Both the position numbers and the translations under genes were made by a program. Source: an uncultured Candidatus Saccharibacteria bacterium (GTDB lineage Bacteria; Patescibacteriota; Minisyncoccia; UBA6257; 2-01-FULL-56-20). Taken from it: DNA of 64,000 bases. The stretch covers positions 201,210 through 265,209 of the forward strand of contig CAYWDX010000001.1 in assembly GCA_964456235.1 (NCBI GenBank), in the 5' to 3' direction. The notes under the pieces were generated by a model that searched no databases, was not told the DNA's origin, and saw only the letters and a list, made by a program, of their open reading frames with translations. Position 1 is the first letter of the stretch. Each line of letters starts with the position of its first letter. Of the stretch, positions 1 to 64,000 are shown one piece after another.

Positions 1-389
1 CGTTCACGATCACCAAGGAAACGGTCCCGGCATTCTACGTGATGGTGGATGGGCTCGGCGTCGGCGACGTGGAAGAAGTCGTCCTGCGCGACCGCCGCGC
101 GCTCGCCGCCGAAGGCATGATGATCATCATTTTGACGCTCGACCGCGACAAGGGCCGACTGCTCAAAAACCCTGATATTATCTCGCGCGGATTCATTTAC
201 CTTAAAGAAAATCAGGACCTTCTCGAAGAAGTCCACAAGCGCATCCGCGCGCTCATGCAGCGCCTGCCGCAGTCGCGGGAGGTGGAGCCGGATTATGTGA
301 AAACCCTCTTGCGCGACCAGGTCGGCCAGTACCTCTACAATAAGACCCGACGCCGGCCGATGATCCTGCCCGTTATCATCGAAATTTAA
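1..389 (+). CDS. rnj: Ribonuclease J, C-terminal part (5' end lies outside the window)
   Basis: ORF 39..389 is in frame to the window start. The translation (GLGVGDVEEVVLRDRRALAAEGMMIIILTLDRDKG ... KTRRRPMILPVIIEI) matches the conserved C-terminal domain of RNase J. Confidence 0.7.
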   Translation, partial: FTITKETVPAFYVMVDGLGVGDVEEVVLRDRRALAAEGMMIIILTLDRDKGRLLKNPDIISRGFIYLKENQDLLEEVHKRIRALMQRLPQSREVEPDYVKTLLRDQVGQYLYNKTRRRPMILPVIIEI

Positions 390-390
390 T

Positions 391-1071
391 CTAGCCGAAC
401 TGGTAGCCCCGACCCGGCAGCGTTCGGATCAACGTTGACCTGCCCGGCACGTTAATTTTGCTTCGCAGATTGTGGATATGCGCTTCGATCGTGTTCGAGA
501 ACGGATCGGCGTCGCCATCCCATACGTGTTCCAAGATGGCGCCACGCGAAACCACGCGGCTTTGGTGTTTCATGAGAAATTCGAGGAGTGAAAATTCTTT
601 TGGCGTGAGATCGATTTGTTGCTTGCCGCGATACACGGTGAAATTCGATCGGTCGAGTGTGATGCCGCCCGAGACCAGCTTGCTCGGTTCTATCCCGCGC
701 GGGCGGCGGAGCAATGCTCTCACTCGCGCAGAAACTTCCTGCAATGAATACGGCTTCGTGACGTAGTCGTCCGCGCCGCAATTCAACAATCCCACTTTTT
801 TATCGGTTTCCGACTGCGCACTTAAGATGAGAACCGGAACATGCATTTTATATTCGCGAAGCTCCGAACAAATTTCCGGGCCTTGTTTGCCGGGGAGCAT
901 ATTGTCGAGCAAGATCAGATCATAGTCAGTCGTGCGTGCGCGGTATGACGCCTTCACGCCGTCATGTTCAACATCCACGCTGTAGCGTTCCGCCTCGAGC
1001 TCGGCTTTTAATGCGGCGGCGGTTTCTTGGTCGTCCTCAACAATCAAAATGCGCATGAAGTTGGCTTTCAT
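391..1071 (-). CDS. Two-component response regulator, OmpR/PhoB family (receiver + winged-helix)
   Basis: MRILIVEDD ... DLILLD ... phospho-acceptor region, and a C-terminal winged-helix ending LPGRGYQF. An alternative ATG lies at 1053. No cognate kinase is adjacent. Confidence 0.85.
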   Translation of the reverse strand: MKANFMRILIVEDDQETAAALKAELEAERYSVDVEHDGVKASYRARTTDYDLILLDNMLPGKQGPEICSELREYKMHVPVLILSAQSETDKKVGLLNCGADDYVTKPYSLQEVSARVRALLRRPRGIEPSKLVSGGITLDRSNFTVYRGKQQIDLTPKEFSLLEFLMKHQSRVVSRGAILEHVWDGDADPFSNTIEAHIHNLRSKINVPGRSTLIRTLPGRGYQFG

Positions 1072-1359
1072 TATAGCCCTCGCGGCATATGTTTATCCAC
1101 AGAATAAGTTGGGTACGGAGTATACTGAAGATAGGCTTGATATTCAATCCAACAGGAGGCCTCCCATTGCGAAAGGTTGCCCGCTTCATCCGCAGATGTT
1201 CCTCCAAACGCATCACCAAAGATCGTCGCCTGAGGAGGTGATCCCTCGCTGAGCGCATCGTGGTTGCGCTCCTGGGCAGTCATATCGGCCCCCCGCCCGG
1301 ATCTTTAAGCGGGGGCTTTTCTTTTTTTGGCGGCGCCTCTATTATAAGCGCACCCATGG

Positions 1360-1431
1360 GCGCGCTTAGCTCAGTGGTAGAGCGACTCGTTTACACCGAG
1401 TAGGTCCGAGGTCCGATCCCTCGAGCGCGCA
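1360..1431 (+). tRNA. tRNA-Val (anticodon TAC)
   Basis: Hand-folded cloverleaf: acceptor GCGCGCT/AGCGCGC, D-arm GCTC..GAGC, anticodon stem ACTCG/CGAGT with loop TTTACAC, T-arm CGAGG TCCGATC CCTCG. CCA is not encoded. Confidence 0.8.
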
Positions 1432-2253
1432 CTACTTTGTGCCCTTGTCCAGGAGGTAGAAATTTTCGAAGAGCTTTGCAACAAGAACCGGGCCGGTGCC
1501 GCCAGGCGTTTTTGTGTAATCAATATTTTTCTCGTCGGCGCCGTGCGGATTGAAATCGCCGGCGATTTTGCCTTCCGCATTGCGGCTGAATCCAAAATCG
1601 ATCACGACGGCGCCATCTTTGAGGTCGGCCGCGCTAAAAAGCCCATTCACACCCGCACCGCTGATCACGATGTCAGCTTCACGGAGACGCGCGTGCAAAT
1701 CTTTTACCTGGCTGTCGAGCACGATGAGTTCGGCAACGCGATTCTGGAGCCAAAAGCCAACCGGCTTACCAATCAGAAACCCGGCGCCGACCATCACCAC
1801 GGTGAGGTCGCGCAAATTTCTTTTTTCTAGTTTCAAAATTTCCTCAACGGTACCCGCCGATGGCGGGAGCGCGCGGCTGCGGCCGGTATAAAAGCCGCCA
1901 AGCGCTGCCTCGCTCAAAAAATCGACATCCTTTTCCTTCGGAATCGCATTCAAAACATAATGCCGATTGATATTCTCGGGGAGCGGGAGTTGCACGATAA
2001 AACCGCCGCAATTTTGGGGCCCGGCAAGCCGGCCGATTTCCGCTCGCAATTCATCCGTAGTGATCGTGACCGGCAGCTGGTAGAGCCGGAATTCGACGCC
2101 GAGCTCGCGCGCAATTTTTTCCTTTTGTTTTAAAAAATTGGCTGAAGCGGGGTCATCGCCAACCAAAACCGCTCCGAAAAATTTATTCGGGCGCGGGTGC
2201 GCCTTCAAGCGCGCGACGATATTTTGGGCGATGTCCTTTCCATCAATAACCAT
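1432..2253 (-). CDS. folD: Bifunctional methylenetetrahydrofolate dehydrogenase/cyclohydrolase
   Basis: 273 aa with the typical FolD architecture and motifs (VLVGDDPAS ... GFIVQLPLP ... VVMVGAGFLIGKPV). Confidence 0.85.
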   Translation of the reverse strand: MVIDGKDIAQNIVARLKAHPRPNKFFGAVLVGDDPASANFLKQKEKIARELGVEFRLYQLPVTITTDELRAEIGRLAGPQNCGGFIVQLPLPENINRHYVLNAIPKEKDVDFLSEAALGGFYTGRSRALPPSAGTVEEILKLEKRNLRDLTVVMVGAGFLIGKPVGFWLQNRVAELIVLDSQVKDLHARLREADIVISGAGVNGLFSAADLKDGAVVIDFGFSRNAEGKIAGDFNPHGADEKNIDYTKTPGGTGPVLVAKLFENFYLLDKGTK

Positions 2254-2309
2254 GATGCTTATTGTGTGCTAAAACGCCGTCTTTTCCAAGTATTTTGGCC
2301 CCCGGCGGC

Positions 2310-2930
2310 TTATTCCAACTCCAAGCTCGCCCAAAGGTATCGGCTCGCGAGCGTCCGGTAGGGGCTCCATGCGCGGGAAATTTTTTCTGCCTGGCGCGGC
2401 GTCGGATGGTTGCGCAGACCATATATTTTCTTCATGGCGTTCCGCAGGCCAAGATCGCCATACGAAAACACGTCTTCGCGCTTTAACGAAAACATTAAAA
2501 ACATTTCTGCCGTCCACCGCCCGATCCCCTTCACGCGCGTGAGGTGTTCGATCACTTCCTCGTCGCTCCACAATTTCATTTTTTGAAAATTGACCGTGCC
2601 ATCGAGCACGTTGCGCGAAAGATCTTTCAGGAAACTCGCTTTCATCTTTGACAAACCCGCTTTGCGCATTTTTGCGACCGGCATGGCAAGCACCTGCGTT
2701 GCCGTTGGGAATTTTTTACGGGCACCGCCGCTCGGGAATAGCGCTACGAAGCGCTTCAAAATGGTTGCCGCCGCTTTCCCGGAAAGCTGTTGGTTCACGA
2801 TCGCAACGACGAGTGCTTTGAAATGGTCGGGACGAGAATTTTTCTCATCCAAAATAGTGCGACGCTTCGCGCGATCGATAATTTTTCGCAAAAATCGGTC
2901 GCGGCGAAGATGCGCGAGTCGCTTGTCCAT
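2310..2930 (-). CDS. HhH-GPD superfamily DNA glycosylase (AlkA-like 3-methyladenine glycosylase II)
   Basis: 206 aa; helix-hairpin-helix/GPD region (GIGRWTAEMFLMFSLKREDVFSYGDLGLRNAMKK). Confidence 0.7.
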   Translation of the reverse strand: MDKRLAHLRRDRFLRKIIDRAKRRTILDEKNSRPDHFKALVVAIVNQQLSGKAAATILKRFVALFPSGGARKKFPTATQVLAMPVAKMRKAGLSKMKASFLKDLSRNVLDGTVNFQKMKLWSDEEVIEHLTRVKGIGRWTAEMFLMFSLKREDVFSYGDLGLRNAMKKIYGLRNHPTPRQAEKISRAWSPYRTLASRYLWASLELE

Positions 2931-2937
2931 GAAACAT

Positions 2938-4188
2938 TTAGTCGATTGCCGGGACGGGAAAGCGCAGTGAAAATGTTTTCACTTTTTCTTTGATCGCGGC
3001 GAGCGCGGCGGCGTCCGCGCGAGCCGCGAGGGTTTCGTCAATGAGGTTGGCGACGGTTTGCATGTCGGCTTCTTTCGCGCCGCGGGTCGTGAGCGCCGGC
3101 GTTCCAAGGCGGATGCCTGATGGATCAAGCGGTTTCCGCGGATCGAACGGGATCATATTTTTGTTGATCGAGATGCCAACTTTTTCGAGCGCTTTTTCCG
3201 CTTCTTTGCCAGTGATATTTTTACTACCAAAGAGATCGATCAGCATGAGATGGTTATCCGTTCCGCCGGAGATCACCCTATAACCCTTATCCTGTAAGGC
3301 TTTTGCGAGAGCGCGGGCATTCGCGATCGTGTGCTTTGAATACTCCGTAAAATCTGGGCGCAGTGCTTCGCCGTAGGCCACCGCCTTCGCCGCATTTATG
3401 TGGTCGTGGGGGCCGCCTTGCACGCCAGGGAAAATAGCTTTATCGATCGCGCTCGCAAATTTTTCTTTACACATGATCATCGCGCCGCGCGGGCCGCGCA
3501 ACGTTTTATGCGTCGTCGTTGAAACCACATCGCAGAACGGTACCGGATTCTCGAGTTGTTTCCCGGCGATGAGCCCGGCGATGTGCGCGACATCGGCGAA
3601 CAAAAAAGCGCCGGCCTTGTCGGCGATTTCTCGAAATCGTTTCCAATCGAGGGAGCGCGAGTACGCGGAGAATCCCGCGAGGATCATTTTTGGTTTTTCG
3701 CGAAGCGCGATTGCCTCGACTTCATCCATATCGATAATTTCCGTCTCGCGTTTCACGAAATAGGGGATGATGGTATACAATTTTCCCGAAAAATTGAGCG
3801 GATGGCCGTGCGAAAGGTGCCCGCCCTGGTCGAGTGAAAAACCGAGCACCTTGTCGCCCGGATTCAAGAGCGCCATGTAGACCGCGAGGTTCGCCGGAGA
3901 GCCAGAAAGCGGCTGCACATTCACATGTTCCGCGCCAAAAAGCTCCTTCGCTCGGGAGATCGCCAAATTTTCTGCCTCGTCGATCACTTCGTTCCCGCCA
4001 TAATAACGTTTGCCGGGATATCCTTCACTATATTTATTCGTGAGGACCGACCCCATCGCTTCGAGCACCGCTTTCGACACATAATTTTCGCTCGCAATAA
4101 GTTCTATGCCTTCTTTTTGGCGCTGCTCCTCGCGCTTAATAATCTCGTAAACAGCCGGGTCGCTTTCCCGAAGCGATGGATAGTTCAT
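2938..4188 (-). CDS. glyA: Serine hydroxymethyltransferase
   Basis: Strong GlyA similarity throughout ([36 protein letters not shown] ... PLP-lysine region [12 protein letters not shown]). ATG at 4188 is preferred over the upstream GTG at 4197. Confidence 0.9.
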
Positions 4189-4288
4189 GCGACCCACTCT
4201 ATCATGTTTTAGAAATTTTTAATAATCGGCTTTAAGCCTCTATAAGCCCCGCCGAATATAGGTTTTTGAGCCCACAGGAAATCCTGTG

Positions 4289-4312
4289 GTTATCCACGCT
4301 TTTATCCACACC
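4289..4312 (+). promoter_or_regulatory. Two direct DnaA-box-like 9-mers (TTATCCACG, TTATCCACA) upstream of dcd
   Basis: ctgtggTTATCCACGcttTTATCCACAccc lies in the glyA-dcd intergenic region. Confidence 0.4.
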
Positions 4313-4377
4313 CAGGGAGGATGGGCCCGCCCCGCCGCCGTTGTTTTCGTGCGAGCCGCACGCTACAATGCTCCTAC

Positions 4378-4953
4378 ATGATTCTCTCTGACCGCGACAT
4401 CAAGAAAGCGATCGCCGATGGGCGCATCAAAATTGATCCGAAACCGGACTTCGCGACGCAGCTCGGATCATGCTCGCTTGATTTGCGGATGGGAAACGAA
4501 GTGCGCGTCTTCCGCCACTCAAAACTTTCTCATATCGATCTCCGCAATCCGCAAGACTCCGAAAAAATGATGGAGAGCGTGACGATCACCGACCAGGAAC
4601 CGCTCGTCTTGCAGCCGCGCGATCTTGTACTGGCGACGACGCTCGAGTGGCTCGAGATCGCCGATGATTTGATCGGCCGCATCGAAGGACGCAGCTCGCT
4701 TGGCCGTCTCGGCATCATCGTGCACGGCACCGCGTCTGTTTTCGATCCGGGATGGCGGGGGAAACCGGTGATGGAACTTGGCAACCTTGGGGTGGTGCCG
4801 GTACTCCTCTACCCGGGCATGCGCATCTGCGCTTTTACCTTTGAAGAAGTTTCGAGCAAAGTGGACACGCCGTATTACATGAAAAAGAAAAATAAATATG
4901 CGGGGCAGGCGGAGCCGACTCCGTCGAAGATTGGTGAAGATGTACGAAATTGA
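4378..4953 (+). CDS. dcd: dCTP deaminase
   Basis: MILSDRDIKKAI ... IDPGWRG ... typical Dcd/dUTPase-fold sequence. Start placed at the ATG of MILSDRD. Confidence 0.85.
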   Translation: MILSDRDIKKAIADGRIKIDPKPDFATQLGSCSLDLRMGNEVRVFRHSKLSHIDLRNPQDSEKMMESVTITDQEPLVLQPRDLVLATTLEWLEIADDLIGRIEGRSSLGRLGIIVHGTASVFDPGWRGKPVMELGNLGVVPVLLYPGMRICAFTFEEVSSKVDTPYYMKKKNKYAGQAEPTPSKIGEDVRN

Positions 4954-5602
4954 GATCAAATCATTGCTCGGCAGCCGCGAGAACGCCGACCGTCTCGAGG
5001 CGCGGATGAAAGAACTGGATTCGAATCTCAAGAAAACGAGCACCCACCGGCAGCTGAATCATTATTTTGAGGGCCGCGGTGATTGGAACGCGGTCGCACG
5101 GGTGATTGCGGACAACGCCGTGCGCCAGGAATTTTTGTCCCTCGCCACAAAAGCCAAGGATTTCTCGCTCCGCTCGCGCGACGCGGATGGCAAGGTTTTG
5201 CTAGTATTAAAGGCCTCCGTGGACGACACGACGAGCGCCAATGGCACCGCCCGGCGGGAATTTGAACGCGAAGTTGCGATGGCTCTTGATGATCTCGACA
5301 AGGCGCTCCTCGATGCCGGGTTCACCTACCAAGCGAAATGGTCGCGCGAGCGGAGCGAATTTTCTTTTTCGGGTGCGAACGTGATGATTGATAAAAATGC
5401 CGGCTACGGCTACCTCGCCGAATTTGAAAAAATAGAAAATGATTCTTCGCGCGCCGACGCCGCAAAAGCAGAATTGCGCGATCTCATGAAAAAAGCGGGA
5501 TGCGAAGAATTAAACCAGGATCGCCTCGCTCGGATGTTCGCCTATTACAACGAGCACTGGCCCGAATATTACGGCACCGAAAAGATTTTCGTGATACCGT
5601 AG
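4940..5602 (+). CDS. CYTH-domain protein (CyaB/ThTPase-like triphosphate tunnel metalloenzyme)
   Basis: N-terminal EIEIK (ExExK) signature of CYTH domains. Overlaps the dcd 3' end by 14 nt. Confidence 0.6.
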   Translation: MYEIEIKSLLGSRENADRLEARMKELDSNLKKTSTHRQLNHYFEGRGDWNAVARVIADNAVRQEFLSLATKAKDFSLRSRDADGKVLLVLKASVDDTTSANGTARREFEREVAMALDDLDKALLDAGFTYQAKWSRERSEFSFSGANVMIDKNAGYGYLAEFEKIENDSSRADAAKAELRDLMKKAGCEELNQDRLARMFAYYNEHWPEYYGTEKIFVIP

Positions 5603-5632
5603 GCATAGTGCCGTACACGGCGCTGAATAAAA

Positions 5633-6619
5633 ATGCAAAACGAAAAACGCCATCCTGAATATCAATATTTAGACCTCTGCCGCGAGATCTTGGACAAAGG
5701 CGTGCGGCAGGAAGACAAAGGAACGGGTGCCGTGACGCACAGCGTCTTCGGGCGGCAGCTGCGATTCAATCTCGAAGACGGCTTCCCGCTCCTCACGACA
5801 AAAAAAGTGTACTGGAAAGGAGTGGTGGTTGAGCTTGCGTGGTTTTTATCGGGCCAGTCGAATATAAAATATTTAGTCGACCAGAACGTCCACATTTGGG
5901 ACGATTACCCCTACCGCATCTATCGCGAAAAAATGGAGAAGGGCGCGGCGCCCGAGATGACGAAGGAAGAGTTCATCGCGAAGATCGCGAGCGATGCAGG
6001 ATTTGCGAAGACGCACGGCGAGCTCCCTCACATTTACGGAGAGTCGTGGCGCCGTTGGCCGGCCAAGGACGGCCGCTCTATAGACCAAGTAAAATGGGTC
6101 GTGGATGAGCTTATCAAAGATCCAGATGCGCACAATACGCTCGTAACTTCATGGAACCCGGAGTATCTCTACGCGATGGCATTGCCGGCCGAGGCATCAC
6201 GCTTCCCCATTTGCCACAATATGTATCAGGCCAATGTGAAAGATGGGAAATTGTCACTTCACCTTTATCAACGATCCGCTGACATCTTCCTCGGCGTGCC
6301 GTTTAACATTGCGAGCTATGCGCTCCTCACTATTATTCTCGCGCGCGCAACCGGAAACCAGCCGGGCGATTTCATCCACACCTTTGGCGACGTGCACGTG
6401 TACGACAATCATCTCGACGCAATAAAGGAACAGCTCGCGCGCGAACCAAAGCCATTGCCGAGCGTGACGCTCGACCCGGCGGTGAAAACTATTGACGACT
6501 TCAAACCGGAGCATGCGAAGCTCGAAGATTATGATCCCCACCCGCCTATCAAAGCCGAACTCGCGCCCGCCGGCGGCATCGTGACCGACTCTTGGAAAAA
6601 ATTTCTAAAGAAGAACTAA
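5633..6619 (+). CDS. thyA: Thymidylate synthase
   Basis: Conserved ThyA core (LTTKKVYWKGV ... FPICHNMYQ ... LYQRSADIFLGVPFNIASYALL ... FGDVHVY). Confidence 0.9.
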   Translation: MQNEKRHPEYQYLDLCREILDKGVRQEDKGTGAVTHSVFGRQLRFNLEDGFPLLTTKKVYWKGVVVELAWFLSGQSNIKYLVDQNVHIWDDYPYRIYREKMEKGAAPEMTKEEFIAKIASDAGFAKTHGELPHIYGESWRRWPAKDGRSIDQVKWVVDELIKDPDAHNTLVTSWNPEYLYAMALPAEASRFPICHNMYQANVKDGKLSLHLYQRSADIFLGVPFNIASYALLTIILARATGNQPGDFIHTFGDVHVYDNHLDAIKEQLAREPKPLPSVTLDPAVKTIDDFKPEHAKLEDYDPHPPIKAELAPAGGIVTDSWKKFLKKN

Positions 6620-7119
6620 TTCTTCCTTTCGTAGACTTGGAACTCGTAGTCAACCGGATTTTTTTCGTCCCGCGAGTGCTTTTCAGAGTTGACGAGCTGC
6701 CAGTCGACATCGTTTAATGTTGGGAAAAATGTGTCGCCGGTCACCCGGTCGCGCACGCGCGTGAGATAAACCCGTTTCACGTGCGGGAGCGCCGTTTCAT
6801 AAACGCGCCCGCCGCCGATCACAAATATTTCCCCGCTGTCCCCGGCCAGCCGATTCTCCGCCGCGCGTATCGCATCCGAAAACGACTGCACCGCGATGCA
6901 TCCTTCCGCCTTCCACGCCGAATCCGTCGTTATCACAATGTTCACGCGGCCAGGCAGGGGTTTCCCGATCGATTCGAACGTTTTCCGCCCCATGATGACC
7001 GGGTGCCCCATCGTGAGCTCCTTGAAATGCTTGAGGTCGGCAGGAAGGTGCCAAGGGATTTTGCCGCCTGCACCGATCGCGCCGCCTTCATCAGTCGCAA
7101 CTATAATAGAGAGGTCCAT
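6616..7119 (-). CDS. folA: Dihydrofolate reductase
   Basis: 167 aa; MDLSIIVATDEGGAIGAGGKIPWHLPADLKHFKELTMGHPVIMGRKTFESIG matches the DHFR consensus. Convergent with and overlapping thyA by 4 nt. Confidence 0.9.
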   Translation of the reverse strand: MDLSIIVATDEGGAIGAGGKIPWHLPADLKHFKELTMGHPVIMGRKTFESIGKPLPGRVNIVITTDSAWKAEGCIAVQSFSDAIRAAENRLAGDSGEIFVIGGGRVYETALPHVKRVYLTRVRDRVTGDTFFPTLNDVDWQLVNSEKHSRDEKNPVDYEFQVYERKN

Positions 7120-7191
7120 CGGTATGATTATACACAGCTTTTCACGTCTTGCGCTTATGTTTGTCGAGGTGTTCTGCTAGAATCAAAGCAT

Positions 7192-8043
7192 ATGGGGACG
7201 CTCGAAAAGAAAACTCTTTGGTCAATCCTCGTCGGGGTTGTTATTCTCGGAGGTCTTTTAATCTATGTCTTCACCGGGAATCGTCACCCTGTCCAGAATG
7301 GCAATACCCAACCAACCTATGCGCCGAAGGGCGAGCTCGTTTCGGGTTTCCCGTCTAACTTGCTTCTCGATTCAAGCGCACCCATAACGCAGAGCTACTC
7401 CATGCATTACCCGTCGGGCGCCGTCCAGTATACCGCAGAATACCAGACGGCGCGCGATGCGGTCAGCGTGATCGCGGGGTACCAGACGCACCTCGGCGCC
7501 ATGGGCTGGAACGTGAGAATAAATTCGGCGGTGCAGACAAAGGCGATCGGCCTTTCGGGCGCTACCTCGACGGCATCAATTCTGGTTACTGCGGCACAAA
7601 TGCCACAAGGATCGGATGTGACGGTGAGCTACACGCTGAACGGCGCGAGTGATGCTAGCGTCGCGGGCAGCCCGCTTACTATAAAGAGCACTGACAACCT
7701 CTCGACAGTTCCAGCGCCGCTTACTGATCTCGCCGACTGGAGCCACGTTCATCCGTATGGCATCCAGACGCGTCAGCTCGCTGACGGTGGTACGCAGTAT
7801 CTCGCAAGCTGGAACACCGCGCATATGCCGCAGAATTATCAATCATTGAAAACGTACCTCACGGCCCAAACAAACTACGTACTCGTGCGGGATTCGTTTG
7901 ATGCGGCAAAAGGATTTTCAATGCATTTCACCCAGGGCTCTACGCTACTCGGCGTCATCGCGACGCCGATGCCAAAATCAGGATTTTTTACGATAACGTT
8001 TTCGCTCTACGAACCCGCTCACTCTCTATCATCAATGCCATGA
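7192..8043 (+). CDS. Hypothetical membrane-anchored/secreted protein
   Basis: N-terminal hydrophobic segment WSILVGVVILGGLLIYVF. The upstream part of ORF 6781..8043 is antisense to folA and therefore not coding. ATGA overlap with the next gene. Confidence 0.55.
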   Translation: MGTLEKKTLWSILVGVVILGGLLIYVFTGNRHPVQNGNTQPTYAPKGELVSGFPSNLLLDSSAPITQSYSMHYPSGAVQYTAEYQTARDAVSVIAGYQTHLGAMGWNVRINSAVQTKAIGLSGATSTASILVTAAQMPQGSDVTVSYTLNGASDASVAGSPLTIKSTDNLSTVPAPLTDLADWSHVHPYGIQTRQLADGGTQYLASWNTAHMPQNYQSLKTYLTAQTNYVLVRDSFDAAKGFSMHFTQGSTLLGVIATPMPKSGFFTITFSLYEPAHSLSSMP

Positions 8044-10628
8044 AGCATGTAACGAAAATCGCGGCCGTAGGATTTCTCGTCGCGGTCACGGCGGTTGCCG
8101 CCGTGAGCTTCGCGCCACATCGTTCGAATGCCCAGAGCGCTCCGGCCATCACACTTTGCGCTGGGAATTCTTCTCTGTCTGGCGGAGGCTCTAACGCTTA
8201 CCGCCGATTCGATGTGCAGTGCGTGACTGGGCCCTCGGTAAGCCTCTGGCACGGGATGGATCCTCAAACGATCACCATGAGCTGGGCTGGGCCGTCAACC
8301 TATACCGGACAAGATTTCAGCATCGCTTTTCAAGACAGCGAGAGCAATTCGGGTACGGGATGTTTTAACGGCGGGGGCAGCAACCCAAATTCAACGTACG
8401 CGACGACACCTCCGGTGAGCGCGGGTGGCGGGAGCGACATAGCCGTGAACGGCGGGTCTAACACGCCCGAATGTTTTTCTGCAAACATCATTTACAACCC
8501 CGGTTTCGTGAACAATGCGACGATCAATGGCGCCACTCTGTTCTGCTCAGGTAACACCTGCACCGTTTCACTTTCCACAAACGTGACGTCCGCCGGGGCA
8601 ACGTGCACCGTTGACTCTCCAACCGTCACATCCGGACAGGTGGCGACGTTCACCGTCACTCCTTCGGGAACTTTCACGATGACCAAAACAACTTCGCGTT
8701 TCGCTTTCATCGTGAAGCCGCTCCAAAATCTTGCTTCGGCGATTCAAGGATTCTTTAGTCCGCGCGCATATGGGAACCAGGCGCCGATACTGCAAAATGG
8801 TGGAGGCGGTGGCGGGGGTGGAGGAGGTGGCGGCACGGGGACGACCACGCCCAACTATTCATGGAACGCGAACCCGTCAGGAATGATCGCCTGCGGTAAT
8901 GCGGCGACGTGCACCACCGCACCACTTACCGCTTCGATCGCGCCCGGCCAGATCACGACCGTCGTCCAGAGCCAGAGCGGCGCGACTTCCGTGACCGCAA
9001 GCTGCCCCGGCGTCACCGTCGTGGGTGCGCCCGGAACCATCACCGTGAATTCGCAGAATTCCCAAACCGGCCAGCCGGTTGCGGCGACCTGGGATTTCCC
9101 GGATGCGTATGATCCATGCCAGAGCGCATCATGCTCAAACTTGACGTCTGCCACCTATAACAATGTTCCTTCTGAAAGCACTTACGAGCCAATTCCTTCG
9201 GGTTCAAGTCAACAAGGCCAGTTCGCTTTTAATACTTCGAGGGGCTTTGCTTCTATGGCGTTTGCTCCAAATTTCCTGAAGGGACTCGTGAACATTGCTG
9301 CTGCATACACCGTAGCACCGGGGCCCCAATACTTGCCCTCCGGTGGGACCGTTGCGTTTACTATTAATTGGGATCCTATCGCTGCACTCCAAATTTCTGC
9401 CGGAACGTCCGCGCTCACTTCTTCAAGTACGAATGACACGATCACCATCACGAACACCGGTGCGCCAGGATCGAACCTCACGTGGACTTCGAGCGTGAGC
9501 TACAGCCAGGGAAATAACTGGCTCACAGTTTCACCTGCTTCTAACGGAGCGGGCTTGGTCAACGGAACTTCTGGTAACGTATCGCAAAATGTGACGGTTA
9601 CGGCAAACCCCGCGGCCGTGGGCAACGTGCCGGGCACTTACAATGCGACGGTTTCCTTTGTCGGGAACTCGGAAACGTCATGCGCCGATAATATAGGCTG
9701 CCCCCTTCCCTCCACGCCACTTTCTGTTTCTCTCACTATCCCGAATCCCCCGCCGCCAGGCTCTTCGGTGAGCGGCGTGAGCGTTAGTTGTGTGCCGAGT
9801 TCGATCCAGGTGCAGCAGACGTCGGCATGTACCGCCGTCGTCTCGGGATCCGGCAGCTTCAATAACACCGTCGTTTGGAATACTAACTTTGGGACAATTA
9901 ATTCGAGTGGCGTTTACACCGCTCCTTCAAATGCGACGGGCACGGCGACCGTCACCGCGACCTCGGTCCAGGACAGTACACAGTCTGGAACGGCGACCGT
10001 GCAGGTTAGCGCGGCCGGATCCGGAATCCCGGGCAACGGCGCGAGTACGGTTACGAGCGTTACGATTAGTTGCAATCCGAGTCAGGTGAACACAAACGGC
10101 GTGAGCTCGTGCACGGGAGTCGTGAATGGCACCGGCAACCCGAGCCAGGCTATCACGTGGAGCACGAACTTCGGCTCGATCAACAGCGCCGGGACCTATG
10201 TTGCCCCTGGCGTCGCAGGAACCGCAACGGTTTTCGGCACTTCCGCCCAGGATCCAACCAAGAGCGACAACACAACGATTGATGTTACCACTCCGTCTGC
10301 TCCGCCCGGGCCGCCCGGCGGTGGTGGTGGAGGCGGTGGAGGAGGGGGTGGCGGTGTTGGTGCCCCAAGTTGTACCTTCTCGATCCAGCCGAACCGCATA
10401 ATCCCTCCGGCACAAGCGACCGTGAGTTGGTCTTGCACCAACAGTCCGACGTGCACACTCTCTGACGGAACGAACCCGCCGATGCCGGTGAATGCGACGC
10501 AGAGTATCCTCATCAGCCCAACGCGCACCACCGTCTACACGCTCTCCTGTTCCAATGCCGGCGGATCGTTTAACGCATCGAGCACGATCGTGGTCCAGGG
10601 ATCAAGAATTATTGAGATCAATCCGTAG
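8040..10628 (+). CDS. Large secreted surface protein with Ig-like (Big_2-type) repeats and two poly-Gly linkers
   Basis: Signal peptide MKHVTKIAAVGFLVAVTAVAAVSFA. Repeated TATVTATSVQD.T.SGTATV motifs. G13 and PPGPPG-G13 tracts are encoded by mixed GGN codons. Rich in S/T/N/G. Confidence 0.7.
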   Translation: MKHVTKIAAVGFLVAVTAVAAVSFAPHRSNAQSAPAITLCAGNSSLSGGGSNAYRRFDVQCVTGPSVSLWHGMDPQTITMSWAGPSTYTGQDFSIAFQDSESNSGTGCFNGGGSNPNSTYATTPPVSAGGGSDIAVNGGSNTPECFSANIIYNPGFVNNATINGATLFCSGNTCTVSLSTNVTSAGATCTVDSPTVTSGQVATFTVTPSGTFTMTKTTSRFAFIVKPLQNLASAIQGFFSPRAYGNQAPILQNGGGGGGGGGGGGTGTTTPNYSWNANPSGMIACGNAATCTTAPLTASIAPGQITTVVQSQSGATSVTASCPGVTVVGAPGTITVNSQNSQTGQPVAATWDFPDAYDPCQSASCSNLTSATYNNVPSESTYEPIPSGSSQQGQFAFNTSRGFASMAFAPNFLKGLVNIAAAYTVAPGPQYLPSGGTVAFTINWDPIAALQISAGTSALTSSSTNDTITITNTGAPGSNLTWTSSVSYSQGNNWLTVSPASNGAGLVNGTSGNVSQNVTVTANPAAVGNVPGTYNATVSFVGNSETSCADNIGCPLPSTPLSVSLTIPNPPPPGSSVSGVSVSCVPSSIQVQQTSACTAVVSGSGSFNNTVVWNTNFGTINSSGVYTAPSNATGTATVTATSVQDSTQSGTATVQVSAAGSGIPGNGASTVTSVTISCNPSQVNTNGVSSCTGVVNGTGNPSQAITWSTNFGSINSAGTYVAPGVAGTATVFGTSAQDPTKSDNTTIDVTTPSAPPGPPGGGGGGGGGGGGGVGAPSCTFSIQPNRIIPPAQATVSWSCTNSPTCTLSDGTNPPMPVNATQSILISPTRTTVYTLSCSNAGGSFNASSTIVVQGSRIIEINP

Positions 10629-10672
10629 CGGTGCGTGAGGCGCGAATCGCGCGCGATATAAATACAAAAGAA

Positions 10673-10711
10673 AGGCCCGCTGGCGAAGCCAGCGGGCTGT
10701 TGGTTTTTCTT
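10673..10711. terminator. Bidirectional rho-independent terminator between convergent surface-protein genes
   Basis: GCCCGCTGGC gaa GCCAGCGGGC hairpin flanked by A-run and T-run. Confidence 0.7.
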
Positions 10712-10721
10712 GCTGAAAATC

Positions 10722-12587
10722 TTACTGGAAAGCGACGAGGGAACACTGGGCGTACATGCATACGCCAATGCGTCCGTCGTTCGCCGAAAAGAAGCCAGCA
10801 CCGAGGAGTGCGCTCGTCGCGGTGAGCGGCGTCGCAACTCCGTTCGCGTCCACCTTCACAAAACGCGTGAGGCGGGCATTCGTATCGGCGTAAGCGACGA
10901 TGAATACCTGATGCGTCTCATCCGCGGCGAGCCGAAATGGCACGCCGGGGACGAGGCCTTGCAGGTTCACCGTGCGCGTGACCGTACGCGAGGAGAGCGA
11001 CACCACCGCGAGGAGCTGGTCGAAGCTGCTCAACACGGCCGCGTTGCCCGATGACGCCCCCGCATTGATCGCCGCCACCTGCCATCCACCGCTCGTCGCG
11101 TTGGGCAGCTGGGAGGAGCGAGTGAATCCGGTAAGCGCCGTCGTACCTCGAAGCGCCATCCCCGCCGTGTTGAAAACATACAGCGCGGGCGGCGAATCGT
11201 CCTTCGCGTAAGAAACTACGTCGAGTTCCCCGCCAACCAAAGCCATCGCGAGCGACCAGGGGAGGTTCCCAGCGTTGGCAGAAGTCGGCACGAGGGTGGT
11301 TTGGCTTGGATCGAAACAGGTCACCGCATTGCTGTTTGGCTGCGTGATGCAGGCCTGCTTCGATTTCGCCGCTACTCCGAATGCCTCTGTCCCACTATTG
11401 AGGCCGGCGACGGGATTTCCGGTCGATGGGTTGATGACCACCGAAGGATGTCCGATCAACGTCTGAGCGGAAATCACATACCCGGTCACGTCATCAACCG
11501 CGATTGCTGAATTGCCTCCAGGAAGGAAGGTGCGGTTCAGGGTGCCATCTGCGTTAAAGTAGATCGCCCCTGCGCTGCTCCCACTAGCATTCCCTTTGGC
11601 GAATTGGAAGAAGGTGCCATTCGCTGGATTCTTCGTCGCCGTGTTTTGGTCGCCGAGAAGCCCAATCGAACTAGTATTCGAAGTCGCACCGTTTGGGTCG
11701 CTCACTGAAATGTCGATCCAGCCAGCGGCCTGCTGCGGAGTTCCGAATGGCAACCCGATTGCTATCGAGGTCGGGCTGACGGTTCCCATGAGCACCACAT
11801 CGCCGAATGAAACCGCTGGTGCTATGTGGACCGTTTGCCCGGCGGCGAACCCCGAGCCGTTGATGGTTACCCCAAGAGCGGCTGGAGCGCCCGCGACGGC
11901 GAAATAGACGGTCGTGCGATTCAGCGAGTTGATCTGGAGCGCCGTGATCGTTACGGTTGCCGTCGCGGACTTTGTTGAGTCAGCAACGGACGTCGCCGTC
12001 ACGAGCACTTGCTTTGCGTTCGATACCGCAGGCGCCGCGTAAAGACCCGACGAGTTCACCGTGCCAGTTGGGGTGGTGTCACCTTGCGCGGCGTTTCTCA
12101 CCGACCAGGTAACCGACGCGTTCGCACTATTCGTGACCGTAGCCGCGAATTGCTGCGAACCGTTCGATGGCACCGTCGCGCTCGTTGGCGAAACAGCGAC
12201 CGTGACGGGGTTGACCGCTACGGTTGCCGATCCCGACTTCGACGCATCCGCGACCGCGGTCGCCGTGATCGTGAAGGTCGTGGCCGTTGCAACCGATGGA
12301 GCCGTGTAAACGCCGCTCGCTGTGATCGCGCCGACGGTCGTGTTACCGCCCGCGACACTGTTCACCGACCAGGTGACCGCCGTGTTCGTTGAATTGGTTA
12401 CGGTTGCCGTGAACTGCTGCGTGGCCCCCGTGTTGATCGTCGTCGGCCCCGCTGGCGAAACCGATACCGTGATGATTGGCGTGATTTGGGCCGACGTGTT
12501 GCCACTCGCGCCACCACCGCCGCAGCCTGTCAAAATGAACAGGCAGGCGGCGATCGCGAGTATCGCATTTACCGGAAGCGTCTTCAT
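10722..12587 (-). CDS. Surface lipoprotein with tandem Ig-like repeats
   Basis: Lipobox LTGC after a signal peptide (MKTLPVNAILAIAACLFILTGCGGGG). Tandem ~95-aa repeats of the TATVTNS.N..VTWSV type, also visible as nucleotide-level repeats. Confidence 0.7.
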   Translation of the reverse strand: MKTLPVNAILAIAACLFILTGCGGGGASGNTSAQITPIITVSVSPAGPTTINTGATQQFTATVTNSTNTAVTWSVNSVAGGNTTVGAITASGVYTAPSVATATTFTITATAVADASKSGSATVAVNPVTVAVSPTSATVPSNGSQQFAATVTNSANASVTWSVRNAAQGDTTPTGTVNSSGLYAAPAVSNAKQVLVTATSVADSTKSATATVTITALQINSLNRTTVYFAVAGAPAALGVTINGSGFAAGQTVHIAPAVSFGDVVLMGTVSPTSIAIGLPFGTPQQAAGWIDISVSDPNGATSNTSSIGLLGDQNTATKNPANGTFFQFAKGNASGSSAGAIYFNADGTLNRTFLPGGNSAIAVDDVTGYVISAQTLIGHPSVVINPSTGNPVAGLNSGTEAFGVAAKSKQACITQPNSNAVTCFDPSQTTLVPTSANAGNLPWSLAMALVGGELDVVSYAKDDSPPALYVFNTAGMALRGTTALTGFTRSSQLPNATSGGWQVAAINAGASSGNAAVLSSFDQLLAVVSLSSRTVTRTVNLQGLVPGVPFRLAADETHQVFIVAYADTNARLTRFVKVDANGVATPLTATSALLGAGFFSANDGRIGVCMYAQCSLVAFQ

Positions 12588-12718
12588 TAGCTTCTTTTCC
12601 TTTCTATTCAGATTGGCAGGCTACTCCGATAAAACTAGAAATCAGAGCTCTGCTGCTGCGTGCACTATGCTATGAAATTGACGATTTGTCAAAGGAAACT
12701 CGGCGAAAAACTTATTTG

Positions 12719-12790
12719 GGTGCCCACCGGGAATTGAACCCGGATTGCTGCTGCCACAGAGCAGAGCTTTGCCATTAAGCTATGGGCACC
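12719..12790 (-). tRNA. tRNA-His (anticodon GTG) with the extra G-1
   Basis: Reverse complement folds as G-1 + GTGCCCA acceptor (8 bp with C73), D-arm GCTT..AAGC, anticodon stem CTGCT/AGCAG with loop CTGTGGC, T-arm CCGGG TTCAATT CCCGG. Confidence 0.8.
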
Positions 12791-12887
12791 ATCACTTTTA
12801 CTCACTTCACATTCACGCACGCATTACATCATAATTATATTACAAAGAATAGCAACCGGTTTTCGCCTGTGCTATACTTAAGCCGCT

Positions 12888-14723
12888 ATGACGACCCTCT
12901 CTAAAAATATTCTGTGGGCGGTGCTCTCGCTCATCGTGATTGCGGTGATTTTTTCACTTTTTGCGCCCCCATCGACCAGCTCTTCGACCATCACGCTGAA
13001 TCAGCTCGCCAGTAAAATTAATGCCGGGCAAGTTTCGAAAATTGTTGTGAATGGCGATGACCTCGCCGTGACACTCAAAGATGGCACGAAGGATTCTGCG
13101 ACGAAAGAAGCAGAAACCGGCCTTCTCGAAACGCTCAAAAATTATAATGTGGATGCGCAAAAATTGAGCGCGATTGATCTGTCGGTGGAAAATGTGCAAA
13201 GCGGGTGGGAATTTTGGGCCGGAATTTTGATTCCGACCGTGCTGCCCCTGCTCGCGATCGGTTTTTTCTTCTGGCTGATGTTTCGGCAGGCGCGCTCGGG
13301 TGTGAATCAGGCGTTCAGTTTTGGACGATCGAACCTGCGGCTCTCTTCATTTAAGGACAAGGTTATGTTTAGAGATGTGGCGGGCCTTAAAGAGGCGAAG
13401 GACGAGCTCATCGAGGTTGTCGATTTCTTAAAAAATCCTAAAAAGTTTCTTGACTTGGGCGCGCGCATCCCGCGCGGCATCCTTTTGATGGGCCCGCCAG
13501 GAACCGGCAAAACCCTCGTTGCCCGCGCTGTTGCTGGCGAAAGCGGCGTCCCTTTCTTTTATATTTCCGCATCCGAATTCGTTGAAATGTTTGTCGGCGT
13601 CGGAGCCTCCCGCACCCGCGACGCGTTCATGACCGCGAAACGCGCCGCGCCGGCGATCCTATTTATCGATGAAATCGACGCCGTCGGCCGCCAGCGCGGC
13701 GCGGGGCTCGGCGGCGGCAACGACGAACGGGAACAGACGTTGAACCAGATCCTGGTCGAGATGGACGGTTTTGATCGTGACACCCGCGTGATCGTACTCG
13801 CCGCGACGAATCGTCCTGACATCCTCGACCCGGCGCTGCTCCGTCCGGGACGGTTTGATCGCCGCGTGATTCTCGACCTCCCCGACCTGAACGACCGCGC
13901 CGCGATCCTCAAAATCCATGCCGAAGGCAAGCTCATCGAAAAAGATGTCGACCTCCGCAAAGTCGCGGTGCGCACGCCGGGTTTTTCGGGCGCCGATCTC
14001 GCGAATTTGATGAACGAAGGGGCGATCATCGCCGCGCGCCATGAGAAGAAATTGATCGGCCAGGCAGAATTTTATGAAGCGGCGGAGAAAGTGATCCTCG
14101 GCCCCGAACGCCGCAGCCGCGTGATTTCCCAGAAGGAAAAAGAAATCACGGCATACCACGAGGGCGGGCATGCGCTCGTCGCTGCGGCAATGAAAGACGC
14201 TGACCCGGTCCATAAAGTTTCGATCGTGAGCCGTGGCATGGCCGGCGGCTATACGATGAAACTCCCCATCGAGGACCAGCACTTGAAAACGCGCGCGCAG
14301 TTCCTCGCCGACCTCGCCATGATGATGGGTGGCTATGCATCTGAAAAATTAATTTTCGGCGACATTTCGACCGGCGCTTCGAATGACCTGAAAGAGGCTT
14401 CGGCGCTTGCGCGGCGCCTGGTCACGCGTTACGGCATGAGCGAACTCGGTCCGGTCACGTTTGGAAAATCAGAAGACCTCATCTTCCTCGGGCGCGAAAT
14501 TTCTACCGAGAAAAATTATTCTGAAAAAGTGGCAGCGGAAATTGACCAGCAAGTTCATGGTTTTCTCTCGCGGGCGTACGAAACTGCCGAGAAAATCCTC
14601 AAGGGTCACAAAAATGTCCTCAAAAAAATTGCCGACGCTCTCATGGAGCGAGAAACGCTTGAGCAAGAAGATTTCTATAGCATCCTGAAGCCCTTTAAAA
14701 TCAGGCCAGCTGGCGCGGCGTAG
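12888..14723 (+). CDS. ftsH: ATP-dependent zinc metalloprotease FtsH
   Basis: Two N-terminal TM segments, AAA+ Walker [12 protein letters not shown], and the HEGGHA zinc motif (written AYHEGGHAL). Confidence 0.95.
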
Positions 14724-14726
14724 AAA

Positions 14727-14766
14727 CCCAGCGCTACTTTTCCCCGGCGCCGGGTTTGGTTTGATA
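14727..14766 (+). terminator. Rho-independent terminator after ftsH
   Basis: AAACCCAGCGC ... CCCGGCGCCGGG palindrome followed by TTTGGTTT. Confidence 0.55.
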
Positions 14767-14824
14767 TAATGAAGTTGAGGAAAGGTCGAACCAAATCATC
14801 TTGATTTTCCGATCTTTATTCACC

Positions 14825-15049
14825 ATGAAAGCACTTCACGTTATCGCCTTCATTTTGCTCGTCATTGGAGGCCTCAACTGGCTCCTCTTCGCCTTTGGAT
14901 ACAACCTGGTAGACTCGCTCTTCGGCATGGGCTCGACCCTCGCGATGGTGGTCTATATCCTCGTTGGTCTTTCGGCCTTGTTCGAAATTTTCACGCACAA
15001 ATCCACGTGCCGCCTCTGCGGTGGCAACATGGGGATGGGCATGAAGTAA
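14825..15049 (+). CDS. DUF378-family small membrane protein
   Basis: MKALHVIAFILLVIGGLNWLLFAFGYNLVDSLFG matches the DUF378 (YuzA-like) consensus. A TATAAT hexamer lies about 50 nt upstream. Confidence 0.65.
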   Translation: MKALHVIAFILLVIGGLNWLLFAFGYNLVDSLFGMGSTLAMVVYILVGLSALFEIFTHKSTCRLCGGNMGMGMK

Positions 15050-15054
15050 ATCTG

Positions 15055-15124
15055 CAAAATAAAATATGATACTCCTTGGTCATGGGCTCTTTTTGATGCC
15101 CCCGGAGTATCATATTTTATTTTG
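15055..15124. repeat. Perfect 21-bp inverted repeat (CAAAATAAAATATGATACTCC) with a 28-nt spacer
   Basis: Both arms read directly from the sequence; lies between the DUF378 gene and convergent cobA. Confidence 0.85.
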
Positions 15125-15173
15125 TGCGCCTTTTTAGAAAAGCGGGTTCCTCATTCTTCCCAATTCTAAAAAA

Positions 15174-15701
15174 TTAGAATTCGATCAGGGATTTTGCTTT
15201 TTTGCCTTCGGCGAAGGGATGTTTGATCTCGCGCATCTCGGTTGCGAGGTCGGCGCGGTCGATGAACTCTTGCGGGGCGCCGCGGCCGGTCATGAGGAGT
15301 AATTTTTCTTCCGGATAATCATCCACGGCGTCGAGAACTTCCCGGACGGTGAGGAGGCCGAGCGAAGTTGCGACATTGATTTCATCAAGCACGATGAGCG
15401 CCCACTTGCCAGATTTTTTTTCTTCGGCAAATGCGGCGAGCGCCTGCCGAGCCGCCTCGCGATGCTTTTCGATGGGAAGTTTGTCGCCCAAGATGCCGAC
15501 GAAACCGAGACCCATCTTTCGTATTTCAAATTTTTCTTTTGGGATGTTGAGCTGCGCCGCGAGCCCGTCTTCACCCGAAACCCACGGGCCCTTGATGAAC
15601 TGAATCATGAGCGCCGCTTTCCCCCGACCCATCACCCGCACCATCTGGCCAAGCGATGCCGTCGTCTTCCCTTTCCCATTGCCGGTAAACACGATAATCA
15701 T
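15174..15701 (-). CDS. cobA: Cob(I)yrinic acid a,c-diamide (corrinoid) adenosyltransferase, CobA/BtuR type
   Basis: MIIVFTGNGKGKTTASLGQ (P-loop) plus conserved CobA/CobO core. The longer ORF N-terminal extension overlaps a tRNA and is rejected. Confidence 0.8.
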   Translation of the reverse strand: MIIVFTGNGKGKTTASLGQMVRVMGRGKAALMIQFIKGPWVSGEDGLAAQLNIPKEKFEIRKMGLGFVGILGDKLPIEKHREAARQALAAFAEEKKSGKWALIVLDEINVATSLGLLTVREVLDAVDDYPEEKLLLMTGRGAPQEFIDRADLATEMREIKHPFAEGKKAKSLIEF

Positions 15702-15775
15702 GGTGGGCACGCCTGGATTCGAACCAGGAACCGGACGTGTATAAGACGTCTGCTCTGCCGTTGAGCTACATGCCC
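15701..15775 (-). tRNA. tRNA-Ile with anticodon TAT (UAU), CCA encoded
   Basis: Reverse complement GGGCATGTAGCTCAACGGCAGAGCAGACGTCTTATACACGTCCGGTTCCTGGTTCGAATCCAGGCGTGCCCACCA folds as a canonical 75-nt cloverleaf with anticodon loop CUUAUAC. Confidence 0.65.
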
Positions 15776-15817
15776 TTCTGCTTGTCCCATGGCCCCCGAG
15801 GGCCCACAAACACGGTA

Positions 15818-16414
15818 TTACTTGTTTACTATAGCATCAAACCGGTCCATCGCCTGACCAGCCTGCGCGTTGAAATTGTTGATGGCGTTCACGTCGGTGT
15901 TGATTTGGTTCACGAGCGCGGTCACTTTGGCGTCGGTACTCCCACTTGCGCCCGTGAAGCGGCTGCGGAGCGTCTCGAGCAGTTGCTCAAGGTCGCCACT
16001 ATAATTGATCAGCTGGTTGATGAGCGCGAGGCGGTTTGAAATTGACTCGAGGGCGGCCTGCTGCGCATTGAAATTTGAAATGTTCGAAAGATTTTTTGTC
16101 ATTTCGCCAACCTGCCCAGAAAGCGCGATCGCCTGGTTGCGAATTTCTTCGCTCTGCGCGACGAGGCTTGTCGTGAGCGTGAGCGCCTGGGTGTAATCCC
16201 CCTGCTTATCGAGCTCGTTCACACGCTTCAGATCTTCGGTTGACTGGTTCGAAATATTCACGATGTTCTGGGCGATCAACGCCCCCTGAAGACGAGCGTC
16301 AGTGAAATTTTGCGGCACCGCGCCACTTCCCCTCGTGAACTGCGCGATCGCATATCCTCCCGCGACGATCGCGAGGAAGGCGAGAATGATTTTGGTCTTA
16401 CGGGACCTGAACAT
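15818..16414 (-). CDS. Hypothetical membrane-anchored coiled-coil protein
   Basis: N-terminal TM (IILAFLAIVAGGYAIA) followed by a low-complexity, helical Q/N/L-rich region. Confidence 0.5.
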   Translation of the reverse strand: MFRSRKTKIILAFLAIVAGGYAIAQFTRGSGAVPQNFTDARLQGALIAQNIVNISNQSTEDLKRVNELDKQGDYTQALTLTTSLVAQSEEIRNQAIALSGQVGEMTKNLSNISNFNAQQAALESISNRLALINQLINYSGDLEQLLETLRSRFTGASGSTDAKVTALVNQINTDVNAINNFNAQAGQAMDRFDAIVNK

Positions 16415-16543
16415 TGTTTCCCATCATTCTTACCAGAAAAATTTGAAAAACGCAAATAAAAATGGTAGTTTCAAACGCATAGAGCAAGTGGCACGCGTCT
16501 CAACAAGTTGCGTGCGTGACCCGGGAGATGCGCGTGAGCACGC

Positions 16544-16617
16544 GCGGGTATCGTATAACGGCATTACCGCAGGTTTCCAACCTGCTGACAGGGGTTCGAC
16601 TCCCCTTACCCGCTCCA
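16544..16617 (+). tRNA. tRNA-Gly (anticodon TCC), CCA encoded
   Basis: GCGGGTATCGTATAACGGCATTACCGCAGGTTTCCAACCTGCTGACAGGGGTTCGACTCCCCTTACCCGCTCCA closely resembles the E. coli tRNA-Gly(UCC) layout. Confidence 0.85.
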
Positions 16618-16789
16618 AGCCCTTGACATTTCTGACCAAATATTCCGCGACGATAAATATCCCCCAGAAAACTGCCTGCGGTTTCTTTCAGTGTAGGTGG
16701 TTATCTCATTCCTACAAGAGACGAAACGGGAATGGGTCGAACCCTTCTTCTATGGGGATAGGTTCTGGAAGGGTCGGGGTGAGATCTGT

Positions 16790-16922
16790 TTTGCAATGCA
16801 TACCGCTAACGACATGTGCGTTCTCGATTCCATCGGCGGGGACATACAGTGTGACAGTGACCAACCCAAATCAACCAGGCGGCGTTACCGCGAGTGCATC
16901 GGCGACGTTTGCGGTGCAGTGA
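16790..16922 (+). pseudogene. Orphan C-terminal fragment paralogous to the C-terminus of the 32469..34547 secreted protein
   Basis: Frame ends ...TCAFSIPSAGTYSVTVTNPNQPGGVTASASATFAVQ*, compared with ...SFTTSFANPGTYSVTVTNVPAGASSQSASCAVTIQ* at 34547. No intact N-terminal part is present. Confidence 0.5.
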
Positions 16923-17384
16923 ACATCGGCAGCCGATCCAGGCCCGTATCGCAGGGATAAGCAGTCGTCGTGCGACTCATGTTGACAATATCGGGTAGGG
17001 TGTTCCGCGCAGCAATTATCTTACGGGAGGACGCAAAGCAGCCACGAATGAGTGAGCGCACAGAAAACCAAGTGAATATACACTCCGAGCTGCCACGCAA
17101 GTATTCCTGGAACCAATAATATCGTTGCGATCCTAGCGTGGCCAGACTTGTATAGTTGAATGATAAGGAAAAGCTCCGCTAGGAAAGCGACATTCATGAC
17201 CGCGGAAAGCAAGATGCACAAGATGATGGCTATTACTCGCACCCAATCGACTCGATTGTTCGTCGCAATCGGTGTCGAGGCGGAGCCTCTGTCATTCATA
17301 GACTTAATTAAAGAGCACCTGCAGATGTTGTCAAGTGGGCCTGGCCTACCGCACGACTCTCTTCGATAGATGGTTATGGCACGT

Positions 17385-17458
17385 CTGGCGTCATAACAAA
17401 ACGCGCCTTCGTAATCCGACACCAGTTGGTTATGAAGGCGCGTTTTGTTATGACGCCA
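17385..17458. repeat. 23-bp perfect inverted repeat (GCGTCATAACAAAACGCGCCTTC) with a 26-nt spacer
   Basis: Both arms read from the sequence; located in the degraded region downstream of tRNA-Gly. Confidence 0.8.
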
Positions 17459-17529
17459 AGCCCGTCTCGGAAGACGCGCCGCATCGAAGCTGGGTGCCTG
17501 CGTGGCGAGCGCCTTATATGTAGGCCTGA

Positions 17530-17665
17530 CGGGGCTCGGTTCCTTGCGAAAGAACACTTGCGCTCCACCCGCAAATGGTTCGCAGTACAGACGATGCTCG
17601 GGGAAGAGCGCGATGATCTGCCGTGCAATTCGGTTCTTGCCTCCGATATAAGGGAGCGGGCCTGT
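17530..17665 (-). pseudogene. N-terminal remnant of a Dam-family (D12 class) N6-adenine DNA methyltransferase
   Basis: GPLPYIGGKNRIARQIIALFPEHRLYCEPFAGGAQVFF matches the Dam motif X/I region. The frame then diverges and no DPPY motif follows. Confidence 0.5.
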
Positions 17666-17961
17666 GCGCATGAAATTGGAGCAGCCTCGGAAACGCCTGC
17701 TCCTGCGAGCCGAAAGGAGGCACCCGTGAGGTGGGTGAGCATAAAACCCGCAAACTGACTCATGAAGAATGATCACGCGGCTTCAGGGATCGCAGGAAGC
17801 AACGGAATATTCCCCGCTGTTTCCTTGTGATTCTCGAAAAAGGTTCGAACGTCGCGGACAATGCCGCTCAAAAGACAAGCAAGACAGGGCCGACTTTGAC
17901 AAAAGTTCATTTTCACTGTATTATATCGCCAGTACTAGATCAATTGAAAAAGGAGGGACCT

Positions 17962-18756
17962 GTGTCCCAACACGAAGATAAAAGTGAAGAAACTGGCGCG
18001 ACTGGGAACCCCTCCTCAAAAGAGGGTTCACCCAGCCAAAACCCCAAACAAGATCTTGTCCCAGCAGAACGCTACTCATTGACGCCGGCAAATCCAATCA
18101 TCGTTGGACTTTCCAGAGCATTTCATTGGACTCCGGCCACGGCGATCACTCGCATCGAGCAAGCACTTCCCGACAAATTTGAACAGCAAGTGTATCTTGG
18201 GGTTGCGGAGAGTTTCCGCATTCATCCAGAATCGCTTGCGAAGCTGCTTCGGCTGTATCGCGGGTCGAAGCCTCTTTCCGTCCACGACCTGGAACGCCGT
18301 CCGATGGGGCAGAATGTCGTTTCGAATTCATTCGGTGATTTTTCCGATTTTTTCGAGGCGTGCATGAACCTGGTGAAGGTTGTCGCGAAGGAATTTGAGG
18401 CGTTCAGCATCAACATGGAGTTCGCCGCTCGTATTGTGCTCGCATATGGACCCAACAATCCGGAGCAGGTGATCGAAATGATCGATGCGAATCTCGATGA
18501 GTGCTGCGATTTCTTCGGGATCAGCAAGTATCGAGGATACGGCGCGCGTCTTCGGATCTGCACATGGTATTTCGTCGATAGATTACTGCCCGAGCTCATG
18601 AACCGAGGGGTACCAAATGTTCTTGATCCGGATGAATTCATCGGCGACAGAGCGCTGCAACGCTATTGTCTCGGTGAAGAATCCGCATCGGAGCGCCGCG
18701 ATCCCGATTTTGAGCGGCAGCTCCACGATCTCCTTCATGGAGGAGGTGTTTCATGA
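17962..18756 (+). CDS. Hypothetical protein, first gene of a two-gene operon
   Basis: GTG start 5 nt after AAAGGAGGG. The ORF also remains open upstream to the GTG at 17827. ATGA overlap with the next gene; no recognisable domain. Confidence 0.5.
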   Translation: MSQHEDKSEETGATGNPSSKEGSPSQNPKQDLVPAERYSLTPANPIIVGLSRAFHWTPATAITRIEQALPDKFEQQVYLGVAESFRIHPESLAKLLRLYRGSKPLSVHDLERRPMGQNVVSNSFGDFSDFFEACMNLVKVVAKEFEAFSINMEFAARIVLAYGPNNPEQVIEMIDANLDECCDFFGISKYRGYGARLRICTWYFVDRLLPELMNRGVPNVLDPDEFIGDRALQRYCLGEESASERRDPDFERQLHDLLHGGGVS

Positions 18757-19913
18757 GTATCGAGCAACAGCTTCGGATGCAACTCTCAAAAGCGTTTGGA
18801 AGCACTCCGTGGGATGAAAACCCATTGGTGACCATCGGACTCAGCCATGCAATTTTGGGTCTTAAGGTTACCGACCAACAACTCTACCGAATCGTTCGTA
18901 GCTATATCCGTCAACTCGTGGCTGCGGTACATCCGGATGTAAACGTCGTGCGAACGGAAGTTCAGACGGATGATGCCAAGAAGATCCTCGTCGCGTTCGA
19001 TCTGCTCGACAGAGAAGAAACCTTCCTTAAGGCGTTGGAGGAGTTTCGCATTCTCAAGTCGGACGAGCGTTCTGAGATCGGCGTCCTCCGTGCTGGCGCT
19101 CGCAGTCTGAAGTCGCGCCTTGCGGGTATCGAAAACCAGATTGACGCGGTAGTTAGGGGTCAAAAAGCACTGGTAATCGAAAAGGGCATCTTTGCAAGAG
19201 AAAAGAGAGAACACGCGGTTATCGCGCAAGAGCGAGAACGAGAGAGAGAGGTGCTTTTGAGGCGAGTTTCTCACCTGAAGACTCAGATCGAGAACAAGCT
19301 CAATGAATCGCGCCCATGGAAACTCAAGTTCGAGCAACTGGCAACATATACCGCCAATCTCGGCAAAGAAAAGGGAGATGGCATCTTCGCTTTTGAGGCG
19401 CGGTGGATTGTTGTCGCGTATCTCCGACGCGGAGTCATATCCCGCTCTTTAACGGCCGTCGATCGATTCGGGACAGCTCGCAGGGAGTTCTCTCAGGCTG
19501 CACGGGACTTTCCTCTCGAGTTGCCTAAACTTCTGAACCTTTGGCAGAAAGTGGAAAAGAGGTTCGGGCGACCCGATGCGGGAGAGATCACGAAAGGAAG
19601 CAGACATTGGTCCCTAGGAATCAGCCTCATCCACCTGCGGGCAGGCGAACAGGAAGTGGTGTACGGCGATCGAACCGGGTCAAGCGGGCGGGTTATTGGG
19701 TCTATCCCACCTGCTGTATTGGGGTGTGTAAAACGCTCTCACCTCAAGAGTATCCTTGACCAAGACCATGCTTGGGGCGTCATGTCTCCTTTCTTGGTTA
19801 GGGGAGGGCTATTGCTCTCTATCTCTGTCGACCCCACTAAGCGGTATGTGTGGAGCCGGACTTGCCCGGAATTTCGCATCAACACCAAACGGTTCATCCT
19901 TGCCCTGGGGTGA
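18753..19913 (+). CDS. J-domain (DnaJ-like) protein with uncharacterised coiled-coil and C-terminal domains
   Basis: N-terminus ILGLKVTDQQLYRIVRSYIRQLVAAVHPDVN...AKKILVAFDLLDREETF has the helix II-HPD-helix III pattern of J-domains. The remaining ~300 aa have no known match. Confidence 0.6.
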   Translation: MSIEQQLRMQLSKAFGSTPWDENPLVTIGLSHAILGLKVTDQQLYRIVRSYIRQLVAAVHPDVNVVRTEVQTDDAKKILVAFDLLDREETFLKALEEFRILKSDERSEIGVLRAGARSLKSRLAGIENQIDAVVRGQKALVIEKGIFAREKREHAVIAQEREREREVLLRRVSHLKTQIENKLNESRPWKLKFEQLATYTANLGKEKGDGIFAFEARWIVVAYLRRGVISRSLTAVDRFGTARREFSQAARDFPLELPKLLNLWQKVEKRFGRPDAGEITKGSRHWSLGISLIHLRAGEQEVVYGDRTGSSGRVIGSIPPAVLGCVKRSHLKSILDQDHAWGVMSPFLVRGGLLLSISVDPTKRYVWSRTCPEFRINTKRFILALG

Positions 19914-19937
19914 TTGATCTTCATTATCACGGTGCGT

Positions 19938-19977
19938 GTTACCAGTAAAATGGTGGCACGCACCTTTTTTGTTCTTA
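19938..19977 (+). terminator. Rho-independent terminator
   Basis: GGTGCGTG ... CACGCACC stem followed by TTTTTTGTT, after the J-domain gene. Confidence 0.6.
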
Positions 19978-20183
19978 AACTATCCGGAGATCATGCTAAT
20001 AGTTCGCTTATTAATAAATAAAAGAAAGGGCCGCCAGCAATGTGACGGCCCGAAGGTAGAAAACTTGCGTATGAGTACGCCGAGGCGAATTTCGCCAGAA
20101 CCGGTTGGGACCGGAGATAAATGAAAGTGATTATTACAATGTAACTACAATTAGTTTAGGGCTTTATCTATCTGGCCACAAGC

Positions 20184-21377
20184 CTAACCTGTGGATAACC
20201 TGTAGAAGCGCTTTTTGCCCACTCGCATGACCTCACCGCCGTTGATTTTCAAGCTTTCCTGGGGCGCCCTTACTACCTTGCCGCCTACTTCAAAACCGCC
20301 TTGTTCGATCAGCCGCCGCCCCTCTCCGTTACTCTTCAAGCTGCCCGAAAGCATCACGAGCTCGAGCGCCGTGAGAGATTTCTTCTTTATGGTAAGGACT
20401 GGGATATCCGCGGGAATTTCTTTTTTCGAAAACAGCGCCTCGAATTTTTCTTTTGCTGCGGTCGCCTCTTTCTCGCCGTGATAGCGTTTTGCAACTTCAA
20501 AGGCCAAACGTTCCTTCAAGAGTTTCGGATTGATTTTCTTTTTTAATAATTTCTTAACCTCGGCGATTTCACCAAGAGGCATGTCGGTCGTCATTTCAAA
20601 ATATTCGGGGATCAATTCATCCCGGAGCGCCATGACTTTGCCAAACTGCTCGTCGGCGGTGTCGGAAACATTAATGGTATTCCCCCAGCTTTTTGACATT
20701 TTGCGGCCATCCGGGCCAACCAGAAGCTTTGTTGTCAAAATGTTTTGCGGCTTTTGGCCGTAATGCTCCTGAATTTTCCGCCCCGCAAGCAAGTTGAACA
20801 GCTGGTCGGACCCGCCGAGCTCGACGTCTGCCTTCACCGCCACGGAATCGTATCCCTGATAGAGCGGGTAGTGGAATTCGCGCAAACTGATTTCTTCATG
20901 CTTCTCCCAACGAGTTTTAAAATTGCGGCGCTCGATCATTTGGCGGATGGTGAAGAGATCGGCGAGCGAATCGAGTTCATGAAGCGAAAGTTTTTTGAGC
21001 CACTCGCTATTGTAGCGGATTTCGGTTTTCCGCAAATTCAAAATATTCCCGATCTGCGGCAAATAATTTTTCAAATTTTTCTTGACCTGGTCGGCGCTCA
21101 GCATAGGCCGCTGCGAAATCTTGTCGGATGCGTCGCCGATCTGCGCCGTGAAATCGCCAATAATAAGGACGGCGGTGTGGCCGAGCCCCTGGAACGCCCG
21201 CAGCTTCCACAAAACCGTGGCATAGCCGATATGGATAAACTCCCCCGTCGGATCAATCCCCAATTTCACGCGTAACTTCTTTCCTGAAGCGAGTGCCGCT
21301 TCGAGATTTTTTGAGTCAACCACTTCCTCAACATTCCGTGTGAGAACATCGCGAATCTTGTTCATATCCACCGCCAT
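20184..21377 (-). CDS. tyrS: Tyrosyl-tRNA synthetase
   Basis: HIGH-region equivalent (FIHIGYATVL), KMSKS motif (RKMSKSWGN) and C-terminal S4-like domain. Confidence 0.9.
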   Translation of the reverse strand: MAVDMNKIRDVLTRNVEEVVDSKNLEAALASGKKLRVKLGIDPTGEFIHIGYATVLWKLRAFQGLGHTAVLIIGDFTAQIGDASDKISQRPMLSADQVKKNLKNYLPQIGNILNLRKTEIRYNSEWLKKLSLHELDSLADLFTIRQMIERRNFKTRWEKHEEISLREFHYPLYQGYDSVAVKADVELGGSDQLFNLLAGRKIQEHYGQKPQNILTTKLLVGPDGRKMSKSWGNTINVSDTADEQFGKVMALRDELIPEYFEMTTDMPLGEIAEVKKLLKKKINPKLLKERLAFEVAKRYHGEKEATAAKEKFEALFSKKEIPADIPVLTIKKKSLTALELVMLSGSLKSNGEGRRLIEQGGFEVGGKVVRAPQESLKINGGEVMRVGKKRFYRLSTG

Positions 21378-21444
21378 AATGCTTGTATCGTATCATGAAT
21401 TTTTGGTATTCTAAAGACAGATCGTTGCGTCCATAAGGAGGCAT

Positions 21445-21708
21445 ATGATTTCCGAACTTGATGTTCTCAGCGAGTGGATCCCGGAGCAAATGCGGCCGGG
21501 AACGGTCTTCGTTTTGCAGAACGCCGGCGAAGTCGGCGACAGCGAGGATCCGTACTGGGCAGCCCTTGCGTGCCCCGAGTGTGGCATGCTGGGGCTCATC
21601 ACCAAGAGACAGGCCGCTGGATTGCTTCCGGTAATCTGCGGCTCGGAGAAATGTTCCGCCTCCTTCCGCATCCGCGACGAGGCGTTCATCGCCATCCGAC
21701 CAAGCTGA
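21445..21708 (+). CDS. Small hypothetical protein with a putative C4 zinc ribbon (CPEC...CGSEKC)
   Basis: Strong SD AAGGAGG 6 nt upstream of the ATG. Confidence 0.5.
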   Translation: MISELDVLSEWIPEQMRPGTVFVLQNAGEVGDSEDPYWAALACPECGMLGLITKRQAAGLLPVICGSEKCSASFRIRDEAFIAIRPS

Positions 21709-21825
21709 ACGCAAAATTAATCTCTCTCCATAAACGGCCGCACACTATCCGCTAACCTCCCGCCGGTATCCTCACGCCACAGGAGCAGCAGAAAACAGCG
21801 AACGGATTGCACCATTGGGGAGTAT

Positions 21826-21876
21826 AAGGGAGGCCCGGCACGTTCTCACGTGCCGGGCCTATTATTTTATTTTCGA
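21826..21876. terminator. Bidirectional terminator between the small gene and clpP
   Basis: GGCCCGGCACG ttctca CGTGCCGGGCC followed by a T-run. Confidence 0.7.
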
Positions 21877-21885
21877 TTACGCGCG

Positions 21886-22485
<600 letters not shown>

Positions 22486-22547
22486 GGATTTAGTGTAGCA
22501 CTTGTCTATTGTTACGCGTACCCCGCGAACATCGTTTCCTTCTCGAT

Positions 22548-24551
22548 CTACAAGAATGGGATGAGGAGGAGCGCGATGATGTTGATGATTTTGATGACCG
22601 GATTGATGGCCGGGCCGGCGGTGTCTTTGTAAGGATCGCCGACGGTGTCTCCGGTGACTGCCGCTTTGTGCGCGTCCGAACCTTTGCCACCGTGGTTCCC
22701 CTCTTCTATATACTTTTTCGCGTTGTCCCATGCCGCGCCGCCGGACGTCATTGAGACCGCGACGAAGATTCCCGTCACGATTGATCCAACGAGCAACCCG
22801 CCGAGCGCCATGGGGCCGAGGAGAAATGCGACGAGGATCGGGATCACGACGGGCAAGAGCGCCGGCACAATCATTTCTTTTATTGCCGCCGACGTTACGA
22901 TATCAACGCTCTTCGCGTAATCGGGTTTCGCCGTTCCTTCCATGATGCCGGGGATTTCCCGGAACTGGCGGCGAACTTCTTTCACGACGCTGCCCGCCGC
23001 GTTCCCTACCGCGCGCATCGAAATCGAAGCGAAGAGATACGGGATCATGCCGCCGATCAAGAGGCCGACGATGATGCGCGGATTCGAAAGATCGAACGAC
23101 ACGCTCGCCGCACCTATTTTATTCGCCAAGTCTTGGACGTACGACGAAAAGAGAACAACCGCCGCGAGCCCTGCCGAACCGATTGCATATCCTTTCGTGA
23201 CCGCTTTCGTGGTGTTCCCTACCGCATCGAGCGCATCCGTCACCTTGCGCACCTCCTCGGGAAGGCCCGCCATTTCAGCGATTCCGCCGGCATTGTCGGT
23301 GATGGGGCCGAAAGCGTCGATCGCGACCACGATGCCCGCCATCGAAAGCATGCTCATCACGGCGAGTGCGATTCCGTAGAGGCCGCTCGCTGCAAACGCT
23401 GAAAGAATTCCTGCGACGATCACAATGACCGGCAGCGCCGTCGCCTCCATTCCGACGGAGAGTCCGGCGATGATGTTCGTGCCGTGGCCCGTCGTCGAAG
23501 CGTCAGCGATCGAGCGCACCGGACGGAATTTTTTCGATGTGTAATATTCAGTGATCAAAACGATGAGCGCCGTCACCACGATGCCGATGAACATCGGCGT
23601 AAACATTTGCCTGAAGGTGAGATTGCCGATTGCGGCACCGAGCGGCGCGTATTTCGCCGCAAGAGCGTAAAAGCCGGCGAGCGAGAAGACGCTGGCAGCA
23701 ACGAGTCCTTTATAGAGAGCGCCCATGATTGAGCGCGATGTGCCGAGACGAACGAAGAAAACGCCGACGATCGAACCGATAATTGAGACGCCGCCAATCA
23801 TGAGCGGTAACAGAAGGAGCGTTTGCGCGCCCGGGAAAAGAAGATTGCCGAGGAGCATCGCGGCGATCGCGGTGACGGCGTATGTTTCGAAAAGATCAGC
23901 CGCCATGCCGGCGCAATCCCCGACATTGTCGCCGACGTTGTCGGCGATCACCGCCGGGTTGCGCGGATCATCTTCCGGAATCCCCGCCTCAACTTTTCCA
24001 ACCAAGTCTGCGCCGACATCGGCGCCTTTGGTGAAAATCCCGCCGCCGAGGCGCGCGAACACCGAAATCAAACTTGCGCCAAACCCTAAGCCGATCAACG
24101 CACGCACGTCATGCGTGGCAGCGTAGAATCCCGAAACAGAAAGGAGTGCCAAGCCGACGACGAGCAAGCCCGTCACCGAACCGCCTTCAAAAGCGAGCGT
24201 GAGCGCGGGAGCCAGGCCATGCCGCGCAGCCTCCGCCGTCTTCACGTTGGCTCGGACCGAAATGCTCATGCCGATATAGCCAGCAACGGCGGACGCAAAA
24301 GCGCCGACGATAAAACCGGCCATCGCCGTCCAGCCGAGGGAGAAACCGATCACGAGCGCTACGACGGCTGCGACCACCGCGACCGTCCGGTACTGGCGGT
24401 TCAAATATGCGCGCGCGCCCACTTGAATCGCGCGCGCGATTTCCTGCATTTTTTCGTTTCCGTTTTCTTTCTTAGAAATTTTCGCGATCAATCCAAGCGC
24501 GAATGCGATTGCCGCCGCGCTGCATGCTAAGGAAAAAATAATTGGCGCCAT
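22548..24551 (-). CDS. hppA: Membrane-bound proton/sodium-translocating pyrophosphatase
   Basis: 667 aa polytopic protein with the [22 protein letters not shown] signature of H+-PPases. Confidence 0.9.
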
Positions 24552-24569
24552 GGTTGTGTGATGTTGGAT

Positions 24570-25913
24570 TTATGTAATGATATCTTCCTTGTCGTCCTCG
24601 TCTTTTTTCGGCTCGCTGATCTGCCCCGTTCCCTCGTCTTCTGAATCATTTGCGTTGTCGCCGCCACTCTTCACATCGCTTCCCCCATCTCCCCCGCCAT
24701 CATCTTTTAGATCGTTCGTATTTTTCATGTCACTCGCATCACCGAAATCTGCCATGCCCGCAACGCCGCCTTCTTGCTCTTCTTCGGGCCGCGTTTGCGA
24801 GCGAACGTCGATCTTCCAACCGGTAAGTTTCGCAGCCAACCGGACATTCTGGCCACCCTTGCCGATCGCCAAGCTCAACTGGCTCTCCGGCACATAAGCG
24901 CGCGCCTCGCGCCGCGGCGAAATTTCAACACGCTCCGCCTTCGCGGGCGACAGCGCGTTCGCGATGAAAACACTCGGATCATCCGACCATTCGGCGATGT
25001 CAATTTTTTCATTGCCGAGTTCGTTGTTCACCGCCATCACGCGCGTCCCCCGCTGGCCGACGAGCGCACCGACCGGATCAATTCCTTCGGCGGTCGAAGC
25101 GACAGCAACCTTCGTGCGATTGCCCGGCTCGCGCGAGATTGCTTTGATCTCGATAGAACCTTCAGCAAGTTCGGGCACCTCCATGCGGAAAAGCTCGACA
25201 ACAAATTTTGGATGCGAGCGCGACAGGATGATGCCCGGCAAGCGCGTATCTTCCTGCACGGCAAGCACGAGAAAGCGCAGGCGTTCCCCCGCTCGATAGT
25301 GTTCGCCGGGGATAGATTCGTTTGCGAACATCACGCCGATGGTCCGGCCGAGGTCGATGAAAACATTCCCGCGCTCAAAGCGCTGGACCATGCCGCTCAC
25401 GATCTGGCCTTCTTTCCCGCGCCACTCTGACAGGATCGAATCACGCTCGGACTCACGCAATTTTTGCAGAATAACCTGCTTCGCCGTCTGCGCCGCGATG
25501 CGTCCGAAATCATCATGAATCGGCAGCGGGAACGAAAGCTCATCCCCTACGGCTGCGCCCTTCTTTATTTTTTGTGCTTCCTCAATTTTGATGTGACGTT
25601 CAGGATTGAAGCGCGGTAATTTTTCTTCAGTTGATATTTCGGTTGATTTTTCTGCTTCGCGTTCGGCTGCTTCTTCCTCTTCGGTGATGAAGCGGACGGT
25701 CGTATCATCAACTGCTGTCTTCACCTGCCAGAATGCCAACTCGCCAGTTTTTTCGTCGAGCTTCGCCTTGATTACTTCACCGCGTTGGCCGTACTCACGT
25801 TTGTATGCAGCCGCGATCGAAGCTTCAATCACTTCTAAAACTTTTTCCGGCTCAAGGCCTTTTTCTTCGGCAACTTGCTTGAGCGCTTTTGATAACTCTT
25901 TTATGTTCAACAT
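24570..25913 (-). CDS. nusA: Transcription termination/antitermination factor NusA with acidic C-terminal tail
   Basis: N-terminal domain, S1 and two KH regions by sequence pattern. Highly acidic 60-aa C-terminus. Confidence 0.85.
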   Translation of the reverse strand: MLNIKELSKALKQVAEEKGLEPEKVLEVIEASIAAAYKREYGQRGEVIKAKLDEKTGELAFWQVKTAVDDTTVRFITEEEEAAEREAEKSTEISTEEKLPRFNPERHIKIEEAQKIKKGAAVGDELSFPLPIHDDFGRIAAQTAKQVILQKLRESERDSILSEWRGKEGQIVSGMVQRFERGNVFIDLGRTIGVMFANESIPGEHYRAGERLRFLVLAVQEDTRLPGIILSRSHPKFVVELFRMEVPELAEGSIEIKAISREPGNRTKVAVASTAEGIDPVGALVGQRGTRVMAVNNELGNEKIDIAEWSDDPSVFIANALSPAKAERVEISPRREARAYVPESQLSLAIGKGGQNVRLAAKLTGWKIDVRSQTRPEEEQEGGVAGMADFGDASDMKNTNDLKDDGGGDGGSDVKSGGDNANDSEDEGTGQISEPKKDEDDKEDIIT

Positions 25914-26010
25914 TGGATATTGAGTTGTTATTTAGTTTTATTTTTCTGACTTTTTTTCTCGTTCTCGCCGACGGGCTTTCCACCGACCAACCATCGCCAC
26001 CGGTCTCACT

Positions 26011-26050
26011 CCTGCGACATGCCCTTTAAAAAAGTCCGCTCACGAGCGGA
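26011..26050 (-). terminator. Rho-independent terminator downstream of yraN
   Basis: GTCCGCTCGTGAGCGGAC followed by TTTTTTAAA on the minus strand. Confidence 0.6.
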
Positions 26051-26104
26051 CTCCACACATGCCATTATTGTACTCGTTTTTTTATTTCTGTCAATTTGCC
26101 GCTA

Positions 26105-26497
26105 TCAAATGTTTTTGTAGTGCCGCATGGCGATCGGATTGCCACTTTCGGATAGATCGACCGCGATGAGGTCGATCCGCCAACCAATCTCATCATCTAT
26201 AAGGTCTTGATTTCGGCGAGCAAAGATTTGGCGGGCAAAGAACTGTGCGGTCCGGTTGAGTTTACGAAGTTTTGCGGCCGATAGGTTGTCTTCGGGTGAA
26301 AAACCTCCTCGTTTTACTAAGGCCTTGACCTCTACGAAGACCAGCACCCTGATCGTGTCAATAGCTACGATATCCACCTCATCCGACCGATTTCTTTGAT
26401 TTCTAGCCAGAATTCTCCACCCTTTTTTTATCAAAAACTGGCATGCGACCTCCTCGCCGATATGCCCATTTCTAGCCGATTTTCTTATGAACTTCAT
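26105..26497 (-). CDS. yraN: YraN-family (UPF0102) endonuclease-like protein
   Basis: GEEVACQFLIKKGWRILARNQRNRSDEVDIVAI...LVFVEVKA matches the YraN consensus. Confidence 0.75.
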   Translation of the reverse strand: MKFIRKSARNGHIGEEVACQFLIKKGWRILARNQRNRSDEVDIVAIDTIRVLVFVEVKALVKRGGFSPEDNLSAAKLRKLNRTAQFFARQIFARRNQDLIDDEIGWRIDLIAVDLSESGNPIAMRHYKNI

Positions 26498-26538
26498 TAA
26501 GTTTTAATTAAAAATTTATTAATTATTCGATAATCTTT

Positions 26539-26652
26539 TTAATTGTGTTTATCGGTAAACACAATTTAAATTCAAATAATTTTAATTATGTTTACCGGTA
26601 AACATATTTTTAATCATTAAATCAATTTTAATTGTGTTTATCGGTAAACACT
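26539..26652. promoter_or_regulatory. Three operator/iteron-like palindromes TGTTTA(Y)CGGTAAACA spaced ~44 bp apart
   Basis: Sites at 26541..26566, 26588..26605 (perfect 18-bp palindrome ATGTTTACCGGTAAACAT) and 26631..26652, in an AT-rich intergenic region between yraN and the dksA-like gene. Confidence 0.6.
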
Positions 26653-26907
26653 TTGTGGAACATTTTTGTTTAACATCAAGTAAAATGGGCTTTATAGCGG
26701 ATTTGAATTAAAAAGAAATTATTAAAAATAATGCGGAAATGCGGCAAAAATCGTATGCGGAAATTGCCGGATAGCTTTGCCGGATTAATTAGGCAATTTA
26801 TAGACATAGATTCCGGCAATTGCCTTAATATTTTTTTAATTAAATTTTGTACTTCATTAAGTCTTAATGTTTTCGTTTTTTGACTCGGTCGGTTAGAATT
26901 TGATTCA

Positions 26908-27243
26908 ATGACTGACAAAAATTTTGATGAGTATAAAAAGAAACTCGAAGGGGAGCGCCGGATGCTCCTTGCGGAGATAAAACAGGCCGAACGACCGCCA
27001 CGGTTTGGTGATGCGGAGGATCCTGATTGGGATGAGAAGACCGACGAAGCGGAGGAGTTATCAAAGCAACTTGCCATCGCGGGAGATCTCAAGAAGCGAC
27101 TGGACGAGATCGACATCGCTCTCTCAAAAATTTATTCAGGCAAGTATGGTGTCTGTGAAAAATGCGGCGGTGCCATCGAGCGTGAGGTATTGGAGGTTGA
27201 TCCCGCATCCCGGCTTTGCAAAGATTGCAAATCACGATCGTAA
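26908..27243 (+). CDS. DksA/TraR-family C4-type zinc-finger protein
   Basis: Coiled-coil N-terminus and a C-terminal CEKCGGAIEREVLEVDPASRLCKDCKS zinc finger. Confidence 0.75.
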   Translation: MTDKNFDEYKKKLEGERRMLLAEIKQAERPPRFGDAEDPDWDEKTDEAEELSKQLAIAGDLKKRLDEIDIALSKIYSGKYGVCEKCGGAIEREVLEVDPASRLCKDCKSRS

Positions 27244-27295
27244 ACGCAAGTTTCCCTTAAGGAAATTTTAATCACCGTTATGGTAGGCATGATAG

Positions 27296-28858
27296 GTGAT
27301 CAAAAATCTTGCCAGAACCTATTCGGCGGAACTTGAGGGGATTAACGCAAGACTGATCGAAGTTGAAATCGACATCAATGTCGGCCTTCACGCATTCAAC
27401 ATCGTTGGGCTAGCCGACCGCGCATTGAACGAGGCGCGCGAACGGGTGAACTCGGCGATCAAAAATTCTGGCGCCAAGCCGCCGAATCGGGAGAATCGGA
27501 AAATCACGGTCAACCTCGCGCCTGCCGATGTAAAAAAGACTGGTTCGCATTACGACCTTGCCATCGCGCTTGGTTATTTGTTTGCGACAAAGCAAATTGC
27601 ACGATTTGAAACCAGCGACAAAATTTTTGTTGGTGAATTAGCGCTTGATGGACGCTTGCGGCCGATCAGCGGCGCGCTCAATATCGCAGAATTGGCTGCG
27701 AAAAGGGGATTCAGAAAATTATTTCTGCCGCCAGAAAATGCCGCCGAAGCGGCGGCGATCAAAAACATCAGAATCGTCGCGGTTGAAAATTTGACAGCGG
27801 CGATCGCAATACTCGAGGGACGCGGAGAGCGAGCTTCAACGGCAACGCAGGGCGATCAAGCTCCTCAACAACCACGAAGCTCTTTCCCGGATTTTTCTGA
27901 AATTGTCGGCCAGGAGAATGCTAAACGCGCGCTCACGATCGCCGCGAGCGGAAACCACAATTTGCTTTTTGCCGGCAGCCCCGGCGTTGGCAAAAGCATG
28001 CTCGCTCGAGCATTGGTTAGGATCCTGCCACCGCCGACGCTTGCCGAATCAATCGAGATTACGAAAATTTGGAGTGCTGCCGGGTTGAGCCCTGGCCGCT
28101 TGGTCACCGAGCGTCCATTTCGCGCGCCGCACCAAACTTCATCGGCGCTTGCGCTCGTGGGAGGTGGGGGAGACCCGAGGCCGGGGGAAATCAGCCTCGC
28201 GCATCGGGGAATCCTCTTTCTCGATGAGTTGCCAGAATTCTCAGCGAGCGCACTCGAAGCGCTCCGAGAGCCCATGGAATCTGGCGTTATTCGCGTTGCC
28301 CGAGCTAAACGCAGCGTCACGTTTCCCGCAAAGTTCGCGCTCGTCGCCGCGATGAATCCGTGCCCGTGCGGATTTTATGGAGACCCGGATGCAAATTGCA
28401 CGTGTGGTGCGTACGAGGTAATTCGTTACCAGCGAAAAATTTCAGGGCCCCTGCTTGATCGGATAGATCTTCAGGTGCGCGTGGGGCGTGTGAAGGTGGG
28501 GGAGTTGCGGGAAGACGGCGAGCGGGCGACAGGCGCGGAAATGATGGGTCCGAAAATCAAACAGTCGGTTGAGGCAGCGCGTGGGCGGCAGGCGGAACGA
28601 TTCAAAAATAGCGGCCGCAGCAGCGGGCTCATGACGAACGCCGATATGACCTCGCGCGAAGTGCGCGGCATGGTCGCCCTTGAACCAACGGCAAGAAAAT
28701 TCCTAGAAACCTTCGATACAAGCAGGGTCTCCGCGCGCGGTTATTATCGCATTCTCAAAGTCGCGCGCACGATCGCGGATATAGAAAACGCGGACCTCGT
28801 GTCCGCGGAACATCTCGCCGAAGCATTCAGCTATCGGCTGCGCGATGATACTTCGTGA
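27296..28858 (+). CDS. comM: YifB/ComM-family Mg-chelatase-like AAA+ ATPase
   Basis: N-terminal Lon-protease-like domain, Walker A LLFAGSPGVGKSML, Walker B ILFLDEL, C-terminal ComM domain. GTG start. Confidence 0.85.
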   Translation: MIKNLARTYSAELEGINARLIEVEIDINVGLHAFNIVGLADRALNEARERVNSAIKNSGAKPPNRENRKITVNLAPADVKKTGSHYDLAIALGYLFATKQIARFETSDKIFVGELALDGRLRPISGALNIAELAAKRGFRKLFLPPENAAEAAAIKNIRIVAVENLTAAIAILEGRGERASTATQGDQAPQQPRSSFPDFSEIVGQENAKRALTIAASGNHNLLFAGSPGVGKSMLARALVRILPPPTLAESIEITKIWSAAGLSPGRLVTERPFRAPHQTSSALALVGGGGDPRPGEISLAHRGILFLDELPEFSASALEALREPMESGVIRVARAKRSVTFPAKFALVAAMNPCPCGFYGDPDANCTCGAYEVIRYQRKISGPLLDRIDLQVRVGRVKVGELREDGERATGAEMMGPKIKQSVEAARGRQAERFKNSGRSSGLMTNADMTSREVRGMVALEPTARKFLETFDTSRVSARGYYRILKVARTIADIENADLVSAEHLAEAFSYRLRDDTS

Positions 28859-28860
28859 AA

Positions 28861-29598
28861 TTATTTTTTCGCGAAAGGATTTCTTGCGCCAATCACTTGG
28901 AAGTTGAGCGAGCATCCCGTCGCATCGCCCGTCTGCCCCATGAGGCCAACGGCCTGTCCCTGCTGCACATAATCGCCGGGCTGGACCGAAACCTGTTCGA
29001 GATGTGAGTAGCGGGTGGCAATGCCACTGCCAAATGGATGTTCGATCAGGACAAAATTCCCGTAGCCGTCATTCCAGCCATTCAAAGTATTCACGATCGT
29101 GTTGTCGGGAACGACGAGACCCTCTGCTGCCGCGACGACTTTTGTGCCGCAGGAATTTACGATCGTGATCGAATTGTCGGTGCCCAAAATTCCCTGATTA
29201 ACTCCGCTCGCCGGCTTAATGAATTCGCTGTTGTAGTTCGGGAGGGCAAGGAGCGCTTTCTTGTTCGTCGGCTGAACCTTTGCAACGCTTCCGCCAGCGT
29301 AAAGCGTTCCCTCATCCCTTAACGCGGCGGCGTCCGGATCGATTACGCCCGATTCGGTTCCGGGATCTGACGGGGTCGGTGCCTGGCCGCTCGATGTGAT
29401 AAAAGCCCCGACGTCGTTTGCCGGCAGCGTGGCCATATTTATTTCCGCGCCCTCCGCACTTGCGACGAGTGATTGCGAAATCGGCGAGATACCGCTCGCC
29501 GAACCAAGACGGGACGCGAGACTCCGCTCTTCGATGAGATTTTGCTTGGGTAAGAATGAGATCGACAAGAAAGAAGCTAAACCCAAAAAAACGGCCAC
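28861..29598 (-). CDS. M23-family peptidoglycan endopeptidase
   Basis: C-terminal GYGNFVLIEHPFGSGIATRYSHL...GQTGDATGCSLNFQV matches the M23/LytM core. Start set at the GTG that gives a signal peptide AVFLGLASFLSISFL, because the longer ORF overlaps pcrA. Confidence 0.6.
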   Translation of the reverse strand: MAVFLGLASFLSISFLPKQNLIEERSLASRLGSASGISPISQSLVASAEGAEINMATLPANDVGAFITSSGQAPTPSDPGTESGVIDPDAAALRDEGTLYAGGSVAKVQPTNKKALLALPNYNSEFIKPASGVNQGILGTDNSITIVNSCGTKVVAAAEGLVVPDNTIVNTLNGWNDGYGNFVLIEHPFGSGIATRYSHLEQVSVQPGDYVQQGQAVGLMGQTGDATGCSLNFQVIGARNPFAKK

Positions 29599-29665
29599 TG
29601 TTAATGGCTTATGTTTCCTATATAATTGGGTTGCTATCGTACTAATACCCTCTAGCTTACCATAA

Positions 29666-31588
29666 ATGCCTAAAAATAACCAGATTTTCCCGAAAACTAA
29701 GCCATTCCCGCTAAATCCGGCACAAAAAGCGGCGGCCGAGGCACCGAAGACCCCTCTTCTGATAGTCGCAGGAGCAGGAACTGGCAAAACCAGGACCCTT
29801 ACGAGCCGAATTATCCACCTCATAGACACAGGCACTGACCCGAGCCGGATCTGCGCCATAACCTTTACCAACAAGGCTGCGAAAGAGATGCTCCGTCGGC
29901 TACCAGGGCAGCCCGAGCTCTTTATTGGCACTTTTCATTCCCTGGGAGCACGCATTTTACGCAGGGAATCCTCGATTTTAGGGCGTGGACCCAATTTCGT
30001 GATCTTTGACGACCATGATTCTTTCGAATTGATCAAGAAAATCGTCAAAAAACATGGTTTGACGGAAAAAGATAAGAAAAATACCCCATCATTCTTTGCC
30101 CAAAAGATTTCGGAGCTCAAAAACTTGGGGGCGGCGCAGGTTGATGAAGCAGCGACGGGCTTGACCGGGAAGCAGGATCGGGCGGCCATGGAGCGGATGG
30201 CACTCGCATCGCACGTTTTCGAGGAATATGAAGCTGCGCTCGCGCGGAACAATGCATTTGATTTTGATGACCTTATTGGAAAACCGGTCCTGCTGTGGCA
30301 AAAAAACGCGGCGGCGCTCAAAAAATATCAGAATAAATTCGATGCCATCCTGATTGACGAATACCAAGACATCAACCCGAAGCAATATGAATTCGTGAAA
30401 CTGCTTGCGCAAGCGCATCGGAATTTGAGCGTGGTGGGCGATGACGAACAGACCATTTACAGCTGGCGCTACGCCGACATCCGCACGTTCCTCAATTTCG
30501 ATAAAGATTGGCCGGGCGCCAAAGTTTATTTTCTCGAAGAAAATTATCGCTCGACTTCGACGGTGATTGACGCCGCGCAAGCGGTCGCCGAGCATAATCG
30601 CTTCCGCACGCCAAAAAAATTGTGGACGGGCAATCCGGAAGGGGAGCGCATCAAACTTTTTGAAGCGTGGGGAGAAAATGACGAAGCGGCGTGGATCGTC
30701 GACGGCCTCAAAACTCTGAAAGCGGCCGGCGGGGAATTTTCACAAAGCGCAATTTTGTACCGCACGAATGCGCAGTCGCGCGCGATCGAGCAAGCGCTCA
30801 TCCGCCACGAAATTCCCTACCAAATTTTTGGCGGATTGAAATTCTACGAACGGCGCGAAGTGAAAGATGCGATCGCGGCGCTCCGCTGGGCGATGAACGA
30901 GCGCGACGAGCTCGCGCGCGAACGCCTGGAAAAGAATTTAACCAAGAAAAAGTTTGCGGCGTTCGCAAATAAAATGGGGGCGGCGATGCGCGGTCCAACA
31001 GGAATCACGCCGAAAGATGCGATCAAAATTTTTCTTGAAGCATTTGGCTATTTTGATTATTTGGAAGATAATTTTTTGAATTCTGATGAGCGCGAGGAGA
31101 ACATTGCCGAGCTGATCGGCTTCGCCGAAGAGTTTTCCGACCTCCCGGATTTTATCGAAAAAGTGACCCTCCTCCAGGCCACCGATGATGAAAATAACCC
31201 AGCAAAATCAAGGGAAAAAGTGAATTTGATGACCATCCACCTGGCGAAGGGTTTGGAGTTTGAAAACGTTTTTATCGCGGGCGCGAGCGAGGGATTGTTG
31301 CCGCATGTGCGGTCGATCGAGCGCGAGGCGTCGCTCGAAGAAGAGCGCCGGCTGATGTACGTCGCGATGACGCGCGCGAAAAATAAATTGCATATCAGTT
31401 TTTACGGAATGCCGTCGCGTTTTGTTTCTGAAATACCTGAAAAATATCTTTCGCTCGCCCCGGGCGGCGCAACCATGAGTGGCGCGAGCGGCACGAACGC
31501 TGCCGGCGTTGACGACTTTGGCGATGATGCCGAAGATGACCAAGCGTGGCATGATGACGCAAGCGGAGAAAATGTGATTCAATGGTAA
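29666..31588 (+). CDS. pcrA: UvrD/PcrA/Rep-family DNA helicase
   Basis: Motif I AGAGTGKT, motif II DEYQD and the remaining SF1 helicase motifs. Confidence 0.9.
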   Translation: MPKNNQIFPKTKPFPLNPAQKAAAEAPKTPLLIVAGAGTGKTRTLTSRIIHLIDTGTDPSRICAITFTNKAAKEMLRRLPGQPELFIGTFHSLGARILRRESSILGRGPNFVIFDDHDSFELIKKIVKKHGLTEKDKKNTPSFFAQKISELKNLGAAQVDEAATGLTGKQDRAAMERMALASHVFEEYEAALARNNAFDFDDLIGKPVLLWQKNAAALKKYQNKFDAILIDEYQDINPKQYEFVKLLAQAHRNLSVVGDDEQTIYSWRYADIRTFLNFDKDWPGAKVYFLEENYRSTSTVIDAAQAVAEHNRFRTPKKLWTGNPEGERIKLFEAWGENDEAAWIVDGLKTLKAAGGEFSQSAILYRTNAQSRAIEQALIRHEIPYQIFGGLKFYERREVKDAIAALRWAMNERDELARERLEKNLTKKKFAAFANKMGAAMRGPTGITPKDAIKIFLEAFGYFDYLEDNFLNSDEREENIAELIGFAEEFSDLPDFIEKVTLLQATDDENNPAKSREKVNLMTIHLAKGLEFENVFIAGASEGLLPHVRSIEREASLEEERRLMYVAMTRAKNKLHISFYGMPSRFVSEIPEKYLSLAPGGATMSGASGTNAAGVDDFGDDAEDDQAWHDDASGENVIQW

Positions 31589-31607
31589 AACAAAAAAATC
31601 CCGAACC

Positions 31608-32387
31608 ATGCCCAATAAATTACTCGGCCAACATTTTTTGAAGAATCCGCACGTGGCGCAAACCATAGTGCGCGCGCTTGACCCACGCGCGGGAGAAATA
31701 ATTTTTGAAATCGGTCCCGGCCATGGCGAACTCACCCTCGCGCTCGCCGAAGCGGCGAAAAATGCCGGCGCGAAAGTCGTCGCGATCGAAAAAGATCCCG
31801 CGCTCGCCGAAACACTTTCCGCGCGTATCGATCCAGACGTCGAAATCATTGCCGGCGATGCCCTCAAAATTTTGGCTGAAGAAATTTCAAAACGTGGCGC
31901 CGAAAATTTTAAAATCGCCGGGAATATTCCTTATTATTTGAGCGGCCACTTGCTGCGCACCATAAGCGAACTTCAGAACAAGCCGTCCCGCGTCATCTTC
32001 ACCGTACAAAAAGAAGTCGCCGAGCGCATCATCGCTGCGCCGGCAAAAATGAATCGGCTCGCCGCGAGTGTGCAGTTCTGGGCGACGCCAAAAATCATCG
32101 GGCGTATTCCAAAAGAGGATTTTGACCCGATGCCTCACGTGGATTCCGCGATTATCTCCCTTGATCGCGCCGAGCCGCGAGCCGCCCAGCCAGAAAAGTA
32201 TTATGAATTGGTTCGCGCAGTCTTTGCCCAGCCGCGGAAGACCATTTTCAACAATATCGCCAGCCATTTCAAGAACTTCACACGCCCCGAAATCGAAAAT
32301 CTGCTTGAAAAATGCGGCATCCAGCCTGGCGCGCGCCCTCAAAACTTATCCGTGAAGGACATCGTCTCGCTAGCCCAGATTTTTTAA
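31608..32387 (+). CDS. rsmA: 16S rRNA (adenine1518/1519-N6)-dimethyltransferase
   Basis: LGQHFL...EIGPGHGELT SAM motif and the typical KsgA length. Confidence 0.85.
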   Translation: MPNKLLGQHFLKNPHVAQTIVRALDPRAGEIIFEIGPGHGELTLALAEAAKNAGAKVVAIEKDPALAETLSARIDPDVEIIAGDALKILAEEISKRGAENFKIAGNIPYYLSGHLLRTISELQNKPSRVIFTVQKEVAERIIAAPAKMNRLAASVQFWATPKIIGRIPKEDFDPMPHVDSAIISLDRAEPRAAQPEKYYELVRAVFAQPRKTIFNNIASHFKNFTRPEIENLLEKCGIQPGARPQNLSVKDIVSLAQIF

Positions 32388-32468
32388 GTTGTCGCAGGCT
32401 GCTGCGGGCGCTCTTGGGGATAAAACATTGGCCACTTTGGCCGTTTTAGTGCGGTATAATCTATATAA

Positions 32469-34547
32469 ATGATAGATGTGAAGAAGTTTGTCAGCGCCTT
32501 CTTGATTTTGGCCGCCTTGACGGCTTCCGGGGTGCTGCTCGTGAACTTCTCCGGCCGAATGCCGGCCGCTCCGACCGCCGGATCTATCACGCAGAATGGC
32601 TCGGTCCCAACGAATGCCTTCGCCCCTGAAAGCGCCTCTCTCCCGAATGATGCATCCGGGGGTACCGACATTAATGCTGCTATCACCTCTGACCCTAACA
32701 ATCTCACGAATCAACTGGCTGATTCGCTCCTTACGAACGTGATCACGGCGAACCCAAACGGCCCGCAGGACGATGGCAGCGGCGACGGGTTGTTGACACC
32801 ACCCGATCCCAATGCGGTGATTGCCGGCATCGACCCGAATGTTTACCGAAAGGTGACAATCCCTGACTGGGATTTTGAGGCGGCGATGCTTTCAGCTCAC
32901 ACCTCGGTGGCGGCGTCGAATTCTGACATCGCTCATTATGCGTCCGACGTAAGTTCCATCTTGGGCGACGTCAACCGCCAGGCAACCGCATTCGATGCGC
33001 AATCCACCGGCGAAGCCGACCTTGCGGCTTTGCATTCGCAAACTCAAACTTCGATTCAAAAATTGGCGAGTCTTACGATTCCAAAAGATCTTGCGAGCTT
33101 CCACAAGAATCTCGTCAACGTTTTGGTGTATCAAAAGAATGCACTCGCGCTCGTCGAGTCAGCTTCGAACGATCCCTTCAGGGCATCTCTCACGCTCGAA
33201 GCAGAGACGCCGAAATATCAAGTCGCTGCGCAGAAACTTCAGAAGGCCGCACAGGCCGCCGAAGCAAGCGGCGTGCTTTCGCTCCTCCCCAAGGATTCGT
33301 CAAACGGCGAAAATCGTTTATTGGCTGCCGTTCATTCGCTTATCGGCATTCCCACCGCGCACGCATTCATCGTCTTTGACCCAATAGCCGATGCGCAGAC
33401 GACGATCACGGCAACACAGCTCATCCTGCAGATCGTGAAGAGCGCGCTTTTACAGATTCTTAAGAATACTCTGATCACAATCATCCAAAACCGCGTTTTG
33501 GGTTTTATAAAAAATAACGGAAATCCGAAGTTTATTCAGGATTGGGGGCGATATGTTTCGGATGCATTTAACTTAACTGCGGGCGGCGCTCTCGGCCAAA
33601 TCGTTCCTGGTCTTTGCAATAATTTCAGCCCTCAAGTGACGCGGTGGCTTCAAAATTCTTTCCCGGGGGCGAGCATCATTCCTGGCGGAACATCGCTGAA
33701 CGGTGCGGCAGGAACAAACTGCTCCCTCCAAGGCGTAGCCGCGAACCCAAATTTCTATAACAACTTCTCGGCCGCGGGGCCGGACGCAGGATTTCAAGGG
33801 TTTATTTCATTGCTTAGTCCACAGAACAATCCCTTCGGTGCCTTCGCGGAAGCGCACGATGAAATATCCTTCCTTTCGAATGCTGCTGCAGGCGCCACTC
33901 AAAACAAAGCGGTATCTTCTGGTGGGTTTATAGGCCAAGAAATTTGCGGCGACGGATCAACGCCGAGCTCCGTTTTCACCTATTGCCAGGTGGGGCACGT
34001 TAATGCGAACGGGAGTTCCTGCGTGAACAGCAATGGATCAACCGTGGGAACGCCTTTCAGGCAAAGGGGTTGTGCTGATAGTAACCAGCCGTTTGTCACC
34101 GCTCCGGGAAGGACGATCGGCGATACGCTTTCGAATACTCTCGGCGCGAATATACACCTCGTCGTAAACGCTAACGACATTATCGGACTTGCGGCCACGA
34201 TTGGCGCGTCGCTTCTCGAGCAATTTGTAGCAGCTGGCATCCACGGTTTGATCACGACCCAGCCCGCAGGCACGGGTGCTGTTCCGACCACCGCACCGAG
34301 TCTGCCGCCGTTGGCTTGCATCCCAAGCCAACTCATTGCTTCGAGCAGCGATGTACTTGTTCTTAGTAGCACGGGGGGCGATGGCCTCAATTATGATTGG
34401 GTTGCGTTCGGTGGCAATCCTTCGAGCGGATCTGGAGTTTCATTTACAACATCATTTGCCAATCCGGGGACTTATAGCGTGACCGTTACGAACGTCCCGG
34501 CGGGAGCAAGCAGTCAGAGCGCATCCTGCGCCGTCACCATCCAATAA
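32469..34547 (+). CDS. Large secreted/membrane-anchored protein, first gene of the T4SS-like operon
   Basis: N-terminal TM FLILAALTASGVLLVNF, 692 aa with S/T/N/G-rich extracellular domains. Its C-terminal motif PGTYSVTVTN also occurs in the orphan fragment at 16790..16922. Confidence 0.6.
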   Translation: MIDVKKFVSAFLILAALTASGVLLVNFSGRMPAAPTAGSITQNGSVPTNAFAPESASLPNDASGGTDINAAITSDPNNLTNQLADSLLTNVITANPNGPQDDGSGDGLLTPPDPNAVIAGIDPNVYRKVTIPDWDFEAAMLSAHTSVAASNSDIAHYASDVSSILGDVNRQATAFDAQSTGEADLAALHSQTQTSIQKLASLTIPKDLASFHKNLVNVLVYQKNALALVESASNDPFRASLTLEAETPKYQVAAQKLQKAAQAAEASGVLSLLPKDSSNGENRLLAAVHSLIGIPTAHAFIVFDPIADAQTTITATQLILQIVKSALLQILKNTLITIIQNRVLGFIKNNGNPKFIQDWGRYVSDAFNLTAGGALGQIVPGLCNNFSPQVTRWLQNSFPGASIIPGGTSLNGAAGTNCSLQGVAANPNFYNNFSAAGPDAGFQGFISLLSPQNNPFGAFAEAHDEISFLSNAAAGATQNKAVSSGGFIGQEICGDGSTPSSVFTYCQVGHVNANGSSCVNSNGSTVGTPFRQRGCADSNQPFVTAPGRTIGDTLSNTLGANIHLVVNANDIIGLAATIGASLLEQFVAAGIHGLITTQPAGTGAVPTTAPSLPPLACIPSQLIASSSDVLVLSSTGGDGLNYDWVAFGGNPSSGSGVSFTTSFANPGTYSVTVTNVPAGASSQSASCAVTIQ

Positions 34548-34548
34548 C

Positions 34549-36099
34549 ATGCTGAAAAAACGACTGCCATTTATTCTTCTTGCCGGAATGGCGGCGGCGT
34601 TAGCGGCGGCTGCGCCGGCGCACTTCGCGCATGCCAGCTGGTTCGGCCTCGATACCATTGCCGGCGGGGTGATTGGTTATATCGCCTATGGACTTATCTA
34701 TATCATCGCGACCATCGCGGGGGTAGCGATTTCGATTATTACCTATCTCATCAGCATTCTTCTCCAGGTTAGCTCTAACGTCGTGAACACCGCAGCCGTG
34801 CAGGTTGGGTTTTCCGTGATGCTCGCGATCGCGAACCTTGGGTTTGTTCTTTTCATCATCATCATAGCGATCGCCACTATTCTGAAGAGGGAATCGTATG
34901 GAATGAAAAAATCGCTGTGGCGATTGGTCATCGCTGCCATACTCGTGAACTTCAGTCTCGTGATCGGGGGAGCGGTTATAAATTTTGCGAACATCATTAC
35001 CAACCAATTCTTGCAGCAACTTCCCGGCGGTGGAGGCAATAATGGGCCTACAACCTTCGCGCAAGAACTCGCTGGAGCTTTCGCGCCCCAAAAAGGACTT
35101 CTCGTACTTTCGAGCTCCGGGAATAATGTTGCCGGGAACATTGCGGGGTCAAACCTCGGAGACGTGAATGCCGGGAGTACTATCGCAAGCATGATCACCC
35201 CTGTCGTGAGCGTCTCTGCTGCTGCAGCTCTGCTTATCGCAATCATTATTACCCTCGCGGCATTTGCGACCATGTTGCTTATCCGATACGTGTATCTTTC
35301 TATACTCCTCATCGTGATGCCATTCGCTTGGCTCATGTGGGTATTTGAAGGGACGAAGGGACAATTCAAAAAGTGGTGGGATTCTTTCATTCGATGGTCG
35401 TTTTTTGCCCCTATTGTAGTATTTTTCCTTTGGCTTTCGATCGCGACGGCCCAAAAACTAAATACCAACAACAACGACAACCCGATAGGGTTTCTCGCCG
35501 GGACTAGTTATACCGCAAACACGTCGAATCCGATCACCGGGGCTCTCGGTTCAACGTTTGGATCTTTCGTTGCCGCCTTCGCCTCAACGTCGCTCCAAGC
35601 AGTGTTAGTTGTGGGGCTTGCGGTGGGCGGCATGATCGCGGCGAATAAGTTGAGTATCATGGGTGCGAAAAATGCTGTTGGCGCTATGGACGGTGGAGCG
35701 AAAGCTTTTAGAAATTATGTTGTAAAGCGGGGCAAAAGGGGAACGTTAACCGTTGCCCAAAAAACTATGGGTGGCGTAGCTAGGGTTGCAGCGCCTTCTC
35801 CTGGAGCACCGCCAAATGCATGGAATAGATTCCGAGGTAGTGTTGCGACGCGATTTTCTGGAGCCTCTGCTAACTTGGGTCAGGCTGCAACGAGTTCGAA
35901 TCTCAAAACTAAAGGTTTGGCTGCGACGGTCTGGGGTGGCATAAAGCAAGGGTCTGGATTATTTAAGGGCGCGAGCAAGAGCAGTAAGGATTGGGAATGC
36001 CAAGTTTGTCATAATGTTCAAAGAAGTACGATTAAGCCGACGACGGCGTGTCAAAATTGCCACTCTCCTGCCGCTCTAGCTAAATGGACTCAAATATAA
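34549..36099 (+). CDS. VirB6/TrbL-like polytopic membrane protein with C-terminal CxxC...CxxC
   Basis: Signal peptide, then at least 6 hydrophobic helices in the arrangement typical of TrbL/VirB6. C-terminal CQVCHN...CQNCHS. Confidence 0.6.
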   Translation: MLKKRLPFILLAGMAAALAAAAPAHFAHASWFGLDTIAGGVIGYIAYGLIYIIATIAGVAISIITYLISILLQVSSNVVNTAAVQVGFSVMLAIANLGFVLFIIIIAIATILKRESYGMKKSLWRLVIAAILVNFSLVIGGAVINFANIITNQFLQQLPGGGGNNGPTTFAQELAGAFAPQKGLLVLSSSGNNVAGNIAGSNLGDVNAGSTIASMITPVVSVSAAAALLIAIIITLAAFATMLLIRYVYLSILLIVMPFAWLMWVFEGTKGQFKKWWDSFIRWSFFAPIVVFFLWLSIATAQKLNTNNNDNPIGFLAGTSYTANTSNPITGALGSTFGSFVAAFASTSLQAVLVVGLAVGGMIAANKLSIMGAKNAVGAMDGGAKAFRNYVVKRGKRGTLTVAQKTMGGVARVAAPSPGAPPNAWNRFRGSVATRFSGASANLGQAATSSNLKTKGLAATVWGGIKQGSGLFKGASKSSKDWECQVCHNVQRSTIKPTTACQNCHSPAALAKWTQI

Positions 36100-36107
36100 T
36101 TTAGAAC

Positions 36108-37364
36108 ATGATTTTAGTTGATCAGATAACAGAACAAGAATTGGATCGGAGATTCGATAGCCTTTCTATAAAACTAAGAGATGCGCTCACATCGGAGCGA
36201 AATCTAAATATCGTTAGTGATATTTGTGAGAAAAATAAAATTCTCGACAAAGAAAAGGCGGCGGCTATTCACCAAATAATCGGTTTAACGATACTTGGCT
36301 TTGCTCACTATTATGATATCGGTAAAGAAATAAACGAGTCGTTGTCATTAAATAATTCAAAATTTTCTAATGATATCGCTGAAGAAATAAATGCTAAAAT
36401 TTTTTCTCCAATCAAAGATGATTTAGAGAATAATTATCATCCCATCATTAGTGAAGTTGCCAAAACACTAACCCCCGCCAAGATTCTTCAACCTGAAGAA
36501 AAAAAATTGCCGAAAATATTGACTGAAATAGCGACGCCGCAGGCGATCAAGCCGGCGCCGATACCAATATCAATCCCCATTCCCACGCCCACTCCTCCGC
36601 CCAAGCCCGCGGGCGTGCCAGTCCCCATGCCTTCGGTCCTCTCGCAATCGGCCGGCGCGTCGGCCAAGGTTGGGATCGCCCAGGTCACGCCCGATCGCTT
36701 GAAACCCGCGGCGCCTCCACCGCCTGGCTGGTCAAAAGCCCGGTCAGGGGAACCAGTCGTGAAGCTTAGCGGCCCCGTGATGCCCGCGCCTCCGGTCCCG
36801 CCCGGATCCTTAAATAAAATGCCGAGTGGACCAGCGGTGACGGTATCTATCACCCCACCAACGGCGCCTGCCGCACCAAAAATGCCGACGGCATCATCAG
36901 CGCCGATCGCGAAGCCATCCGAACCGGCGCCGATTCTGATCCACGAAGATGCATCGCTGCGGCCGCAGCAAAAAATTCCTGACTTCCATTTCCCGATCAC
37001 TCCGGACACGACAAAAAAAGAGTCAACTGCGCCGCCGCTCAAGCCCGCGATCCTCGAGCTTGGTAAAAATGCTCCGAGCGGTATGGCGAACACTGCGGCG
37101 CTAAAGCCGAGCACCGTTGCCTCGACCCGCGTCGTCCATTACACCGAATATAAATCGCCGACGCCGGAGACGCCGATCAAACCGGTAGCGCCGCAGGGGC
37201 CGCGGCAGGTGACAGAACTCACCATGCAAAAGCCGGCGCCGCGAACGATGCCCGCTGCAGCGACACCGCCGAAACCTCCGCTCAACCCGTCGCTGCCGCC
37301 GGGGCCGCCAAGTCCTTCGAGCTCGCCGCCCGTTCCGCCAGGACTGCCGCCGCAAAAGAAATAG
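36108..37364 (+). CDS. Proline-rich protein with an AT-richer N-terminal domain
   Basis: ~140-aa N-terminal domain followed by ~270 aa rich in P/A/S/K (PxP, PPPP runs). Confidence 0.5.
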   Translation: MILVDQITEQELDRRFDSLSIKLRDALTSERNLNIVSDICEKNKILDKEKAAAIHQIIGLTILGFAHYYDIGKEINESLSLNNSKFSNDIAEEINAKIFSPIKDDLENNYHPIISEVAKTLTPAKILQPEEKKLPKILTEIATPQAIKPAPIPISIPIPTPTPPPKPAGVPVPMPSVLSQSAGASAKVGIAQVTPDRLKPAAPPPPGWSKARSGEPVVKLSGPVMPAPPVPPGSLNKMPSGPAVTVSITPPTAPAAPKMPTASSAPIAKPSEPAPILIHEDASLRPQQKIPDFHFPITPDTTKKESTAPPLKPAILELGKNAPSGMANTAALKPSTVASTRVVHYTEYKSPTPETPIKPVAPQGPRQVTELTMQKPAPRTMPAAATPPKPPLNPSLPPGPPSPSSSPPVPPGLPPQKK

Positions 37365-37380
37365 CCCAGGGAGCAATATA

Positions 37381-37406
37381 GATGACCGGCCCTTCGGCCG
37401 GTCATC
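37381..37406 (+). other. Perfect 11-bp stem hairpin (GATGACCGGCC ttcg GGCCGGTCATC) inside the operon
   Basis: Read from the sequence; no T-run follows. Lies between the Pro-rich gene and the prgI-like gene. Confidence 0.6.
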
Positions 37407-37422
37407 AGTTATAATAGAGGTG

Positions 37423-37920
37423 ATGCAATATCAAGTGCCGCAATTTATCGAGACCGAAGACAAGATCGTGGGCCCCCTTACGCTCCGCCAGTTTATTTAT
37501 GTGGGCATTGGCGCCCTGCTTTCCGCCCTCCTTTATTTCATGGTCCAGACGTGGCTCTGGCTGATTCTCTCTATATTTATAGTAGGAATTGCTGTGGGGG
37601 TTGCTTTTGTGAAGGTTGAGGGCCGGGCGCTCGGCAATGTTATTCTTTCGGCGGCAAGCTTCTATTGGAACCCCCAGACCTACGTTTGGCAGGCGGCGCA
37701 TGCTGCAAAGGCTCCGAAATCCCAGGGAGACTCGGGGTTTGTTGCATCTCTCCAGAAGATCGCGGAGGGCGCGGCGCTTCGCAAGCACTGGGAAAGCCTG
37801 CAGACGGGGGAAAAGATGTCGGCTGAAAAGTTTGCCGAAAAGAAAATGAATGAGCGTTACGCTATCTTTCGCACGATCATGGGCGATCGTGAAGCGGCGC
37901 GGCGAGTGGATTACCGGTAA
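37423..37920 (+). CDS. PrgI-family (VirB3-like) small membrane protein
   Basis: MQYQVPQFIETEDKIVGPLTLRQFIYV followed by two TM helices, the typical PrgI-family N-terminus, located immediately upstream of virB4. Confidence 0.65.
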   Translation: MQYQVPQFIETEDKIVGPLTLRQFIYVGIGALLSALLYFMVQTWLWLILSIFIVGIAVGVAFVKVEGRALGNVILSAASFYWNPQTYVWQAAHAAKAPKSQGDSGFVASLQKIAEGAALRKHWESLQTGEKMSAEKFAEKKMNERYAIFRTIMGDREAARRVDYR

Positions 37921-37941
37921 AAATCGTGGGAAAATAAATAC

Positions 37942-38619
37942 ATGGCCACGAACCAAGCGGCGGGTAATTCATTGGATCTCGTGAACATTAAGGAGATCCG
38001 CGACAATACCATCATCCTTAAAGACGGTGGGATGAAGCAGATCGTGATGGTGGGCGGCGTGAATTTTGCTTTGAAATCCGAGGAGGAGCAGAACCTCATG
38101 GTGCAGGGATACCAAACGTTTCTGAACGGCATCGATTTCCCGCTCCAAGTCGTGGTGCACTCGCGCAAAGTGAATGTCGATAAATATATCGAGACGCTTC
38201 TCGAGCGCAAACAATCCGAGGAGTCGCCGCTCCTGCGCAACCAGATCGACGAATACGTGGAATTCGTGAAGGGGTTTGTCGAAAAAAATGCGATCATGGA
38301 AAAAAGTTTTCTCGTGGTCGTGCCATTTTACCCGACGATGGGTTTGCCGAGCGGATCATCGCTTACAAGATTCCTTCCGTTCGGGAAAAAATCGAAACCG
38401 GATGATGCCGCGAAGAAGAGCGCTGAAGAAAACGAGCGCGCGTTCAAAGAAAATTTGGCCCAGCTTGGCCAGCGCGTGACGCAGGTCGTGAACGGGCTTC
38501 TCGTCGTCGGCCTCGAGGCGACCGCGCTCGAAAACGATGCGCTCGTCGAGCTCCTCTATAACTTTTACAATCCCCAGACGGTCGAGCGAAAAGAAATTGC
38601 CGTGCCCAACGAACATTGA
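37942..38619 (+). CDS. virB4: VirB4/TraC-family ATPase, N-terminal domain (split gene or frameshift)
   Basis: 225 aa. Stop TGA at 38617..38619 overlaps the TTG/ATG start of the ATPase part in the -1 frame. Confidence 0.55.
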   Translation: MATNQAAGNSLDLVNIKEIRDNTIILKDGGMKQIVMVGGVNFALKSEEEQNLMVQGYQTFLNGIDFPLQVVVHSRKVNVDKYIETLLERKQSEESPLLRNQIDEYVEFVKGFVEKNAIMEKSFLVVVPFYPTMGLPSGSSLTRFLPFGKKSKPDDAAKKSAEENERAFKENLAQLGQRVTQVVNGLLVVGLEATALENDALVELLYNFYNPQTVERKEIAVPNEH

Positions 38620-40373
38620 TCTCGCGGAACATGCCTCCCGAACAAAAACCTGACAACTTCGACAAGATCAAGCAGATCATCGCACCGGCGGGGGCGCAGG
38701 TTTTCCCGAGCTATTTAAAAATTGGCGACAAACTCGCGAAAACGTTTTTCGTGTTTTCGTATCCGCGCTATCTCGCGACCGGATGGTTCGAGCCGCTCAT
38801 TAATCTGCCGAATTTGTTTGATGTTTCCATTTTCGTAAACCCGATCGACACGGGCACCGCGCTTAAAAATCTCCGCAAAAAAGCGGGCCAGCTCGAGTCG
38901 CAAATCATGGACGACCAGGAGAAGGGTTTGGTCCGCGACCCGATGCTTGAAACGGCGGTCAAGGATGTCGAAAATTTGCGCGACTCACTTCAGCAGTCGG
39001 AGGAGAAACTTTTTGACACCGGCGTTTACATCACGATTTACGCCGACAACGAAGAAGACCTCGCGCGCCTCGAGAGCAAACTCGTCACCATGATGGAGGC
39101 GAAGCTCATCTATTTGAAACCTGCGCTCTTTGAACAGTTGGAAGGGCTTTCGTCCATTTTGCCGCTCGGCGAGGACAAGCTACAGGTCTACACGCCGATG
39201 AACACCTCGCCGATCTCGTCATTCTTCCCGTTCGTTTCTGAAGATCTTTCCTCGAACCAGGGGATTATGTATGGCATCAACCTCCACAACAATAATTTGG
39301 TAATTTTCGATCGCTTCTCCCTCGAGAATGCAAACCAGGTAGTGTTCGCAAAGTCCGGCGCCGGGAAATCGTACACCACGAAACTGGAGATCATCCGCTC
39401 GCTCATGATGGGCGTCGACATGGTGCTCGTGATCGATCCGGAAAATGAATATGAGCGTCTTGCAAAAACATTCGGCGGGAGTATGTTCAATATTTCCCTT
39501 TCGTCGCACGAGCACATTAATCCGTTCGACCTCCCGCTCATCCCGGAAGGCGAAACGCCGTCCGATGTTTTGCGCTCGCATATCGTGACGATCACGTCGC
39601 TCATTAAATTGATGCTCGGCAAGGTGACGCCGGAGGAAGACGCGATCCTCGATCGCGCGATTACCGAAACCTACGCCTCGCGTGACATCGTGGTTGACGG
39701 CGACTTCGCCGGGAAAGAGCCGCCACTCTTGAGCGACCTTGAAACCGTGCTCCGCAATTTGGAGGGAGGCCGCGAGATGGCGGAAAAGCTTTACAAATAC
39801 ACCTCTGGCAGCTTCTCGGGCTTTTTGAACCAGTCCACGAATATCGACATCAACAATCGGCTGATCGTGTTTTCGATCCGCGATCTTGAAGAAGAACTGC
39901 GTCCGATCGGCATGTTTGTAGTACTGAACTTTATCTGGTCACTCATCCGCGCGAAACTCGCGAAGCGCCTGCTCTTCATTGATGAGGCGTGGATCATGAT
40001 GAAAAACGATGACAGCGCCACATTCTTGTTCGGCCTTGTGAAGCGCGCCCGCAAATATTTTTTGGGCGTTTCGACGATCACCCAAGACGTCGAAGATTTC
40101 TTACGGTCGCCCTACGGCCGCCCGATCATTACAAACTCCTCATTGCAGCTGTTGCTCAAGCAGGCGCCGGCGACGATCGATATCGTTGCAAAAGCGTTCG
40201 AGCTCACCGAGGCGGAAAAAAATTTTCTTTTGAGCGCCGAGGTGGGCACGGGAATTTTCTTTGCCGGCAAACGCCACGTCGCGATCCAAATTGTTCCGTC
40301 CTATTTCGAAGATCAGGTAATCACGACGAACCCCGAACAACTCCTTGCTGAAAAAGAGGGCCGGCTTAAATAA
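38616..40373 (+). CDS. virB4: VirB4/TraC/TrsE-family ATPase, C-terminal ATPase domain
   Basis: Walker A FAKSGAGKSYTT and Walker B LLFIDEAW. TTG at 38616 or ATG at 38631. Confidence 0.8.
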   Translation: MISRNMPPEQKPDNFDKIKQIIAPAGAQVFPSYLKIGDKLAKTFFVFSYPRYLATGWFEPLINLPNLFDVSIFVNPIDTGTALKNLRKKAGQLESQIMDDQEKGLVRDPMLETAVKDVENLRDSLQQSEEKLFDTGVYITIYADNEEDLARLESKLVTMMEAKLIYLKPALFEQLEGLSSILPLGEDKLQVYTPMNTSPISSFFPFVSEDLSSNQGIMYGINLHNNNLVIFDRFSLENANQVVFAKSGAGKSYTTKLEIIRSLMMGVDMVLVIDPENEYERLAKTFGGSMFNISLSSHEHINPFDLPLIPEGETPSDVLRSHIVTITSLIKLMLGKVTPEEDAILDRAITETYASRDIVVDGDFAGKEPPLLSDLETVLRNLEGGREMAEKLYKYTSGSFSGFLNQSTNIDINNRLIVFSIRDLEEELRPIGMFVVLNFIWSLIRAKLAKRLLFIDEAWIMMKNDDSATFLFGLVKRARKYFLGVSTITQDVEDFLRSPYGRPIITNSSLQLLLKQAPATIDIVAKAFELTEAEKNFLLSAEVGTGIFFAGKRHVAIQIVPSYFEDQVITTNPEQLLAEKEGRLK

Positions 40374-40378
40374 CCCGC

Positions 40379-41086
40379 ATGAACGAGGAGCTCGAAGCGG
40401 CTGAAATTGAGGGTGCGGTCGCGCCCGAGCCGAAAATTTCTCTGGTTGTCGGCGTACTCGGGGTAATCATCGCCATCGTCCTCGATGTTATCGGCCTCAT
40501 ACCATTTGTCGACGACGTTGAAGAGCTACCCGCGGGGATGGTTTTAATATTGAGCAGTATTTTCGGCTTGAGCAATGTCGTCTTGATGGTGCAAGCGGTA
40601 GCCATGGTTTTGAAAGCGATTCCGATCATCCAAGAGGTCCCATTTTGGACCATCGCGTGGTGTGTCACCTGGTATATCGAAGCTCATCCTTCCAAGCTCA
40701 CGGCGATTGCAGAGCGGGCTGCGTCGGTTGCCGGTGCGGTGGAGGGGAACGTGGGAGGGCTTGAAGAAGCAGGGGCGGCTGGCGCGGCCGAGGCGGCAGG
40801 TGCGGCAAAGACTGCTGCTGGGGCTGCGGCGGGGACCGCCGCCGAAGCCGCGGTTACTGCAGAAAGTGGGGCAGCAGAGGCCGGTGAACAATCTGCAGAA
40901 CGAGCTCGCCAAGCCAAGCCCCGTGAAGAAATTGAGCATGAAATGCGGAGTGGCGAGGAAATCCCGCCCGATGAGCGGCTTAAAGAAGAATTATTCAACC
41001 CGAGCGACGTTAATTTCCGCCAGGCACGCGACATTGAGGCGGGTCCAGAAGATGAAGACGAACCCGACGAGGAAAAGGCCGCGTAA
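40379..41086 (+). CDS. Hypothetical membrane protein with Ala-rich repeat and acidic C-terminus
   Basis: Three predicted TM helices, then (A/G/E/T)-rich low complexity and a DEDEPDEE tail. Confidence 0.5.
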   Translation: MNEELEAAEIEGAVAPEPKISLVVGVLGVIIAIVLDVIGLIPFVDDVEELPAGMVLILSSIFGLSNVVLMVQAVAMVLKAIPIIQEVPFWTIAWCVTWYIEAHPSKLTAIAERAASVAGAVEGNVGGLEEAGAAGAAEAAGAAKTAAGAAAGTAAEAAVTAESGAAEAGEQSAERARQAKPREEIEHEMRSGEEIPPDERLKEELFNPSDVNFRQARDIEAGPEDEDEPDEEKAA

Positions 41087-41104
41087 AGTTGTATAATAAA
41101 GGTA

Positions 41105-41812
41105 ATGAAGGCGCGTGTTCTCGGCACTTTTGCGCTGGCTGCCGTGTTTTTTATAAGCGGCGCGTTTGCGATGCCGGCGAGCGTCGAAGCGGTTGCCGGT
41201 CCGCAGGTTTATATTACTTGGCGCACCCTCGACGGCGTGGCGCCGGCGGGATACGCGGGGAAAATCCTTCCAAAAATTGGCTCGCAGGTGGCCGCATCAG
41301 TTGAAGTGCTCACCGCGAGTGGCCGCGTTGCCGATTTGCACAACCAAACTATTTATTGGTATTTGGATAACAGTTTTTTGGATGGCGGAACGGGAAAACA
41401 AACCATAACGTTCGGCGCGCCGGGTCATAACGAAATCATGTCGCTTCGCGCGGACATCCCGGGTTACCCGGGCGGGGAGTTAATCATGACGGCGCACATT
41501 CGCATGGTAAATCCAGAAGTCGTGATCGTCGCTCCCTACGCAAGCGGAATTTTTTCAGGAGATTCGGTTGCCGTGAAAGGCGTGCCGTATTTCTTTTCGA
41601 CCTCTCAATTGAATAGTCTTGTCTACGCGTGGTCGGTGAACGGCCAAACGGTGGCCGCGCAGGAAAATCCGCTCGACCTCGTCGTTAATTTGACCAATGG
41701 GACCGTGGCTGGATATTCTCTCGGAATCAATTTCTCGGCGCGGGTGAGCGGCGACCCGCTAACCAGCGCCTCGCAGAACATCACCCTCGCGAAAGCCGGC
41801 GCATCACAATGA
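41105..41812 (+). CDS. Hypothetical secreted protein
   Basis: Signal peptide MKARVLGTFALAAVFFISGAFA. Confidence 0.5.
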   Translation: MKARVLGTFALAAVFFISGAFAMPASVEAVAGPQVYITWRTLDGVAPAGYAGKILPKIGSQVAASVEVLTASGRVADLHNQTIYWYLDNSFLDGGTGKQTITFGAPGHNEIMSLRADIPGYPGGELIMTAHIRMVNPEVVIVAPYASGIFSGDSVAVKGVPYFFSTSQLNSLVYAWSVNGQTVAAQENPLDLVVNLTNGTVAGYSLGINFSARVSGDPLTSASQNITLAKAGASQ

Positions 41813-42363
41813 TTTTTTTATCAAAGGCGCTCGCGGCCGGCGTTAACATCAACCCCGACATCCCCGGCCTCACCCCCTCGACCAGCATCTCGGGCCTCAT
41901 CCAGAACTTCTACAGCTTTGCCCTCTTGATAGCCGGGGTCCTTGCCGTTGGCGCCATTGTGTATGGGGGGATGCGCTATGCCGTAGGGCATGGAAATCCC
42001 TCGTCTGAGAGTGAAGGAAAGAGCTGGATCGTCGGGGCCCTCTTGGGCCTCCTCCTCCTTGCCTCTGCCTATGTGATCCTCCATACCATCAACCCCGAGA
42101 TCACGAAGCTCTCGATCCCTGGTCTCCCCCCGCTTGACGCTGCCCCTACGGGGGAGGGGTTGGGGGGAGGGGCCCCGAGTAATATTTACACTTCTTCGCA
42201 CTCAAGCGATCCCGCGTGCCAGCAGCGTCAGGCAGGAACGTGCGTTTGGCTCCCGAATCGAGCGATGTCTTCCACATGCAGCGGCTATCAAAGTGTTTGG
42301 CCGGATGACCACTGTAACGATCCGCCCCCGCACCAGCAATGCGAGATATTTCATCAATGTTAA
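41809..42363 (+). CDS. VirB2/TrbC-like pilin candidate with Cys-rich C-terminal extension
   Basis: Leader plus two hydrophobic helices (GLIQNFYSFALLIAGVLAVGAIVYGG ... WIVGALLGLLLLASAYVILHTINP) in VirB2-type topology, then a 70-aa tail with 6 Cys. ATGA overlap with the upstream gene. Confidence 0.5.
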   Translation: MIFLSKALAAGVNINPDIPGLTPSTSISGLIQNFYSFALLIAGVLAVGAIVYGGMRYAVGHGNPSSESEGKSWIVGALLGLLLLASAYVILHTINPEITKLSIPGLPPLDAAPTGEGLGGGAPSNIYTSSHSSDPACQQRQAGTCVWLPNRAMSSTCSGYQSVWPDDHCNDPPPHQQCEIFHQC

Positions 42364-42372
42364 AATAAATCC

Positions 42373-43632
42373 ATGAGGCGCCTCTATATTATTCTCGCGA
42401 TCTTTGTGGTGATTATTCTTGGTGCGGTCAGTTATTTAGTTTTCTTCCGCGGATCAACTCAGCCAGGAACGGGGACGGCTCCAACCGGAAGCACTGGTTC
42501 GTTGCCTTCGGCTGGTGGCGCGGGCGGGGGCGCTGGCACGGGCGGGAACGGCGGGGCTGGTTCGCAAACGGGCAGTGGCGCGGGGGCGGGCAATCTTCCT
42601 GCGGCGGGCGGCGTGCAAGGGAGCACGAGCTTTGGCGTTGTGAGCGACCAGCCTGCGATTGATTATTTTGTTGATGTAAAAAATAACGTGACGATTATTG
42701 CGCCCAATGGCGAGATCAAATCGGTGGCTGGCGGGACAACGAAATCTCTGAACGCCGCAGGCGCGGAGAATATTTTGGCTTCCGGTTTCGCCTACAACGG
42801 AACGAAATTATTAGTAAATTTTGGCGACCGAACCAACCCGCAAACGAGCGTTTTTGACGTCTCCTCGACCGCCTGGACGCCGCTCGGCCTCGGCATCATC
42901 TCGCCGGTTTGGTCGCCAAGCGACATGCGGATCGCGTATCTCAAAAATAATTCTGATGGATCGGCAACGCTCTCCACGCTTGACCTTTCAAAAGCAACCA
43001 ACAAACCAGTCGCGCTGGTTACGGTGCATGCAGAAGACGTCACGCTCGCCTGGCCAAATAAAAATCAGATTATGTTGAGCGACAAGGGAAGCGCGTATGA
43101 AGAAGGTTCACCCCTCGTCTATGATCTCGTGCAAAAAACCCTGCTGCGTCCGATGGCGGCCGTTCACGGCTTTGCCGCAATTTGGAGCAATACGACGAAT
43201 ACTGCCGCGCTCACATTTTCGAGCGGGGCTGCGGCGCGTGGCGGCGACTTATCTCTCTGGACGAATAATCTTTCCTCATCCGAAAGCCTGACCATCCTCA
43301 CGCTCCCATCCAAGTGTGTATTTAATAGTGTGGTTGGGGTTGCTTCGGCCGGGACTTCGACGCCGGCTGCCGCGCCGTATCTTGCCCTGTATTGCGCAAT
43401 CCCACAAAACGCTTCTGCGCTCTCAAGCGCCGTATTGCCGGATGACTATAATCAGCAGGCGCTTTTCACCGTTGATTCGCTTTATAAAATCCGGACCGAC
43501 AACGGCGACGTTCAGACGCTGCTCACCCCCGCGCAGGCAGTTGATGCCACCAACCTCAAGGTTTTTGGGAAAACCCTCTTCTTTATTAACCGGTACGACA
43601 ATAAGGTCTACGCGCTCTCGCTCGGCGCCTAA
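42373..43632 (+). CDS. Hypothetical secreted protein (Gly-rich linker + probable beta-rich domain)
   Basis: N-terminal TM/signal, GAGGGAGTGGNGGAGSQTGSGAGAG linker, 300-aa C-terminal domain. Confidence 0.5.
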   Translation: MRRLYIILAIFVVIILGAVSYLVFFRGSTQPGTGTAPTGSTGSLPSAGGAGGGAGTGGNGGAGSQTGSGAGAGNLPAAGGVQGSTSFGVVSDQPAIDYFVDVKNNVTIIAPNGEIKSVAGGTTKSLNAAGAENILASGFAYNGTKLLVNFGDRTNPQTSVFDVSSTAWTPLGLGIISPVWSPSDMRIAYLKNNSDGSATLSTLDLSKATNKPVALVTVHAEDVTLAWPNKNQIMLSDKGSAYEEGSPLVYDLVQKTLLRPMAAVHGFAAIWSNTTNTAALTFSSGAAARGGDLSLWTNNLSSSESLTILTLPSKCVFNSVVGVASAGTSTPAAAPYLALYCAIPQNASALSSAVLPDDYNQQALFTVDSLYKIRTDNGDVQTLLTPAQAVDATNLKVFGKTLFFINRYDNKVYALSLGA

Positions 43633-43642
43633 CGTTTACATC

Positions 43643-44113
43643 CTAGTCTTGGTTTACGTGGGCCGCAGGCGCGGGTCCTTCTCCAATCGGCTTGATCACT
43701 ACATAGCGCTCCTTGCCATCGCCCAAACTTTCGGTGGTCACTTCGGGGTGCACGGCGAGCGCGACGTGCACGATGCGGCGCTCGTATGAATTCATCGCGG
43801 GGAGGGGCACGGCGCCTTTGGTCGCGATCGCTTTTTTCGCGGCAGCGCGCGCGAGTTCCGCAATCAAATTTTTCCGTTCCTCGCGATAATTATTGATGTC
43901 GAAGAAAATGGCTTCGGTGCTATTTTTTTTTGCAATCATTTGCGCGAGGTGGTTGAGCGATTCAACAAACGCCGGGAGCGCTTCTTTGATAAAATTTCCG
44001 CCATCATAAATAAAAATGGCGGCGTGTTTTTCCTCGGGCTTCACTTCGATGCGGTAGTCGCGGAATCCCATGAGCGGGATGAGCTTGTTCGCGAGCGCCT
44101 CCCAATTATCCAT
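43643..44113 (-). CDS. jag: Jag/KhpB (R3H + KH domain) RNA-binding protein
   Basis: C-terminal R3H-like ERRIVHVAL motif. Conserved position downstream of yidC. Confidence 0.7.
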   Translation of the reverse strand: MDNWEALANKLIPLMGFRDYRIEVKPEEKHAAIFIYDGGNFIKEALPAFVESLNHLAQMIAKKNSTEAIFFDINNYREERKNLIAELARAAAKKAIATKGAVPLPAMNSYERRIVHVALAVHPEVTTESLGDGKERYVVIKPIGEGPAPAAHVNQD

Positions 44114-44219
44114 GCCACCTACTATTTCATATTTCCTCGCTCAAGGCAAGTAAATGGCAAACAAAAAGTGTCGAGCGGGCATTAAAGAGAGCCCATGACC
44201 GCGAGACACTTTTTGTTTG

Positions 44220-44939
44220 TTAGATCGCCGCTGTTTCGCCGCGCTTGAAGTGGCGGTTGATGATAATTTGTTGGAAGACCGAAAAGAGCGATGTGACAAA
44301 CCAGTAGAGCCCCACCGCGGCGGGCAAACTGTAAAAAATAACGACGGTGACGACCGGGCCGACGAACGCCATCTGCCGGGCCATCATTTCGGCGGACGAC
44401 GGCTTCGCGTTGCGGTCGGGATTCTTGTAGAGCGCGAGGCGAGCCTGAAAATACTGGGCGATTGCCGCGAGGCCAATAAGGATAAGGTTCGGCTTTGTGA
44501 GGTCGATGAAGCTTAAAAACAGAGTATTTATGGGACCGGGGGGAGCAATGAATGAGTAGAGGCCGGCGAGATTCCCCGGCGCGAGGCCGGACCGGACCAC
44601 CCAATAGAGGGCAAGCATGATGGGAATTTGGATGAGGAGCAGGAGAATGCTCGAGAACGGATTCACGCCATGTTCTTTATAAAGATCCATCATCGCCTGT
44701 CCCTGTTTTTCCCGATCGTGCTTGTGCTGTTCTTGAATTTTTTTGATATGCGGCTGGATGCGCTGCATGATCATCTGCTGCTTCGCGCCTTTGTGAAAAA
44801 ACGGATAGAGCACGAGGCGCATGATGATCGTCACTAAAATAATTGCGATCCCGAAATCGCGCGCGGCAACCGTCTCGTACCAATAGACGAGCAAGTTCAG
44901 AATCGGCTGGTAAAAAATTAAATTAAAAAAATATCCCAT
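44220..44939 (-). CDS. yidC: Membrane protein insertase YidC (short form)
   Basis: Five TM helices with conserved YidC/Oxa1 core. Follows rnpA as in the canonical rpmH-rnpA-yidC-jag locus. Confidence 0.85.
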   Translation of the reverse strand: MGYFFNLIFYQPILNLLVYWYETVAARDFGIAIILVTIIMRLVLYPFFHKGAKQQMIMQRIQPHIKKIQEQHKHDREKQGQAMMDLYKEHGVNPFSSILLLLIQIPIMLALYWVVRSGLAPGNLAGLYSFIAPPGPINTLFLSFIDLTKPNLILIGLAAIAQYFQARLALYKNPDRNAKPSSAEMMARQMAFVGPVVTVVIFYSLPAAVGLYWFVTSLFSVFQQIIINRHFKRGETAAI

Positions 44940-44945
44940 GCTTTT

Positions 44946-45263
44946 TTATTTTACTTGATGCAGCGCCGCAAGCAATTTTTCGCGAAATTGTTTTTTGGTG
45001 AGGGCGTTCGCCTTCGGCGCGATGATCATGAGCAGGTCGCCGTAATTTTTTTTCGAAGTCCGGAGCGCCTCCCCGGCAAGCCGCCGAAAAAAATTTCTTT
45101 TAACGGCGCTTTTGTGGACCGCGGTGCCCACGATGATGCCGATGCGGTTCCTCCCGAGCTCATTCCCGCGCACCTTCAAAGAAAAAAATGGGTTGGCCAC
45201 GGACTGGTCCGGCCGCAGCCGAAAATTTCGTGCGGGCAGCCGCATGCGTGAGGGGATCGCCAC
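44946..45263 (-). CDS. rnpA: Ribonuclease P protein component
   Basis: RNR-type basic motif region (KSAVKRNFFRRLAGEALR) and expected size. Confidence 0.75.
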   Translation of the reverse strand: MAIPSRMRLPARNFRLRPDQSVANPFFSLKVRGNELGRNRIGIIVGTAVHKSAVKRNFFRRLAGEALRTSKKNYGDLLMIIAPKANALTKKQFREKLLAALHQVK

Positions 45264-45266
45264 GTT

Positions 45267-45401
45267 TTAGACGCTCAACGTGCGGCGGCCTTTCGCGCGG
45301 CGCCGCGAAAGCACGCGACGGCCGCCGGGACTCCGCTGCCGCTTCAAAAAGCCGTGCGTCCGCTTACGCTTTTTCTTTTTGGGGTTATACGTGAACGACA
45401 T
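45267..45401 (-). CDS. rpmH: 50S ribosomal protein L34
   Basis: [44 protein letters not shown] matches the L34 consensus. Start chosen at the internal ATG. Confidence 0.8.
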
Positions 45402-45518
45402 TGATCGGATAGTACCACAACAATAAAATTTGCGCCAGGGATTTTTGTCATGGTAGAAATGGTTATACACACGTCGTCCACAGAAGGAAACGATTTGACT
45501 CTTTCATCGGGCGAGCGT

Positions 45519-46901
45519 ATGAGTAATAATGAATCAATAAAAAATATGGATCTCGACCAACTTTGGCAATCGACCCTAGGAGAGATGGAGATCCACCTCA
45601 CGAAGGCAAACTTTTCAATGTGGCTGAAGGGAAGCCGCCCCGTGAACCGCGATGAGGGTACTTTGTTCATCGCTCTCCCCAGCGTTTTTGCAAAAAACTG
45701 GGTGGAAAATAAATACCAGAAGAATATTTTGGGAGTTTTGCGGAATTTGGACAGTTCGGTGAAGAAGGTTGAGTATGTCATCAACCCGAAGGAGCGTCCG
45801 GCAGAAAAAGTTGCCGTCGACGTGAAAGAGCTGAACAAAGCAGAGGCTGCGGCAGAGCTGGAATTCAATCAAACGAATCCCGAAACAAATCTCAACCCGC
45901 GCTATACCTTTTCAACGTTTGTCGTCGGACCGTCGAATGAGCTCGCGTATGCCGCCGCAAAAGCGATCACGGAAAAAATCGGGAAATACAATCCATTCTA
46001 TGTGTACGGCGGCGTCGGGTTGGGGAAGACTCATTTGATCCAGGCGATCGGGAATGAAATTTATGAAAAATATGGCAAGAAAATCCGGCCAAAATATGTT
46101 CCCTCCGAACAATTCACGCGCGAGGTGGTGTGGGGTCTCCGCAATGACCGCATCGAGAGCGTAAAAAAGAAATATCGCGACGCCGACGTCCTTATTGTCG
46201 ACGACATCCAGTTTATTGGCGGCAAAGAGAAAACCGAAGAGGAATTTTTCCATACTTTTAACGCCCTCTACGAGGGGAACAAGCAGATCATCATCTCCTC
46301 TGACCGCCCACCCCAGTCCATCCCGACATTAGAAGCCCGCCTCCGGTCGCGATTTGAGGGCGGTTTTGTTGCAGATGTGGGCTATCCGGAGTACGAAATG
46401 CGCGTGGCGATTGTCCGCAGCAAGCTGATGGAATCCCAGCGCGAGCTCTCGGAAGATGTTGTTGATTTGATCGCCCGGCGCCTCCGGAAGAATATTCGTG
46501 AGCTTGAGGGGGTCCTTAAGAAGCTCCTCTTTCTCCAGGAGCAGCGGAAAGTCCAGATCACGGCAGACGCGGCGGAGGAGATTATTGAAAAGCTTACCCA
46601 GAACGGCGCGCGGCGCGTGAGCGATTCGCAGATTTTGAAGGCGGTCGCCGACTATTTCAACGTCTCACTCGAAGACCTCGTGAGCCATAACCGCCGCAAA
46701 GAAGTGGTTGAGCCGCGGCAGATCGCCATGTACTTACTTCGGGAAATCTCCGAGCTTTCATACCCATATATTGGGGAAAAAATGGGGAGGGACCACACCA
46801 CCGCGATCCACTCCTATGAAAAAATTAACCAGGAGATTAACAGGAATTCAACACTAAACCAAAAGATATTAACAATTAAGGATTTGATTTATAAAAGCTA
46901 G
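45519..46901 (+). CDS. dnaA: Chromosomal replication initiator protein DnaA
   Basis: AAA+ Walker A GGVGLGKTHL and C-terminal DNA-binding domain (RQIAMYLLRE...HTT). Start uncertain; alternatives are GTG 45450 and ATG 45546. Confidence 0.9.
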   Translation: MSNNESIKNMDLDQLWQSTLGEMEIHLTKANFSMWLKGSRPVNRDEGTLFIALPSVFAKNWVENKYQKNILGVLRNLDSSVKKVEYVINPKERPAEKVAVDVKELNKAEAAAELEFNQTNPETNLNPRYTFSTFVVGPSNELAYAAAKAITEKIGKYNPFYVYGGVGLGKTHLIQAIGNEIYEKYGKKIRPKYVPSEQFTREVVWGLRNDRIESVKKKYRDADVLIVDDIQFIGGKEKTEEEFFHTFNALYEGNKQIIISSDRPPQSIPTLEARLRSRFEGGFVADVGYPEYEMRVAIVRSKLMESQRELSEDVVDLIARRLRKNIRELEGVLKKLLFLQEQRKVQITADAAEEIIEKLTQNGARRVSDSQILKAVADYFNVSLEDLVSHNRRKEVVEPRQIAMYLLREISELSYPYIGEKMGRDHTTAIHSYEKINQEINRNSTLNQKILTIKDLIYKS

Positions 46902-46991
46902 ACGAAGAATTCTTCGTCTTATCCACAAAAATCCAAACCCCACTAGTAATAACAAATCTTAATAATTAATTAATATTATTAATTCCATTTT
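46901..46991. promoter_or_regulatory. oriC candidate: 18-bp palindrome, perfect DnaA box TTATCCACA (46919..46927) and AT-rich unwinding element
   Basis: GACGAAGAATTCTTCGTC is a perfect palindrome right after the dnaA stop. It is followed by TTATCCACA and then a run that is almost all A/T (aataattaattaatattattaattccatttt) up to the dnaN start. Confidence 0.6.
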
Positions 46992-48104
46992 ATGAAATTC
47001 GTCGCGATCCAATCAAACATCAAAGAAGCGATCAGTGTGATTGATCGCGCCGCCGGAGAAAATATTAACCTCCCCATTCTTAAGAATGTTTTAATAAAAA
47101 TTGAAAACAACCAGATTTTGTTTACCGCGACGAACCTTGAGGTCGCCGTGACTAGTAAGGTTTCGGGGAAGATCATCGAGGACGGGAAGATCACGGTTCC
47201 GCTGGGCACCCTTTCTAACCTCATCAGCAACATCCAGAGTGACCGCTTGAATTTTGGGAAGAAGGGGAACGCGCTTGAGATAAAAACCGACAATTACAGC
47301 GCCACCCTCCAGGGCCTCCCCGCCGAGGACTTCCCGGTCACGCCCGAGATCAAATCACCAAAAGGAAAAATTGAAATTAAGGGCGCTATTTTGAAAGAGG
47401 CGCTTCGCGAGACCATGGTGGCCTCGCAACTTTCTGAACTGCGTCCGGAATTAAATGCGGTGTTGTTTGATTTCACCATCGACAGCCTCAAGTTTGCCGC
47501 GACCGACGGGTTCCGTCTTGCCGAAAAAATGATTCCGCAAAATCTTTTTACCGCGAGCCACGAAGAACCCTTCCGCATCCTCGTCCCACTGAAGACAACC
47601 CAAGAAGTTCAGCGGATGGCGAAAGACGACGAGGCGATAACCATCCTTCATGACGAAAACCAAATCGTGTTTAAAACCGAACGCGTGGAATTAATTTCTC
47701 GGCTCACCGAGGGCGCATTCCCCGATTACTCGGCGCTCATCCCGAAAGAATTTTCGGCCGAGGTGATGGTTGATCGGGAAGAATTCGCGAATGCGATCCG
47801 GCTTGCGGGAATTTTCGGGCAAAAGAACAGCGAGGTGAAGATCGCCATCAATCCGTCGAAGAAAACGATGGAGGTGAGTTCGGCAGACCAGGCGCTTGGC
47901 GAGAACGCGTATTTACTCCCGGCAAAAATTAAGGGGGCGGCTGCGGAAACCTATTTCAATTGGCGTTATTTGGCAGACCCCATCAAAGTGGCTGGGAGCA
48001 GCGAACTTTTTATTGGGTTTCAAGAAGAAGCGAACCCGGCGCTCATCCGGGCGGTCAATGACAGCTCCTATTTCTATATTTTGAAGCCGATTTTGAAGTC
48101 CTAA
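46992..48104 (+). CDS. dnaN: DNA polymerase III beta sliding clamp
   Basis: 370 aa with three-domain beta-clamp pattern, immediately downstream of dnaA. Confidence 0.9.
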   Translation: MKFVAIQSNIKEAISVIDRAAGENINLPILKNVLIKIENNQILFTATNLEVAVTSKVSGKIIEDGKITVPLGTLSNLISNIQSDRLNFGKKGNALEIKTDNYSATLQGLPAEDFPVTPEIKSPKGKIEIKGAILKEALRETMVASQLSELRPELNAVLFDFTIDSLKFAATDGFRLAEKMIPQNLFTASHEEPFRILVPLKTTQEVQRMAKDDEAITILHDENQIVFKTERVELISRLTEGAFPDYSALIPKEFSAEVMVDREEFANAIRLAGIFGQKNSEVKIAINPSKKTMEVSSADQALGENAYLLPAKIKGAAAETYFNWRYLADPIKVAGSSELFIGFQEEANPALIRAVNDSSYFYILKPILKS

Positions 48105-48112
48105 GCGGGGCC

Positions 48113-50299
48113 CTAAACGCCGCTCGGCGTTCCACTTAAAACTGACGGGTGCTTCGAAACCCAATCTTGCACCGCCGCCTCCCATTTTTCGTATTGCGGA
48201 TCGGCCGCTGGGTTTGCCGGGGGCGGCCCAGTCGGATCGTTTTTATCTACGGAGTAGAGGATTGAATGGACCTGATTGTTTGAAAGATAATCGCCCGCGA
48301 GGATCGGCTTCGCGGGATTGGTTGGATCCGGCGGCGTGAAATTTGCGAACGGCTGTGTTTGCAACGCCTGGCGCATAAAGGCGCTCCACATCGGAACCGC
48401 CGCGAGCAAACTCGAGCCGTTTCGGACCATCGGCGTGTTGTCATTGTTGCCCGCCCACACGCCCACCGCGAGCGTCGGCGTGTATCCCATCGCCCACGTG
48501 TCGCGATAATCATTTGACGTACCGGTTTTGAGCGCCACGTCGTGTCCCGGGAACACCGTGAGATTTAATCCGCTCACAAAAAGGCCGCTGCGCGCTTTCA
48601 CATCCGAGAGGACGTCGTTCACGAGGCGCACCGACTGCGGGTCTGCCACGCGCGTTGATTCGTCCGCATATGATTCAAGCGTTCTCCCCGATGCGTCTTG
48701 CACCTGCAGAATCATCGCTTGACTGTGTTTAACGCCATCCGCCGCAAGCGCGGAGTATGCGCCCACCGAATCAATCAGGTGCACGGCGCCGCCACCGAGA
48801 ACGACCGAAAGCCCGTACGAATTTGGATCGGTGAGTGTGGTGAGGCCAAAATGGTATGCGTTCTCAACTGATTTTTGCAGCCCGGCGAGATAGAGCGCTT
48901 TCACCGCGACCACGTTCACCGACTGTGCGAGCGCATTGCGCATGGACATTGGCCCCTGCGGCGGCTCGAAATCTTGTGGATGGAAGCACAGTTTTGTTGA
49001 CGACGTGTTCGGATCGGGGAGTGTCGGGCAGCTTGGGTAGGTGCTGAACTCTGTCGGTACATCAAAGAAAACCGTGTCGGGCGTGTATCCTTCCTGGAAT
49101 GCGGTGAGGTACACGAAGGGTTTTAGGGACGAGCCCGGCTGGCGCAACCCTTGGATCGGCACGTTAAAACTCGGCTCGAATTTGCAATTGACGCTCGGCG
49201 TGCATCCCACGGGCAGCGATGACGTCGCGAAATAATCGCGCGAGCCGACGAGCGCGAGGATCTGGCCGGTCTGCGGATCCTCCGCGACAAGCGCCGCATT
49301 GTAACCTTTATAAAGCTCCTGGTTGCGTTCCGCGCCGGCCAGGACCGCCGCTTCTGCCTGCTGCTGCATATTCCAATCGAGCGTCGTGACCACCTTGAGG
49401 CCGCCCTGGTTCACCGCCGCGTCGCCATATTTCTGCACGAGATAATCTTCCACCGCCATCACGAAGTGCGGAGCTTTGATCCCCCCCGTCGAACGCGCCT
49501 GGAAAATAACTTTATATGAAAGCGCGTCATTCAACTCCATCTTATTAATTTTTCCAAGATCATACATGCGCTGCAGCACGAGCTTTTCCCGTTTCAAGAG
49601 CTCGCTTTGGTGTGCCCCCCACGGCGAATAATATGTGGGGGCTTGGGGGAGTGCGGCGAGCACGGCACTTTGCGCCAAATTGATTTGCGAAACCGGAACG
49701 CCAAAATATGCCTCGCTCGCTTCTTCCACGCCCAAAATATTCGGCCCGTACGAAACCTCGTTCACATAGAGGCCGAGTATCTGGTCTTTTGAGTAGTACT
49801 GGCCAAGACGAACGGCGAGGATCAACTCTTTTAATTTGCGCGTGATCGTTTGGTTTAACGAAAGAAATGCCGTGCGGGCGAGTTGCTGGGTGATGGTTGA
49901 GCCGCCCTGCGCGAGCGAGCCCGAAGTGATGTCGACGTAGAGCGCGCGAAGGATGCCCTTCCAATCAAATGCCGGCTCGTTGTAGAAATTAGAATCTTCG
50001 ATAGCGACCGTCGCGTTCTTCAACGTTTGCGGAACCTGATCGAGCGGGACCACGGTGCGGCGGCCGCTCTGGCTTGTTTCATAAAGAAGCGTGGCGCCGG
50101 TCCGGTCGTAAATTTTTGTTGATTGCGCGATTTGCTGGCTCCCGATTTCGGCGAACGAGGGGAGGGTCGCTGAAAAATAAAGGATCATCAAAAAAAGCAC
50201 GATACAAACGCCCGCCACCGCGATGCCGGCGATTTGGAAGTTACGGATTCGGTTGCGTTGCATGCCTTTCATTATCAAATAAAAACAGCCCTTTCTCAA
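48113..50299 (-). CDS. Class A penicillin-binding protein (transglycosylase/transpeptidase, PBP1A-type)
   Basis: N-terminal TM, GT51 motifs (EDSNFY...), transpeptidase SxxK (SSLKP), SxN and KTG (KTGTS). Confidence 0.85.
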   Translation of the reverse strand: MRKGCFYLIMKGMQRNRIRNFQIAGIAVAGVCIVLFLMILYFSATLPSFAEIGSQQIAQSTKIYDRTGATLLYETSQSGRRTVVPLDQVPQTLKNATVAIEDSNFYNEPAFDWKGILRALYVDITSGSLAQGGSTITQQLARTAFLSLNQTITRKLKELILAVRLGQYYSKDQILGLYVNEVSYGPNILGVEEASEAYFGVPVSQINLAQSAVLAALPQAPTYYSPWGAHQSELLKREKLVLQRMYDLGKINKMELNDALSYKVIFQARSTGGIKAPHFVMAVEDYLVQKYGDAAVNQGGLKVVTTLDWNMQQQAEAAVLAGAERNQELYKGYNAALVAEDPQTGQILALVGSRDYFATSSLPVGCTPSVNCKFEPSFNVPIQGLRQPGSSLKPFVYLTAFQEGYTPDTVFFDVPTEFSTYPSCPTLPDPNTSSTKLCFHPQDFEPPQGPMSMRNALAQSVNVVAVKALYLAGLQKSVENAYHFGLTTLTDPNSYGLSVVLGGGAVHLIDSVGAYSALAADGVKHSQAMILQVQDASGRTLESYADESTRVADPQSVRLVNDVLSDVKARSGLFVSGLNLTVFPGHDVALKTGTSNDYRDTWAMGYTPTLAVGVWAGNNDNTPMVRNGSSLLAAVPMWSAFMRQALQTQPFANFTPPDPTNPAKPILAGDYLSNNQVHSILYSVDKNDPTGPPPANPAADPQYEKWEAAVQDWVSKHPSVLSGTPSGV

Positions 50300-50327
50300 T
50301 TATTGTGCGAGAAGGGCCGTTTTTTAA

Positions 50328-50495
50328 TTACATTTCCATCTCGCCGTCCGCATCGTCGTCTTCATCATCCGAGCCGTCGCCGCTGTTTGTCCCGTCCGTC
50401 TCATCGTCATCCACATTCATGTCGGCATCGTCACTCCCGGCTTCATCACTCAAGGGGATGAAAGCGAAGTTCAAAATGTTTAACGCGAATTCCAT
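50328..50495 (-). CDS. Small highly acidic hypothetical protein (55 aa)
   Basis: MEFALNILNFAFIPLSDEAGSDDADMNVDDDETDGTNSGDGSDDEDDDADGEMEM, followed by a hairpin plus T-run at 50285..50325. Missed by the >=60-aa ORF track. Confidence 0.35.
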   Translation of the reverse strand: MEFALNILNFAFIPLSDEAGSDDADMNVDDDETDGTNSGDGSDDEDDDADGEMEM

Positions 50496-50612
50496 AAATA
50501 CAAAGTTAGAGCGACCTTTCTATTTTTATTTCCATCAGTATAGGAAAGCGGGCGAACGTGTCAATGGCGCGTAATCCACAGGCCCGCGCGCTTCCATGAA
50601 GGTACCCAGCCG

Positions 50613-51095
50613 CTAATACTGCCCGCACGCCATGATCGCGAGCGCGAGCGCGTCGCTTGCGTCATCAATCACTTCGAGTTCATGTTCATTCAGCATGAAG
50701 CGTACCATCTTAAGGACCGCTTTTTTGTCGGCAAGGCCATAGCCCGTGATGCCGAGCTTCACTTCATTCGGCCCGTATTCCCTGACGGGGATGTCCGCCT
50801 CTTTTATGGCGAGGAGCACGGCGCCGCGCGCTTGCGCGACGGCCATGGCCGTGCGCTGGTTTTTTGCGAAGAAGAGCCGTTCCACGCCCACCACTTCGGG
50901 CTTATATTTTTTTATGAGTTGGGCCGTGCCAGTTCTTGTCGTCATGAGTGCGGCGCCGTCGTCGGTCACCGTTCCTTTTTTTTGGCTTTCGATTGCGAGG
51001 ATACCGGCGTCGATGAGCGTAAGTTTGCCCCGCTCACTTTTTACAACGCCGTAACCGACACGCCGCGTGCCAGGATCAATGCCGAGGGCGATCAT
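50613..51095 (-). CDS. ruvC: Holliday junction resolvase RuvC
   Basis: MIALGIDPGTRRVGYGVV and a conserved acidic catalytic residue pattern. Confidence 0.85.
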   Translation of the reverse strand: MIALGIDPGTRRVGYGVVKSERGKLTLIDAGILAIESQKKGTVTDDGAALMTTRTGTAQLIKKYKPEVVGVERLFFAKNQRTAMAVAQARGAVLLAIKEADIPVREYGPNEVKLGITGYGLADKKAVLKMVRFMLNEHELEVIDDASDALALAIMACGQY

Positions 51096-51628
51096 GACGC
51101 AGTGGTAAAAATATTTTGGACGTCGTCGTTCTCGTCGAGGGCTTCGATCAGCCCCTCAAGCTTGGTTTTGTCTTCGGGCGAAAGTGCTTGTGGAAATTTT
51201 GCCTTCCACTCGTGCGGATTGTCGGCGGCCATCGGCTCGAATGCCCATCGGACGCTCCCCGCCTCGGCCCACTTCCCGCCGTGATCTTTTAATATGATTT
51301 TAATTTCTTGGACGGTGCGATTTTTGCTGTCGCTGATCGCTTCAATAAGAATTGCCGCGCCGCCGGGGCCGTAGGCTTCGAAGGCAAGTTCTTCGAGGTC
51401 TCCCGCATCTGATGCGCGTTTGATCGCGCGCTCTATCGTATCTTGCGGCACACTCGCTTCGCGAGCTTTCGTGACGGCAGTGCGGAGGCGCGGATTGAAA
51501 TCCGGATTCGATTCGGTTTTCGCGGCCGCGGAAATCGCGGTGAGAAGTTTCGAAAAAATCTTCCCGCGCTTTTTATCGGTAATTTCTTTTTTGTGCTTGA
51601 TTCCTGCCCAATGCGAGTGGCCTGACAT
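51092..51628 (-). CDS. YebC/PmpR-family transcriptional regulator (short form)
   Basis: MSGHSHWAGIKHKKEITDKKRGKIFSKL N-terminus typical of YebC. 4-nt overlap with ruvC. Confidence 0.7.
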   Translation of the reverse strand: MSGHSHWAGIKHKKEITDKKRGKIFSKLLTAISAAAKTESNPDFNPRLRTAVTKAREASVPQDTIERAIKRASDAGDLEELAFEAYGPGGAAILIEAISDSKNRTVQEIKIILKDHGGKWAEAGSVRWAFEPMAADNPHEWKAKFPQALSPEDKTKLEGLIEALDENDDVQNIFTTAS

Positions 51629-51660
51629 GTCCCGATTATATTCCCCGTCCCGCGCAAAAA

Positions 51661-51712
51661 AAAGACCCCGCATTACCTTCCCCCTCTGAAAAGGTTTTGC
51701 GGGGTTTGCTGC
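51661..51712 (-). terminator. Rho-independent terminator after the Gly-zipper protein gene
   Basis: CCCCGCA ... TGCGGGG stem followed by TCTTTTTT on the minus strand. Confidence 0.5.
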
Positions 51713-51745
51713 AACCGGCGAATGCCGGTTATGAAACGAAGGAGG

Positions 51746-52564
51746 TCATGGTCGCTTGCCGATCTCGAAGATGCAATCGATCGCGGCTTCGGCGGCGGCC
51801 ATTCGCGGGTCGGCGACGTAGTAGTTCTGCGAGCCGTATCCATTCACGCGCGCGATCGAGACCGCACCGTTCCTGGACTCCTGGACTCTCACGTCCACGT
51901 TCATGGTGGCGGTGCGGGAGGGATCGATGACCCCCGATTTCGCATTCGTCATCTTGACCGAGACCTGATATTGGCCCTGGCTCCCGCCGCCGCTCCCGCT
52001 TCCCGAGAACACGCCTCCGAAGACGCCGCCACCGCCGTACGATGACTGCCCGGTTTGCTGGCGGACCGTCACTTCGAGATGCCAGTCGACGCTTGAGCGC
52101 GTTTGCGGGTTCTCTTCTTGGTAGACGTCCCGATCGATGACCGCGTAGCCCTTGCGGGAAAGCGCGTCGACGATGATCGGTTGCAGTTCGCGGTCATAAT
52201 TCACGAGGAGAACTTTCGGACCCCGAGTGGAATCCGGAGAATCCTCCGCCGCGTTCGCGACCCGCTTGTTGTAGGGGCCGGTGTTTTTCTGCTCAGAGCA
52301 GTCTCGACGGTTGTCGCCGCGCACGTTCATGCGAGGGGAAGCAGGATTCTGCCCGCCGCCCAACGCGCCGATCACCGCGCCCGTGATGCCGCCGATCATC
52401 ATGCCGCGGTTGCCGCCGGCGACTTTGCCGATGCCGGCACCGACGCCGCCGAGGACCGCCGCGCTCGCGACCCGCTGCCCCACCTGCGACGGGCACTGGG
52501 CCTCGCCGACGGCCGAGAGGAGTAGGAACATCGTGACGAGAACAATCAGAAACTTCTTGGCCAT
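51746..52564 (-). CDS. Secreted glycine-zipper (GxxxG repeat) protein
   Basis: Signal peptide, GGVGAGIGKVAGGNRGMMIGGITGAVIGALGGG glycine-zipper region, Gly/Ser-rich linker. GC-richer than the neighbouring genes. Confidence 0.55.
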   Translation of the reverse strand: MAKKFLIVLVTMFLLLSAVGEAQCPSQVGQRVASAAVLGGVGAGIGKVAGGNRGMMIGGITGAVIGALGGGQNPASPRMNVRGDNRRDCSEQKNTGPYNKRVANAAEDSPDSTRGPKVLLVNYDRELQPIIVDALSRKGYAVIDRDVYQEENPQTRSSVDWHLEVTVRQQTGQSSYGGGGVFGGVFSGSGSGGGSQGQYQVSVKMTNAKSGVIDPSRTATMNVDVRVQESRNGAVSIARVNGYGSQNYYVADPRMAAAEAAIDCIFEIGKRP

Positions 52565-52680
52565 GGGAGGCCTCCTTGTTCAGATTTAAAGAGCTGTAAT
52601 GCTTGAATATTATACGACATTAATTGCAGAAATGTCAAGTCCATTCCACCGGCCCTAAAATGGCGCTAAAATAAGGTGAA

Positions 52681-54360
52681 ATGGCTGGTTTACATCCGAT
52701 CGATCTTCAGAGTCGGCTCGAAAAGCTCCGGCAGGAAGGCGAGGAGCGGTCCGCGGAGCGCCTTTCGAAGCAGCTTGGCGTGGCCTACGTTGACTTGACC
52801 AAGATGCCGATTTCGCTTGAAGCGGTGCGCATGATCCCCGAGGCCAAGGCTCGCGATGCCAAGATGGCTTGTGTGGAAATTAAAGGACAGACCCTCGCGC
52901 TCGCGGCGGTGAATCCTGAACTCCCAGCGGTGAAAGCGATCACGGATGAGCTCCACGCGCAAAAATACGAGACGAAACTTTTTATCGCGAGCGCTTCGGG
53001 GCTTGAAGCCGCCTGGCGCCTCTATAAATTTGTAAAAGCCGCGGGCGCGGAGATCACGGGGAAAGTTGAAATCCAAAAGAAGCGTATCGATGAACTGCAC
53101 GATGAGATCACGAGCCTCGACGCGGTAAAAAATGAATTCGCAAAAATAAATTTTGCTGACGCGACGCCCATCGCCATCATGGAGCTCATGCTCGCTGGTG
53201 CTTCCGCGCTCCGCGCATCCGACGTGCACGTGGAAGCCGAAGAGAAAAAAGCAAAAATCCGTTTTCGCATCGACGGGTTGCTCCACGACGTGTTCGATGC
53301 GGTGCCGCTCCACTCATATCTCGCGCTGGTCTCGCGCCTGAAATTACTTTCCGGCATGAAGCTGAACGTACGCGACGAGGCGCAGGACGGCCGTTTCACG
53401 ATGACGCTCGCAGGAAGAGAAATGGAGATGCGCGTTTCCGTAATCCCGGCCGAGTTCGGCGAGACGGTCGTGATGCGCATTCTTGATCCGGCGGCGACGC
53501 TCGTCGGTCTGCCGGACCTCGGCTTGCGTCCGGACAATTTGGAAATGGTGAAGGCGGCGCTCGCGAAACCAAACGGGCTGCTTTTGAATACCGGCCCGAC
53601 CGGTTCGGGGAAGACGACGACGCTCTACGCATTTTTGCGCAGCGTGAACAATCCCGAGTTGAAGATCATTACGCTCGAAGATCCGATTGAGTACCGTCTC
53701 GAAGGGATCGAACAGACTCAAGTTGATGAAGAATCGGGATATACCTTTGCGAACGGGCTCCGCGCCATAGTGCGGCAAGATCCCGACGTTGTTCTCGTCG
53801 GTGAAATCCGCGATTTGGAAACCGCCGACATCGCTTTGCAAGCCGCTCTTACGGGGCATCTCGTTTTTTCGACCCTCCACGCGAATGATGCCATCGGCGC
53901 CGTGCCACGCCTCGTGAGTCTTGGCGTGAAACCGCCGAGCATCGGTCCGGCGCTCGCGCTCGTCATCGCCCAGCGCCTGGTGCGCGTCCTCTGCCCGGAT
54001 TGTAAAAAACAAAAATCGCCCGACGAGGCGGCGCACGCGCGCATTAAAAATTTCTTAAGCAAGCTGCCCTCGCGCGTTGCGAAGGCGCCCTACGAGAACG
54101 TCACGCTCTACACATCCGCGGGCTGTACAAAATGTAATGGGATAGGGTATAAAGGGCGGGTAGGGATCTTTGAATTTTTAGAAGGCGGCGCGGAACTCGA
54201 GAAGGCGATCATGAAGGACGCCTCCGAAGTTTCGCTCCGCGAAGTGGCCGCACAACAGCAGATGGTCACCATGCAGGAAGACGGCATCCTAAAAGTCTTG
54301 GAAGGAAAAACCACCTTCGAAGAGGTGGAGAGCGTGACCGGCCCGATCCGATGGGAGTAG
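52681..54360 (+). CDS. pilB: Type IV pilus assembly / type II secretion ATPase (PilB/GspE family)
   Basis: Walker A LLNTGPTGSGKTTTL, Asp box, His box, and a C-terminal tetracysteine CPDC...CTKC. Confidence 0.85.
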   Translation: MAGLHPIDLQSRLEKLRQEGEERSAERLSKQLGVAYVDLTKMPISLEAVRMIPEAKARDAKMACVEIKGQTLALAAVNPELPAVKAITDELHAQKYETKLFIASASGLEAAWRLYKFVKAAGAEITGKVEIQKKRIDELHDEITSLDAVKNEFAKINFADATPIAIMELMLAGASALRASDVHVEAEEKKAKIRFRIDGLLHDVFDAVPLHSYLALVSRLKLLSGMKLNVRDEAQDGRFTMTLAGREMEMRVSVIPAEFGETVVMRILDPAATLVGLPDLGLRPDNLEMVKAALAKPNGLLLNTGPTGSGKTTTLYAFLRSVNNPELKIITLEDPIEYRLEGIEQTQVDEESGYTFANGLRAIVRQDPDVVLVGEIRDLETADIALQAALTGHLVFSTLHANDAIGAVPRLVSLGVKPPSIGPALALVIAQRLVRVLCPDCKKQKSPDEAAHARIKNFLSKLPSRVAKAPYENVTLYTSAGCTKCNGIGYKGRVGIFEFLEGGAELEKAIMKDASEVSLREVAAQQQMVTMQEDGILKVLEGKTTFEEVESVTGPIRWE

Positions 54361-54592
54361 TAGACTCAAACCTGGGGGCAATTCCTCGTGAAAGGATTTG
54401 TATCTCTTTTACCTAAAGATAAAAGAGGCTAGAATTACTCAAAGGAGAGAAACAGCCGAAACCGTTTCATCCTGAAAATTTTAGAAATAATTCCCGCCCC
54501 CAGATCTGAATCAGCTACAAGGTGGTATGTTAGCATACTATTTGTGACTTGTCAAGGGGCGCCCATGAAGCCCTAATTTTAATGAATTTTTT

Positions 54593-55609
54593 ATGAAAAA
54601 AAACAGCGTGGCGGGGAAGGGAGGAGCCATCAAGGGGGACGACCTTACGATTGATGTAACCCTGCGCCCGACAAGCTGGGACGAATACGTTGGCCAGGAA
54701 AAGATTAAAAACAACTTAAAAATAATTTTGGAGGCGGCGATGAGGCGCAAAGAGCCCGCCGACCACCTTTTGTTTTCCGGACCAGCCGGTCTTGGGAAGA
54801 CGACGCTTGCATACCTCATCGCGCGCGAGATGGGCGGGATGATCAAGACGACTTCCGGGCCGGCGCTCGAAAAAACCGGCGACCTTGCGGCGGTCCTCAC
54901 GAATCTCGCGCCTGGCGAAATCCTTTTTATCGACGAGGCGCATCGCGTGAACCCAATGATTGAAGAAATTCTCTACCCGGCGATGGAGGCGCGGAAGCTG
55001 CATCTTGTGGTGGGGAAGGGCCCGTCCGCGCGCACGCTCTCGCTCGACCTGCCGCCCTTCACGTTGATTGCGGCAACGACGCGGGAGAACCTGCTTTCGC
55101 AGCCGCTCCGCTCGCGGTTCGGCGCTACCCTCCGCCTCGGCTTTTACACGATCGAAGATATTAAAAAGATATTAAACCGCTCGGCGCGGATTTTGGATGT
55201 TAAGGCGACGCCCGAGGCGGTGGAGATCCTCGCGCGCGCGGCGCGGGGGACTCCCCGCATCGCGAACCGCCTGCTCCGCCGCGCGCGCGACTTCGCCGAA
55301 GTGCACGGCCGGGAAATTATTGATGACGCCGCCGCGCGGGAGACGCTTGCGATGCTTGACGTCGATGAAGCGGGTCTCGAACCCCACGACCGGCGCCTCC
55401 TCATGACGATCATCGAAAAATTCAACGGCGGGCCGGTCGGCATCAACACGCTTTCCGCCGCCCTCTCCGAAGAAAAAGGCGTGATTGAAGATATCTACGA
55501 GCCCTATCTCATGACGCTCGGCTTTTTGCAGCGCTCATCCGCCGGCCGCATCGTCCTCCCCGCCGCCTACAAACATTTGAAAATCAAAGGACGCGACGGG
55601 TTGCTGTAA
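54593..55609 (+). CDS. ruvB: Holliday junction branch migration ATPase RuvB
   Basis: Walker A GPAGLGKTTLA, Walker B FIDEAH, C-terminal winged-helix. Confidence 0.9.
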   Translation: MKKNSVAGKGGAIKGDDLTIDVTLRPTSWDEYVGQEKIKNNLKIILEAAMRRKEPADHLLFSGPAGLGKTTLAYLIAREMGGMIKTTSGPALEKTGDLAAVLTNLAPGEILFIDEAHRVNPMIEEILYPAMEARKLHLVVGKGPSARTLSLDLPPFTLIAATTRENLLSQPLRSRFGATLRLGFYTIEDIKKILNRSARILDVKATPEAVEILARAARGTPRIANRLLRRARDFAEVHGREIIDDAAARETLAMLDVDEAGLEPHDRRLLMTIIEKFNGGPVGINTLSAALSEEKGVIEDIYEPYLMTLGFLQRSSAGRIVLPAAYKHLKIKGRDGLL

Positions 55610-55618
55610 TAGAGTTTT

Positions 55619-56095
55619 ATGAAGCCGCGAAAATTTTATAAAACTCTTTCATTACAAGAGACGCAGAAACTTGGAGAAGAGCTTGGTCGTTCCATCGCAA
55701 CTGCTGCAACCATAAACTCTTCCTCCGCAAAAATCTTCGCCCTCGTCGGTAACCTCGGTGCCGGGAAAACAACCTTCGTCCAGGGTTTTTTCAAAGGCGT
55801 GGGATTACAGAAGCGCGCACAAAGCCCCACTTTTATATTGATGCGCCGCCATGCGCTCAAAGGAAAAAATCTTGGGCGGCACTTATACCACGCAGACGTC
55901 TATCGTTTGAAAGGCCCCGAGCAACTCGAGCCGCTCAAATTTAAAGAAATTATTAAAAACCCAAAGAGCGTGATTCTTGTCGAATGGGCCGATCGCATCC
56001 GCAAAGCGCTCCCGAAGCACACGACATGGATCAAATTCGAGCACGGGAAAAAAGAAAACGAACGGCGTATTATTATCGGAGGTGCGTATCATTAG
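55619..56095 (+). CDS. tsaE: tRNA t6A37 biosynthesis protein TsaE
   Basis: P-loop LVGNLGAGKTTFVQG and conserved ...SPTF...Y.L motifs of the YjeE family. Confidence 0.8.
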   Translation: MKPRKFYKTLSLQETQKLGEELGRSIATAATINSSSAKIFALVGNLGAGKTTFVQGFFKGVGLQKRAQSPTFILMRRHALKGKNLGRHLYHADVYRLKGPEQLEPLKFKEIIKNPKSVILVEWADRIRKALPKHTTWIKFEHGKKENERRIIIGGAYH

Positions 56096-56144
56096 CACCA
56101 GCGTTAGCGCCAAGCGGCTTCGTCTCATTAGCACCATCCGCACT

Positions 56145-57062
56145 ATGAAAACCCTCCTCTTATTCGACGCAAACTCCATAATCCACCGGTCGTTCCACGC
56201 CCTCCCGCCCTTCACGGCGCCGGACGGCCAACCGTCGGGAGCGCTCTATGGCCTCGGCAGTATCCTCCTTAAACTATGGCGCGATGAGCGGCCGGATTAC
56301 GTCGCCGCACTTTTTGATCGCCCCGAGCCGACCTTCCGCGACGCGAAATATAAAGAGTACAAAGCGCACCGGGCGCCGACCGCAGACGAACTTATTTCAC
56401 AAATTGTTGAAGCGCACCGCCTCTTTGAAGCCTTCGGCGTAAAAACATTTGAGAAAGCCGGGTACGAAGCCGATGATCTCATCGCCACGTTTGCCGATAC
56501 ATTCCAGAAGGAACGCGACACCCAGGTGGTGATTCTTACGGGCGACCGCGACACGCTGCAGCTCATTCGCGACAAAAAAATCGTCGTACGCACCTTTAAT
56601 AAAGGAGTGAGCGACACGACGATTTACGACGAGGCGGCGGTCAAGGAGAAATATGGCCTCACGCCCGAGCAGCTGATTGAATATAAGGCGCTCGTCGGTG
56701 ATGCATCCGACAACATCAAGGGGGTGCCCGGCATTGGCCCCAAGACGGCGACTGAAGTTCTGCAAAAATATAAAACGGTAGAAAATATTTATAAACATCT
56801 AAAAGACGACGAGAAGCTCGAGAAAAAATTCGGGCCATTCAAAAAAAATGCCGACCTTTCGCGCGAACTCGTCGTGCTCGAGCGGAACGTACCGATCGCG
56901 ATGCCCAAACTCGCCGATCTCGCCTCCGCCGAAGAACCGCCGACGGTAAAAAAATATTTTGAGACGATGGGGTTCGCGACGCTCCTCAAGCGTCTTGATA
57001 ACGCATCGGGCAGCGCGGTCGCAAATGGAAAACCGAAAAGCGTCCAGGGCCGCATGTTCTAA
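56145..57062 (+). CDS. 5'-3' exonuclease (Pol I N-terminal-domain homolog, FEN-like)
   Basis: MKTLLLFDANSIIHRSFHALPP ... GDASDNIKGVPGIGPKTATEVL (H3TH). No polymerase domain. Confidence 0.8.
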   Translation: MKTLLLFDANSIIHRSFHALPPFTAPDGQPSGALYGLGSILLKLWRDERPDYVAALFDRPEPTFRDAKYKEYKAHRAPTADELISQIVEAHRLFEAFGVKTFEKAGYEADDLIATFADTFQKERDTQVVILTGDRDTLQLIRDKKIVVRTFNKGVSDTTIYDEAAVKEKYGLTPEQLIEYKALVGDASDNIKGVPGIGPKTATEVLQKYKTVENIYKHLKDDEKLEKKFGPFKKNADLSRELVVLERNVPIAMPKLADLASAEEPPTVKKYFETMGFATLLKRLDNASGSAVANGKPKSVQGRMF

Positions 57063-57114
57063 GCCGTCTCGCACGCGCCGCACTCGCCCCTAAATGCTAT
57101 GATTGTGAAAAGCC

Positions 57115-58455
57115 TTGGCACAAGAGGATTTTTCACAATTCAAGAAGGTCATTTTGTGGCCGGAGTTCCACATCGTCTGGATCTTTTTAGCCATCGCTGC
57201 GGTCGCGTTTGCGATTGACGCCGTTGAACTCGGTAACAGTTTTTTCCTTTTGGTTGAGGGCGCGCTCCTCTTCGTCAGCTTTTTGCTGCTTGCCGTTACG
57301 GCCTACCGCGCGGCGCGCATTGACCGCGACACGAAAGTTGAGCGCGGCGAGTTCAAGAATATTTCAGAAACGCTTGACGATGCGCTCGTCGTCTATGACG
57401 AAAAATTTCGCGTAATGATTTTTAATGCGGCAGCGGAGCATCTATTCAAGCTGCCGGCGCAAAAGGTGATCGGCCACGTGGTGGTGCCCCAGGATGTCGA
57501 GCGCGAAGGGTGGCGGATGCTCGTGCAAACTATTTTCCCGTCGCTCGCCCCGCGCGTCGTCGTCCGTTCAAAGGAAGGGGAGTTCGCGCAAGTGTCGGAT
57601 ATTTCGTTCACCGATCCGCAAGCGGAATTGCGCGTGACCGCGACGCCCATAAAAGGTGAGGCCGGCCAAACATTCGGTTTCATTAAAATTATCCATGACC
57701 GCACGGCGCAGATCGGCGCCTTCCGCGCGCAAAGTGAATTCGTGACGGTGGCATCGCACCAACTTCGCACGCCGACGACGGAATTGCGCTGGGCGATCCA
57801 ATCGCTCGCGCACGAAGAGGGCCTCTCGCCCCAAGGAAAAGAAATCGTAAAGGGCGCGCTTCAATCTGCGGAATCAATGTTGCGCCGCATCGAAGAGCTC
57901 CTCAATATTTCGAGAATGGAGGAAGGGAAGTTTGGTTATCAATTTGCTGAAATCAACATCGTCGATTTTTTGAGCAAGGTGCTTGCCGATGTGCTGCCGG
58001 CGGCGCAGCGGACCGGCGTAAAAATTTATTTTGACCGGCCGCAAAGCCCATTGCCGAACGTGATGGCCGATCGCGACCGGCTCTCGATCGCCCTCACGAA
58101 TATTTTGGAAAACGCGATCCGTTACAACGTGGAAAATGGGGAAGTGATCGTGAAGGTGGATGCTCTCGCAGGCAAGCCGTTCCTCCAGGTGAGCGTGAAA
58201 GATACGGGGATCGGCGTCCCGGCCGAGTCCATGAACAAGCTATTTACCAAGTTTTATCGAGCGGATAACGCGATGAAGAGCCAGGCGGACGGATCAGGCC
58301 TCGGCCTTTACATGACCAAGAATATTGTGATGGCTCATGGGGGCGAAATATGGGCAGAATCCGAGCTCAATCGCGGTACGGTCGTTTACTTCACCCTCCC
58401 GACCGACCCCTCGCTTGTGCCCCAGCATGAAGTTGGCACAGAAGAGCTTTACTGA
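57115..58455 (+). CDS. Sensor histidine kinase (TM + PAS-like + HisKA + HATPase_c)
   Basis: H-box SHQLRTPTTEL, N box, and G1/G2 (GSGLGLYMTKNIVMAHGG). Confidence 0.85.
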   Translation: MAQEDFSQFKKVILWPEFHIVWIFLAIAAVAFAIDAVELGNSFFLLVEGALLFVSFLLLAVTAYRAARIDRDTKVERGEFKNISETLDDALVVYDEKFRVMIFNAAAEHLFKLPAQKVIGHVVVPQDVEREGWRMLVQTIFPSLAPRVVVRSKEGEFAQVSDISFTDPQAELRVTATPIKGEAGQTFGFIKIIHDRTAQIGAFRAQSEFVTVASHQLRTPTTELRWAIQSLAHEEGLSPQGKEIVKGALQSAESMLRRIEELLNISRMEEGKFGYQFAEINIVDFLSKVLADVLPAAQRTGVKIYFDRPQSPLPNVMADRDRLSIALTNILENAIRYNVENGEVIVKVDALAGKPFLQVSVKDTGIGVPAESMNKLFTKFYRADNAMKSQADGSGLGLYMTKNIVMAHGGEIWAESELNRGTVVYFTLPTDPSLVPQHEVGTEELY

Positions 58456-58493
58456 CCAGGCAGGTCTTGCCTTGGGAGAAGAAAGGAGGGACA

Positions 58494-60275
58494 ATGAGCG
58501 GCATGGGGAAGTCCCGCAAATATATTTTTATTGTTGGCGGCGTGATGTCGGGAGTCGGCAAAGGAGTCGCATCGGCATCTATCGGAAAAATTTTGCAGGG
58601 GCGCGGGCTCGAAGTAACGTCCCTCAAAATCGACCCCTATGTGAACGTTGACGCAGGCACTATGAACCCCACCGAGCACGGTGAGGTTTTTGTTTTGGAC
58701 GACGGCACCGAATGCGACCAGGACATGGGCAACTATGAGCGCTTTTTGAACCGCGACCTCACGGGAGCCAACTACATGACGACCGGGAGCGTCTATCAAT
58801 CGGTGATCGAGCGTGAACGGAGGATGGAATACGGCGGGAAATGCGTCGAAGTGGTGCCGCACATCCCGCTCGAGGTAATCGATCGCATCAATCGGGCGAT
58901 GCACAAAGCGAAAGCCGAAGTTTCGATCACGGAAATCGGCGGGACGGTTGGCGAATATCAAAACGTTTTGTTCTTGGAAGCGATCCGCATGTTGAAAGTG
59001 CGCCACCCGGGCGACGTGCTCCTCGTCCTCGTAAGTTATTTGCCGATCGTGAGCGACGACAACGAATTGAAAACCAAACCGACGCAATATTCTGTGCGCA
59101 CGTTGCAGTCGGCTGGGCTGCAGCCCGACATTATTCTCGCGCGCGCGAAGCATCCCCTCGATGCGAAGCGCAAAGAAAAAATTGCGTTCAACGGGAACTT
59201 GCGCGTGGAAGACATCATTTCAGCGCCGGACGTTGAAAGCCTCTACGACATCCCGATCAATTTTGAAAAAGACAATTTGGGCAACCTGATCTTTCAGAAA
59301 CTTTCGATGCGCGCGCCGAAAAAGGACTTGCACGACTGGCGCCGCCTCGCCGCCCGCATCCATAATGCCAAAAAAACGGCCCGGATCGCGGTCGTCGGCA
59401 AATACTTTTCAAGCGGCAAATTCATGCTGGCCGATTCCTATATATCCGTTATAGAGGCCATAAAACATGGGGCGGCGAGCGTTGGCGTGCGTCCCCAGAT
59501 CGAGTGGCTTGACGCCGAGGAATTTGAAAAGGATAAGGCCGCCGTCAAAAAACTCGACGCCTACCAGGGCATCATCGTGCCCGGCGGTTTCGGCAGCCGC
59601 GGCATCGAAGGAAAGCTCCGCGTGATCCGCCACGCGCGCGAAAAGAAAATCCCGTATTTCGGTTTGTGCTACGGCATGCAGCTTGCGACGGTTGAATATT
59701 CGCGGAATGTTTTGAAATTGCGGAATGCAAACACCACCGAGATTGATCCGCGCACCAAGCATCCCGTGATCGACATTTTGCCCGAACAGAAAAAACTGAT
59801 GGAGGAAAAAAATTACGGCGGCACGATGCGCCTCGGCGCCTATCCCGCGACGCTCGCGATGAAAACGATTGCGCGTGATGCCTACGGCAAGGCAAAAATT
59901 TCTGAACGCCATCGCCACCGCTTCGAAGTGAACCCTCTCTATATTAAGCGTCTCGAACGCGACGGCGTGATTTTCTCCGGCCAGTCGCCGGACCACCGGC
60001 TCATGGAAATCATGGAATTGCCGCGCAGCGTCCATCCATTTTTCCTCGGCACGCAGTTCCATCCCGAATTGAAGTCGCGCCCGCTTGATCCGCACCCGCT
60101 CTTCCGCGAGTTTATGCGTGCGGCGATGAAGCGGATGAACGCGCCGGTGAAGTCCCCGCGCGTGCTTGCGCCGAAAGTTGTGCGCGCGAAGATAAAACGC
60201 GTTTCTCCACAGCGGACACTCAAAAAAATCCATGGTCGTATTCCTTTACGGACCCGACGACTACAGGCGGCATAA
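58494..60275 (+). CDS. pyrG: CTP synthase with basic C-terminal extension
   Basis: KYIFIVGGVMSGVGKG N-terminus, glutamine amidotransferase domain (GLCYGMQ). SD AAAGGAGGG is 5 nt upstream of the ATG. Confidence 0.9.
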   Translation: MSGMGKSRKYIFIVGGVMSGVGKGVASASIGKILQGRGLEVTSLKIDPYVNVDAGTMNPTEHGEVFVLDDGTECDQDMGNYERFLNRDLTGANYMTTGSVYQSVIERERRMEYGGKCVEVVPHIPLEVIDRINRAMHKAKAEVSITEIGGTVGEYQNVLFLEAIRMLKVRHPGDVLLVLVSYLPIVSDDNELKTKPTQYSVRTLQSAGLQPDIILARAKHPLDAKRKEKIAFNGNLRVEDIISAPDVESLYDIPINFEKDNLGNLIFQKLSMRAPKKDLHDWRRLAARIHNAKKTARIAVVGKYFSSGKFMLADSYISVIEAIKHGAASVGVRPQIEWLDAEEFEKDKAAVKKLDAYQGIIVPGGFGSRGIEGKLRVIRHAREKKIPYFGLCYGMQLATVEYSRNVLKLRNANTTEIDPRTKHPVIDILPEQKKLMEEKNYGGTMRLGAYPATLAMKTIARDAYGKAKISERHRHRFEVNPLYIKRLERDGVIFSGQSPDHRLMEIMELPRSVHPFFLGTQFHPELKSRPLDPHPLFREFMRAAMKRMNAPVKSPRVLAPKVVRAKIKRVSPQRTLKKIHGRIPLRTRRLQAA

Positions 60276-61017
60276 CCGCAAAGCCGAACTCGTCGAGCGG
60301 TTCACAAAAAAATATTCTGGCCTCGCCGTGGGGCGTTTTGATGGCGAATCGAAAGATGTGCTTGACGCCCTCGGCGGCTTCATCCGGAACCAGTCGATTT
60401 TCGAAAGTGCCAAGCTCGCGATGCTGGACAATGCCTTTGCAATAGATGCTCCCAAGCTCGCGAAGGCGCTCGAGCCAGCGCTCAATACTAAGGCCACGAC
60501 CATCCTGATTTCTGAAAAAGATAAGCCGGTCAAGGCGCTCGCGTTCTTGCTCAAAGCACCCGTCGTCGCCGAGCAATTCGAAAATTTGGAAGCGGCCGAG
60601 CTGAAGGCCTTTATAAAAGAGGAGGCAAAAAAGCTTGGCGTCACGGTTGCGGATGCAGCCGCGCAATTCCTCGCCGCCGTGTTCCAAAACAATGCTTGGG
60701 GCCTCGTGACCGAGCTCCAAAAAATTTCCAGCATGAAGCCGGGCGGCGCGATTGATAAAAATGATTTGAACGCGCTCGATCTCGAAGCGGCGCCGAACTA
60801 TTGGATGCTTTTGAACGGATTAAAAAGTCAGGATGGCCGCACGCGCCTCTCGACGCTTGAGCGCCTGTTCGCGCTGAATGATCCGCCGCCAAAAATTTTC
60901 AACATCCTCGCGGCGCAGGCGGGGGAAAAAACTGCGAAGATGGCCGAATACGACTTCGCGGTGAAGTCGGGGAAAATTGATTACGAAGAAGCGTTGCTCG
61001 ATCTAATCCTCGCTTAG
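60232..61017 (+). CDS. holA: DNA polymerase III delta subunit-like protein (short HolA)
   Basis: VFLYGPDDY N-terminus and helical C-terminal domain. Overlaps the pyrG tail. Confidence 0.55.
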   Translation: MVVFLYGPDDYRRHNRKAELVERFTKKYSGLAVGRFDGESKDVLDALGGFIRNQSIFESAKLAMLDNAFAIDAPKLAKALEPALNTKATTILISEKDKPVKALAFLLKAPVVAEQFENLEAAELKAFIKEEAKKLGVTVADAAAQFLAAVFQNNAWGLVTELQKISSMKPGGAIDKNDLNALDLEAAPNYWMLLNGLKSQDGRTRLSTLERLFALNDPPPKIFNILAAQAGEKTAKMAEYDFAVKSGKIDYEEALLDLILA

Positions 61018-61271
61018 CGGCCGATCAATTTTGCGAGCCGAGATTTGAGCCGATCCGCCTTATTCTTTTTCATCACATTGCTGCGCGCGGCTTTGTCGAG
61101 TGCCCGGTAGGCCGTGACGAGCGCCGCCTTGGCCTCATCCATTTTTTTTGACGCCGCAAGCTTGCGATAGGTCGTCACTGCTTTTTTATAAGCGTCTTTG
61201 CGTTTTGCATTGCGCGCACGATTCGTCCGATTCTGGCGGAGCGCTTTCTTTGCGGATGCAGTAATTGGCAT
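61014..61271 (-). CDS. rpsT: 30S ribosomal protein S20
   Basis: MPITASAKKALRQNRTNRARNAKRK... matches the S20 consensus. The longer ORF start at 61298 is rejected. Confidence 0.8.
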   Translation of the reverse strand: MPITASAKKALRQNRTNRARNAKRKDAYKKAVTTYRKLAASKKMDEAKAALVTAYRALDKAARSNVMKKNKADRLKSRLAKLIGR

Positions 61272-61411
61272 GGAGGTGAGTATAGCGAGAATGCGCATAT
61301 TTTACAAGGGCGGCGAGGCCATCATTGACAATATAGTATTTTATAATGTATAATAAACCCGGTTATTCAATATCACCGCTTGCGAAAACCGAGCGAGAAA
61401 ACGAGGATTAT

Positions 61412-62056
61412 ATGGGACTCGCCATAACCGAGAAACAGAAAGCGCGCCTTTTCGACCTAGGCGTTTCTGTCATGGAGTTGACCCGCGACGGAAACCGTGA
61501 CTGCGACGAGGTGATCTGCGTGCTTCAGGCAATCAAGGATCACAAGGATTTCGCGGCGAAACTTCAGGCTCCCACCACGAAGCACCCCCAACCAACCCCG
61601 CCTCCACTAGCGATCGTGATCAACGCCAACCTCGACCCCACGATCCCGTCCGGTCTCTGCCTCACGGGCAAGGGAACCGAGCACCGCAAGATGGGCCAGG
61701 TCACGCTCGAGAAGCGCCCCGACGGGAAGCTCTACGCGAACGGCACGGAGGTCGTCCGCCACCGCGTGCCCGGACAGATGAACGGCACCATCCAGGGCCA
61801 CAAGCTCCGCAAGGAGCTGGAGGGGGTGCAGGTGCTGAACGCCTGCATCATGGACGCCTTGCTCGCCAACCCAGAGCTCATCCCTGACGAGTGGAAGACC
61901 GGATACACCTATTTCTGGGGAACCATCTTCCGCCGCGCGGACGGCAACCTGTGCGTCGGGTACCTGTGCTGGCACGACGACCGGTGGGACTGGGGCTACC
62001 GCTGGCTTGACGGCGTCTGGGGCGGTCAGAACCCGGCCGCGGCGCTCGCAAGTTAG
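61412..62056 (+). CDS. DGR target (variable) protein; C-terminal ~40 aa form the variable region
   Basis: The 3' 123 nt (61928..62050) are repeated at 62427..62549 with substitutions only at template adenines. Trp/Asp-rich C-terminus RADGNLCVGYLCWHDDRWDWGYRWLDGVWGGQNPAAALAS. Start could also be 61346. Confidence 0.7.
   Translation: MGLAITEKQKARLFDLGVSVMELTRDGNRDCDEVICVLQAIKDHKDFAAKLQAPTTKHPQPTPPPLAIVINANLDPTIPSGLCLTGKGTEHRKMGQVTLEKRPDGKLYANGTEVVRHRVPGQMNGTIQGHKLRKELEGVQVLNACIMDALLANPELIPDEWKTGYTYFWGTIFRRADGNLCVGYLCWHDDRWDWGYRWLDGVWGGQNPAAALAS
61928..62050 (+). repeat. DGR variable region (VR)
   Basis: 123-nt match to TR with 17 mismatches, all at TR adenine positions. The conserved GC-rich 3' segment CAGAACCCGGCCGCGGCGCTCGCA is shared with TR and is consistent with an IMH. 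Confidence 0.85.
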
Positions 62057-62123
62057 CTCTTTGGCATTGGGGCGGTTATCATTTTCTGATCCTCTGTCCC
62101 TTTGCTCTGCGCATTTTCTTTCT

Positions 62124-62163
62124 GCCCGTGCATGAACTTCGGTTCTGCACGGGCTTTGTTTTT
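62124..62163 (+). terminator. Rho-independent terminator after the DGR target gene
   Basis: GCCCGTGCA (13-nt loop) TGCACGGGC followed by TTTGTTTTT. Confidence 0.7.
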
Positions 62164-62426
62164 ACAGACAATATGTGTGGTAAAATTTTTATGGAATAAA
62201 GCTCAAAACAAGTCCGCGGCTATGGTTGCGGGCGGCTGAGTTCCAGTATCACTGGATGCGGAATGGCAACGGCTACGGCTTTTGCCAGAGCCATCCTTTA
62301 TCAGCTAAAAACGAAGATACTTGGTGCATTGCGCTGGGGGATTACCCAAAGCCAAGGGGATATTCCGAATGAGATTCAATCCAGAGAGTATTCAATGGAT
62401 GGTGGCGCAGATGGCGCGATGCACGA

Positions 62427-62549
62427 TTCCGCAACGCGGACGGCAACCTGTACGTCAAGTACCTGTACTGGAACGACGACCGGTGGAACTGGAACTACAA
62501 CTGGCTTGACAACGACTGGGACGATCAGAACCCGGCCGCGGCGCTCGCA
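62427..62549 (+). repeat. DGR template region (TR)
   Basis: Invariant, adenine-rich copy with AAC codons at the positions that vary in VR. Not in a Met-initiated ORF. Confidence 0.85.
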
Positions 62550-62569
62550 GCTCTCATCGTTCTCCCGCT

Positions 62570-62956
62570 TTATCTCGAGGCGGGAGTTTCTTTAGCGACC
62601 TGTCGCGCCCATCCACCGATTTGCTTGCCGATTTCGAAAAGTTTTTCTGAAAGTGCGATATACTTCTTCCCGTCGACAGCTTTTATTTCCCAAAGTATTT
62701 CAAGAAAGAATTTTGCTAGGTCGAGATGTCGGGCAGCTTGTTCGAGGTAGGACAATCGGTCGTCTTTATTGGCGAAGACAGCGCGATATATCTCTCCGGC
62801 AGCGTCTATGAGCGATGCGTCTATTTTTATACCAAGCGTATATCGAGCATCTCTTCGCACATGCGGTAAGAATTCATGCCAGATTTTGTATGCACCAATC
62901 AAATGTTGAATAATCGGGAGCGTGATGCGTTGGGGGGGGGGGGTTATTGGTCGCAT
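62570..62956 (-). CDS. avd: Avd-like accessory variability determinant (four-helix-bundle / 23S rRNA IVS-protein family)
   Basis: 128 aa. IIQHLIGAYKIWHEFLPHVRRDARYTLG ... LSEKLFEIGKQIGGWARQ matches the four-helix-bundle family consensus. Opposite strand to the RT and overlapping its 5' end. Confidence 0.65.
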   Translation of the reverse strand: MRPITPPPQRITLPIIQHLIGAYKIWHEFLPHVRRDARYTLGIKIDASLIDAAGEIYRAVFANKDDRLSYLEQAARHLDLAKFFLEILWEIKAVDGKKYIALSEKLFEIGKQIGGWARQVAKETPASR

Positions 62957-63913
62957 TTGGATTTTAAGAAAATTAGTTCGCCGGAAAATTTATTGAAGGC
63001 GTGGCAGGAATTCCTGCTCGGCAAGCGCAAAAAGCATGATGTTCAAGAATTTCAGCTGCGACTCATGGATAATATTCTAGCATTGCACGCGGATCTTGCG
63101 GATGGAACCTATCGGCACGGCGGCTACCGAGCATTTAATGTTTCGGATCCCAAGCCGCGCCACATCCACAAGGCTAGCGTCCGCGACCGTCTTTTACACC
63201 ACGCTATTTATAGAGAGCTGTACCCAGCCTATGATCGTCTCTTTATCTCTGATTCGTTCGCGTGCCGTAATAATAAAGGGATGCATGCGGCGGTCAATCG
63301 TTTTCGCTCATTCGCTTTTAAAGTGGGTCGAAATAATACCCGAACCTGCTGGGTTTTGAAATGCGACATCCGAAAATTTTTTGCGAATATTGAGCACGGG
63401 ATTCTCATGCATATGTTGCGGCAAAAAATCGCTGACCCACAATTATTGGAACTGCTCCACCGTATCATTGAGAGCTTTGAAACGGTGCCGGGCAAAGGGT
63501 TGCCTCTTGGTAACCTCACGTCACAACTTTTTGTGAATATTTATATGAATGAGTTTGACCAATTCATGAAACATAATCTTCGCGTTAAGCACTACGTCCG
63601 TTACGCTGATGATTTTGTGGTCTTATCGCCGAATCGCGAATGGTTGGAAATTATTCTGAAAGAAATGGAAATATTTTTGAAAGAAAGGCTGCGGCTCGAA
63701 TTGCATCCCGATAAAGTCTTCATTAAAACACTCGCCTCCGGTGTGGATTTTCTTGGTTGGGTCCATTTCCCCGACCACCGGGTTCTTCGTAGCGCAACGA
63801 AACGCCGGATGTTAAAAAGAATGTCCCTCCATCGAACGGCCGAAACGGTTGCTTCTTACCGTGGGCTCCTTAAGCATGGCAACACTAAAAAATTAAGCAT
63901 ATACTTGGAGTAA
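62876..63913 (+). CDS. DGR-type reverse transcriptase
   Basis: RT motifs including LPLGNLTSQLFVNIYMNEFD (the SQ signature of DGR RTs, versus SP in group II/retron RTs) and YADD. ~345 aa. Start uncertain because of a G12 tract at 62932..62943. Confidence 0.85.
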   Translation: MPDFVCTNQMLNNRERDALGGGGYWSHLDFKKISSPENLLKAWQEFLLGKRKKHDVQEFQLRLMDNILALHADLADGTYRHGGYRAFNVSDPKPRHIHKASVRDRLLHHAIYRELYPAYDRLFISDSFACRNNKGMHAAVNRFRSFAFKVGRNNTRTCWVLKCDIRKFFANIEHGILMHMLRQKIADPQLLELLHRIIESFETVPGKGLPLGNLTSQLFVNIYMNEFDQFMKHNLRVKHYVRYADDFVVLSPNREWLEIILKEMEIFLKERLRLELHPDKVFIKTLASGVDFLGWVHFPDHRVLRSATKRRMLKRMSLHRTAETVASYRGLLKHGNTKKLSIYLE

Positions 63914-64000
63914 TGCTCTATAGCATTTCCGGCAAACTGGCCTCAAAACATGACCACTTCATCGTGGTGGAAGCGGCGGGGCTAGGCATGAAACTTTTTG
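63913..64000 (+). CDS. ruvA: Holliday junction DNA helicase RuvA (N-terminal fragment; continues past the window end)
   Basis: MLYSISGKLASKHDHFIVVEAAGLGMKLF matches the RuvA N-terminus. ATG overlaps the RT stop. Confidence 0.6.
   Translation, partial: MLYSISGKLASKHDHFIVVEAAGLGMKLF

Follow-up and report, generated by a model that had tools for sequence, protein, structure and literature searches.

Is a type IV secretion system (T4SS) gene cluster that lies beside the replication origin the conjugation apparatus of a mobile element, or a resident chromosomal machine with another task? Much of the uncultivated bacterial diversity belongs to the Patescibacteria, which live attached to other microbes. 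Few machines have been shown to be essential for this attached lifestyle, and their conserved, origin-proximal T4SS is among them (in one Saccharibacteria strain). We analysed such a cluster within a 64-kb stretch of DNA (hereafter, the window). The reading that we favour, with a probability of about 0.85, is that the locus is a chromosomal, vertically inherited T4SS of the Patescibacteria (CPR) in its Paceibacteria/Parcubacteria form, and that it builds a VirB4-powered pilus or stalk for episymbiotic host contact and not for conjugation.

The cluster consists of ten intact open reading frames (ORFs), G1 to G9 with G5 represented by two genes (G5a and G5b), which occupy positions 32469-43632. 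In agreement with a preliminary description of the locus, all ten are encoded on the + strand and are tightly packed, with successive intergenic gaps of 1, 8, 58, 21, 11, 5, 18, −4 and 9 nt. That description had also reported several ATGA overlaps, of which we found a single true instance, between G7 and G8 (41809-41812). The cluster abuts the origin block as described, with jag, yidC, rnpA, rpmH, dnaA and dnaN downstream; ksgA is located upstream. Its GC content resembles that of the flanks, without compositional anomaly or break. No tRNA was found adjoining it, and an Rfam search of the window returned four tRNAs only. An M23 peptidase gene, on the opposite strand, and a comM homologue (27296-28858), syntenic in several relatives, each lie three genes upstream of the cluster.

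The ATPase body of the system is encoded by G5b (38631..40373, start ATG at 38631), a 580-aa VirB4 with intact Walker motifs (Walker A GAGKS, Walker B LLFIDEAW). Its match to the NCBIfam model NF045971 (conju_CD1110) reached 3.6e-120 and 402.5 bits (cut-off 325), and the Pfam families PF19044, PF12846 and PF01935 (P-loop_TraG, AAA_10 and DUF87) all scored above gathering. More than 593 relatives with 56-89% identity were found in Patescibacteria genomes, and all 80 retained for comparison come from Patescibacteria metagenome-assembled genomes (MAGs). The best plasmid relatives were monoderm VirB4s from Actinobacteria and Firmicutes (30-37% identity), while the likeness to CedB, the archaeal importer ATPase, was negligible (33 bits against a model cut-off of 700). 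On these matches, the cluster VirB4 is classed as the monoderm (MPF-FATA) type.

Immediately upstream, G5a (37942..38619) encodes a 225-aa TrsD-like protein, the separate-gene equivalent of the VirB4 N-terminal domain. It matched the N-terminal region of VirB4_plasma (2.5e-11), TrsD (1.1e-6) and VirB4_CagE (3e-5), the matches to the VirB4 N-terminal region and TrsD both falling under the full-length cut-offs; precomputed annotation assigns it to PF26593 (TraC-like). The preliminary description had called this VirB4 split. Its identity as VirB4 was borne out, while the split proved to be no defect: of 77 related loci, 71 keep the two genes as separate ORFs and 6 have them fused, and the two-gene form is the native arrangement. 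A frameshifted VirB4 was likewise ruled out, as the two-ORF form in those 71 loci occurs with varying relative frames.

The remaining membrane core comprises a PrgI/VirB3 anchor and a VirB6-fold channel protein. G4 (37423..37920), a small membrane protein of 165 aa (166 aa from an alternative GTG start at 37420), matched PF12666 (PrgI) at 4.3e-10 and 40.4 bits, with a gathering score of 27, and precomputed annotation of an identical Logan contig agrees. G2 (34549..36099) is a polytopic membrane protein of 516 aa, the VirB6/TrbL homologue near virB4, for which a fold search was used. Searching PDB sequences with the G2 profile yielded only low-complexity noise, arising from the C-terminal tails of orthologues, and the zinc-ribbon-like CxxC-13-CxxC tail at the G2 C terminus was observed in this genome alone (1 of 51 family members). 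The VirB4, VirB6 and PrgI assignments originally proposed from the sequence thus withstood the profile searches run on the ORFs, and that of VirB6 also withstood structure tests.

Outside this core, four proteins with N-terminal signal or anchor segments (G8, G1, G7 and G9) form an extracellular set. G8 (41809..42363) is a VirB2-like T4SS pilin module with two hydrophobic helices and a C-terminal tail of ~90 aa containing 6 Cys; it matched PF18895 (T4SS_pilin) at 4e-10 and 40.1 bits (cut-off 26.6), which upholds the original suggestion of a VirB2-like pilin with a Cys-rich tail, and TrbC/VirB2 (PF04956) at 5.6e-3. It is the sole pilin gene in the window, where no further pilin or other T4SS paralogues were found. 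Orthologues vary at the C terminus, which is Cys-rich in most; in two loci, the pilin module is fused to a Peptidase_M23 domain (L031, 2e-33) or to an SLT_3 lysozyme domain (L037, 1.3e-8).

G1 (32469..34547), translationally adjacent to the VirB6 gene, encodes a membrane-anchored or secreted protein of 692 aa. From the N terminus, it is laid out as a transmembrane (TM) helix, a disordered linker, a helical bundle and a long hydrophobic helix (~305-351), followed by a Cys-containing alpha/beta region and a PKD domain (~615-692) at the C-terminal end; its main body has no specific match among solved structures. G1 is a conserved accessory component of the T4SS, and a place at the stalk or tip, in the VirB5 position, is possible as a lead only. 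G7 (41105..41812, 235 aa) is an extracellular protein, anchored by a signal or TM segment, that carries Ig-like domains in tandem; its family profile matches the Ig-like domains of phage T4 Hoc at 9.4e-7. It has an N-terminal hydrophobic segment at residues 5-23, Trp85 and Trp176 are invariant, and the family is present in 67 loci. G9 (42373..43632, 419 aa), found in 55 loci, is a bitopic protein in which an N-terminal TM helix (residues 6-24) and a Gly/Ala/Ser-rich linker precede a TolB-like beta-propeller; the family profile matches TolB propellers at 5e-10 to 7e-8, and the Cys315/Cys341 pair is invariant.

Two further families complete the cluster. G3 (36108..37364) is a soluble protein that combines a conserved N-domain, helical and ~110 aa long, with a tail rich in proline (18% Pro), and has no Pfam or NCBIfam match, no relative among PDB sequences and no TM segment. 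Neither a word-indexed homologue search nor profile searches of PDB sequences and Pfam returned anything for the N-domain. Exhaustive phmmer retrieved 828 cluster representatives at E<=1e-3, revealing an unannotated family in which the domain is N-terminal in all 150 of the hits listed among those representatives. G3 is present in 49 loci, including minimal loci with a fused VirB4. G6 (40379..41086), present in 50 loci, is a small membrane protein with at least 2 TM helices, conserved Pro82 and Pro88 and a variable, Ala-rich acidic low-complexity tail; profile searches gave no family match, leaving it, too, an unannotated family. The roles that we infer for G1, G3, G6, G7 and G9 derive from fold, topology and co-conservation.

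The cluster had been judged unlikely to be a conjugative element, and the contents of the window agree. Pfam scans, which covered 30 other large ORFs, detected no relaxase, T4CP (VirD4) or integrase domain anywhere in the 64 kb, and none of the unannotated large ORFs carries a Walker A motif; the absence of VirD4 and relaxase reported earlier therefore holds for the whole window, as does that of a neighbouring integrase that would point to an ordinary integrative element. No oriT linked to the cluster was found in the window, in which a single inverted repeat stands out, an 11-bp hairpin located between G3 and G4. None of the cluster proteins gave VirB7/9/10-like matches, and none was identified as a VirB8-like or VirB1-like component. 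The window does contain a PilB-type T2SSE ATPase of the VirB11 superfamily (52681-54360); because of its MshEN N-domain and its length of 559 aa, it is a type IV pilus ATPase and not VirB11. Most Patescibacteria genomes encode VirD4 homologues, usually at a distance from virB4 (PMC12102498), so a T4CP may be encoded elsewhere in this genome, and DNA or effectors could be transferred through such a distant T4CP.

We compared synteny across the 80 retained species-level relatives, following G4 by tblastn and the other nine families by jackhmmer. The ten-gene order and its flanks recur across these genomes, with ksgA / G1-G9 / jag-yidC-dnaA-dnaN-pbp1 conserved among species-level Paceibacteria. 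All nine of the families followed by jackhmmer (9 of 10 in the cluster) recurred, each in 46-79 of the 80 loci. Among the 48 loci with enough sequence, 46 had dnaA downstream of virB4, the median distance being 5.1 kb; ksgA lay upstream in 41 of 53. Synteny of the locus and both flanks at 56-89% VirB4 identity requires long-term purifying selection and vertical descent. This conservation across 80 species-level genomes shows that the cluster is inherited vertically, an ancestral chromosomal machine and not a mobile element.

The same history bears on a different account, in which decay or domestication of an integrative conjugative element (ICE), with the recent loss of its relaxase, T4CP and integrase, left a non-functional remnant. 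The VirB4 is indeed of the conjugative MPF-FATA type and looks split at first sight. However, none of the ten ORFs is disrupted, the split is native and conserved, and the locus with both flanks is syntenic across species-level genomes that differ as widely as 56-89% VirB4 identity. Mobility signatures are also missing at the locus, with no integrase, tRNA junction or compositional break and, across the 80 genomes, no patchy distribution. Ruled out by synteny and by the absence of mobility genes, the remnant account is effectively refuted, and we consider it extremely improbable.

How the locus relates to known systems was assessed by comparison with published descriptions. In Patescibacteria, the T4SS set has been defined as VirB4, TrsD, PrgI/VirB3, VirB6 and a VirB2-like pilin, with relaxase absent and a T4CP rarely near virB4, and the Paceibacteria T4SS as close to dnaA, dnaN, ksgA, rnpA and rpmH (Quinonero-Coronel et al. 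2025, PMC12102498); a FEMS review (PMC12857230) summarises the Patescibacteria findings. The present locus has the same components in the same chromosomal, origin-proximal context, without essential difference, and is a good example of a kind described in 2023-2025, not a discovery. While the other neighbouring genes were left unannotated in PMC12102498, five co-conserved families (G1, G3, G6, G7 and G9) are delimited and partly assigned to folds here. Nothing is new in kind, therefore, and the locus offers a clean, complete Paceibacteria example with ten co-conserved genes delimited, five of them without annotation. What the analysis adds is the annotation of accessory genes: a TolB-like propeller, tandem Ig-like domains, a PKD-tipped 692-aa protein and hydrolase-bearing pilin modules.

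The only experimentally tested relative is the T4SS of Southlakia epibionticum ML1 (SEML1_0006-0019), which is likewise Gram-positive-like. Its cluster includes pilin genes, and the low numbers of its locus tags suggest that it, too, is origin-proximal. Epibiotic growth of S. epibionticum requires the T4SS genes, those for the pilins among them, and neither a coupling protein nor a relaxase was recognisable in the cluster (Wang et al. 2023, PMC10633639). That Saccharibacteria locus has six divergent pilins in an array, with adjacent peptidase and lysozyme genes, whereas the locus analysed here encodes one pilin, which has a Cys-rich tail, and its cluster contains no hydrolase. The MPF-FATA systems of monoderm mobile elements (C. 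difficile CTn2 with its CD1110-type VirB4, Prg/Pcf of pCF10 and the Trs systems of pGO1/pSK41 with TrsD and TrsE) resemble it in several respects: CD1110 is the best curated model for its VirB4, and it has PrgI, a separate TrsD-like N-domain gene (as in pGO1) and no outer-membrane core. These systems, however, reside on mobile elements with relaxase, T4CP, oriT and surface adhesins and lack VirB2-type pilins; the locus here is a fixed part of the chromosome that includes a pilin gene, and no genes for DNA processing lie nearby. The system is derived from monoderm conjugation machinery (MPF-FATA class) that is no longer linked to DNA-processing genes.

Some T4SSs of diderm bacteria are built from VirB4 and VirB2/3/4/6-type parts without a coupling protein or relaxase, namely H. 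pylori ComB, which takes up DNA, and Bordetella Ptl and Brucella VirB, which export proteins. All three possess a VirB7/9/10 outer-membrane core, and Ptl and Brucella VirB also VirB11. Neither the core nor VirB11 was found in our locus, and sequence kinship is remote, although a functional resemblance to T4CP-less import systems is possible.

As we picture the apparatus, with no coupling protein or relaxase encoded nearby, VirB4 most likely powers the assembly of a predicted pilus or stalk of the VirB2 type, for which VirB6 serves as the platform. The Sec-exported accessory proteins would probably make up, or be mounted on, the portion that spans the cell wall and contacts the host cell. We infer that the machine serves episymbiotic host contact and macromolecule exchange and not conjugation; cargo might travel outwards (effectors or hydrolases) or inwards (host DNA or other molecules). 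For the Paceibacteria T4SS, function is extrapolated from one Saccharibacteria strain. The earlier reading of the locus, as an origin-adjacent chromosomal machine for secretion, uptake or host contact, is supported by the lack of a nearby T4CP or relaxase and by the conserved synteny.

Each direction of transport has its own more specific proposal. Export would make the locus a T4CP-independent exporter like Ptl or Brucella VirB, which delivers Sec-exported cargo, such as hydrolases or Cys-rich binders on the pilin module, to the host. Sec-type N termini on all extracellular components, together with the Peptidase_M23 and SLT_3 domains on orthologous pilin modules, are in keeping with this; T4CP-less exporters are established (PMC12857230), and Wang et al. 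suggest that the S. epibionticum system may export proteins (PMC10633639). Yet no effector gene is recognisable in or beside the cluster within the window, whose own pilin bears only a small Cys-rich tail, and the hydrolase fusions may instead perform a VirB1-type function in crossing the organism's own wall. We consider dedicated protein export a tentative proposal, the less doubtful of the two.

Import would correspond to a DNA-uptake machine like ComB, possibly bringing in host DNA as a nucleotide source. Its appeal lies in the like composition (VirB2/3/4/6-like parts, no nearby T4CP or relaxase) and in the upstream comM homologue, and the hypothesis preferred in PMC12102498 is that DNA or other macromolecules are imported. 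In S. epibionticum, the source of the only genetic data, however, competence relies on type IV pili, and deletion of comEC abolishes competence and not viability, while the T4SS is essential (PMC10633639). Because comEC is dispensable for viability, the essential role of the T4SS is not ComEC-coupled DNA uptake. The negligible score against CedB, the lack of matches to ComB7-10 or VirB7/9/10 and the lack of a recognised DNA-binding component in the cluster also argue against DNA uptake, which we deem unlikely.

The accessory components are concrete candidates for structural work, and the pilin modules of relatives can bear cell-wall hydrolases. A bolder proposal is that G1 (with its novel body), G3, G6, G7 and G9, five Paceibacteria-specific and co-conserved proteins, constitute a hitherto undescribed extracellular half of a monoderm T4SS, with the VirB2-like module as a carrier. 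The pilin would then display interchangeable C-terminal cargo (Cys-rich binders, M23 peptidase or SLT lysozyme), allowing the pilus to breach and tap the host, and G1 would act at the stalk or tip as a functional equivalent of VirB5. We offer this as speculation that is more probably wrong than right.

Finally, we identified candidate transcription signals on the + strand of the cluster. Exact TATAAT boxes lie 8 nt upstream of the G1 ATG (32455..32460) and 7 nt upstream of those of G3 (36095-36100), G4 (37410-37415) and G7 (41092-41097). The motif thus occurs at −13/−14 in 4 of the 10 T4SS genes and in none of the 41 others in the window, with a chance expectation of ~0.006 per upstream region. 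The boxes are candidate promoters whose transcripts would have little or no leader, and they would split the cluster into up to four units. As TATAAT at −13 is only partly conserved at orthologous genes, we do not take it as a defining feature. Immediately 3' of the G3 stop codon and ahead of the G4 box, the GC-rich hairpin mentioned above (37381..37406; 11 bp, CUUC loop) folds at −22.9 kcal/mol (z = −3.1) without a U-tract and is a probable transcript boundary or stabiliser. A terminator-like hairpin is also located 3' of ksgA, at 32429-32443.

The gene cluster at 32469–43632 is, with a probability of about 0.9, a Patescibacteria-type type IV secretion system (T4SS). All ten genes lie on the + strand: G1, encoding a 692-aa protein (32469–34547); G2, VirB6/TrbL-like (34549–36099); G3, proline-rich (36108–37364); G4, PrgI/VirB3 (37423–37920); G5a, TrsD-like (37942–38619); G5b, VirB4 (38631–40373); G6, a small membrane protein (40379–41086); G7, with tandem Ig-like domains (41105–41812); G8, a VirB2-like pilin (41809–42363); and G9, a TolB-like propeller protein (42373–43632). 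The intergenic gaps, in order, are 1, 8, 58, 21, 11, 5, 18, −4 and 9 nt, which bears out the tight packing in the preliminary description; its several ATGA overlaps reduce to a single one, at G7/G8. Upstream neighbours encode a ComM-like ATPase, an M23 peptidase (minus strand), UvrD/PcrA and KsgA, while jag, yidC, rnpA, rpmH (minus strand) and then dnaA, dnaN and a class A PBP gene lie downstream, placing the cluster beside the replication-origin gene block as originally proposed. GC content does not differ between the cluster and its flanks, and no tRNA was found adjoining it. The M23 peptidase gene (28861–29598, minus strand), whose call on the identical public contig gives 245 aa, lies three genes ahead of the cluster and recurs in several relatives within a comM-M23-(uvrD)-ksgA block; its product is a possible candidate for a VirB1-type wall hydrolase serving the T4SS.

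Profile searches upheld the VirB4 and PrgI assignments. G5b matched the NCBIfam model conju_CD1110 at 3.6e-120 (402.5 bits; curated cut-off 325), exceeded the gathering scores of Pfam P-loop_TraG, AAA_10 and DUF87, and carries intact Walker A (GAGKS) and Walker B (LLFIDEAW) motifs in its translation; by sequence, it is a VirB4 ATPase. G4 likewise exceeded the Pfam gathering score as PrgI/VirB3. For G2, a search with its own sequence gave a weak match to the Mbov_0396 ICE membrane protein (1.4e-5), and TrbL, TrbL_3 or TrbL_4 was present in a fraction of its orthologues and database homologues; G2 has a VirB6 fold, in agreement with the initial assignment. At 516 aa, G2 is much shorter than its orthologues (about 580–1560 aa), and its C terminus bears a zinc-ribbon-like CxxC-13-CxxC motif (residues 484–504, window 35998–36063) that was found in none of 50 orthologues examined.

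Among NCBIfam models, G5a matched TrsD and the N-terminal part of those for VirB4, and a precomputed PF26593 TraC-like match exists on the identical public contig. Its TGA stop (38617–38619) precedes the G5b ATG at 38631. A sequencing or decay artefact was rejected as the cause of this division because the VirB4 parts are separate open reading frames, in varying relative frames, in 71 of 77 related loci and fused in only 6. The 'split' VirB4 of the preliminary description is thus two open reading frames as stated, but a native TrsD-plus-VirB4 arrangement rather than a defect; this arrangement is reported as the commonest feature of Patescibacteria T4SSs (PMC12102498).

G9 has an N-terminal transmembrane helix, a Gly-rich linker, an invariant Cys pair and a domain whose family profile matches TolB beta-propellers at 5e-10. 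In G7, a signal or anchor segment precedes tandem Ig-like domains with a profile match to phage T4 Hoc (9e-7). In the structure model of G1 (pLDDT 73.5), an N-terminal anchor and a disordered linker lead into a helical bundle, followed by a long hydrophobic helix, an alpha/beta region containing Cys and a C-terminal PKD domain. The PKD domain is the only part with specific structural relatives in a fold search, which gave no support for homology to VirB5. Three G1 homologues have sub-threshold DUF4141 matches on the hydrophobic helix. In Bacteroides conjugative transposons, genes for DUF4141 proteins adjoin traJ, whose product is a VirB6 homologue. Because of these matches, this adjacency and the 1-nt spacing between G1 and virB6, G1 can be put forward as a candidate, by position, for a stalk or tip protein like VirB5. 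G3 combines a conserved soluble N-terminal domain of ~110 aa with a Pro-rich tail; no relatives were found in Pfam or the PDB, and the domain has 828 representatives in a library of 1.84 billion proteins, always N-terminal in the 150 matches listed. For G6, which has a variable acidic tail, no family match was found.

G8 exceeded the Pfam gathering score as a T4SS_pilin/VirB2-like protein. Its orthologues keep the pilin module and vary at the C terminus, most having Cys-rich tails (as many as 21 Cys per full-length protein). At the G8 position of two related loci, the T4SS_pilin module is fused to Peptidase_M23 (L031, 12134–12943; 2e-33) or to an SLT_3 lysozyme-like domain (L037, 14495–15745; 1.3e-8). 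Both pilin termini face outward in the F-pilus, and by analogy such C-terminal extensions would be exposed on the outside of the filament.

We then set the cluster against related loci. A VirB4 scan of a genome collection yielded more than 593 confirmed relatives, of which 80 were retained; all were Patescibacteria MAGs, mostly of Paceibacterota/Parcubacteria lineages, with 56–89% identity. Mapping the window proteins onto these loci repeatedly recovered the order ksgA, G1...G9, jag-yidC-dnaA-dnaN-pbp1. Where a locus extended 9 kb or more downstream, dnaA followed virB4 in 46 of 48 cases, at a median of 5.1 kb; ksgA lay ahead of virB4 in 41 of 53. When all open reading frames of the loci were searched with iterative profiles, the G1, G2 and G3 families turned up in 46, 51 and 49 loci, G5a and G5b in 73 and 79, and G6, G7, G8 and G9 in 50, 67, 58 and 55, respectively; G4 was tracked by tblastn instead. 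As gene order, flanks and families recur across loci, the ten-gene set is an old unit, inherited vertically and kept at one chromosomal position. In a subclade with fused VirB4 (L015, L016, L018, L028, L029 and L031), the ksgA/jag junction likewise holds a smaller cluster, which contains VirB6, G3, PrgI, VirB4 and sometimes G6, lacks G1, G7 and G9, and has a pilin of 99 or about 100 aa in L015, L028 and L029; this reduced set defines a minimal core. The nearest plasmid-borne VirB4s, from Actinobacteria and Firmicutes, share 30–37% identity, which agrees with a monoderm (MPF-FATA) origin.

Vertical inheritance of the whole set at a fixed site excludes an integrative conjugative element (ICE) or a recent remnant of one. 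Consistent with the reported absence of VirD4, VirB11 and relaxase nearby, Pfam scans of the other large open reading frames in the 64-kb window gave no match for a relaxase, VirD4/TcpA, an ATPase of VirB11 size or an integrase; a relaxase or VirD4 together with an integrase would have pointed to a conjugative element. This result and the conserved synteny speak against such an element, as first suggested. The scans returned housekeeping functions (folate and thymidylate enzymes, FtsH, ClpP, H+-PPase, NusA, a TyrRS/TrpRS-class synthetase, RuvABC parts, CTP synthase and a two-component system), as well as a PilB-type ATPase, a DNA methyltransferase and a reverse transcriptase. Window open reading frames without a Pfam match contained no Walker A motif and had signal- or lipoprotein-like N termini. 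The PilB/GspE-type ATPase (52681–54360; T2SSE 2e-118, MshEN N-domain), encoded 9 kb downstream from the cluster, is a component of type IV pilus machinery; it is a member of the VirB11 superfamily without VirB11 architecture.

In a survey of 3,035 Patescibacteria genomes (Quinonero-Coronel et al. 2025, PMC12102498), VirB4 formed a monophyletic clade within MPF-FATA, with TrsD, PrgI/VirB3, VirB6 and VirB2-like pilins near virB4, almost no relaxases, and VirD4 homologues in most genomes, coupling proteins (T4CPs) being mostly remote from virB4. In Paceibacteria, virB4 lies close to dnaA, dnaN, ksgA, rnpA and rpmH, for which a gene-dosage effect was proposed (PMC12102498). Every testable defining feature of these systems, the newest T4SS superfamily members (review PMC12857230), was found in the window locus, whereas the defining features of a conjugative element were not. 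The feature is thus real and was correctly read as T4SS-like and non-conjugative; it is of a kind already described, and what remains of value are the accessory families now delimited and the pilin modules that bear hydrolases.

Alongside the observed parts list, topology signals and conservation, a working model would have a VirB2-type filament or stalk assembled by VirB4 and its TrsD-like partner, PrgI-anchored on a VirB6 platform, with Sec-exported G1, G7 and G9 building or decorating a wall-spanning, host-contacting part. With no coupling protein at hand, any substrate delivery would be T4CP-independent. We consider it probable that the cluster serves host contact or exchange rather than conjugation. 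In S. epibionticum, the T4SS cluster, pilins included, is essential for epibiotic growth by Tn-seq (Wang et al. 2023, PMC10633639) and has no recognisable coupling and relaxase proteins (PMC10633639); deletion of comEC there abolished competence and left viability intact (review PMC12857230). As for cargo, protein export is a tentative and rather unlikely proposal and DNA import a still less likely one; the two are not mutually exclusive.

A terminator-like hairpin lies 3' of ksgA. Exact TATAAT boxes stand 7–8 nt ahead of the ATG of G1 (32455–32460), G3 (36095–36100), G4 (37410–37415) and G7 (41092–41097), and at this spacing ahead of none of the 41 other genes of the window. Transcription would then start at or beside the start codon, which would make the transcripts leaderless or nearly so and points to several internal promoters. 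With an 11-bp hairpin in the G3–G4 spacer (−22.9 kcal/mol, z −3.1), these boxes indicate that the 'operon' may comprise up to four transcription units; at the orthologous genes of related loci, the boxes are conserved only in part.

DnaA-box-like 9-mers (TTATCCACA, at most 1 mismatch) numbered 17 in the window against 7.2 expected, with a perfect box at 46919–46927 in the AT-rich dnaA-dnaN spacer (46902–46991) and a pair at 4290–4310; this excess is consistent with an origin-proximal region. Three tandem repeats of ~45 nt at 26527–26661, each with the palindrome TGTGTTTATCGGTAAACACA, resemble an operator array; the AT-rich spacer that holds them (GC about 0.45) is bounded by a divergent UPF0102/YraN-like gene (26105–26497, minus strand) and a DksA/TraR-type zinc-finger gene (26908–27243). 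Three large open reading frames at 6781–12587 (420, 862 and 621 aa), without a Pfam match, probably encode surface proteins; the 862-aa and 621-aa products have signal- or lipoprotein-like N termini, and 10722–12587 is internally repetitive (period about 264 nt), with local GC reaching 0.60. A D12-class adenine methyltransferase fragment match (17021–17776, minus strand) adjoins unannotated open reading frames 17827–18756 and 18753–19913, and 17021–19913 may be a restriction-modification or defence module. Finally, a diversity-generating retroelement occupies 61346–63913: its variable repeat (61928–62050, 123 nt), at the 3' end of ORF 61346–62056, matches the template repeat (62427–62549) at 86%, with all mismatches inside the repeat at adenines of the template copy, and a reverse transcriptase gene (62876–63913; PF00078, 3.3e-24) lies 3' of the template.

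What the first reader, a model, noticed from the sequence alone, without database searches (positions are those of the whole stretch)
37942..40373. VirB4 ATPase split into an N-terminal domain ORF and an ATPase ORF in the -1 frame
ORF 37942..38619 ends with TGA overlapping a TTG (or ATG 12 nt later) that begins the Walker A/B-containing ORF 38616..40373. Together they make up an ~810-aa VirB4. This could be a genuine two-polypeptide VirB4, a programmed frameshift, or an inactivating mutation/sequencing error.
Basis: seen in the sequence. Interest (0 to 1): 0.5.

Follow-up and report, generated by a model that had tools for sequence, protein, structure and literature searches.

The report
Conserved two-gene (TrsD-like + core) VirB4
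The secretion-system motor VirB4 in this candidate-phyla-radiation bacterium is really encoded as two adjacent genes, but this is the normal, conserved and already published arrangement for the group, not a frameshift, an error or a dead gene.

Summary
ORF1 (37942..38619, 225 aa) ends in a TGA. ORF2 follows in the -1 frame and carries the Walker A and B motifs. Its conserved start is ATG 38631 (580 aa), not TTG 38616.

The split is real and conserved:
- The best 120 homologues of each half are stand-alone proteins of about 225 aa and about 580 aa.
- Of 78 related Paceibacteria-type genome loci, 72 are split at the same linker. All three relative frames occur (33/20/19), including in-frame stop-then-ATG cases. 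This excludes a programmed frameshift or an indel.
- Six loci carry a colinear fused gene of about 790 aa.
- Both halves are under purifying selection.
- An independent assembly has an identical junction.

A 2025 paper already reports TrsD homologues next to virB4 as the most abundant T4SS component in Patescibacteria, and pGO1 has the same trsD-trsE pair. Verdict: genuine two-polypeptide VirB4, already known, low interest. Whether the fused forms are ancestral or re-fusions is unresolved.

The parts
37423..37920 (+). PrgI/VirB3-like small membrane protein gene, immediately upstream of ORF1. It is the presumed membrane partner of the VirB4 N-terminal module.
   Evidence: Pfam PF12666 PrgI, E 4.3e-10, 40.4 bits against a cut-off of 27. 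The gene is called as 165 aa with PF12666 in the independent assembly L082.
37942..38619 (+). ORF1: TrsD-like protein of 225 aa, equivalent to the first roughly 180-225 residues (first half of the N-terminal domain) of a canonical VirB4.
38551..38574 (+). Conserved motif LLYNFYNP that closes the folded part of ORF1. Everything downstream of it, up to the stop, is variable linker.
   Evidence: Y209, N210 and P211 are nearly invariant in the 75-sequence alignment A1. The junction alignment is and the coordinates come.
38575..38678 (+). Junction: a variable interdomain linker holding the ORF1 stop (TGA 38617-38619), an 11-nt spacer and the ORF2 start (ATG 38631-38633). In the fused relatives the equivalent stretch is a short continuous linker.
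   Evidence: No X_XXY_YYZ slippery heptamer is visible in the 58-nt stretch where both frames are open (38562-38619), by my reading of the sequence. The sequence is identical in Logan contig L082.
38631..40373 (+). ORF2: VirB4 core protein of 580 aa, made of the second half of the N-terminal domain plus the RecA-like ATPase domain.
   Evidence: NF045971 (CD1110-family VirB4), 402 bits against a cut-off of 325, profile positions 186-734 of 752. Pfam P-loop_TraG, AAA_10 and DUF87. The best 120 homologues are all 567-596 aa. 24% identity, E 4e-36, to pGO1 TrsE with the N-termini in register. dN/dS is about 0.04-0.06.
38631..39260 (+). ORF2 residues 1-210: the part of the VirB4 N-terminal domain that remained attached to the ATPase.
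   Evidence: This region lies N-terminal of the stretch aligned to the VirB4 C-terminal-domain crystal structure 4AG5. It is covered by the NF045971 and TIGR02746 alignments and by a weak Pfam TraC_F_IV hit, residues 87-184 of the 585-aa reading from TTG 38616. The conserved IAPxxxE and YLKIGDK motifs are at 38679-38732.
39261..40325 (+). ORF2 residues 211-565: RecA-like VirB4 C-terminal ATPase domain.
   Evidence: phmmer against PDB 4AG5/4AG6 (Thermoanaerobacter VirB4 C-terminal domain), E 5.6e-40, query residues 211-565.
39357..39371 (+). Walker A motif, GAGKS.
   Evidence: Located. It lies inside the DUF87 and AAA_10 matches.
39969..39992 (+). Walker B region, LLFIDEAW.
   Evidence: Located.
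41809..42363 (+). T4SS pilin (VirB2-like) gene of the same tightly packed operon, listed for context.
   Evidence: Pfam PF18895 T4SS_pilin, E 4e-10.

Best explanation
This is a genuine, evolutionarily conserved two-gene VirB4, not a frameshift or a broken gene. ORF1 is the TrsD-like protein of monoderm-type T4SSs. It corresponds to the first half of the VirB4 N-terminal domain. ORF2 carries the second half of that domain plus the Walker A/B ATPase domain.

Shown: the two genes sit in a compact T4SS operon, directly after a PrgI/VirB3-like gene, and are separated by 11 nt.

Inferred: they are co-transcribed, and ORF2 is translated from its own ATG (38631) right after termination of ORF1, giving roughly matched amounts of the two proteins. 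The two polypeptides then associate non-covalently to rebuild a VirB4-like protomer. The ORF1 module provides the membrane-proximal surface that docks to the VirB3-like protein and mediates protomer contacts, as the N-terminal domain does in the R388 system. The ORF2 ATPase domain forms the hexameric motor that powers assembly and secretion.
For: Conservation of the split:
- The best 120 ORF1 homologues are 215-253 aa and the best 120 ORF2 homologues are 567-596 aa.
- Of the 150 best representatives of 50%-identity clusters hit by ORF1, only one is about 797 aa.
- Of the 78 genome loci that hold both parts, 72 are split, and the two parts are always colinear on the same strand. The other three loci are cut off upstream, so their state is unknown. 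The median spacer is about 3-4 nt. The relative frames are 33, 20 and 19, and there is an ATG in every case.

Complementarity:
- ORF1 covers the N-terminal positions of VirB4 models and ORF2 covers positions 186-734 of 752.
- Six loci have a single colinear ORF of about 790 aa. The junction falls in a variable linker between two conserved motifs.

Selection: dN/dS is about 0.12-0.14 for ORF1 and 0.04-0.06 for ORF2.

Sequence accuracy: the junction is identical in an independent assembly.

Precedent:
- pGO1 has trsD (227 aa) followed after 14 nt by trsE (672 aa), both homologous to the window pair and broken at the same place.
- The literature reports TrsD homologues as the most abundant T4SS component of Patescibacteria. 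1664 of 2272 lie next to virB4. TrsD has remote homology to the VirB4 N-terminus and is essential in Ca. S. epibionticum ML1 (PMC12102498).

Role of the N-terminal domain in R388: VirB3 wraps around it, VirB8 tails bind it, and it mediates dimerisation (PMC9259494).
Against: - No direct evidence of physical association between ORF1 and ORF2 or PrgI. I could not model the complex or read contacts.
- The match to the curated TrsD model is far below its cut-off (28.6 against 200 bits), and hhalign gives only 77% probability.
- The Foldseek E-values are modest (about 2e-3) with TM-score 0.44.
- Translational coupling is inferred from spacing only. Shine-Dalgarno motifs are rare throughout this window (7 of 49 ORFs), so the lack of one before ORF2 says nothing.
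- A few loci have spacers of 100-490 nt, so tight coupling is not obligatory.
Confidence: 0.88

Rival explanations
1. ORF1 is an independent accessory T4SS protein (TrsD). It descends from a VirB4 N-terminus but no longer acts as part of the VirB4 protomer, serving instead as, for example, an assembly factor, regulator or chaperone-like adaptor.
Against: ORF2 lacks exactly the region that ORF1 supplies. Natural fused proteins within the same clade join them colinearly through a short linker. The two parts are colinear, either as neighbouring genes or as one fused ORF, in all 78 loci with enough upstream sequence. The whole ORF1 fold aligns best with TrwK (164 residues), while the chaperones align over only about 90 residues.
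Confidence: 0.08
2. Programmed -1 ribosomal frameshifting near 38562-38619 produces a full-length VirB4 of about 805 aa, with or without the separate products.
For: In this window ORF2 is in the -1 frame, and its frame is open for 58 nt before the ORF1 stop.
Against: Orthologues have the two genes in all three relative frames (33/20/19). In the 20 in-frame cases they are separated by a real stop codon. Spacers range from an 8-nt overlap to more than 100 nt. No X_XXY_YYZ heptamer is visible in the overlap (sequence). A conserved ATG with a conserved N-terminus follows the stop in every split locus.
Confidence: 0.02
3. The split is an inactivating frameshift mutation (pseudogene) or a sequencing or assembly error in this genome.
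For: Canonical VirB4 proteins of Firmicutes and Proteobacteria are single chains of about 750-830 aa (profile lengths).
Against: The split is shared by 72 of 78 species-level relatives and by more than a thousand database proteins. Both halves show dN/dS far below 1. An independent Logan assembly of run SRR12313479 has the identical junction. The public annotation calls both genes (P0001, P0121).
Confidence: 0.01

Closest known systems
TrsD + VirB4 gene pair of the Patescibacteria T4SS (Quinonero-Coronel et al. 2025, Microb Genom, PMC12102498; system shown essential in Ca. Southlakia epibionticum ML1, Wang et al. 2023, PMC10633639)
   Same: The components and order match: a PrgI/VirB3-like gene, a TrsD-like gene, virB4 and VirB2-like pilins. 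The chromosomal setting beside ksgA, dnaA and dnaN is also the same. The window is simply one more Paceibacteria-type example.
   Different: Nothing substantive. The paper treats TrsD as a separate component with remote homology to the VirB4 N-terminus and no assigned function. Here the complementarity, the variable junction and the naturally fused versions are shown explicitly.
TrsD-TrsE of Staphylococcus aureus plasmid pGO1 (the TrsD/TraD family, NCBIfam NF041427)
   Same: A protein of about 227 aa is encoded 14 nt upstream of an N-terminally short VirB4-like ATPase and after a small protein gene. ORF1 aligns with TrsD end to end. ORF2 aligns with TrsE with the N-termini in register. The break is therefore at the same place.
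   Different: The relationship is very distant: 19% and 24% identity, and the curated TrsD cut-off is not reached. pGO1 is a conjugative plasmid with a relaxase and a coupling protein, whereas the window system is chromosomal and lies next to oriC.
Canonical single-chain VirB4 (TrwK of R388, PDB 7O42 and 8RTB; CD1110-family VirB4 of Firmicutes ICEs)
   Different: Here the first roughly 225 residues are a separate polypeptide. The break lies inside what is called the N-terminal domain of TrwK (residues 15-400), not between the N- and C-terminal domains.
VirB3-VirB4 fusion proteins of some conjugative systems
   Same: They show that the boundaries between VirB3, the VirB4 N-terminal module and the ATPase are evolutionarily movable.
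   Different: The direction is opposite: fusion rather than fission. The 2025 paper reports no such fusion, and I did not look for VirB3-VirB4 fusions. Among ORF1 homologues with extra N-terminal sequence, none had a PrgI match.

Membership tests
VirB4 family T4SS ATPase | P-loop (Walker A/B) C-terminal domain homologous to the VirB4 C-terminal domain | tested here: met
   ORF2 scores 402 bits against NF045971, cut-off 325. PDB 4AG5, E 5.6e-40. GAGKS and LLFIDEAW are located.
VirB4 family T4SS ATPase | VirB4 N-terminal domain present and colinear with the ATPase domain | tested here: met
   The feature is met by the pair of ORFs, not by one chain. ORF1 maps to TIGR00929 positions 10-179 and NF045971 positions 6-101. 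ORF2 maps to NF045971 positions 186-734. Fused relatives are colinear. TrwK is the top fold hit for ORF1.
VirB4 family T4SS ATPase | Single polypeptide of about 750-830 aa | tested here: not met
   There is a stop at 38617-38619, and the split is conserved in 72 of 78 relatives.
VirB4 family T4SS ATPase | ATP hydrolysis and hexameric assembly at the inner-membrane complex | not testable with these tools
   This needs biochemistry or cryo-EM.
TrsD/TraD family conjugative transfer protein (NCBIfam NF041427) | Match to the curated family model at or above its cut-off | tested here: not met
   28.6 bits, E 1.1e-6, against a cut-off of 200. Homology is remote.
TrsD/TraD family conjugative transfer protein (NCBIfam NF041427) | Full-length homology to prototype TrsD of pGO1 | tested here: inconclusive
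   hhalign of the ORF1 family profile against TrsD gives probability 77.5%, E 1.9e-5, 175 columns spanning 7-205 against 32-217, at 19% identity.
TrsD/TraD family conjugative transfer protein (NCBIfam NF041427) | Protein of about 200-230 aa encoded directly upstream of an N-terminally short VirB4-like ATPase | tested here: met
   In the window, 225 aa and an 11-nt spacer. In pGO1, 227 aa and a 14-nt spacer.
Patescibacteria-clade T4SS (nested in MPF_FATA; PMC12102498) | Gene set of VirB4, TrsD, PrgI/VirB3 and VirB2-like pilin in one cluster | tested here: met
   VirB6 was not identified here (no Pfam hit for the candidate ORFs).
Patescibacteria-clade T4SS (nested in MPF_FATA; PMC12102498) | Location near the replication origin (dnaA, dnaN, ksgA) | tested here: met
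   KsgA at 31608-32387, DnaA at 45450-46901 and DnaN at 46992-48104.
Patescibacteria-clade T4SS (nested in MPF_FATA; PMC12102498) | VirB4 falls in the monophyletic Patescibacteria clade of the VirB4 tree | not tested
   All 80 closest genome loci are Patescibacteria MAGs, but no tree with the eight MPF classes was built.
Programmed -1 ribosomal frameshift gene | Slippery heptamer, and a frame relation conserved among orthologues with no independent start for the downstream frame | tested here: not met
   Frames are 33/20/19, there are in-frame stops, and an ATG is present in all split loci. No heptamer is visible in the overlap.
Frameshift pseudogene or assembly error | Orthologues intact as a single ORF, relaxed selection, and a junction not reproducible | tested here: not met

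The most novel reading that the evidence does not exclude
The break in VirB4 may be an ancient, reversible fission shared by the pGO1 subclass and the whole Patescibacteria T4SS clade, with several independent re-fusions. The six fused loci are never monophyletic in the bootstrap trees. On this reading the detached module, whose first half has a fold like type III secretion chaperones, would have been kept separate because it allows regulated or sub-stoichiometric docking of the ATPase to the VirB3-like membrane protein, or substrate handling, in a T4SS that is essential for the epibiotic lifestyle.
Probability: 0.15. Interest if true: 0.45.

Novelty: already known. Interest (0 to 1): 0.2.

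Why it matters
For annotation, this pair should not be flagged as a pseudogene, a frameshift or an assembly error. The 225-aa 'hypothetical protein' should be named as the TrsD-like VirB4 N-terminal module.

For biology, it matters only modestly. The Patescibacteria T4SS is reported to be essential for epibiotic growth. Its motor is built from two chains, with the break inside the domain that contacts VirB3 and VirB8 in the R388 structure. The naturally fused relatives offer a ready-made design for testing whether separation is functionally important. None of this opens a new question, because the gene pair and the homology of TrsD to the VirB4 N-terminus are already published.

Tried and rejected
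- Sequence searches of ORF1, alone and as a 75-sequence profile, against PDB chains found nothing relevant. Only fold comparison linked it to TrwK.
- The local Pfam copy has no model that hits ORF1. The precomputed hit PF26593 'TraC-like' comes from a newer release.
- I suspected that ORF1 homologues of 300-370 aa with an offset match were VirB3(PrgI)-TrsD fusions. No PrgI hit was found. Most extensions are Pro/Gln-rich low-complexity sequence, and one (P0383) has two hydrophobic helices.
- I tried to decide whether the fused forms are ancestral or re-fusions. A BLOSUM62 NJ tree nests them among split forms. Bootstrapped Kimura-distance NJ trees rooted on pGO1 TrsE are unstable. The five-member fused clade was recovered in 11 of 100 replicates, all-fused monophyly in 0 of 100, and L018 was pulled to the base in 57 of 60. 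Fitch reconstruction of the ingroup root was ambiguous in 53 of 60. Polarity is left unresolved. Parsimony favours a split ancestor only because the outgroup is itself split.
- Absence of a Shine-Dalgarno motif before ORF2 cannot be used as evidence for coupling, because such motifs are rare in the whole window (7 of 49).
- The promoter and terminator scan gave nothing interpretable at the junction.
- The main text of Guglielmini et al. 2014 does not spell out the TrsD-VirB4 homology. That statement rests on the 2025 paper's citation of it.
- TraD of pELF plasmids (PMC13492992) is a VirD4-type ATPase and is unrelated.
Full report
**Observation.** ORF1 runs 37942..38619 (ATG start, 225 aa) and ends in TGA at 38617-38619. 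A TTG at 38616 overlaps that stop, and an in-frame ATG lies at 38631. This second reading frame runs to 40373 and is in the -1 frame relative to ORF1. Walker A (GAGKS, 39357-39371) and Walker B (LLFIDEAW, 39969-39992) lie in ORF2. The start of ORF2 is almost certainly ATG 38631. The public annotation of this very sequence is a 580-aa protein (P0121; gene call in L082). Orthologues begin at the equivalent ATG with a similar MP... N-terminus.

**What the two ORFs are.** ORF2 is a VirB4-type ATPase.
- It scores 402 bits against NCBIfam NF045971 (VirB4-like, CD1110 family), above the cut-off of 325.
- It aligns only to profile positions 186-734 of 752.
- Its residues 211-565 match the crystal structure of a VirB4 C-terminal domain (4AG5, E 5.6e-40).

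ORF2 therefore lacks the first ~185 positions of the CD1110-family VirB4 model (and ~250-260 of the TIGR00929 and TraC models). ORF1 supplies them.
- It hits the N-terminal parts of several full-length VirB4 models: TIGR00929 positions 10-179, NF045971 positions 6-101 and NF045975 positions 101-208.
- It also hits the TrsD/TraD family model NF041427, E 1.1e-6, well below that model's cut-off.
- An AlphaFold2 model of ORF1, built on a 75-sequence alignment, is confident (pLDDT 88, pTM 0.78).
- The top 14 Foldseek PDB hits are all TrwK chains.

**Is the split real?** Three lines of evidence say yes.

First, it is conserved.
- The best 120 homologues of ORF1 are all 215-253 aa, at 61-72% identity.
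- The best 120 homologues of ORF2 are all 567-596 aa, at 81-91% identity.
- In an exhaustive search of 1.84 billion cluster representatives, ORF1 has 1920 hits. Only one of the best 150 is a protein of about 797 aa.

Second, the junction varies in a way that rules out the alternatives. I fetched 80 species-level genome loci, all Patescibacteria MAGs, and analysed the junction in each.
- Three loci are truncated upstream. All of the other 78 contain an ORF1 homologue directly before the ATPase.
- 72 loci are split and 6 have one continuous ORF of about 790 aa.
- Among the split loci, the downstream gene is in frame +1, 0 or +2 relative to the upstream gene in 33, 20 and 19 cases.
- The 20 in-frame cases are separated by a genuine TAA, TAG or TGA.
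- Each split locus has an ATG within a few nucleotides. The median spacer is about 3-4 nt, and 55 of 72 spacers lie between -8 and +12 nt.

A conserved programmed frameshift cannot give this pattern, and neither can a lineage-specific indel.

Third, both genes evolve under purifying selection. dN/dS is about 0.12-0.14 for ORF1 and 0.04-0.06 for ORF2, against relatives whose synonymous sites are nearly saturated. An independent Logan assembly of run SRR12313479 has the identical junction sequence.

**Where the break lies.** I aligned ORF1+ORF2 of several split loci with the six fused proteins. The stop and start fall in a short, variable linker between two conserved motifs. The upstream motif is ...ELFYNFYNP..EK at the end of ORF1, and the downstream motif is IAPxxxE....YLKIGDK at the start of ORF2. 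In the fused proteins a continuous stretch of about 10-12 residues bridges the same gap. In R388 TrwK the N-terminal domain is residues 15-400 and the C-terminal domain is 400-823 (PMC9259494). The break at about residue 225 is therefore inside the classical N-terminal domain, not between the two domains.

**Known precedent.** Plasmid pGO1 of Staphylococcus aureus has trsD (227 aa, 25886-26569) followed 14 nt later by the VirB4-like trsE (672 aa), after a small protein gene. The ORF1 family profile aligns with TrsD over essentially its full length (hhalign probability 77.5%, E 1.9e-5). ORF2 aligns with TrsE at 24% identity, E 4e-36, with the N-termini in register (residue 27 against 48). The break is at the same place.

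Quinonero-Coronel et al. (2025) make the following points (PMC12102498):
- TrsD was the most abundant T4SS component in 3035 Patescibacteria genomes, with 2272 homologues, of which 1664 lie next to virB4.
- TrsD is otherwise known only from the pGO1 subclass of MPF_FATA.
- TrsD has no assigned function.
- Its homologue in Ca. S. epibionticum ML1 is essential.

The same paper notes that in Paceibacteria the T4SS sits near dnaA, dnaN and ksgA. The window shows exactly this: KsgA at 31608-32387, DnaA at 45450-46901 and DnaN at 46992-48104. It also has a PrgI/VirB3-like gene at 37423-37920 and a T4SS pilin gene at 41809-42363. The finding is therefore one more instance of a published arrangement.

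**How it most likely works.**
- Shown: gene order, tight spacing, complementarity of the two halves, fold, and conservation.
- Inferred: the genes are co-transcribed and ORF2 is translated from its own ATG just after ORF1 terminates. The two chains then associate to rebuild a VirB4-like protomer. The ORF1 module provides the membrane-proximal surface.
[quoted passage not shown] VirB8 tails bind the N-terminal domain of the outer VirB4. The dimer interface is made entirely by N-terminal domains.
- Limit on the coupling argument: Shine-Dalgarno motifs are rare in the whole window (7 of 49 ORFs). Spacing is the only argument for coupling, and a few relatives have spacers of 100-490 nt.

**Fused relatives.** The six fused loci (L015, L016, L018, L028, L029, L031) never form one clade (0 of 100 bootstraps), so more than one fission or fusion event occurred. 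A BLOSUM62 NJ tree nests them among split forms. Rooting on the very distant pGO1 TrsE is unstable, however, and parsimony on the ingroup alone is ambiguous. Because the outgroup and, according to the literature, most Patescibacteria classes are split, re-fusion is the more economical reading. I regard the direction as unresolved.

**Verdict.** This is a real, functional, conserved two-polypeptide VirB4: a TrsD-like N-terminal module plus the core ATPase. The frameshift, pseudogene and error readings are rejected. The arrangement is already known, so interest is low. The residual value is correct annotation and the naturally fused variants as experimental guides.

Noticed in passing
[not shown]
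   Followed up: no
proteins P0353, P0356, P0371, P0388, P0303, P0367, P0383 (homologues of window 37942-38619): Some TrsD-like proteins carry Pro/Gln-rich low-complexity extensions of 80-200 residues at the N- or C-terminus. One (P0383) has two hydrophobic helices in front of the domain. None has a PrgI Pfam match, so they are not evident VirB3 fusions.
   Followed up: partly
L050 about 2690-3007; L020, L044, L062 upstream of position 6001: These loci have atypical junctions. In L050 the ORF1 frame has no stop near the junction and runs about 317 nt into the ATPase gene. In L020, L044 and L062 the two genes are 250-490 nt apart, and the L020 spacer contains tandem 'agcagcatct' repeats.
   Followed up: no
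window, all ORFs of at least 150 aa: A Shine-Dalgarno-like motif occurs upstream of only 7 of 49 long ORFs. Genes of the T4SS cluster are packed with spacers of 1-55 nt or 4-nt overlaps (34547/34549, 36099/36108, 37920/37942, 38619/38631, 40373/40379, 41812/41809).
   Followed up: partly
window 31608-32387, 45450-46901, 46992-48104: ksgA, dnaA and dnaN flank the T4SS cluster. The cluster therefore lies beside the probable replication origin, as published for Paceibacteria (PMC12102498).
   Followed up: partly
window 32469-37364 and 40379-41812, 42373-43632: Several large ORFs of the same operon have no or only marginal family matches. These are a 692-aa protein with a weak PKD hit, a 516-aa protein, a 418-aa very proline-rich protein, a 235-aa Ala/Glu-rich membrane protein, a 235-aa secreted-looking protein and a 419-aa protein. 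Candidates for VirB6, VirB8 or adhesin-like components were not identified.
   Followed up: no
window 36488-37114 (-), 37405-37956 (-), 37911-38297 (-) and others: Long antisense ORFs overlap the T4SS genes. They look like by-products of the G+C-rich, proline- and alanine-rich coding strand rather than genes.
   Followed up: no

Follow-up and report, generated by a model that had tools for sequence, protein, structure and literature searches.

In other T4SSs, a hairpin pilin is the polymerising unit of a pilus or conduit. Pilins of the VirB2/TrbC type undergo leader cleavage and, in some cases, cyclisation, and build a pilus with bound phospholipid. In the structures of the F- and T-pilus both pilin termini lie outside, so that an addition at the C-terminus would face the exterior of the filament. 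Canonical mature pilins contain no extra folded module—the C-terminal residues of TrbC are removed, not displayed—whereas the pilin described here has a tail. Type IV pilins have at their C-terminus a disulfide-stabilised region, the D-region, which lies at the surface of the filament subunit, differs from strain to strain and mediates adhesion, but here the analogy is functional only: the family is unrelated, with another fold and assembly machinery (T4P versus T4SS), and the D-region is a single loop in a globular head, whereas the present tail appears to be a separate, linker-tethered module.

For Patescibacteria (CPR), Quiñonero-Coronel et al. 2025 (PMC12102498) describe a T4SS laid out near dnaA. 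According to PMC10633639, the pilin array of Ca. Southlakia epibionticum ML1 is essential, and the only species examined cannot grow as an epibiont without its T4SS. Formation of a T4SS pilus in Patescibacteria figures only as a hypothesis in PMC12857230, and PMC6744442 reports CPR genomes as enriched in MdbA-like oxidoreductase and VKOR. The CPR pilins described in PMC12102498 and PMC10633639 are treated there as small hairpin proteins in divergent tandem arrays, whereas we find a single gene whose product has a 92-residue extension. Term searches of PMC12102498, PMC10633639 and PMC12857230 turned up nothing on C-terminal Cys-rich modules or enzyme fusions on these pilins.

A T4SS operon near dnaA and its pilin

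The window, meaning the whole 64-kb stretch of DNA analysed, contains a T4SS operon that adjoins the replication origin region, as judged from dnaA and dnaN beside it:

31608-32387, ksgA, in the neighbourhood of the T4SS operon
37420..37920, + strand, PrgI/VirB3-like gene (PF12666, E 4.3e-10), syntenic in about 29 related loci
38616..40373, + strand, VirB4-like T4SS ATPase (PF19044 TraG P-loop, 1.1e-25, and AAA_10), 66-91% identical in syntenic loci
41105..41812, + strand, conserved 235-aa protein with a signal peptide, directly upstream of the pilin
41809..42363, + strand, pilin gene, 184 codons and TAA, ATGA overlap with the upstream gene, exact match to P0001
42373..43632, + strand, conserved 419-aa membrane-anchored protein, directly downstream of the pilin
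44946-45263, rnpA; rnpA and yidC lie between the T4SS operon and dnaA
45450..46901, + strand, dnaA, followed by dnaN at 46992-48104

The order PrgI–VirB4–TM protein–secreted protein–pilin–419-aa protein is kept in about 29 genomes, and in every syntenic genome the pilin gene is inside the T4SS operon. Here it is the only pilin gene of the operon and lies ~3 kb from dnaA. A Pfam scan of the ~50 larger ORFs of the window found no relaxase or coupling-protein (T4CP) families. The operon thus resembles Patescibacteria/CPR T4SSs in its PrgI/VirB3 and VirB4 partners, in its site by dnaA, dnaN, rnpA and ksgA, and in that no relaxase or coupling protein was seen nearby; the position of the pilin by virB4 and PrgI/VirB3 and the closeness of dnaA agree with the description of such loci in PMC12102498.

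The pilin ORF has the extent given in the original prediction, from an ATG at 41809 to a TAA ending at 42363, and its 184-aa product is identical to database protein P0001. The gene shares its first 4 nt, ATGA, with the end of the upstream gene, and from this arrangement we take the two genes to be translationally coupled; the downstream gene begins 9 nt past the pilin stop. No in-frame start codon lies upstream of the ATG, and the in-frame translation there has no resemblance to a signal peptide. Repeats around the gene were limited to short, chance-level matches. By synonymous codons the tail gives a weak signal, at the 14th percentile among in-frame windows, and a second open frame, 42134..42376, crosses the tail and encodes an Arg-rich sequence with no match among the query pilins. 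The reading frame of the tail is settled by the homology of L093, a syntenic metagenome pilin, in the tail module described below.

The N-terminal half of the protein comprises the following features:

41809..41841, + strand, N-terminal leader MIFLSKALAAG, aligned to where the cleavable signal peptides of longer homologues end (…A-x-A)
41881..42084, + strand, T4SS_pilin domain (PF18895), residues 25-92, two TM helices and a short charged loop
41974..42024, + strand, inter-helix loop RYAVGHGNPSSESEGKS, with an excess of K+R, predicted cytoplasmic (lumen-facing if a pilus assembles)

A VirB2-type hairpin had been predicted, and the evidence agrees. The profile search placed the protein not in an unrelated family but in PF18895 (E 4e-10, 40.1 bits against a gathering cutoff of 26.6), as for other VirB2-like pilins of Patescibacteria/CPR, and the same domain is precomputed in 14 of 17 homologues (the query itself left out). 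Hydropathy peaks at residues 34-55 and 73-91, AlphaFold2 helices at 27-59 and 64-93 (pLDDT about 70-77) and the setting in a T4SS operon point the same way. As is typical of PF18895, two hydrophobic helices flank a short basic loop, with the termini probably on the opposite side: across 18 homologues the mean number of K+R residues is 2.6 in the loop, as against 0.2 ahead of helix 1 and 0.7 beyond helix 2. This charge distribution fits the expected topology of a hairpin with its loop inside and both ends outside. Homologues bear cleavable signal peptides ahead of the PF18895 domain, and L093 carries a full one, MKTALIIFAAVIIGFSLVSVTHA|VNIS. The leader MIFLSKALAAG is too short for a classical Sec signal and, from its alignment, is presumably cleaved.

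Leader, paired hydrophobic helices, basic loop and joint encoding with VirB3/VirB4 are shared with VirB2 (T-pilus), TrbC (RP4) and TraA (F). The window pilin differs in that the PF04956 profile of canonical VirB2/TrbC proteins stays below threshold (17.3 bits, cutoff 27.9, E 0.0056), in its monoderm host and in having no sequence-detectable PDB relative; a PDB search with the pilin profile gave none of relevance. By this profile score it is related to PF04956 proteins at superfamily level only. The best PDB fold match of the predicted hairpin is the archaeal conjugation-type (Ced-like) pilus of Aeropyrum pernix (8dfu; Foldseek probability 0.94, target-normalised TM 0.64, rmsd 2.3 Å, 65 columns), a match that is not significant because its E-value is 1.1. 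The two pilins are 15% identical in sequence, and the archaeal one has no Cys-rich tail.

The six-cysteine tail

Helix 2 is followed by 92 residues, more than the ~70 originally counted, which divide into a 17-aa conserved motif, a ~20-aa Gly/Pro linker and a 55-aa Cys module that we call module B:

42085..42135, + strand, conserved post-helix-2 motif TINPEITKLSIPGLPPL (family consensus T-x-NP-x4-L-x2-P-x-LP-x-L)
42136..42195, + strand, Gly/Pro/Ser-rich flexible linker DAAPTGEGLGGGAPSNIYTS, pLDDT below 50
42196..42360, + strand, six-Cys module B, spanning residues 130-184 with the pattern S-x4-PAC-x7-C-x11-C-x11-C-x8-C-x5-C-end, predicted to lie outside the cytoplasm and to form up to three disulfides

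Tail-less orthologues stop in, or just past, the post-helix-2 motif, and the linker up to 'GGGA' is common to the window pilin and its same-genome paralogue P0002. The tail does contain the six predicted cysteines (137, 145, 157, 169, 178 and, as the C-terminal residue, 184); of the predicted spacings only C-x5-C was correct, and x10 and x9 give way to x7, x11, x11 and x8. All six fall within the last 48 residues. With Cys at 0.85% across the window's 61 ORFs, six or more in 48 residues have a probability of 3.5e-6, and 0.06 such stretches are expected in the whole window, so the clustering is beyond chance; the tail is the densest Cys stretch of the window and its sole 48-aa stretch with more than four. 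That canonical VirB2/TrbC proteins lack such tails, as had been stated, is borne out by their profiles, which cover no tail. Structure prediction was a partial success: AlphaFold2 modelled the hairpin moderately well, but the tail had pLDDT below 50 and yielded no confident 3D model. The tail of P0002 likewise had pLDDT below 50. Neither a Pfam scan of the tail nor a PDB sequence search with a module-B profile returned a relevant relative.

Homologues of the tail proved scarce. A word-indexed search with the 84-aa tail gave no candidates, and an exhaustive phmmer run with residues 125-184 over 1.84 billion representatives recovered nothing but the query itself and two spurious matches, P0023 and P0024, which we rejected as repeat or compositional artefacts. 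The orphan status that these searches implied was overturned by synteny, which led to L093. The C-terminus of L093 is the same six-Cys module (Smith-Waterman score 102 against 30±5.7 for shuffles, none of 20,000 of which scored as high), with 36% identity across 55 aa and the same 'QC-stop' ending; all six Cys are conserved, and the His residues of the window tail are not. P0005/L063 has a truncated copy. On these three proteins we define module B as a ~55-aa C-terminal unit of T4SS-linked pilins with the pattern NP-[AV]-C … AG-x0-1-C … W … TC-x-GY … W … C … PP … QQC-x5 (ending Q)-C-end, to which the window pilin conforms. The 142 loci collected held no further members, leaving two homologues in all. 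Because L093 keeps the whole module to the same C-terminal residue at this level of divergence, the complete six-Cys unit is probably under purifying selection. Profiles of other tail classes (P0015-type peptidase-like, VanY-like, 'HFGG' type and a common 4-Cys unit) were not significant against the window tail, and a homologue search with the P0002 tail found no matches.

Tails across the family and the nature of module B

Cys-bearing tails are present in 28 of 58 non-redundant T4SS-linked orthologues and, on this count, are common in this Patescibacteria lineage. The tail is thus unusual, as first proposed, when set against textbook VirB2, but not within its own clade, where about half of the T4SS-linked pilins have one. 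T4SS-linked copies carry either no tail or one to several small Cys-bearing, putatively disulfide-rich units. The Cys number is even in 27 of the 28 Cys-bearing T4SS-linked tails, and in 65 of 74 tails the last Cys is at most 5 residues from the C-terminus (32 expected). Although the VirB4 proteins are 77-91% identical, the tails are mostly unalignable between orthologues. One Cys module occurs both in the T4SS-linked tail of L012 and, leading into a fused enzyme, in L030 (E 1e-6). In second-locus paralogues, the tail position is occupied by peptidoglycan-hydrolase-like domains of 150-300 aa that follow the hairpin: lysozyme-like SLT_3 (38.9 bits, cutoff 27), VanY-like and CHAP-like. Within genomes the hairpin is homogenised between paralogues in 13 of 19 genomes; in the window genome, the pilin domains of P0001 and P0002 are 86% identical to each other and at most 70% identical to those of any other genome, suggesting gene conversion. 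The best reading of these patterns is that the window tail belongs to a large and rapidly changing set of C-terminal modules that can be exchanged for one another.

The tail is most plausibly outside the cell, with the basic loop cytoplasmic by the positive-inside rule, because the charge distribution, the signal peptides of homologues, the wall-hydrolase fusions in paralogues and the Cys parity all point outward. Three disulfides in module B, the last one locking the C-terminus, are then the most likely arrangement, given the even parity, the near-terminal last Cys, the 0-1 Cys in each cytoplasmic protein of the operon and the enrichment of CPR genomes in MdbA and VKOR; a Pfam scan of ~50 ORFs of the window found no DsbA, MdbA or VKOR. 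Outward topology and parity thereby lend indirect support to the proposal of a disulfide-rich module. The further suggestion of a tip module fared less well: nothing marks the tail as tip-specific, since it is encoded on the pilin itself and hence on every copy.

Taken as a whole, the locus is in our view best explained, somewhat more probably than otherwise, as encoding a T4SS-linked VirB2-like pilin of Patescibacteria (Minisyncoccia/Paceibacteria-type) with a linker-tethered, disulfide-locked surface module. The two-helix hairpin would insert in the membrane with its basic loop inside and both ends outside and, by analogy with other T4SSs, may polymerise into a pilus or conduit. Conserved motif, flexible linker and six-Cys module would follow on the outer side, the tail presumably being retained in the mature protein. 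The result would be a small protease-resistant knob tethered outside each pilin copy and therefore not confined to the tip but distributed over the filament or the cell surface. Its most likely role, which we propose purely by inference, would be contact with a host cell or surface, as an adhesion or specificity determinant.

The hairpin might instead be a membrane anchor that does not polymerise, making the tail a knob on the cell membrane and not a pilus decoration. A tight helical filament could hardly accommodate, on each subunit, enzymes such as those of the paralogue hairpins, and Gram-positive-type T4SSs normally lack pili, the patescibacterial pilus being no more than a hypothesis in PMC12857230 and PMC10633639. 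We nevertheless think this unlikely: the hairpin has 28 invariant positions in 18 aligned sequences, more than a simple anchor needs, its homogenisation between paralogues fits subunits that share one lattice, and the gene keeps its place within the T4SS operon across the syntenic genomes.

Alternatively, the tail could be a C-terminal pro-region cut off in maturation and then discarded or released as a small Cys-rich peptide. The C-terminus of RP4 TrbC is cut off before cyclisation. In the window pilin, the motif NP-x4-L-x2-P-x-LP-x-L stands where tail-less orthologues end and is followed by the flexible linker, a plausible processing site; moreover, half of the orthologues function without any tail. 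This is still improbable, as neither the operon nor the window showed a peptidase of TraF-like or other dedicated type, and the wall hydrolases at the tail position favour tethering, though they too could be releasable.

Metal binding, suggested along with the disulfides in the original prediction, finds little room. Six Cys and four His might bind Zn, Cu or Fe without forming disulfides: the sequence ends in the 17-residue pattern HC-x5-H-x2-C-x3-H-x-C, the tail is enriched in His (4 among 54 residues), and anoxic habitats, in which disulfides are less favoured, are home to many Patescibacteria. The tail, however, has no CxxC or CxxH pairs, its Cys spacings are not those of zinc-ribbon or Cys-His sites, it matches no metal-binding family, and its site is probably extracytoplasmic. 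The His residues are not conserved in L093, which keeps every Cys; together with the even parity and the family-wide Cys lock at the C-terminus, which fit structural disulfides, this makes a metal site very improbable.

Least credible is that the tail is a functionless, decaying remnant of an SLT_3-type domain like that of P0002, cut before the catalytic Glu-Ser: BLASTP aligns P0001 and P0002 through the linker and first four Cys (x7, x11 and x11 in both) to the 'CN' before the 'ES' of P0002, four coincident Cys in one register arise in only 0.4% of shuffles, and the apparent gene conversion and weak codon signal would suit decay, but a 13-sequence profile of SLT-type tails gives the window tail 1.9 bits (equalled by 15% of shuffles), its Smith-Waterman score against P0002 is reached by 18% of shuffles and is not significant, no SLT remnant lies downstream in any frame, and L093 retains the intact module. 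Membership of SLT_3 (PF18896), for which we looked for a profile match and a catalytic Glu-Ser followed by G-[LF]-[FW]-Q-[IV]-N, was likewise rejected, as the tail has no Pfam match and ends before the ES position.

Pilins as possible carriers of outward modules

A wider and more tentative reading, which we hold to be possible but rather doubtful, is that the VirB2-like hairpin serves as a universal display scaffold, with swapped disulfide-rich knobs and tethered hydrolases on one T4SS filament and the window tail as a host-range determinant. Paralogous pilins, kept compatible by gene conversion, would co-assemble in a single filament. Rapidly swapped disulfide-rich knobs, such as the six-Cys module, would set host specificity, and the tethered SLT_3-, VanY- and CHAP-like hydrolases would stand in for the absent VirB1 and break through the wall of the host. 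The window organism would then be an epibiotic parasite whose range of hosts is set by the tail.

For annotation, PF18895 proteins longer than ~110 aa deserve inspection for cargo domains. The tail described here may help the cell to hold on to its host and, if pilins of this kind routinely carry outward modules, these would offer testable handles on how ultra-small cells recognise and open their hosts.

The pilin gene and its surroundings

The gene predicted at the outset is borne out as an open reading frame of 184 aa with an ATG start and a TAA stop. Its start codon shares ATGA with the stop of the upstream gene, the downstream gene begins 9 nt on, and it is the ninth gene of a ten-gene plus-strand block:

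Gene 1, +, 692-aa protein, weakly PKD-like
Gene 2, 34549-36099, +, 516-aa membrane protein
Gene 3, +, 418-aa protein
Gene 4, +, PrgI/VirB3-like protein
Gene 5, +, 225-aa protein
Gene 6, +, VirB4-like ATPase
Gene 7, +, 235-aa membrane protein
Gene 8, +, 235-aa protein with signal peptide
Gene 9, 41809..42363, +, pilin
Gene 10, +, 419-aa protein

Upstream of the block lies ksgA, and R3H, yidC, rnpA, dnaA and dnaN follow it downstream. About 29 MAG loci of Minisyncoccia/Paceibacterota type share synteny from the 418-aa to the 419-aa gene, their VirB4 proteins being 66-91% identical. This is the published arrangement of Patescibacteria type IV secretion systems (T4SS): close to the replication origin, equipped with VirB2-like pilins and lacking a relaxase (PMC12102498, PMC12857230, PMC10633639). 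Cytoplasmic proteins of the operon contain 0-1 Cys each. The 516-aa membrane protein carries a C-terminal zinc-ribbon-like CxxC pair (CQVC-x13-CQNC), its single Pfam match being a weak one to cytochrome c7.

The pilin gene is also overlapped by two other open frames:

42134-42376, +, 80-aa Arg-rich frame overlapping the pilin tail
41821-42201, -, 126-aa antisense frame

Both have the look of shadow ORFs in GC-rich DNA, and a search of the window ORFs with proteins of the pilin family hit neither. Scanning about 40 more ORFs of the window showed housekeeping genes together with a type IV pilus ATPase, a PBP1 and a retroelement. An 862-aa ORF with 22 Cys (8040-10628) lacks a Pfam match, as do the adjoining ORFs at 6781-8043 and 10722-12587. 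The retroelement, of the diversity-generating type, spans 61346-63913:

61346..62053, ORF, 236 aa, 6 Cys
62427-62549, template repeat, 123 nt
62876-63910, reverse transcriptase, PF00078, E 3.3e-24

Between the template repeat and the 3' end of the 236-aa ORF (61928-62050), identity is 86%, and all mismatches fall at adenines of the template copy, a classic adenine mutagenesis signature.

Profile searches uphold the pilin identity: residues 25-92 match Pfam PF18895 (T4SS_pilin) at 40.1 bits (cutoff 26.6), whereas the canonical TrbC/VirB2 model scores 17.3 bits, under its threshold of 27.9. The expected two-helix VirB2-type hairpin is likewise recovered, with two hydrophobic segments (about residues 34-55 and 73-91) and an AlphaFold2 helical hairpin (helices 27-59 and 64-93, pLDDT about 70-77). 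Among PDB folds it matches best the conjugation pilus of Aeropyrum pernix (8dfu; probability 0.94 and target-normalised TM 0.64, but E 1.1), and a sequence search of the PDB detected no relative. The protein belongs to PF18895, and its locus is of the known Patescibacteria T4SS type; its kinship to canonical VirB2/TrbC is at the superfamily level only.

The cysteine-rich tail

The hairpin contains no Cys. The six Cys of the pilin lie at 137, 145, 157, 169, 178 and, as its C-terminal residue, 184, with spacings of x7, x11, x11, x8 and x5; the x10 and x9 of the original prediction were miscounts. Across the window's 61 ORFs, Cys accounts for 0.85% of residues and more than 4 Cys in 48 aa occur in the pilin tail alone (for at least six per 48-aa stretch, P = 3.5e-6, with a whole-window expectation of 0.06 stretches).

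A word-indexed search with the tail gave zero matches, exhaustive phmmer against 1.84 billion representatives returned only the window pilin itself and two artefacts, and Pfam and PDB searches found no match. Structure prediction, envisaged earlier as a check, yielded an AlphaFold model of the tail with pLDDT below 50. The initial reading of the tail as an orphan was overturned by L093, a metagenome pilin recovered by scanning contigs with the pilin alignment. This ORF (472..1170, 232 aa) lies directly 3' of a gene homologous to the one for the secreted protein upstream of the window pilin, and its final 55 residues align without gaps to window pilin residues 130-184 (module B), with 20 identities, all six Cys and a terminal 'QC-stop' in common. 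The Smith-Waterman score is 102, compared with 30±5.7 (maximum 65) for 20,000 shuffles. In P0005, the homologue at locus L063, the copy is truncated and retains the first three Cys; its score is reached by 35/20,000 shuffles. From these two copies we infer that module B is a genuine, selectively maintained module. It is rare, with no further member among the 142 collected loci. A different, 4-Cys unit, C-x6-8-C-[PS]-x-G-Q-T-C-x9-10-C, stands ahead of module B in both L093 and P0005, and similar units recur across many orthologous tails.

Of 58 non-redundant pilins that are T4SS-linked and complete at the 3' end, 30 lack Cys after the hairpin; most of their tails stay below about 30 aa, and a few reach about 60 aa. 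Cys follow the hairpin in the remaining 28, in even number in all except the truncated module of L063 (27/28). In 74 non-redundant tails with at least 4 Cys, drawn from loci L001-L142, the last Cys falls within 5 residues of the C-terminus in 65 (expected 32) and is the final residue in 13 of these, including the window pilin and L093. Tails are mostly unalignable between genomes even where VirB4 is 77-91% identical; one Cys module is common to the T4SS-linked tail of L012 and, from a different genome, the lead-in to the VanY-like fusion of L030 (E 1e-6).

PMC6744442 reports an MdbA-like thiol-disulfide oxidoreductase and VKOR as enriched in CPR genomes; neither was found within the window. 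The passages returned by a literature term search included none on Cys-rich tails or enzyme fusions of these pilins.

Paralogous pilins and tail topology

The window genome encodes a second pilin outside the window (P0002, 283 aa). The two hairpins are 86% identical; compared with pilins of other genomes, each reaches 70% at most. In 13 of 19 two-locus genomes (examples are L012/L022, L029/L048 and L045/L049), paralogue hairpins are closer to each other than to other genomes' pilins, with identity up to 100% in one genome, while their tails differ and are unrelated. This pattern indicates hairpin homogenisation within genomes, and suggests gene conversion or co-assembly constraints.

Most related genomes have such a second locus, encoding a hairpin, a Gly/Pro linker and a peptidoglycan-hydrolase-like domain (among them P0002 and L037 6013-, L004 569-, L001 6001-, L002 4337-, L027 6031-). 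The L037 pilin bears an SLT_3 lysozyme-like domain (38.9 bits, Pfam cutoff 27); VanY-like and CHAP-like domains on other paralogues score 24 (cutoff 25) and 20.5 (cutoff 26). Further fusions carry Cys/His-rich enzyme-like domains. The P0002 tail aligns with the SLT_3-type group and has catalytic motifs in common with Pfam-positive tails, itself having no Pfam SLT_3 match. In BLASTP its alignment with the window pilin runs through the linker and first four Cys at identical spacing; profile and shuffle tests gave no support for tail homology past this Cys register, and the resemblance is probably secondary.

Just upstream of enzyme-fused pilins lies a third, more divergent short type (L001 5731-, L002 4021-, L006 5971-, L008 5962-, L022 5992-, L048 5926-, L060 6058-), with Cys ahead of helix 1 (three in the examples read; …C…C-x-[NDS]-[LVI]-CD[LI]I) and one within the last few residues (GGFG-x2-3-C-x-[VI]-Q-stop). 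A disulfide could staple its termini, which recalls how T- and RP4 pilins are cyclised head to tail.

Four lines of sequence evidence place the tail of the window pilin outside the cytoplasm, in a topology compatible with the predicted hairpin. In 18 homologues K+R averages 2.6 in the inter-helix loop, compared with 0.2 ahead of helix 1 and 0.7 past helix 2. In P0006, P0013, P0016, P0018 and L093 the pilin domain follows a classical cleavable signal peptide; the window pilin and many close relatives have a leader of only about 11 residues, with the same A-x-A-like motif at its end, and no start codon lies further upstream of the window leader. Wall-hydrolase-like domains of paralogous pilins in related genomes occupy the exact tail position, and Cys parity points the same way.

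Possible role of the tail

On balance we lean towards a T4SS-linked VirB2-like pilin that would bear, on a flexible linker outside the membrane or filament, a small module locked by three disulfides; module B would belong to a wide range of interchangeable modules and would probably serve in contact or specificity. Being encoded in every copy of this pilin, it is not specific to the tip, where it had been placed originally. That the hairpin is a mere membrane anchor seems unlikely to us, and less likely still is a cleaved pro-region, as analogy with TrbC processing would have it. Metal binding, also raised originally, is highly improbable given the Cys spacing, non-conserved His and outward topology. 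Least credible is decay from a lysozyme-like domain, which L093 disfavours; no SLT remnant was found downstream of the window pilin.

The hydrolase-fused pilins of the second loci could provide the function of VirB1, which most of these genomes reportedly lack. As a single gene the window pilin is a modest curiosity; the family-wide tail pattern that it exposes merits follow-up.
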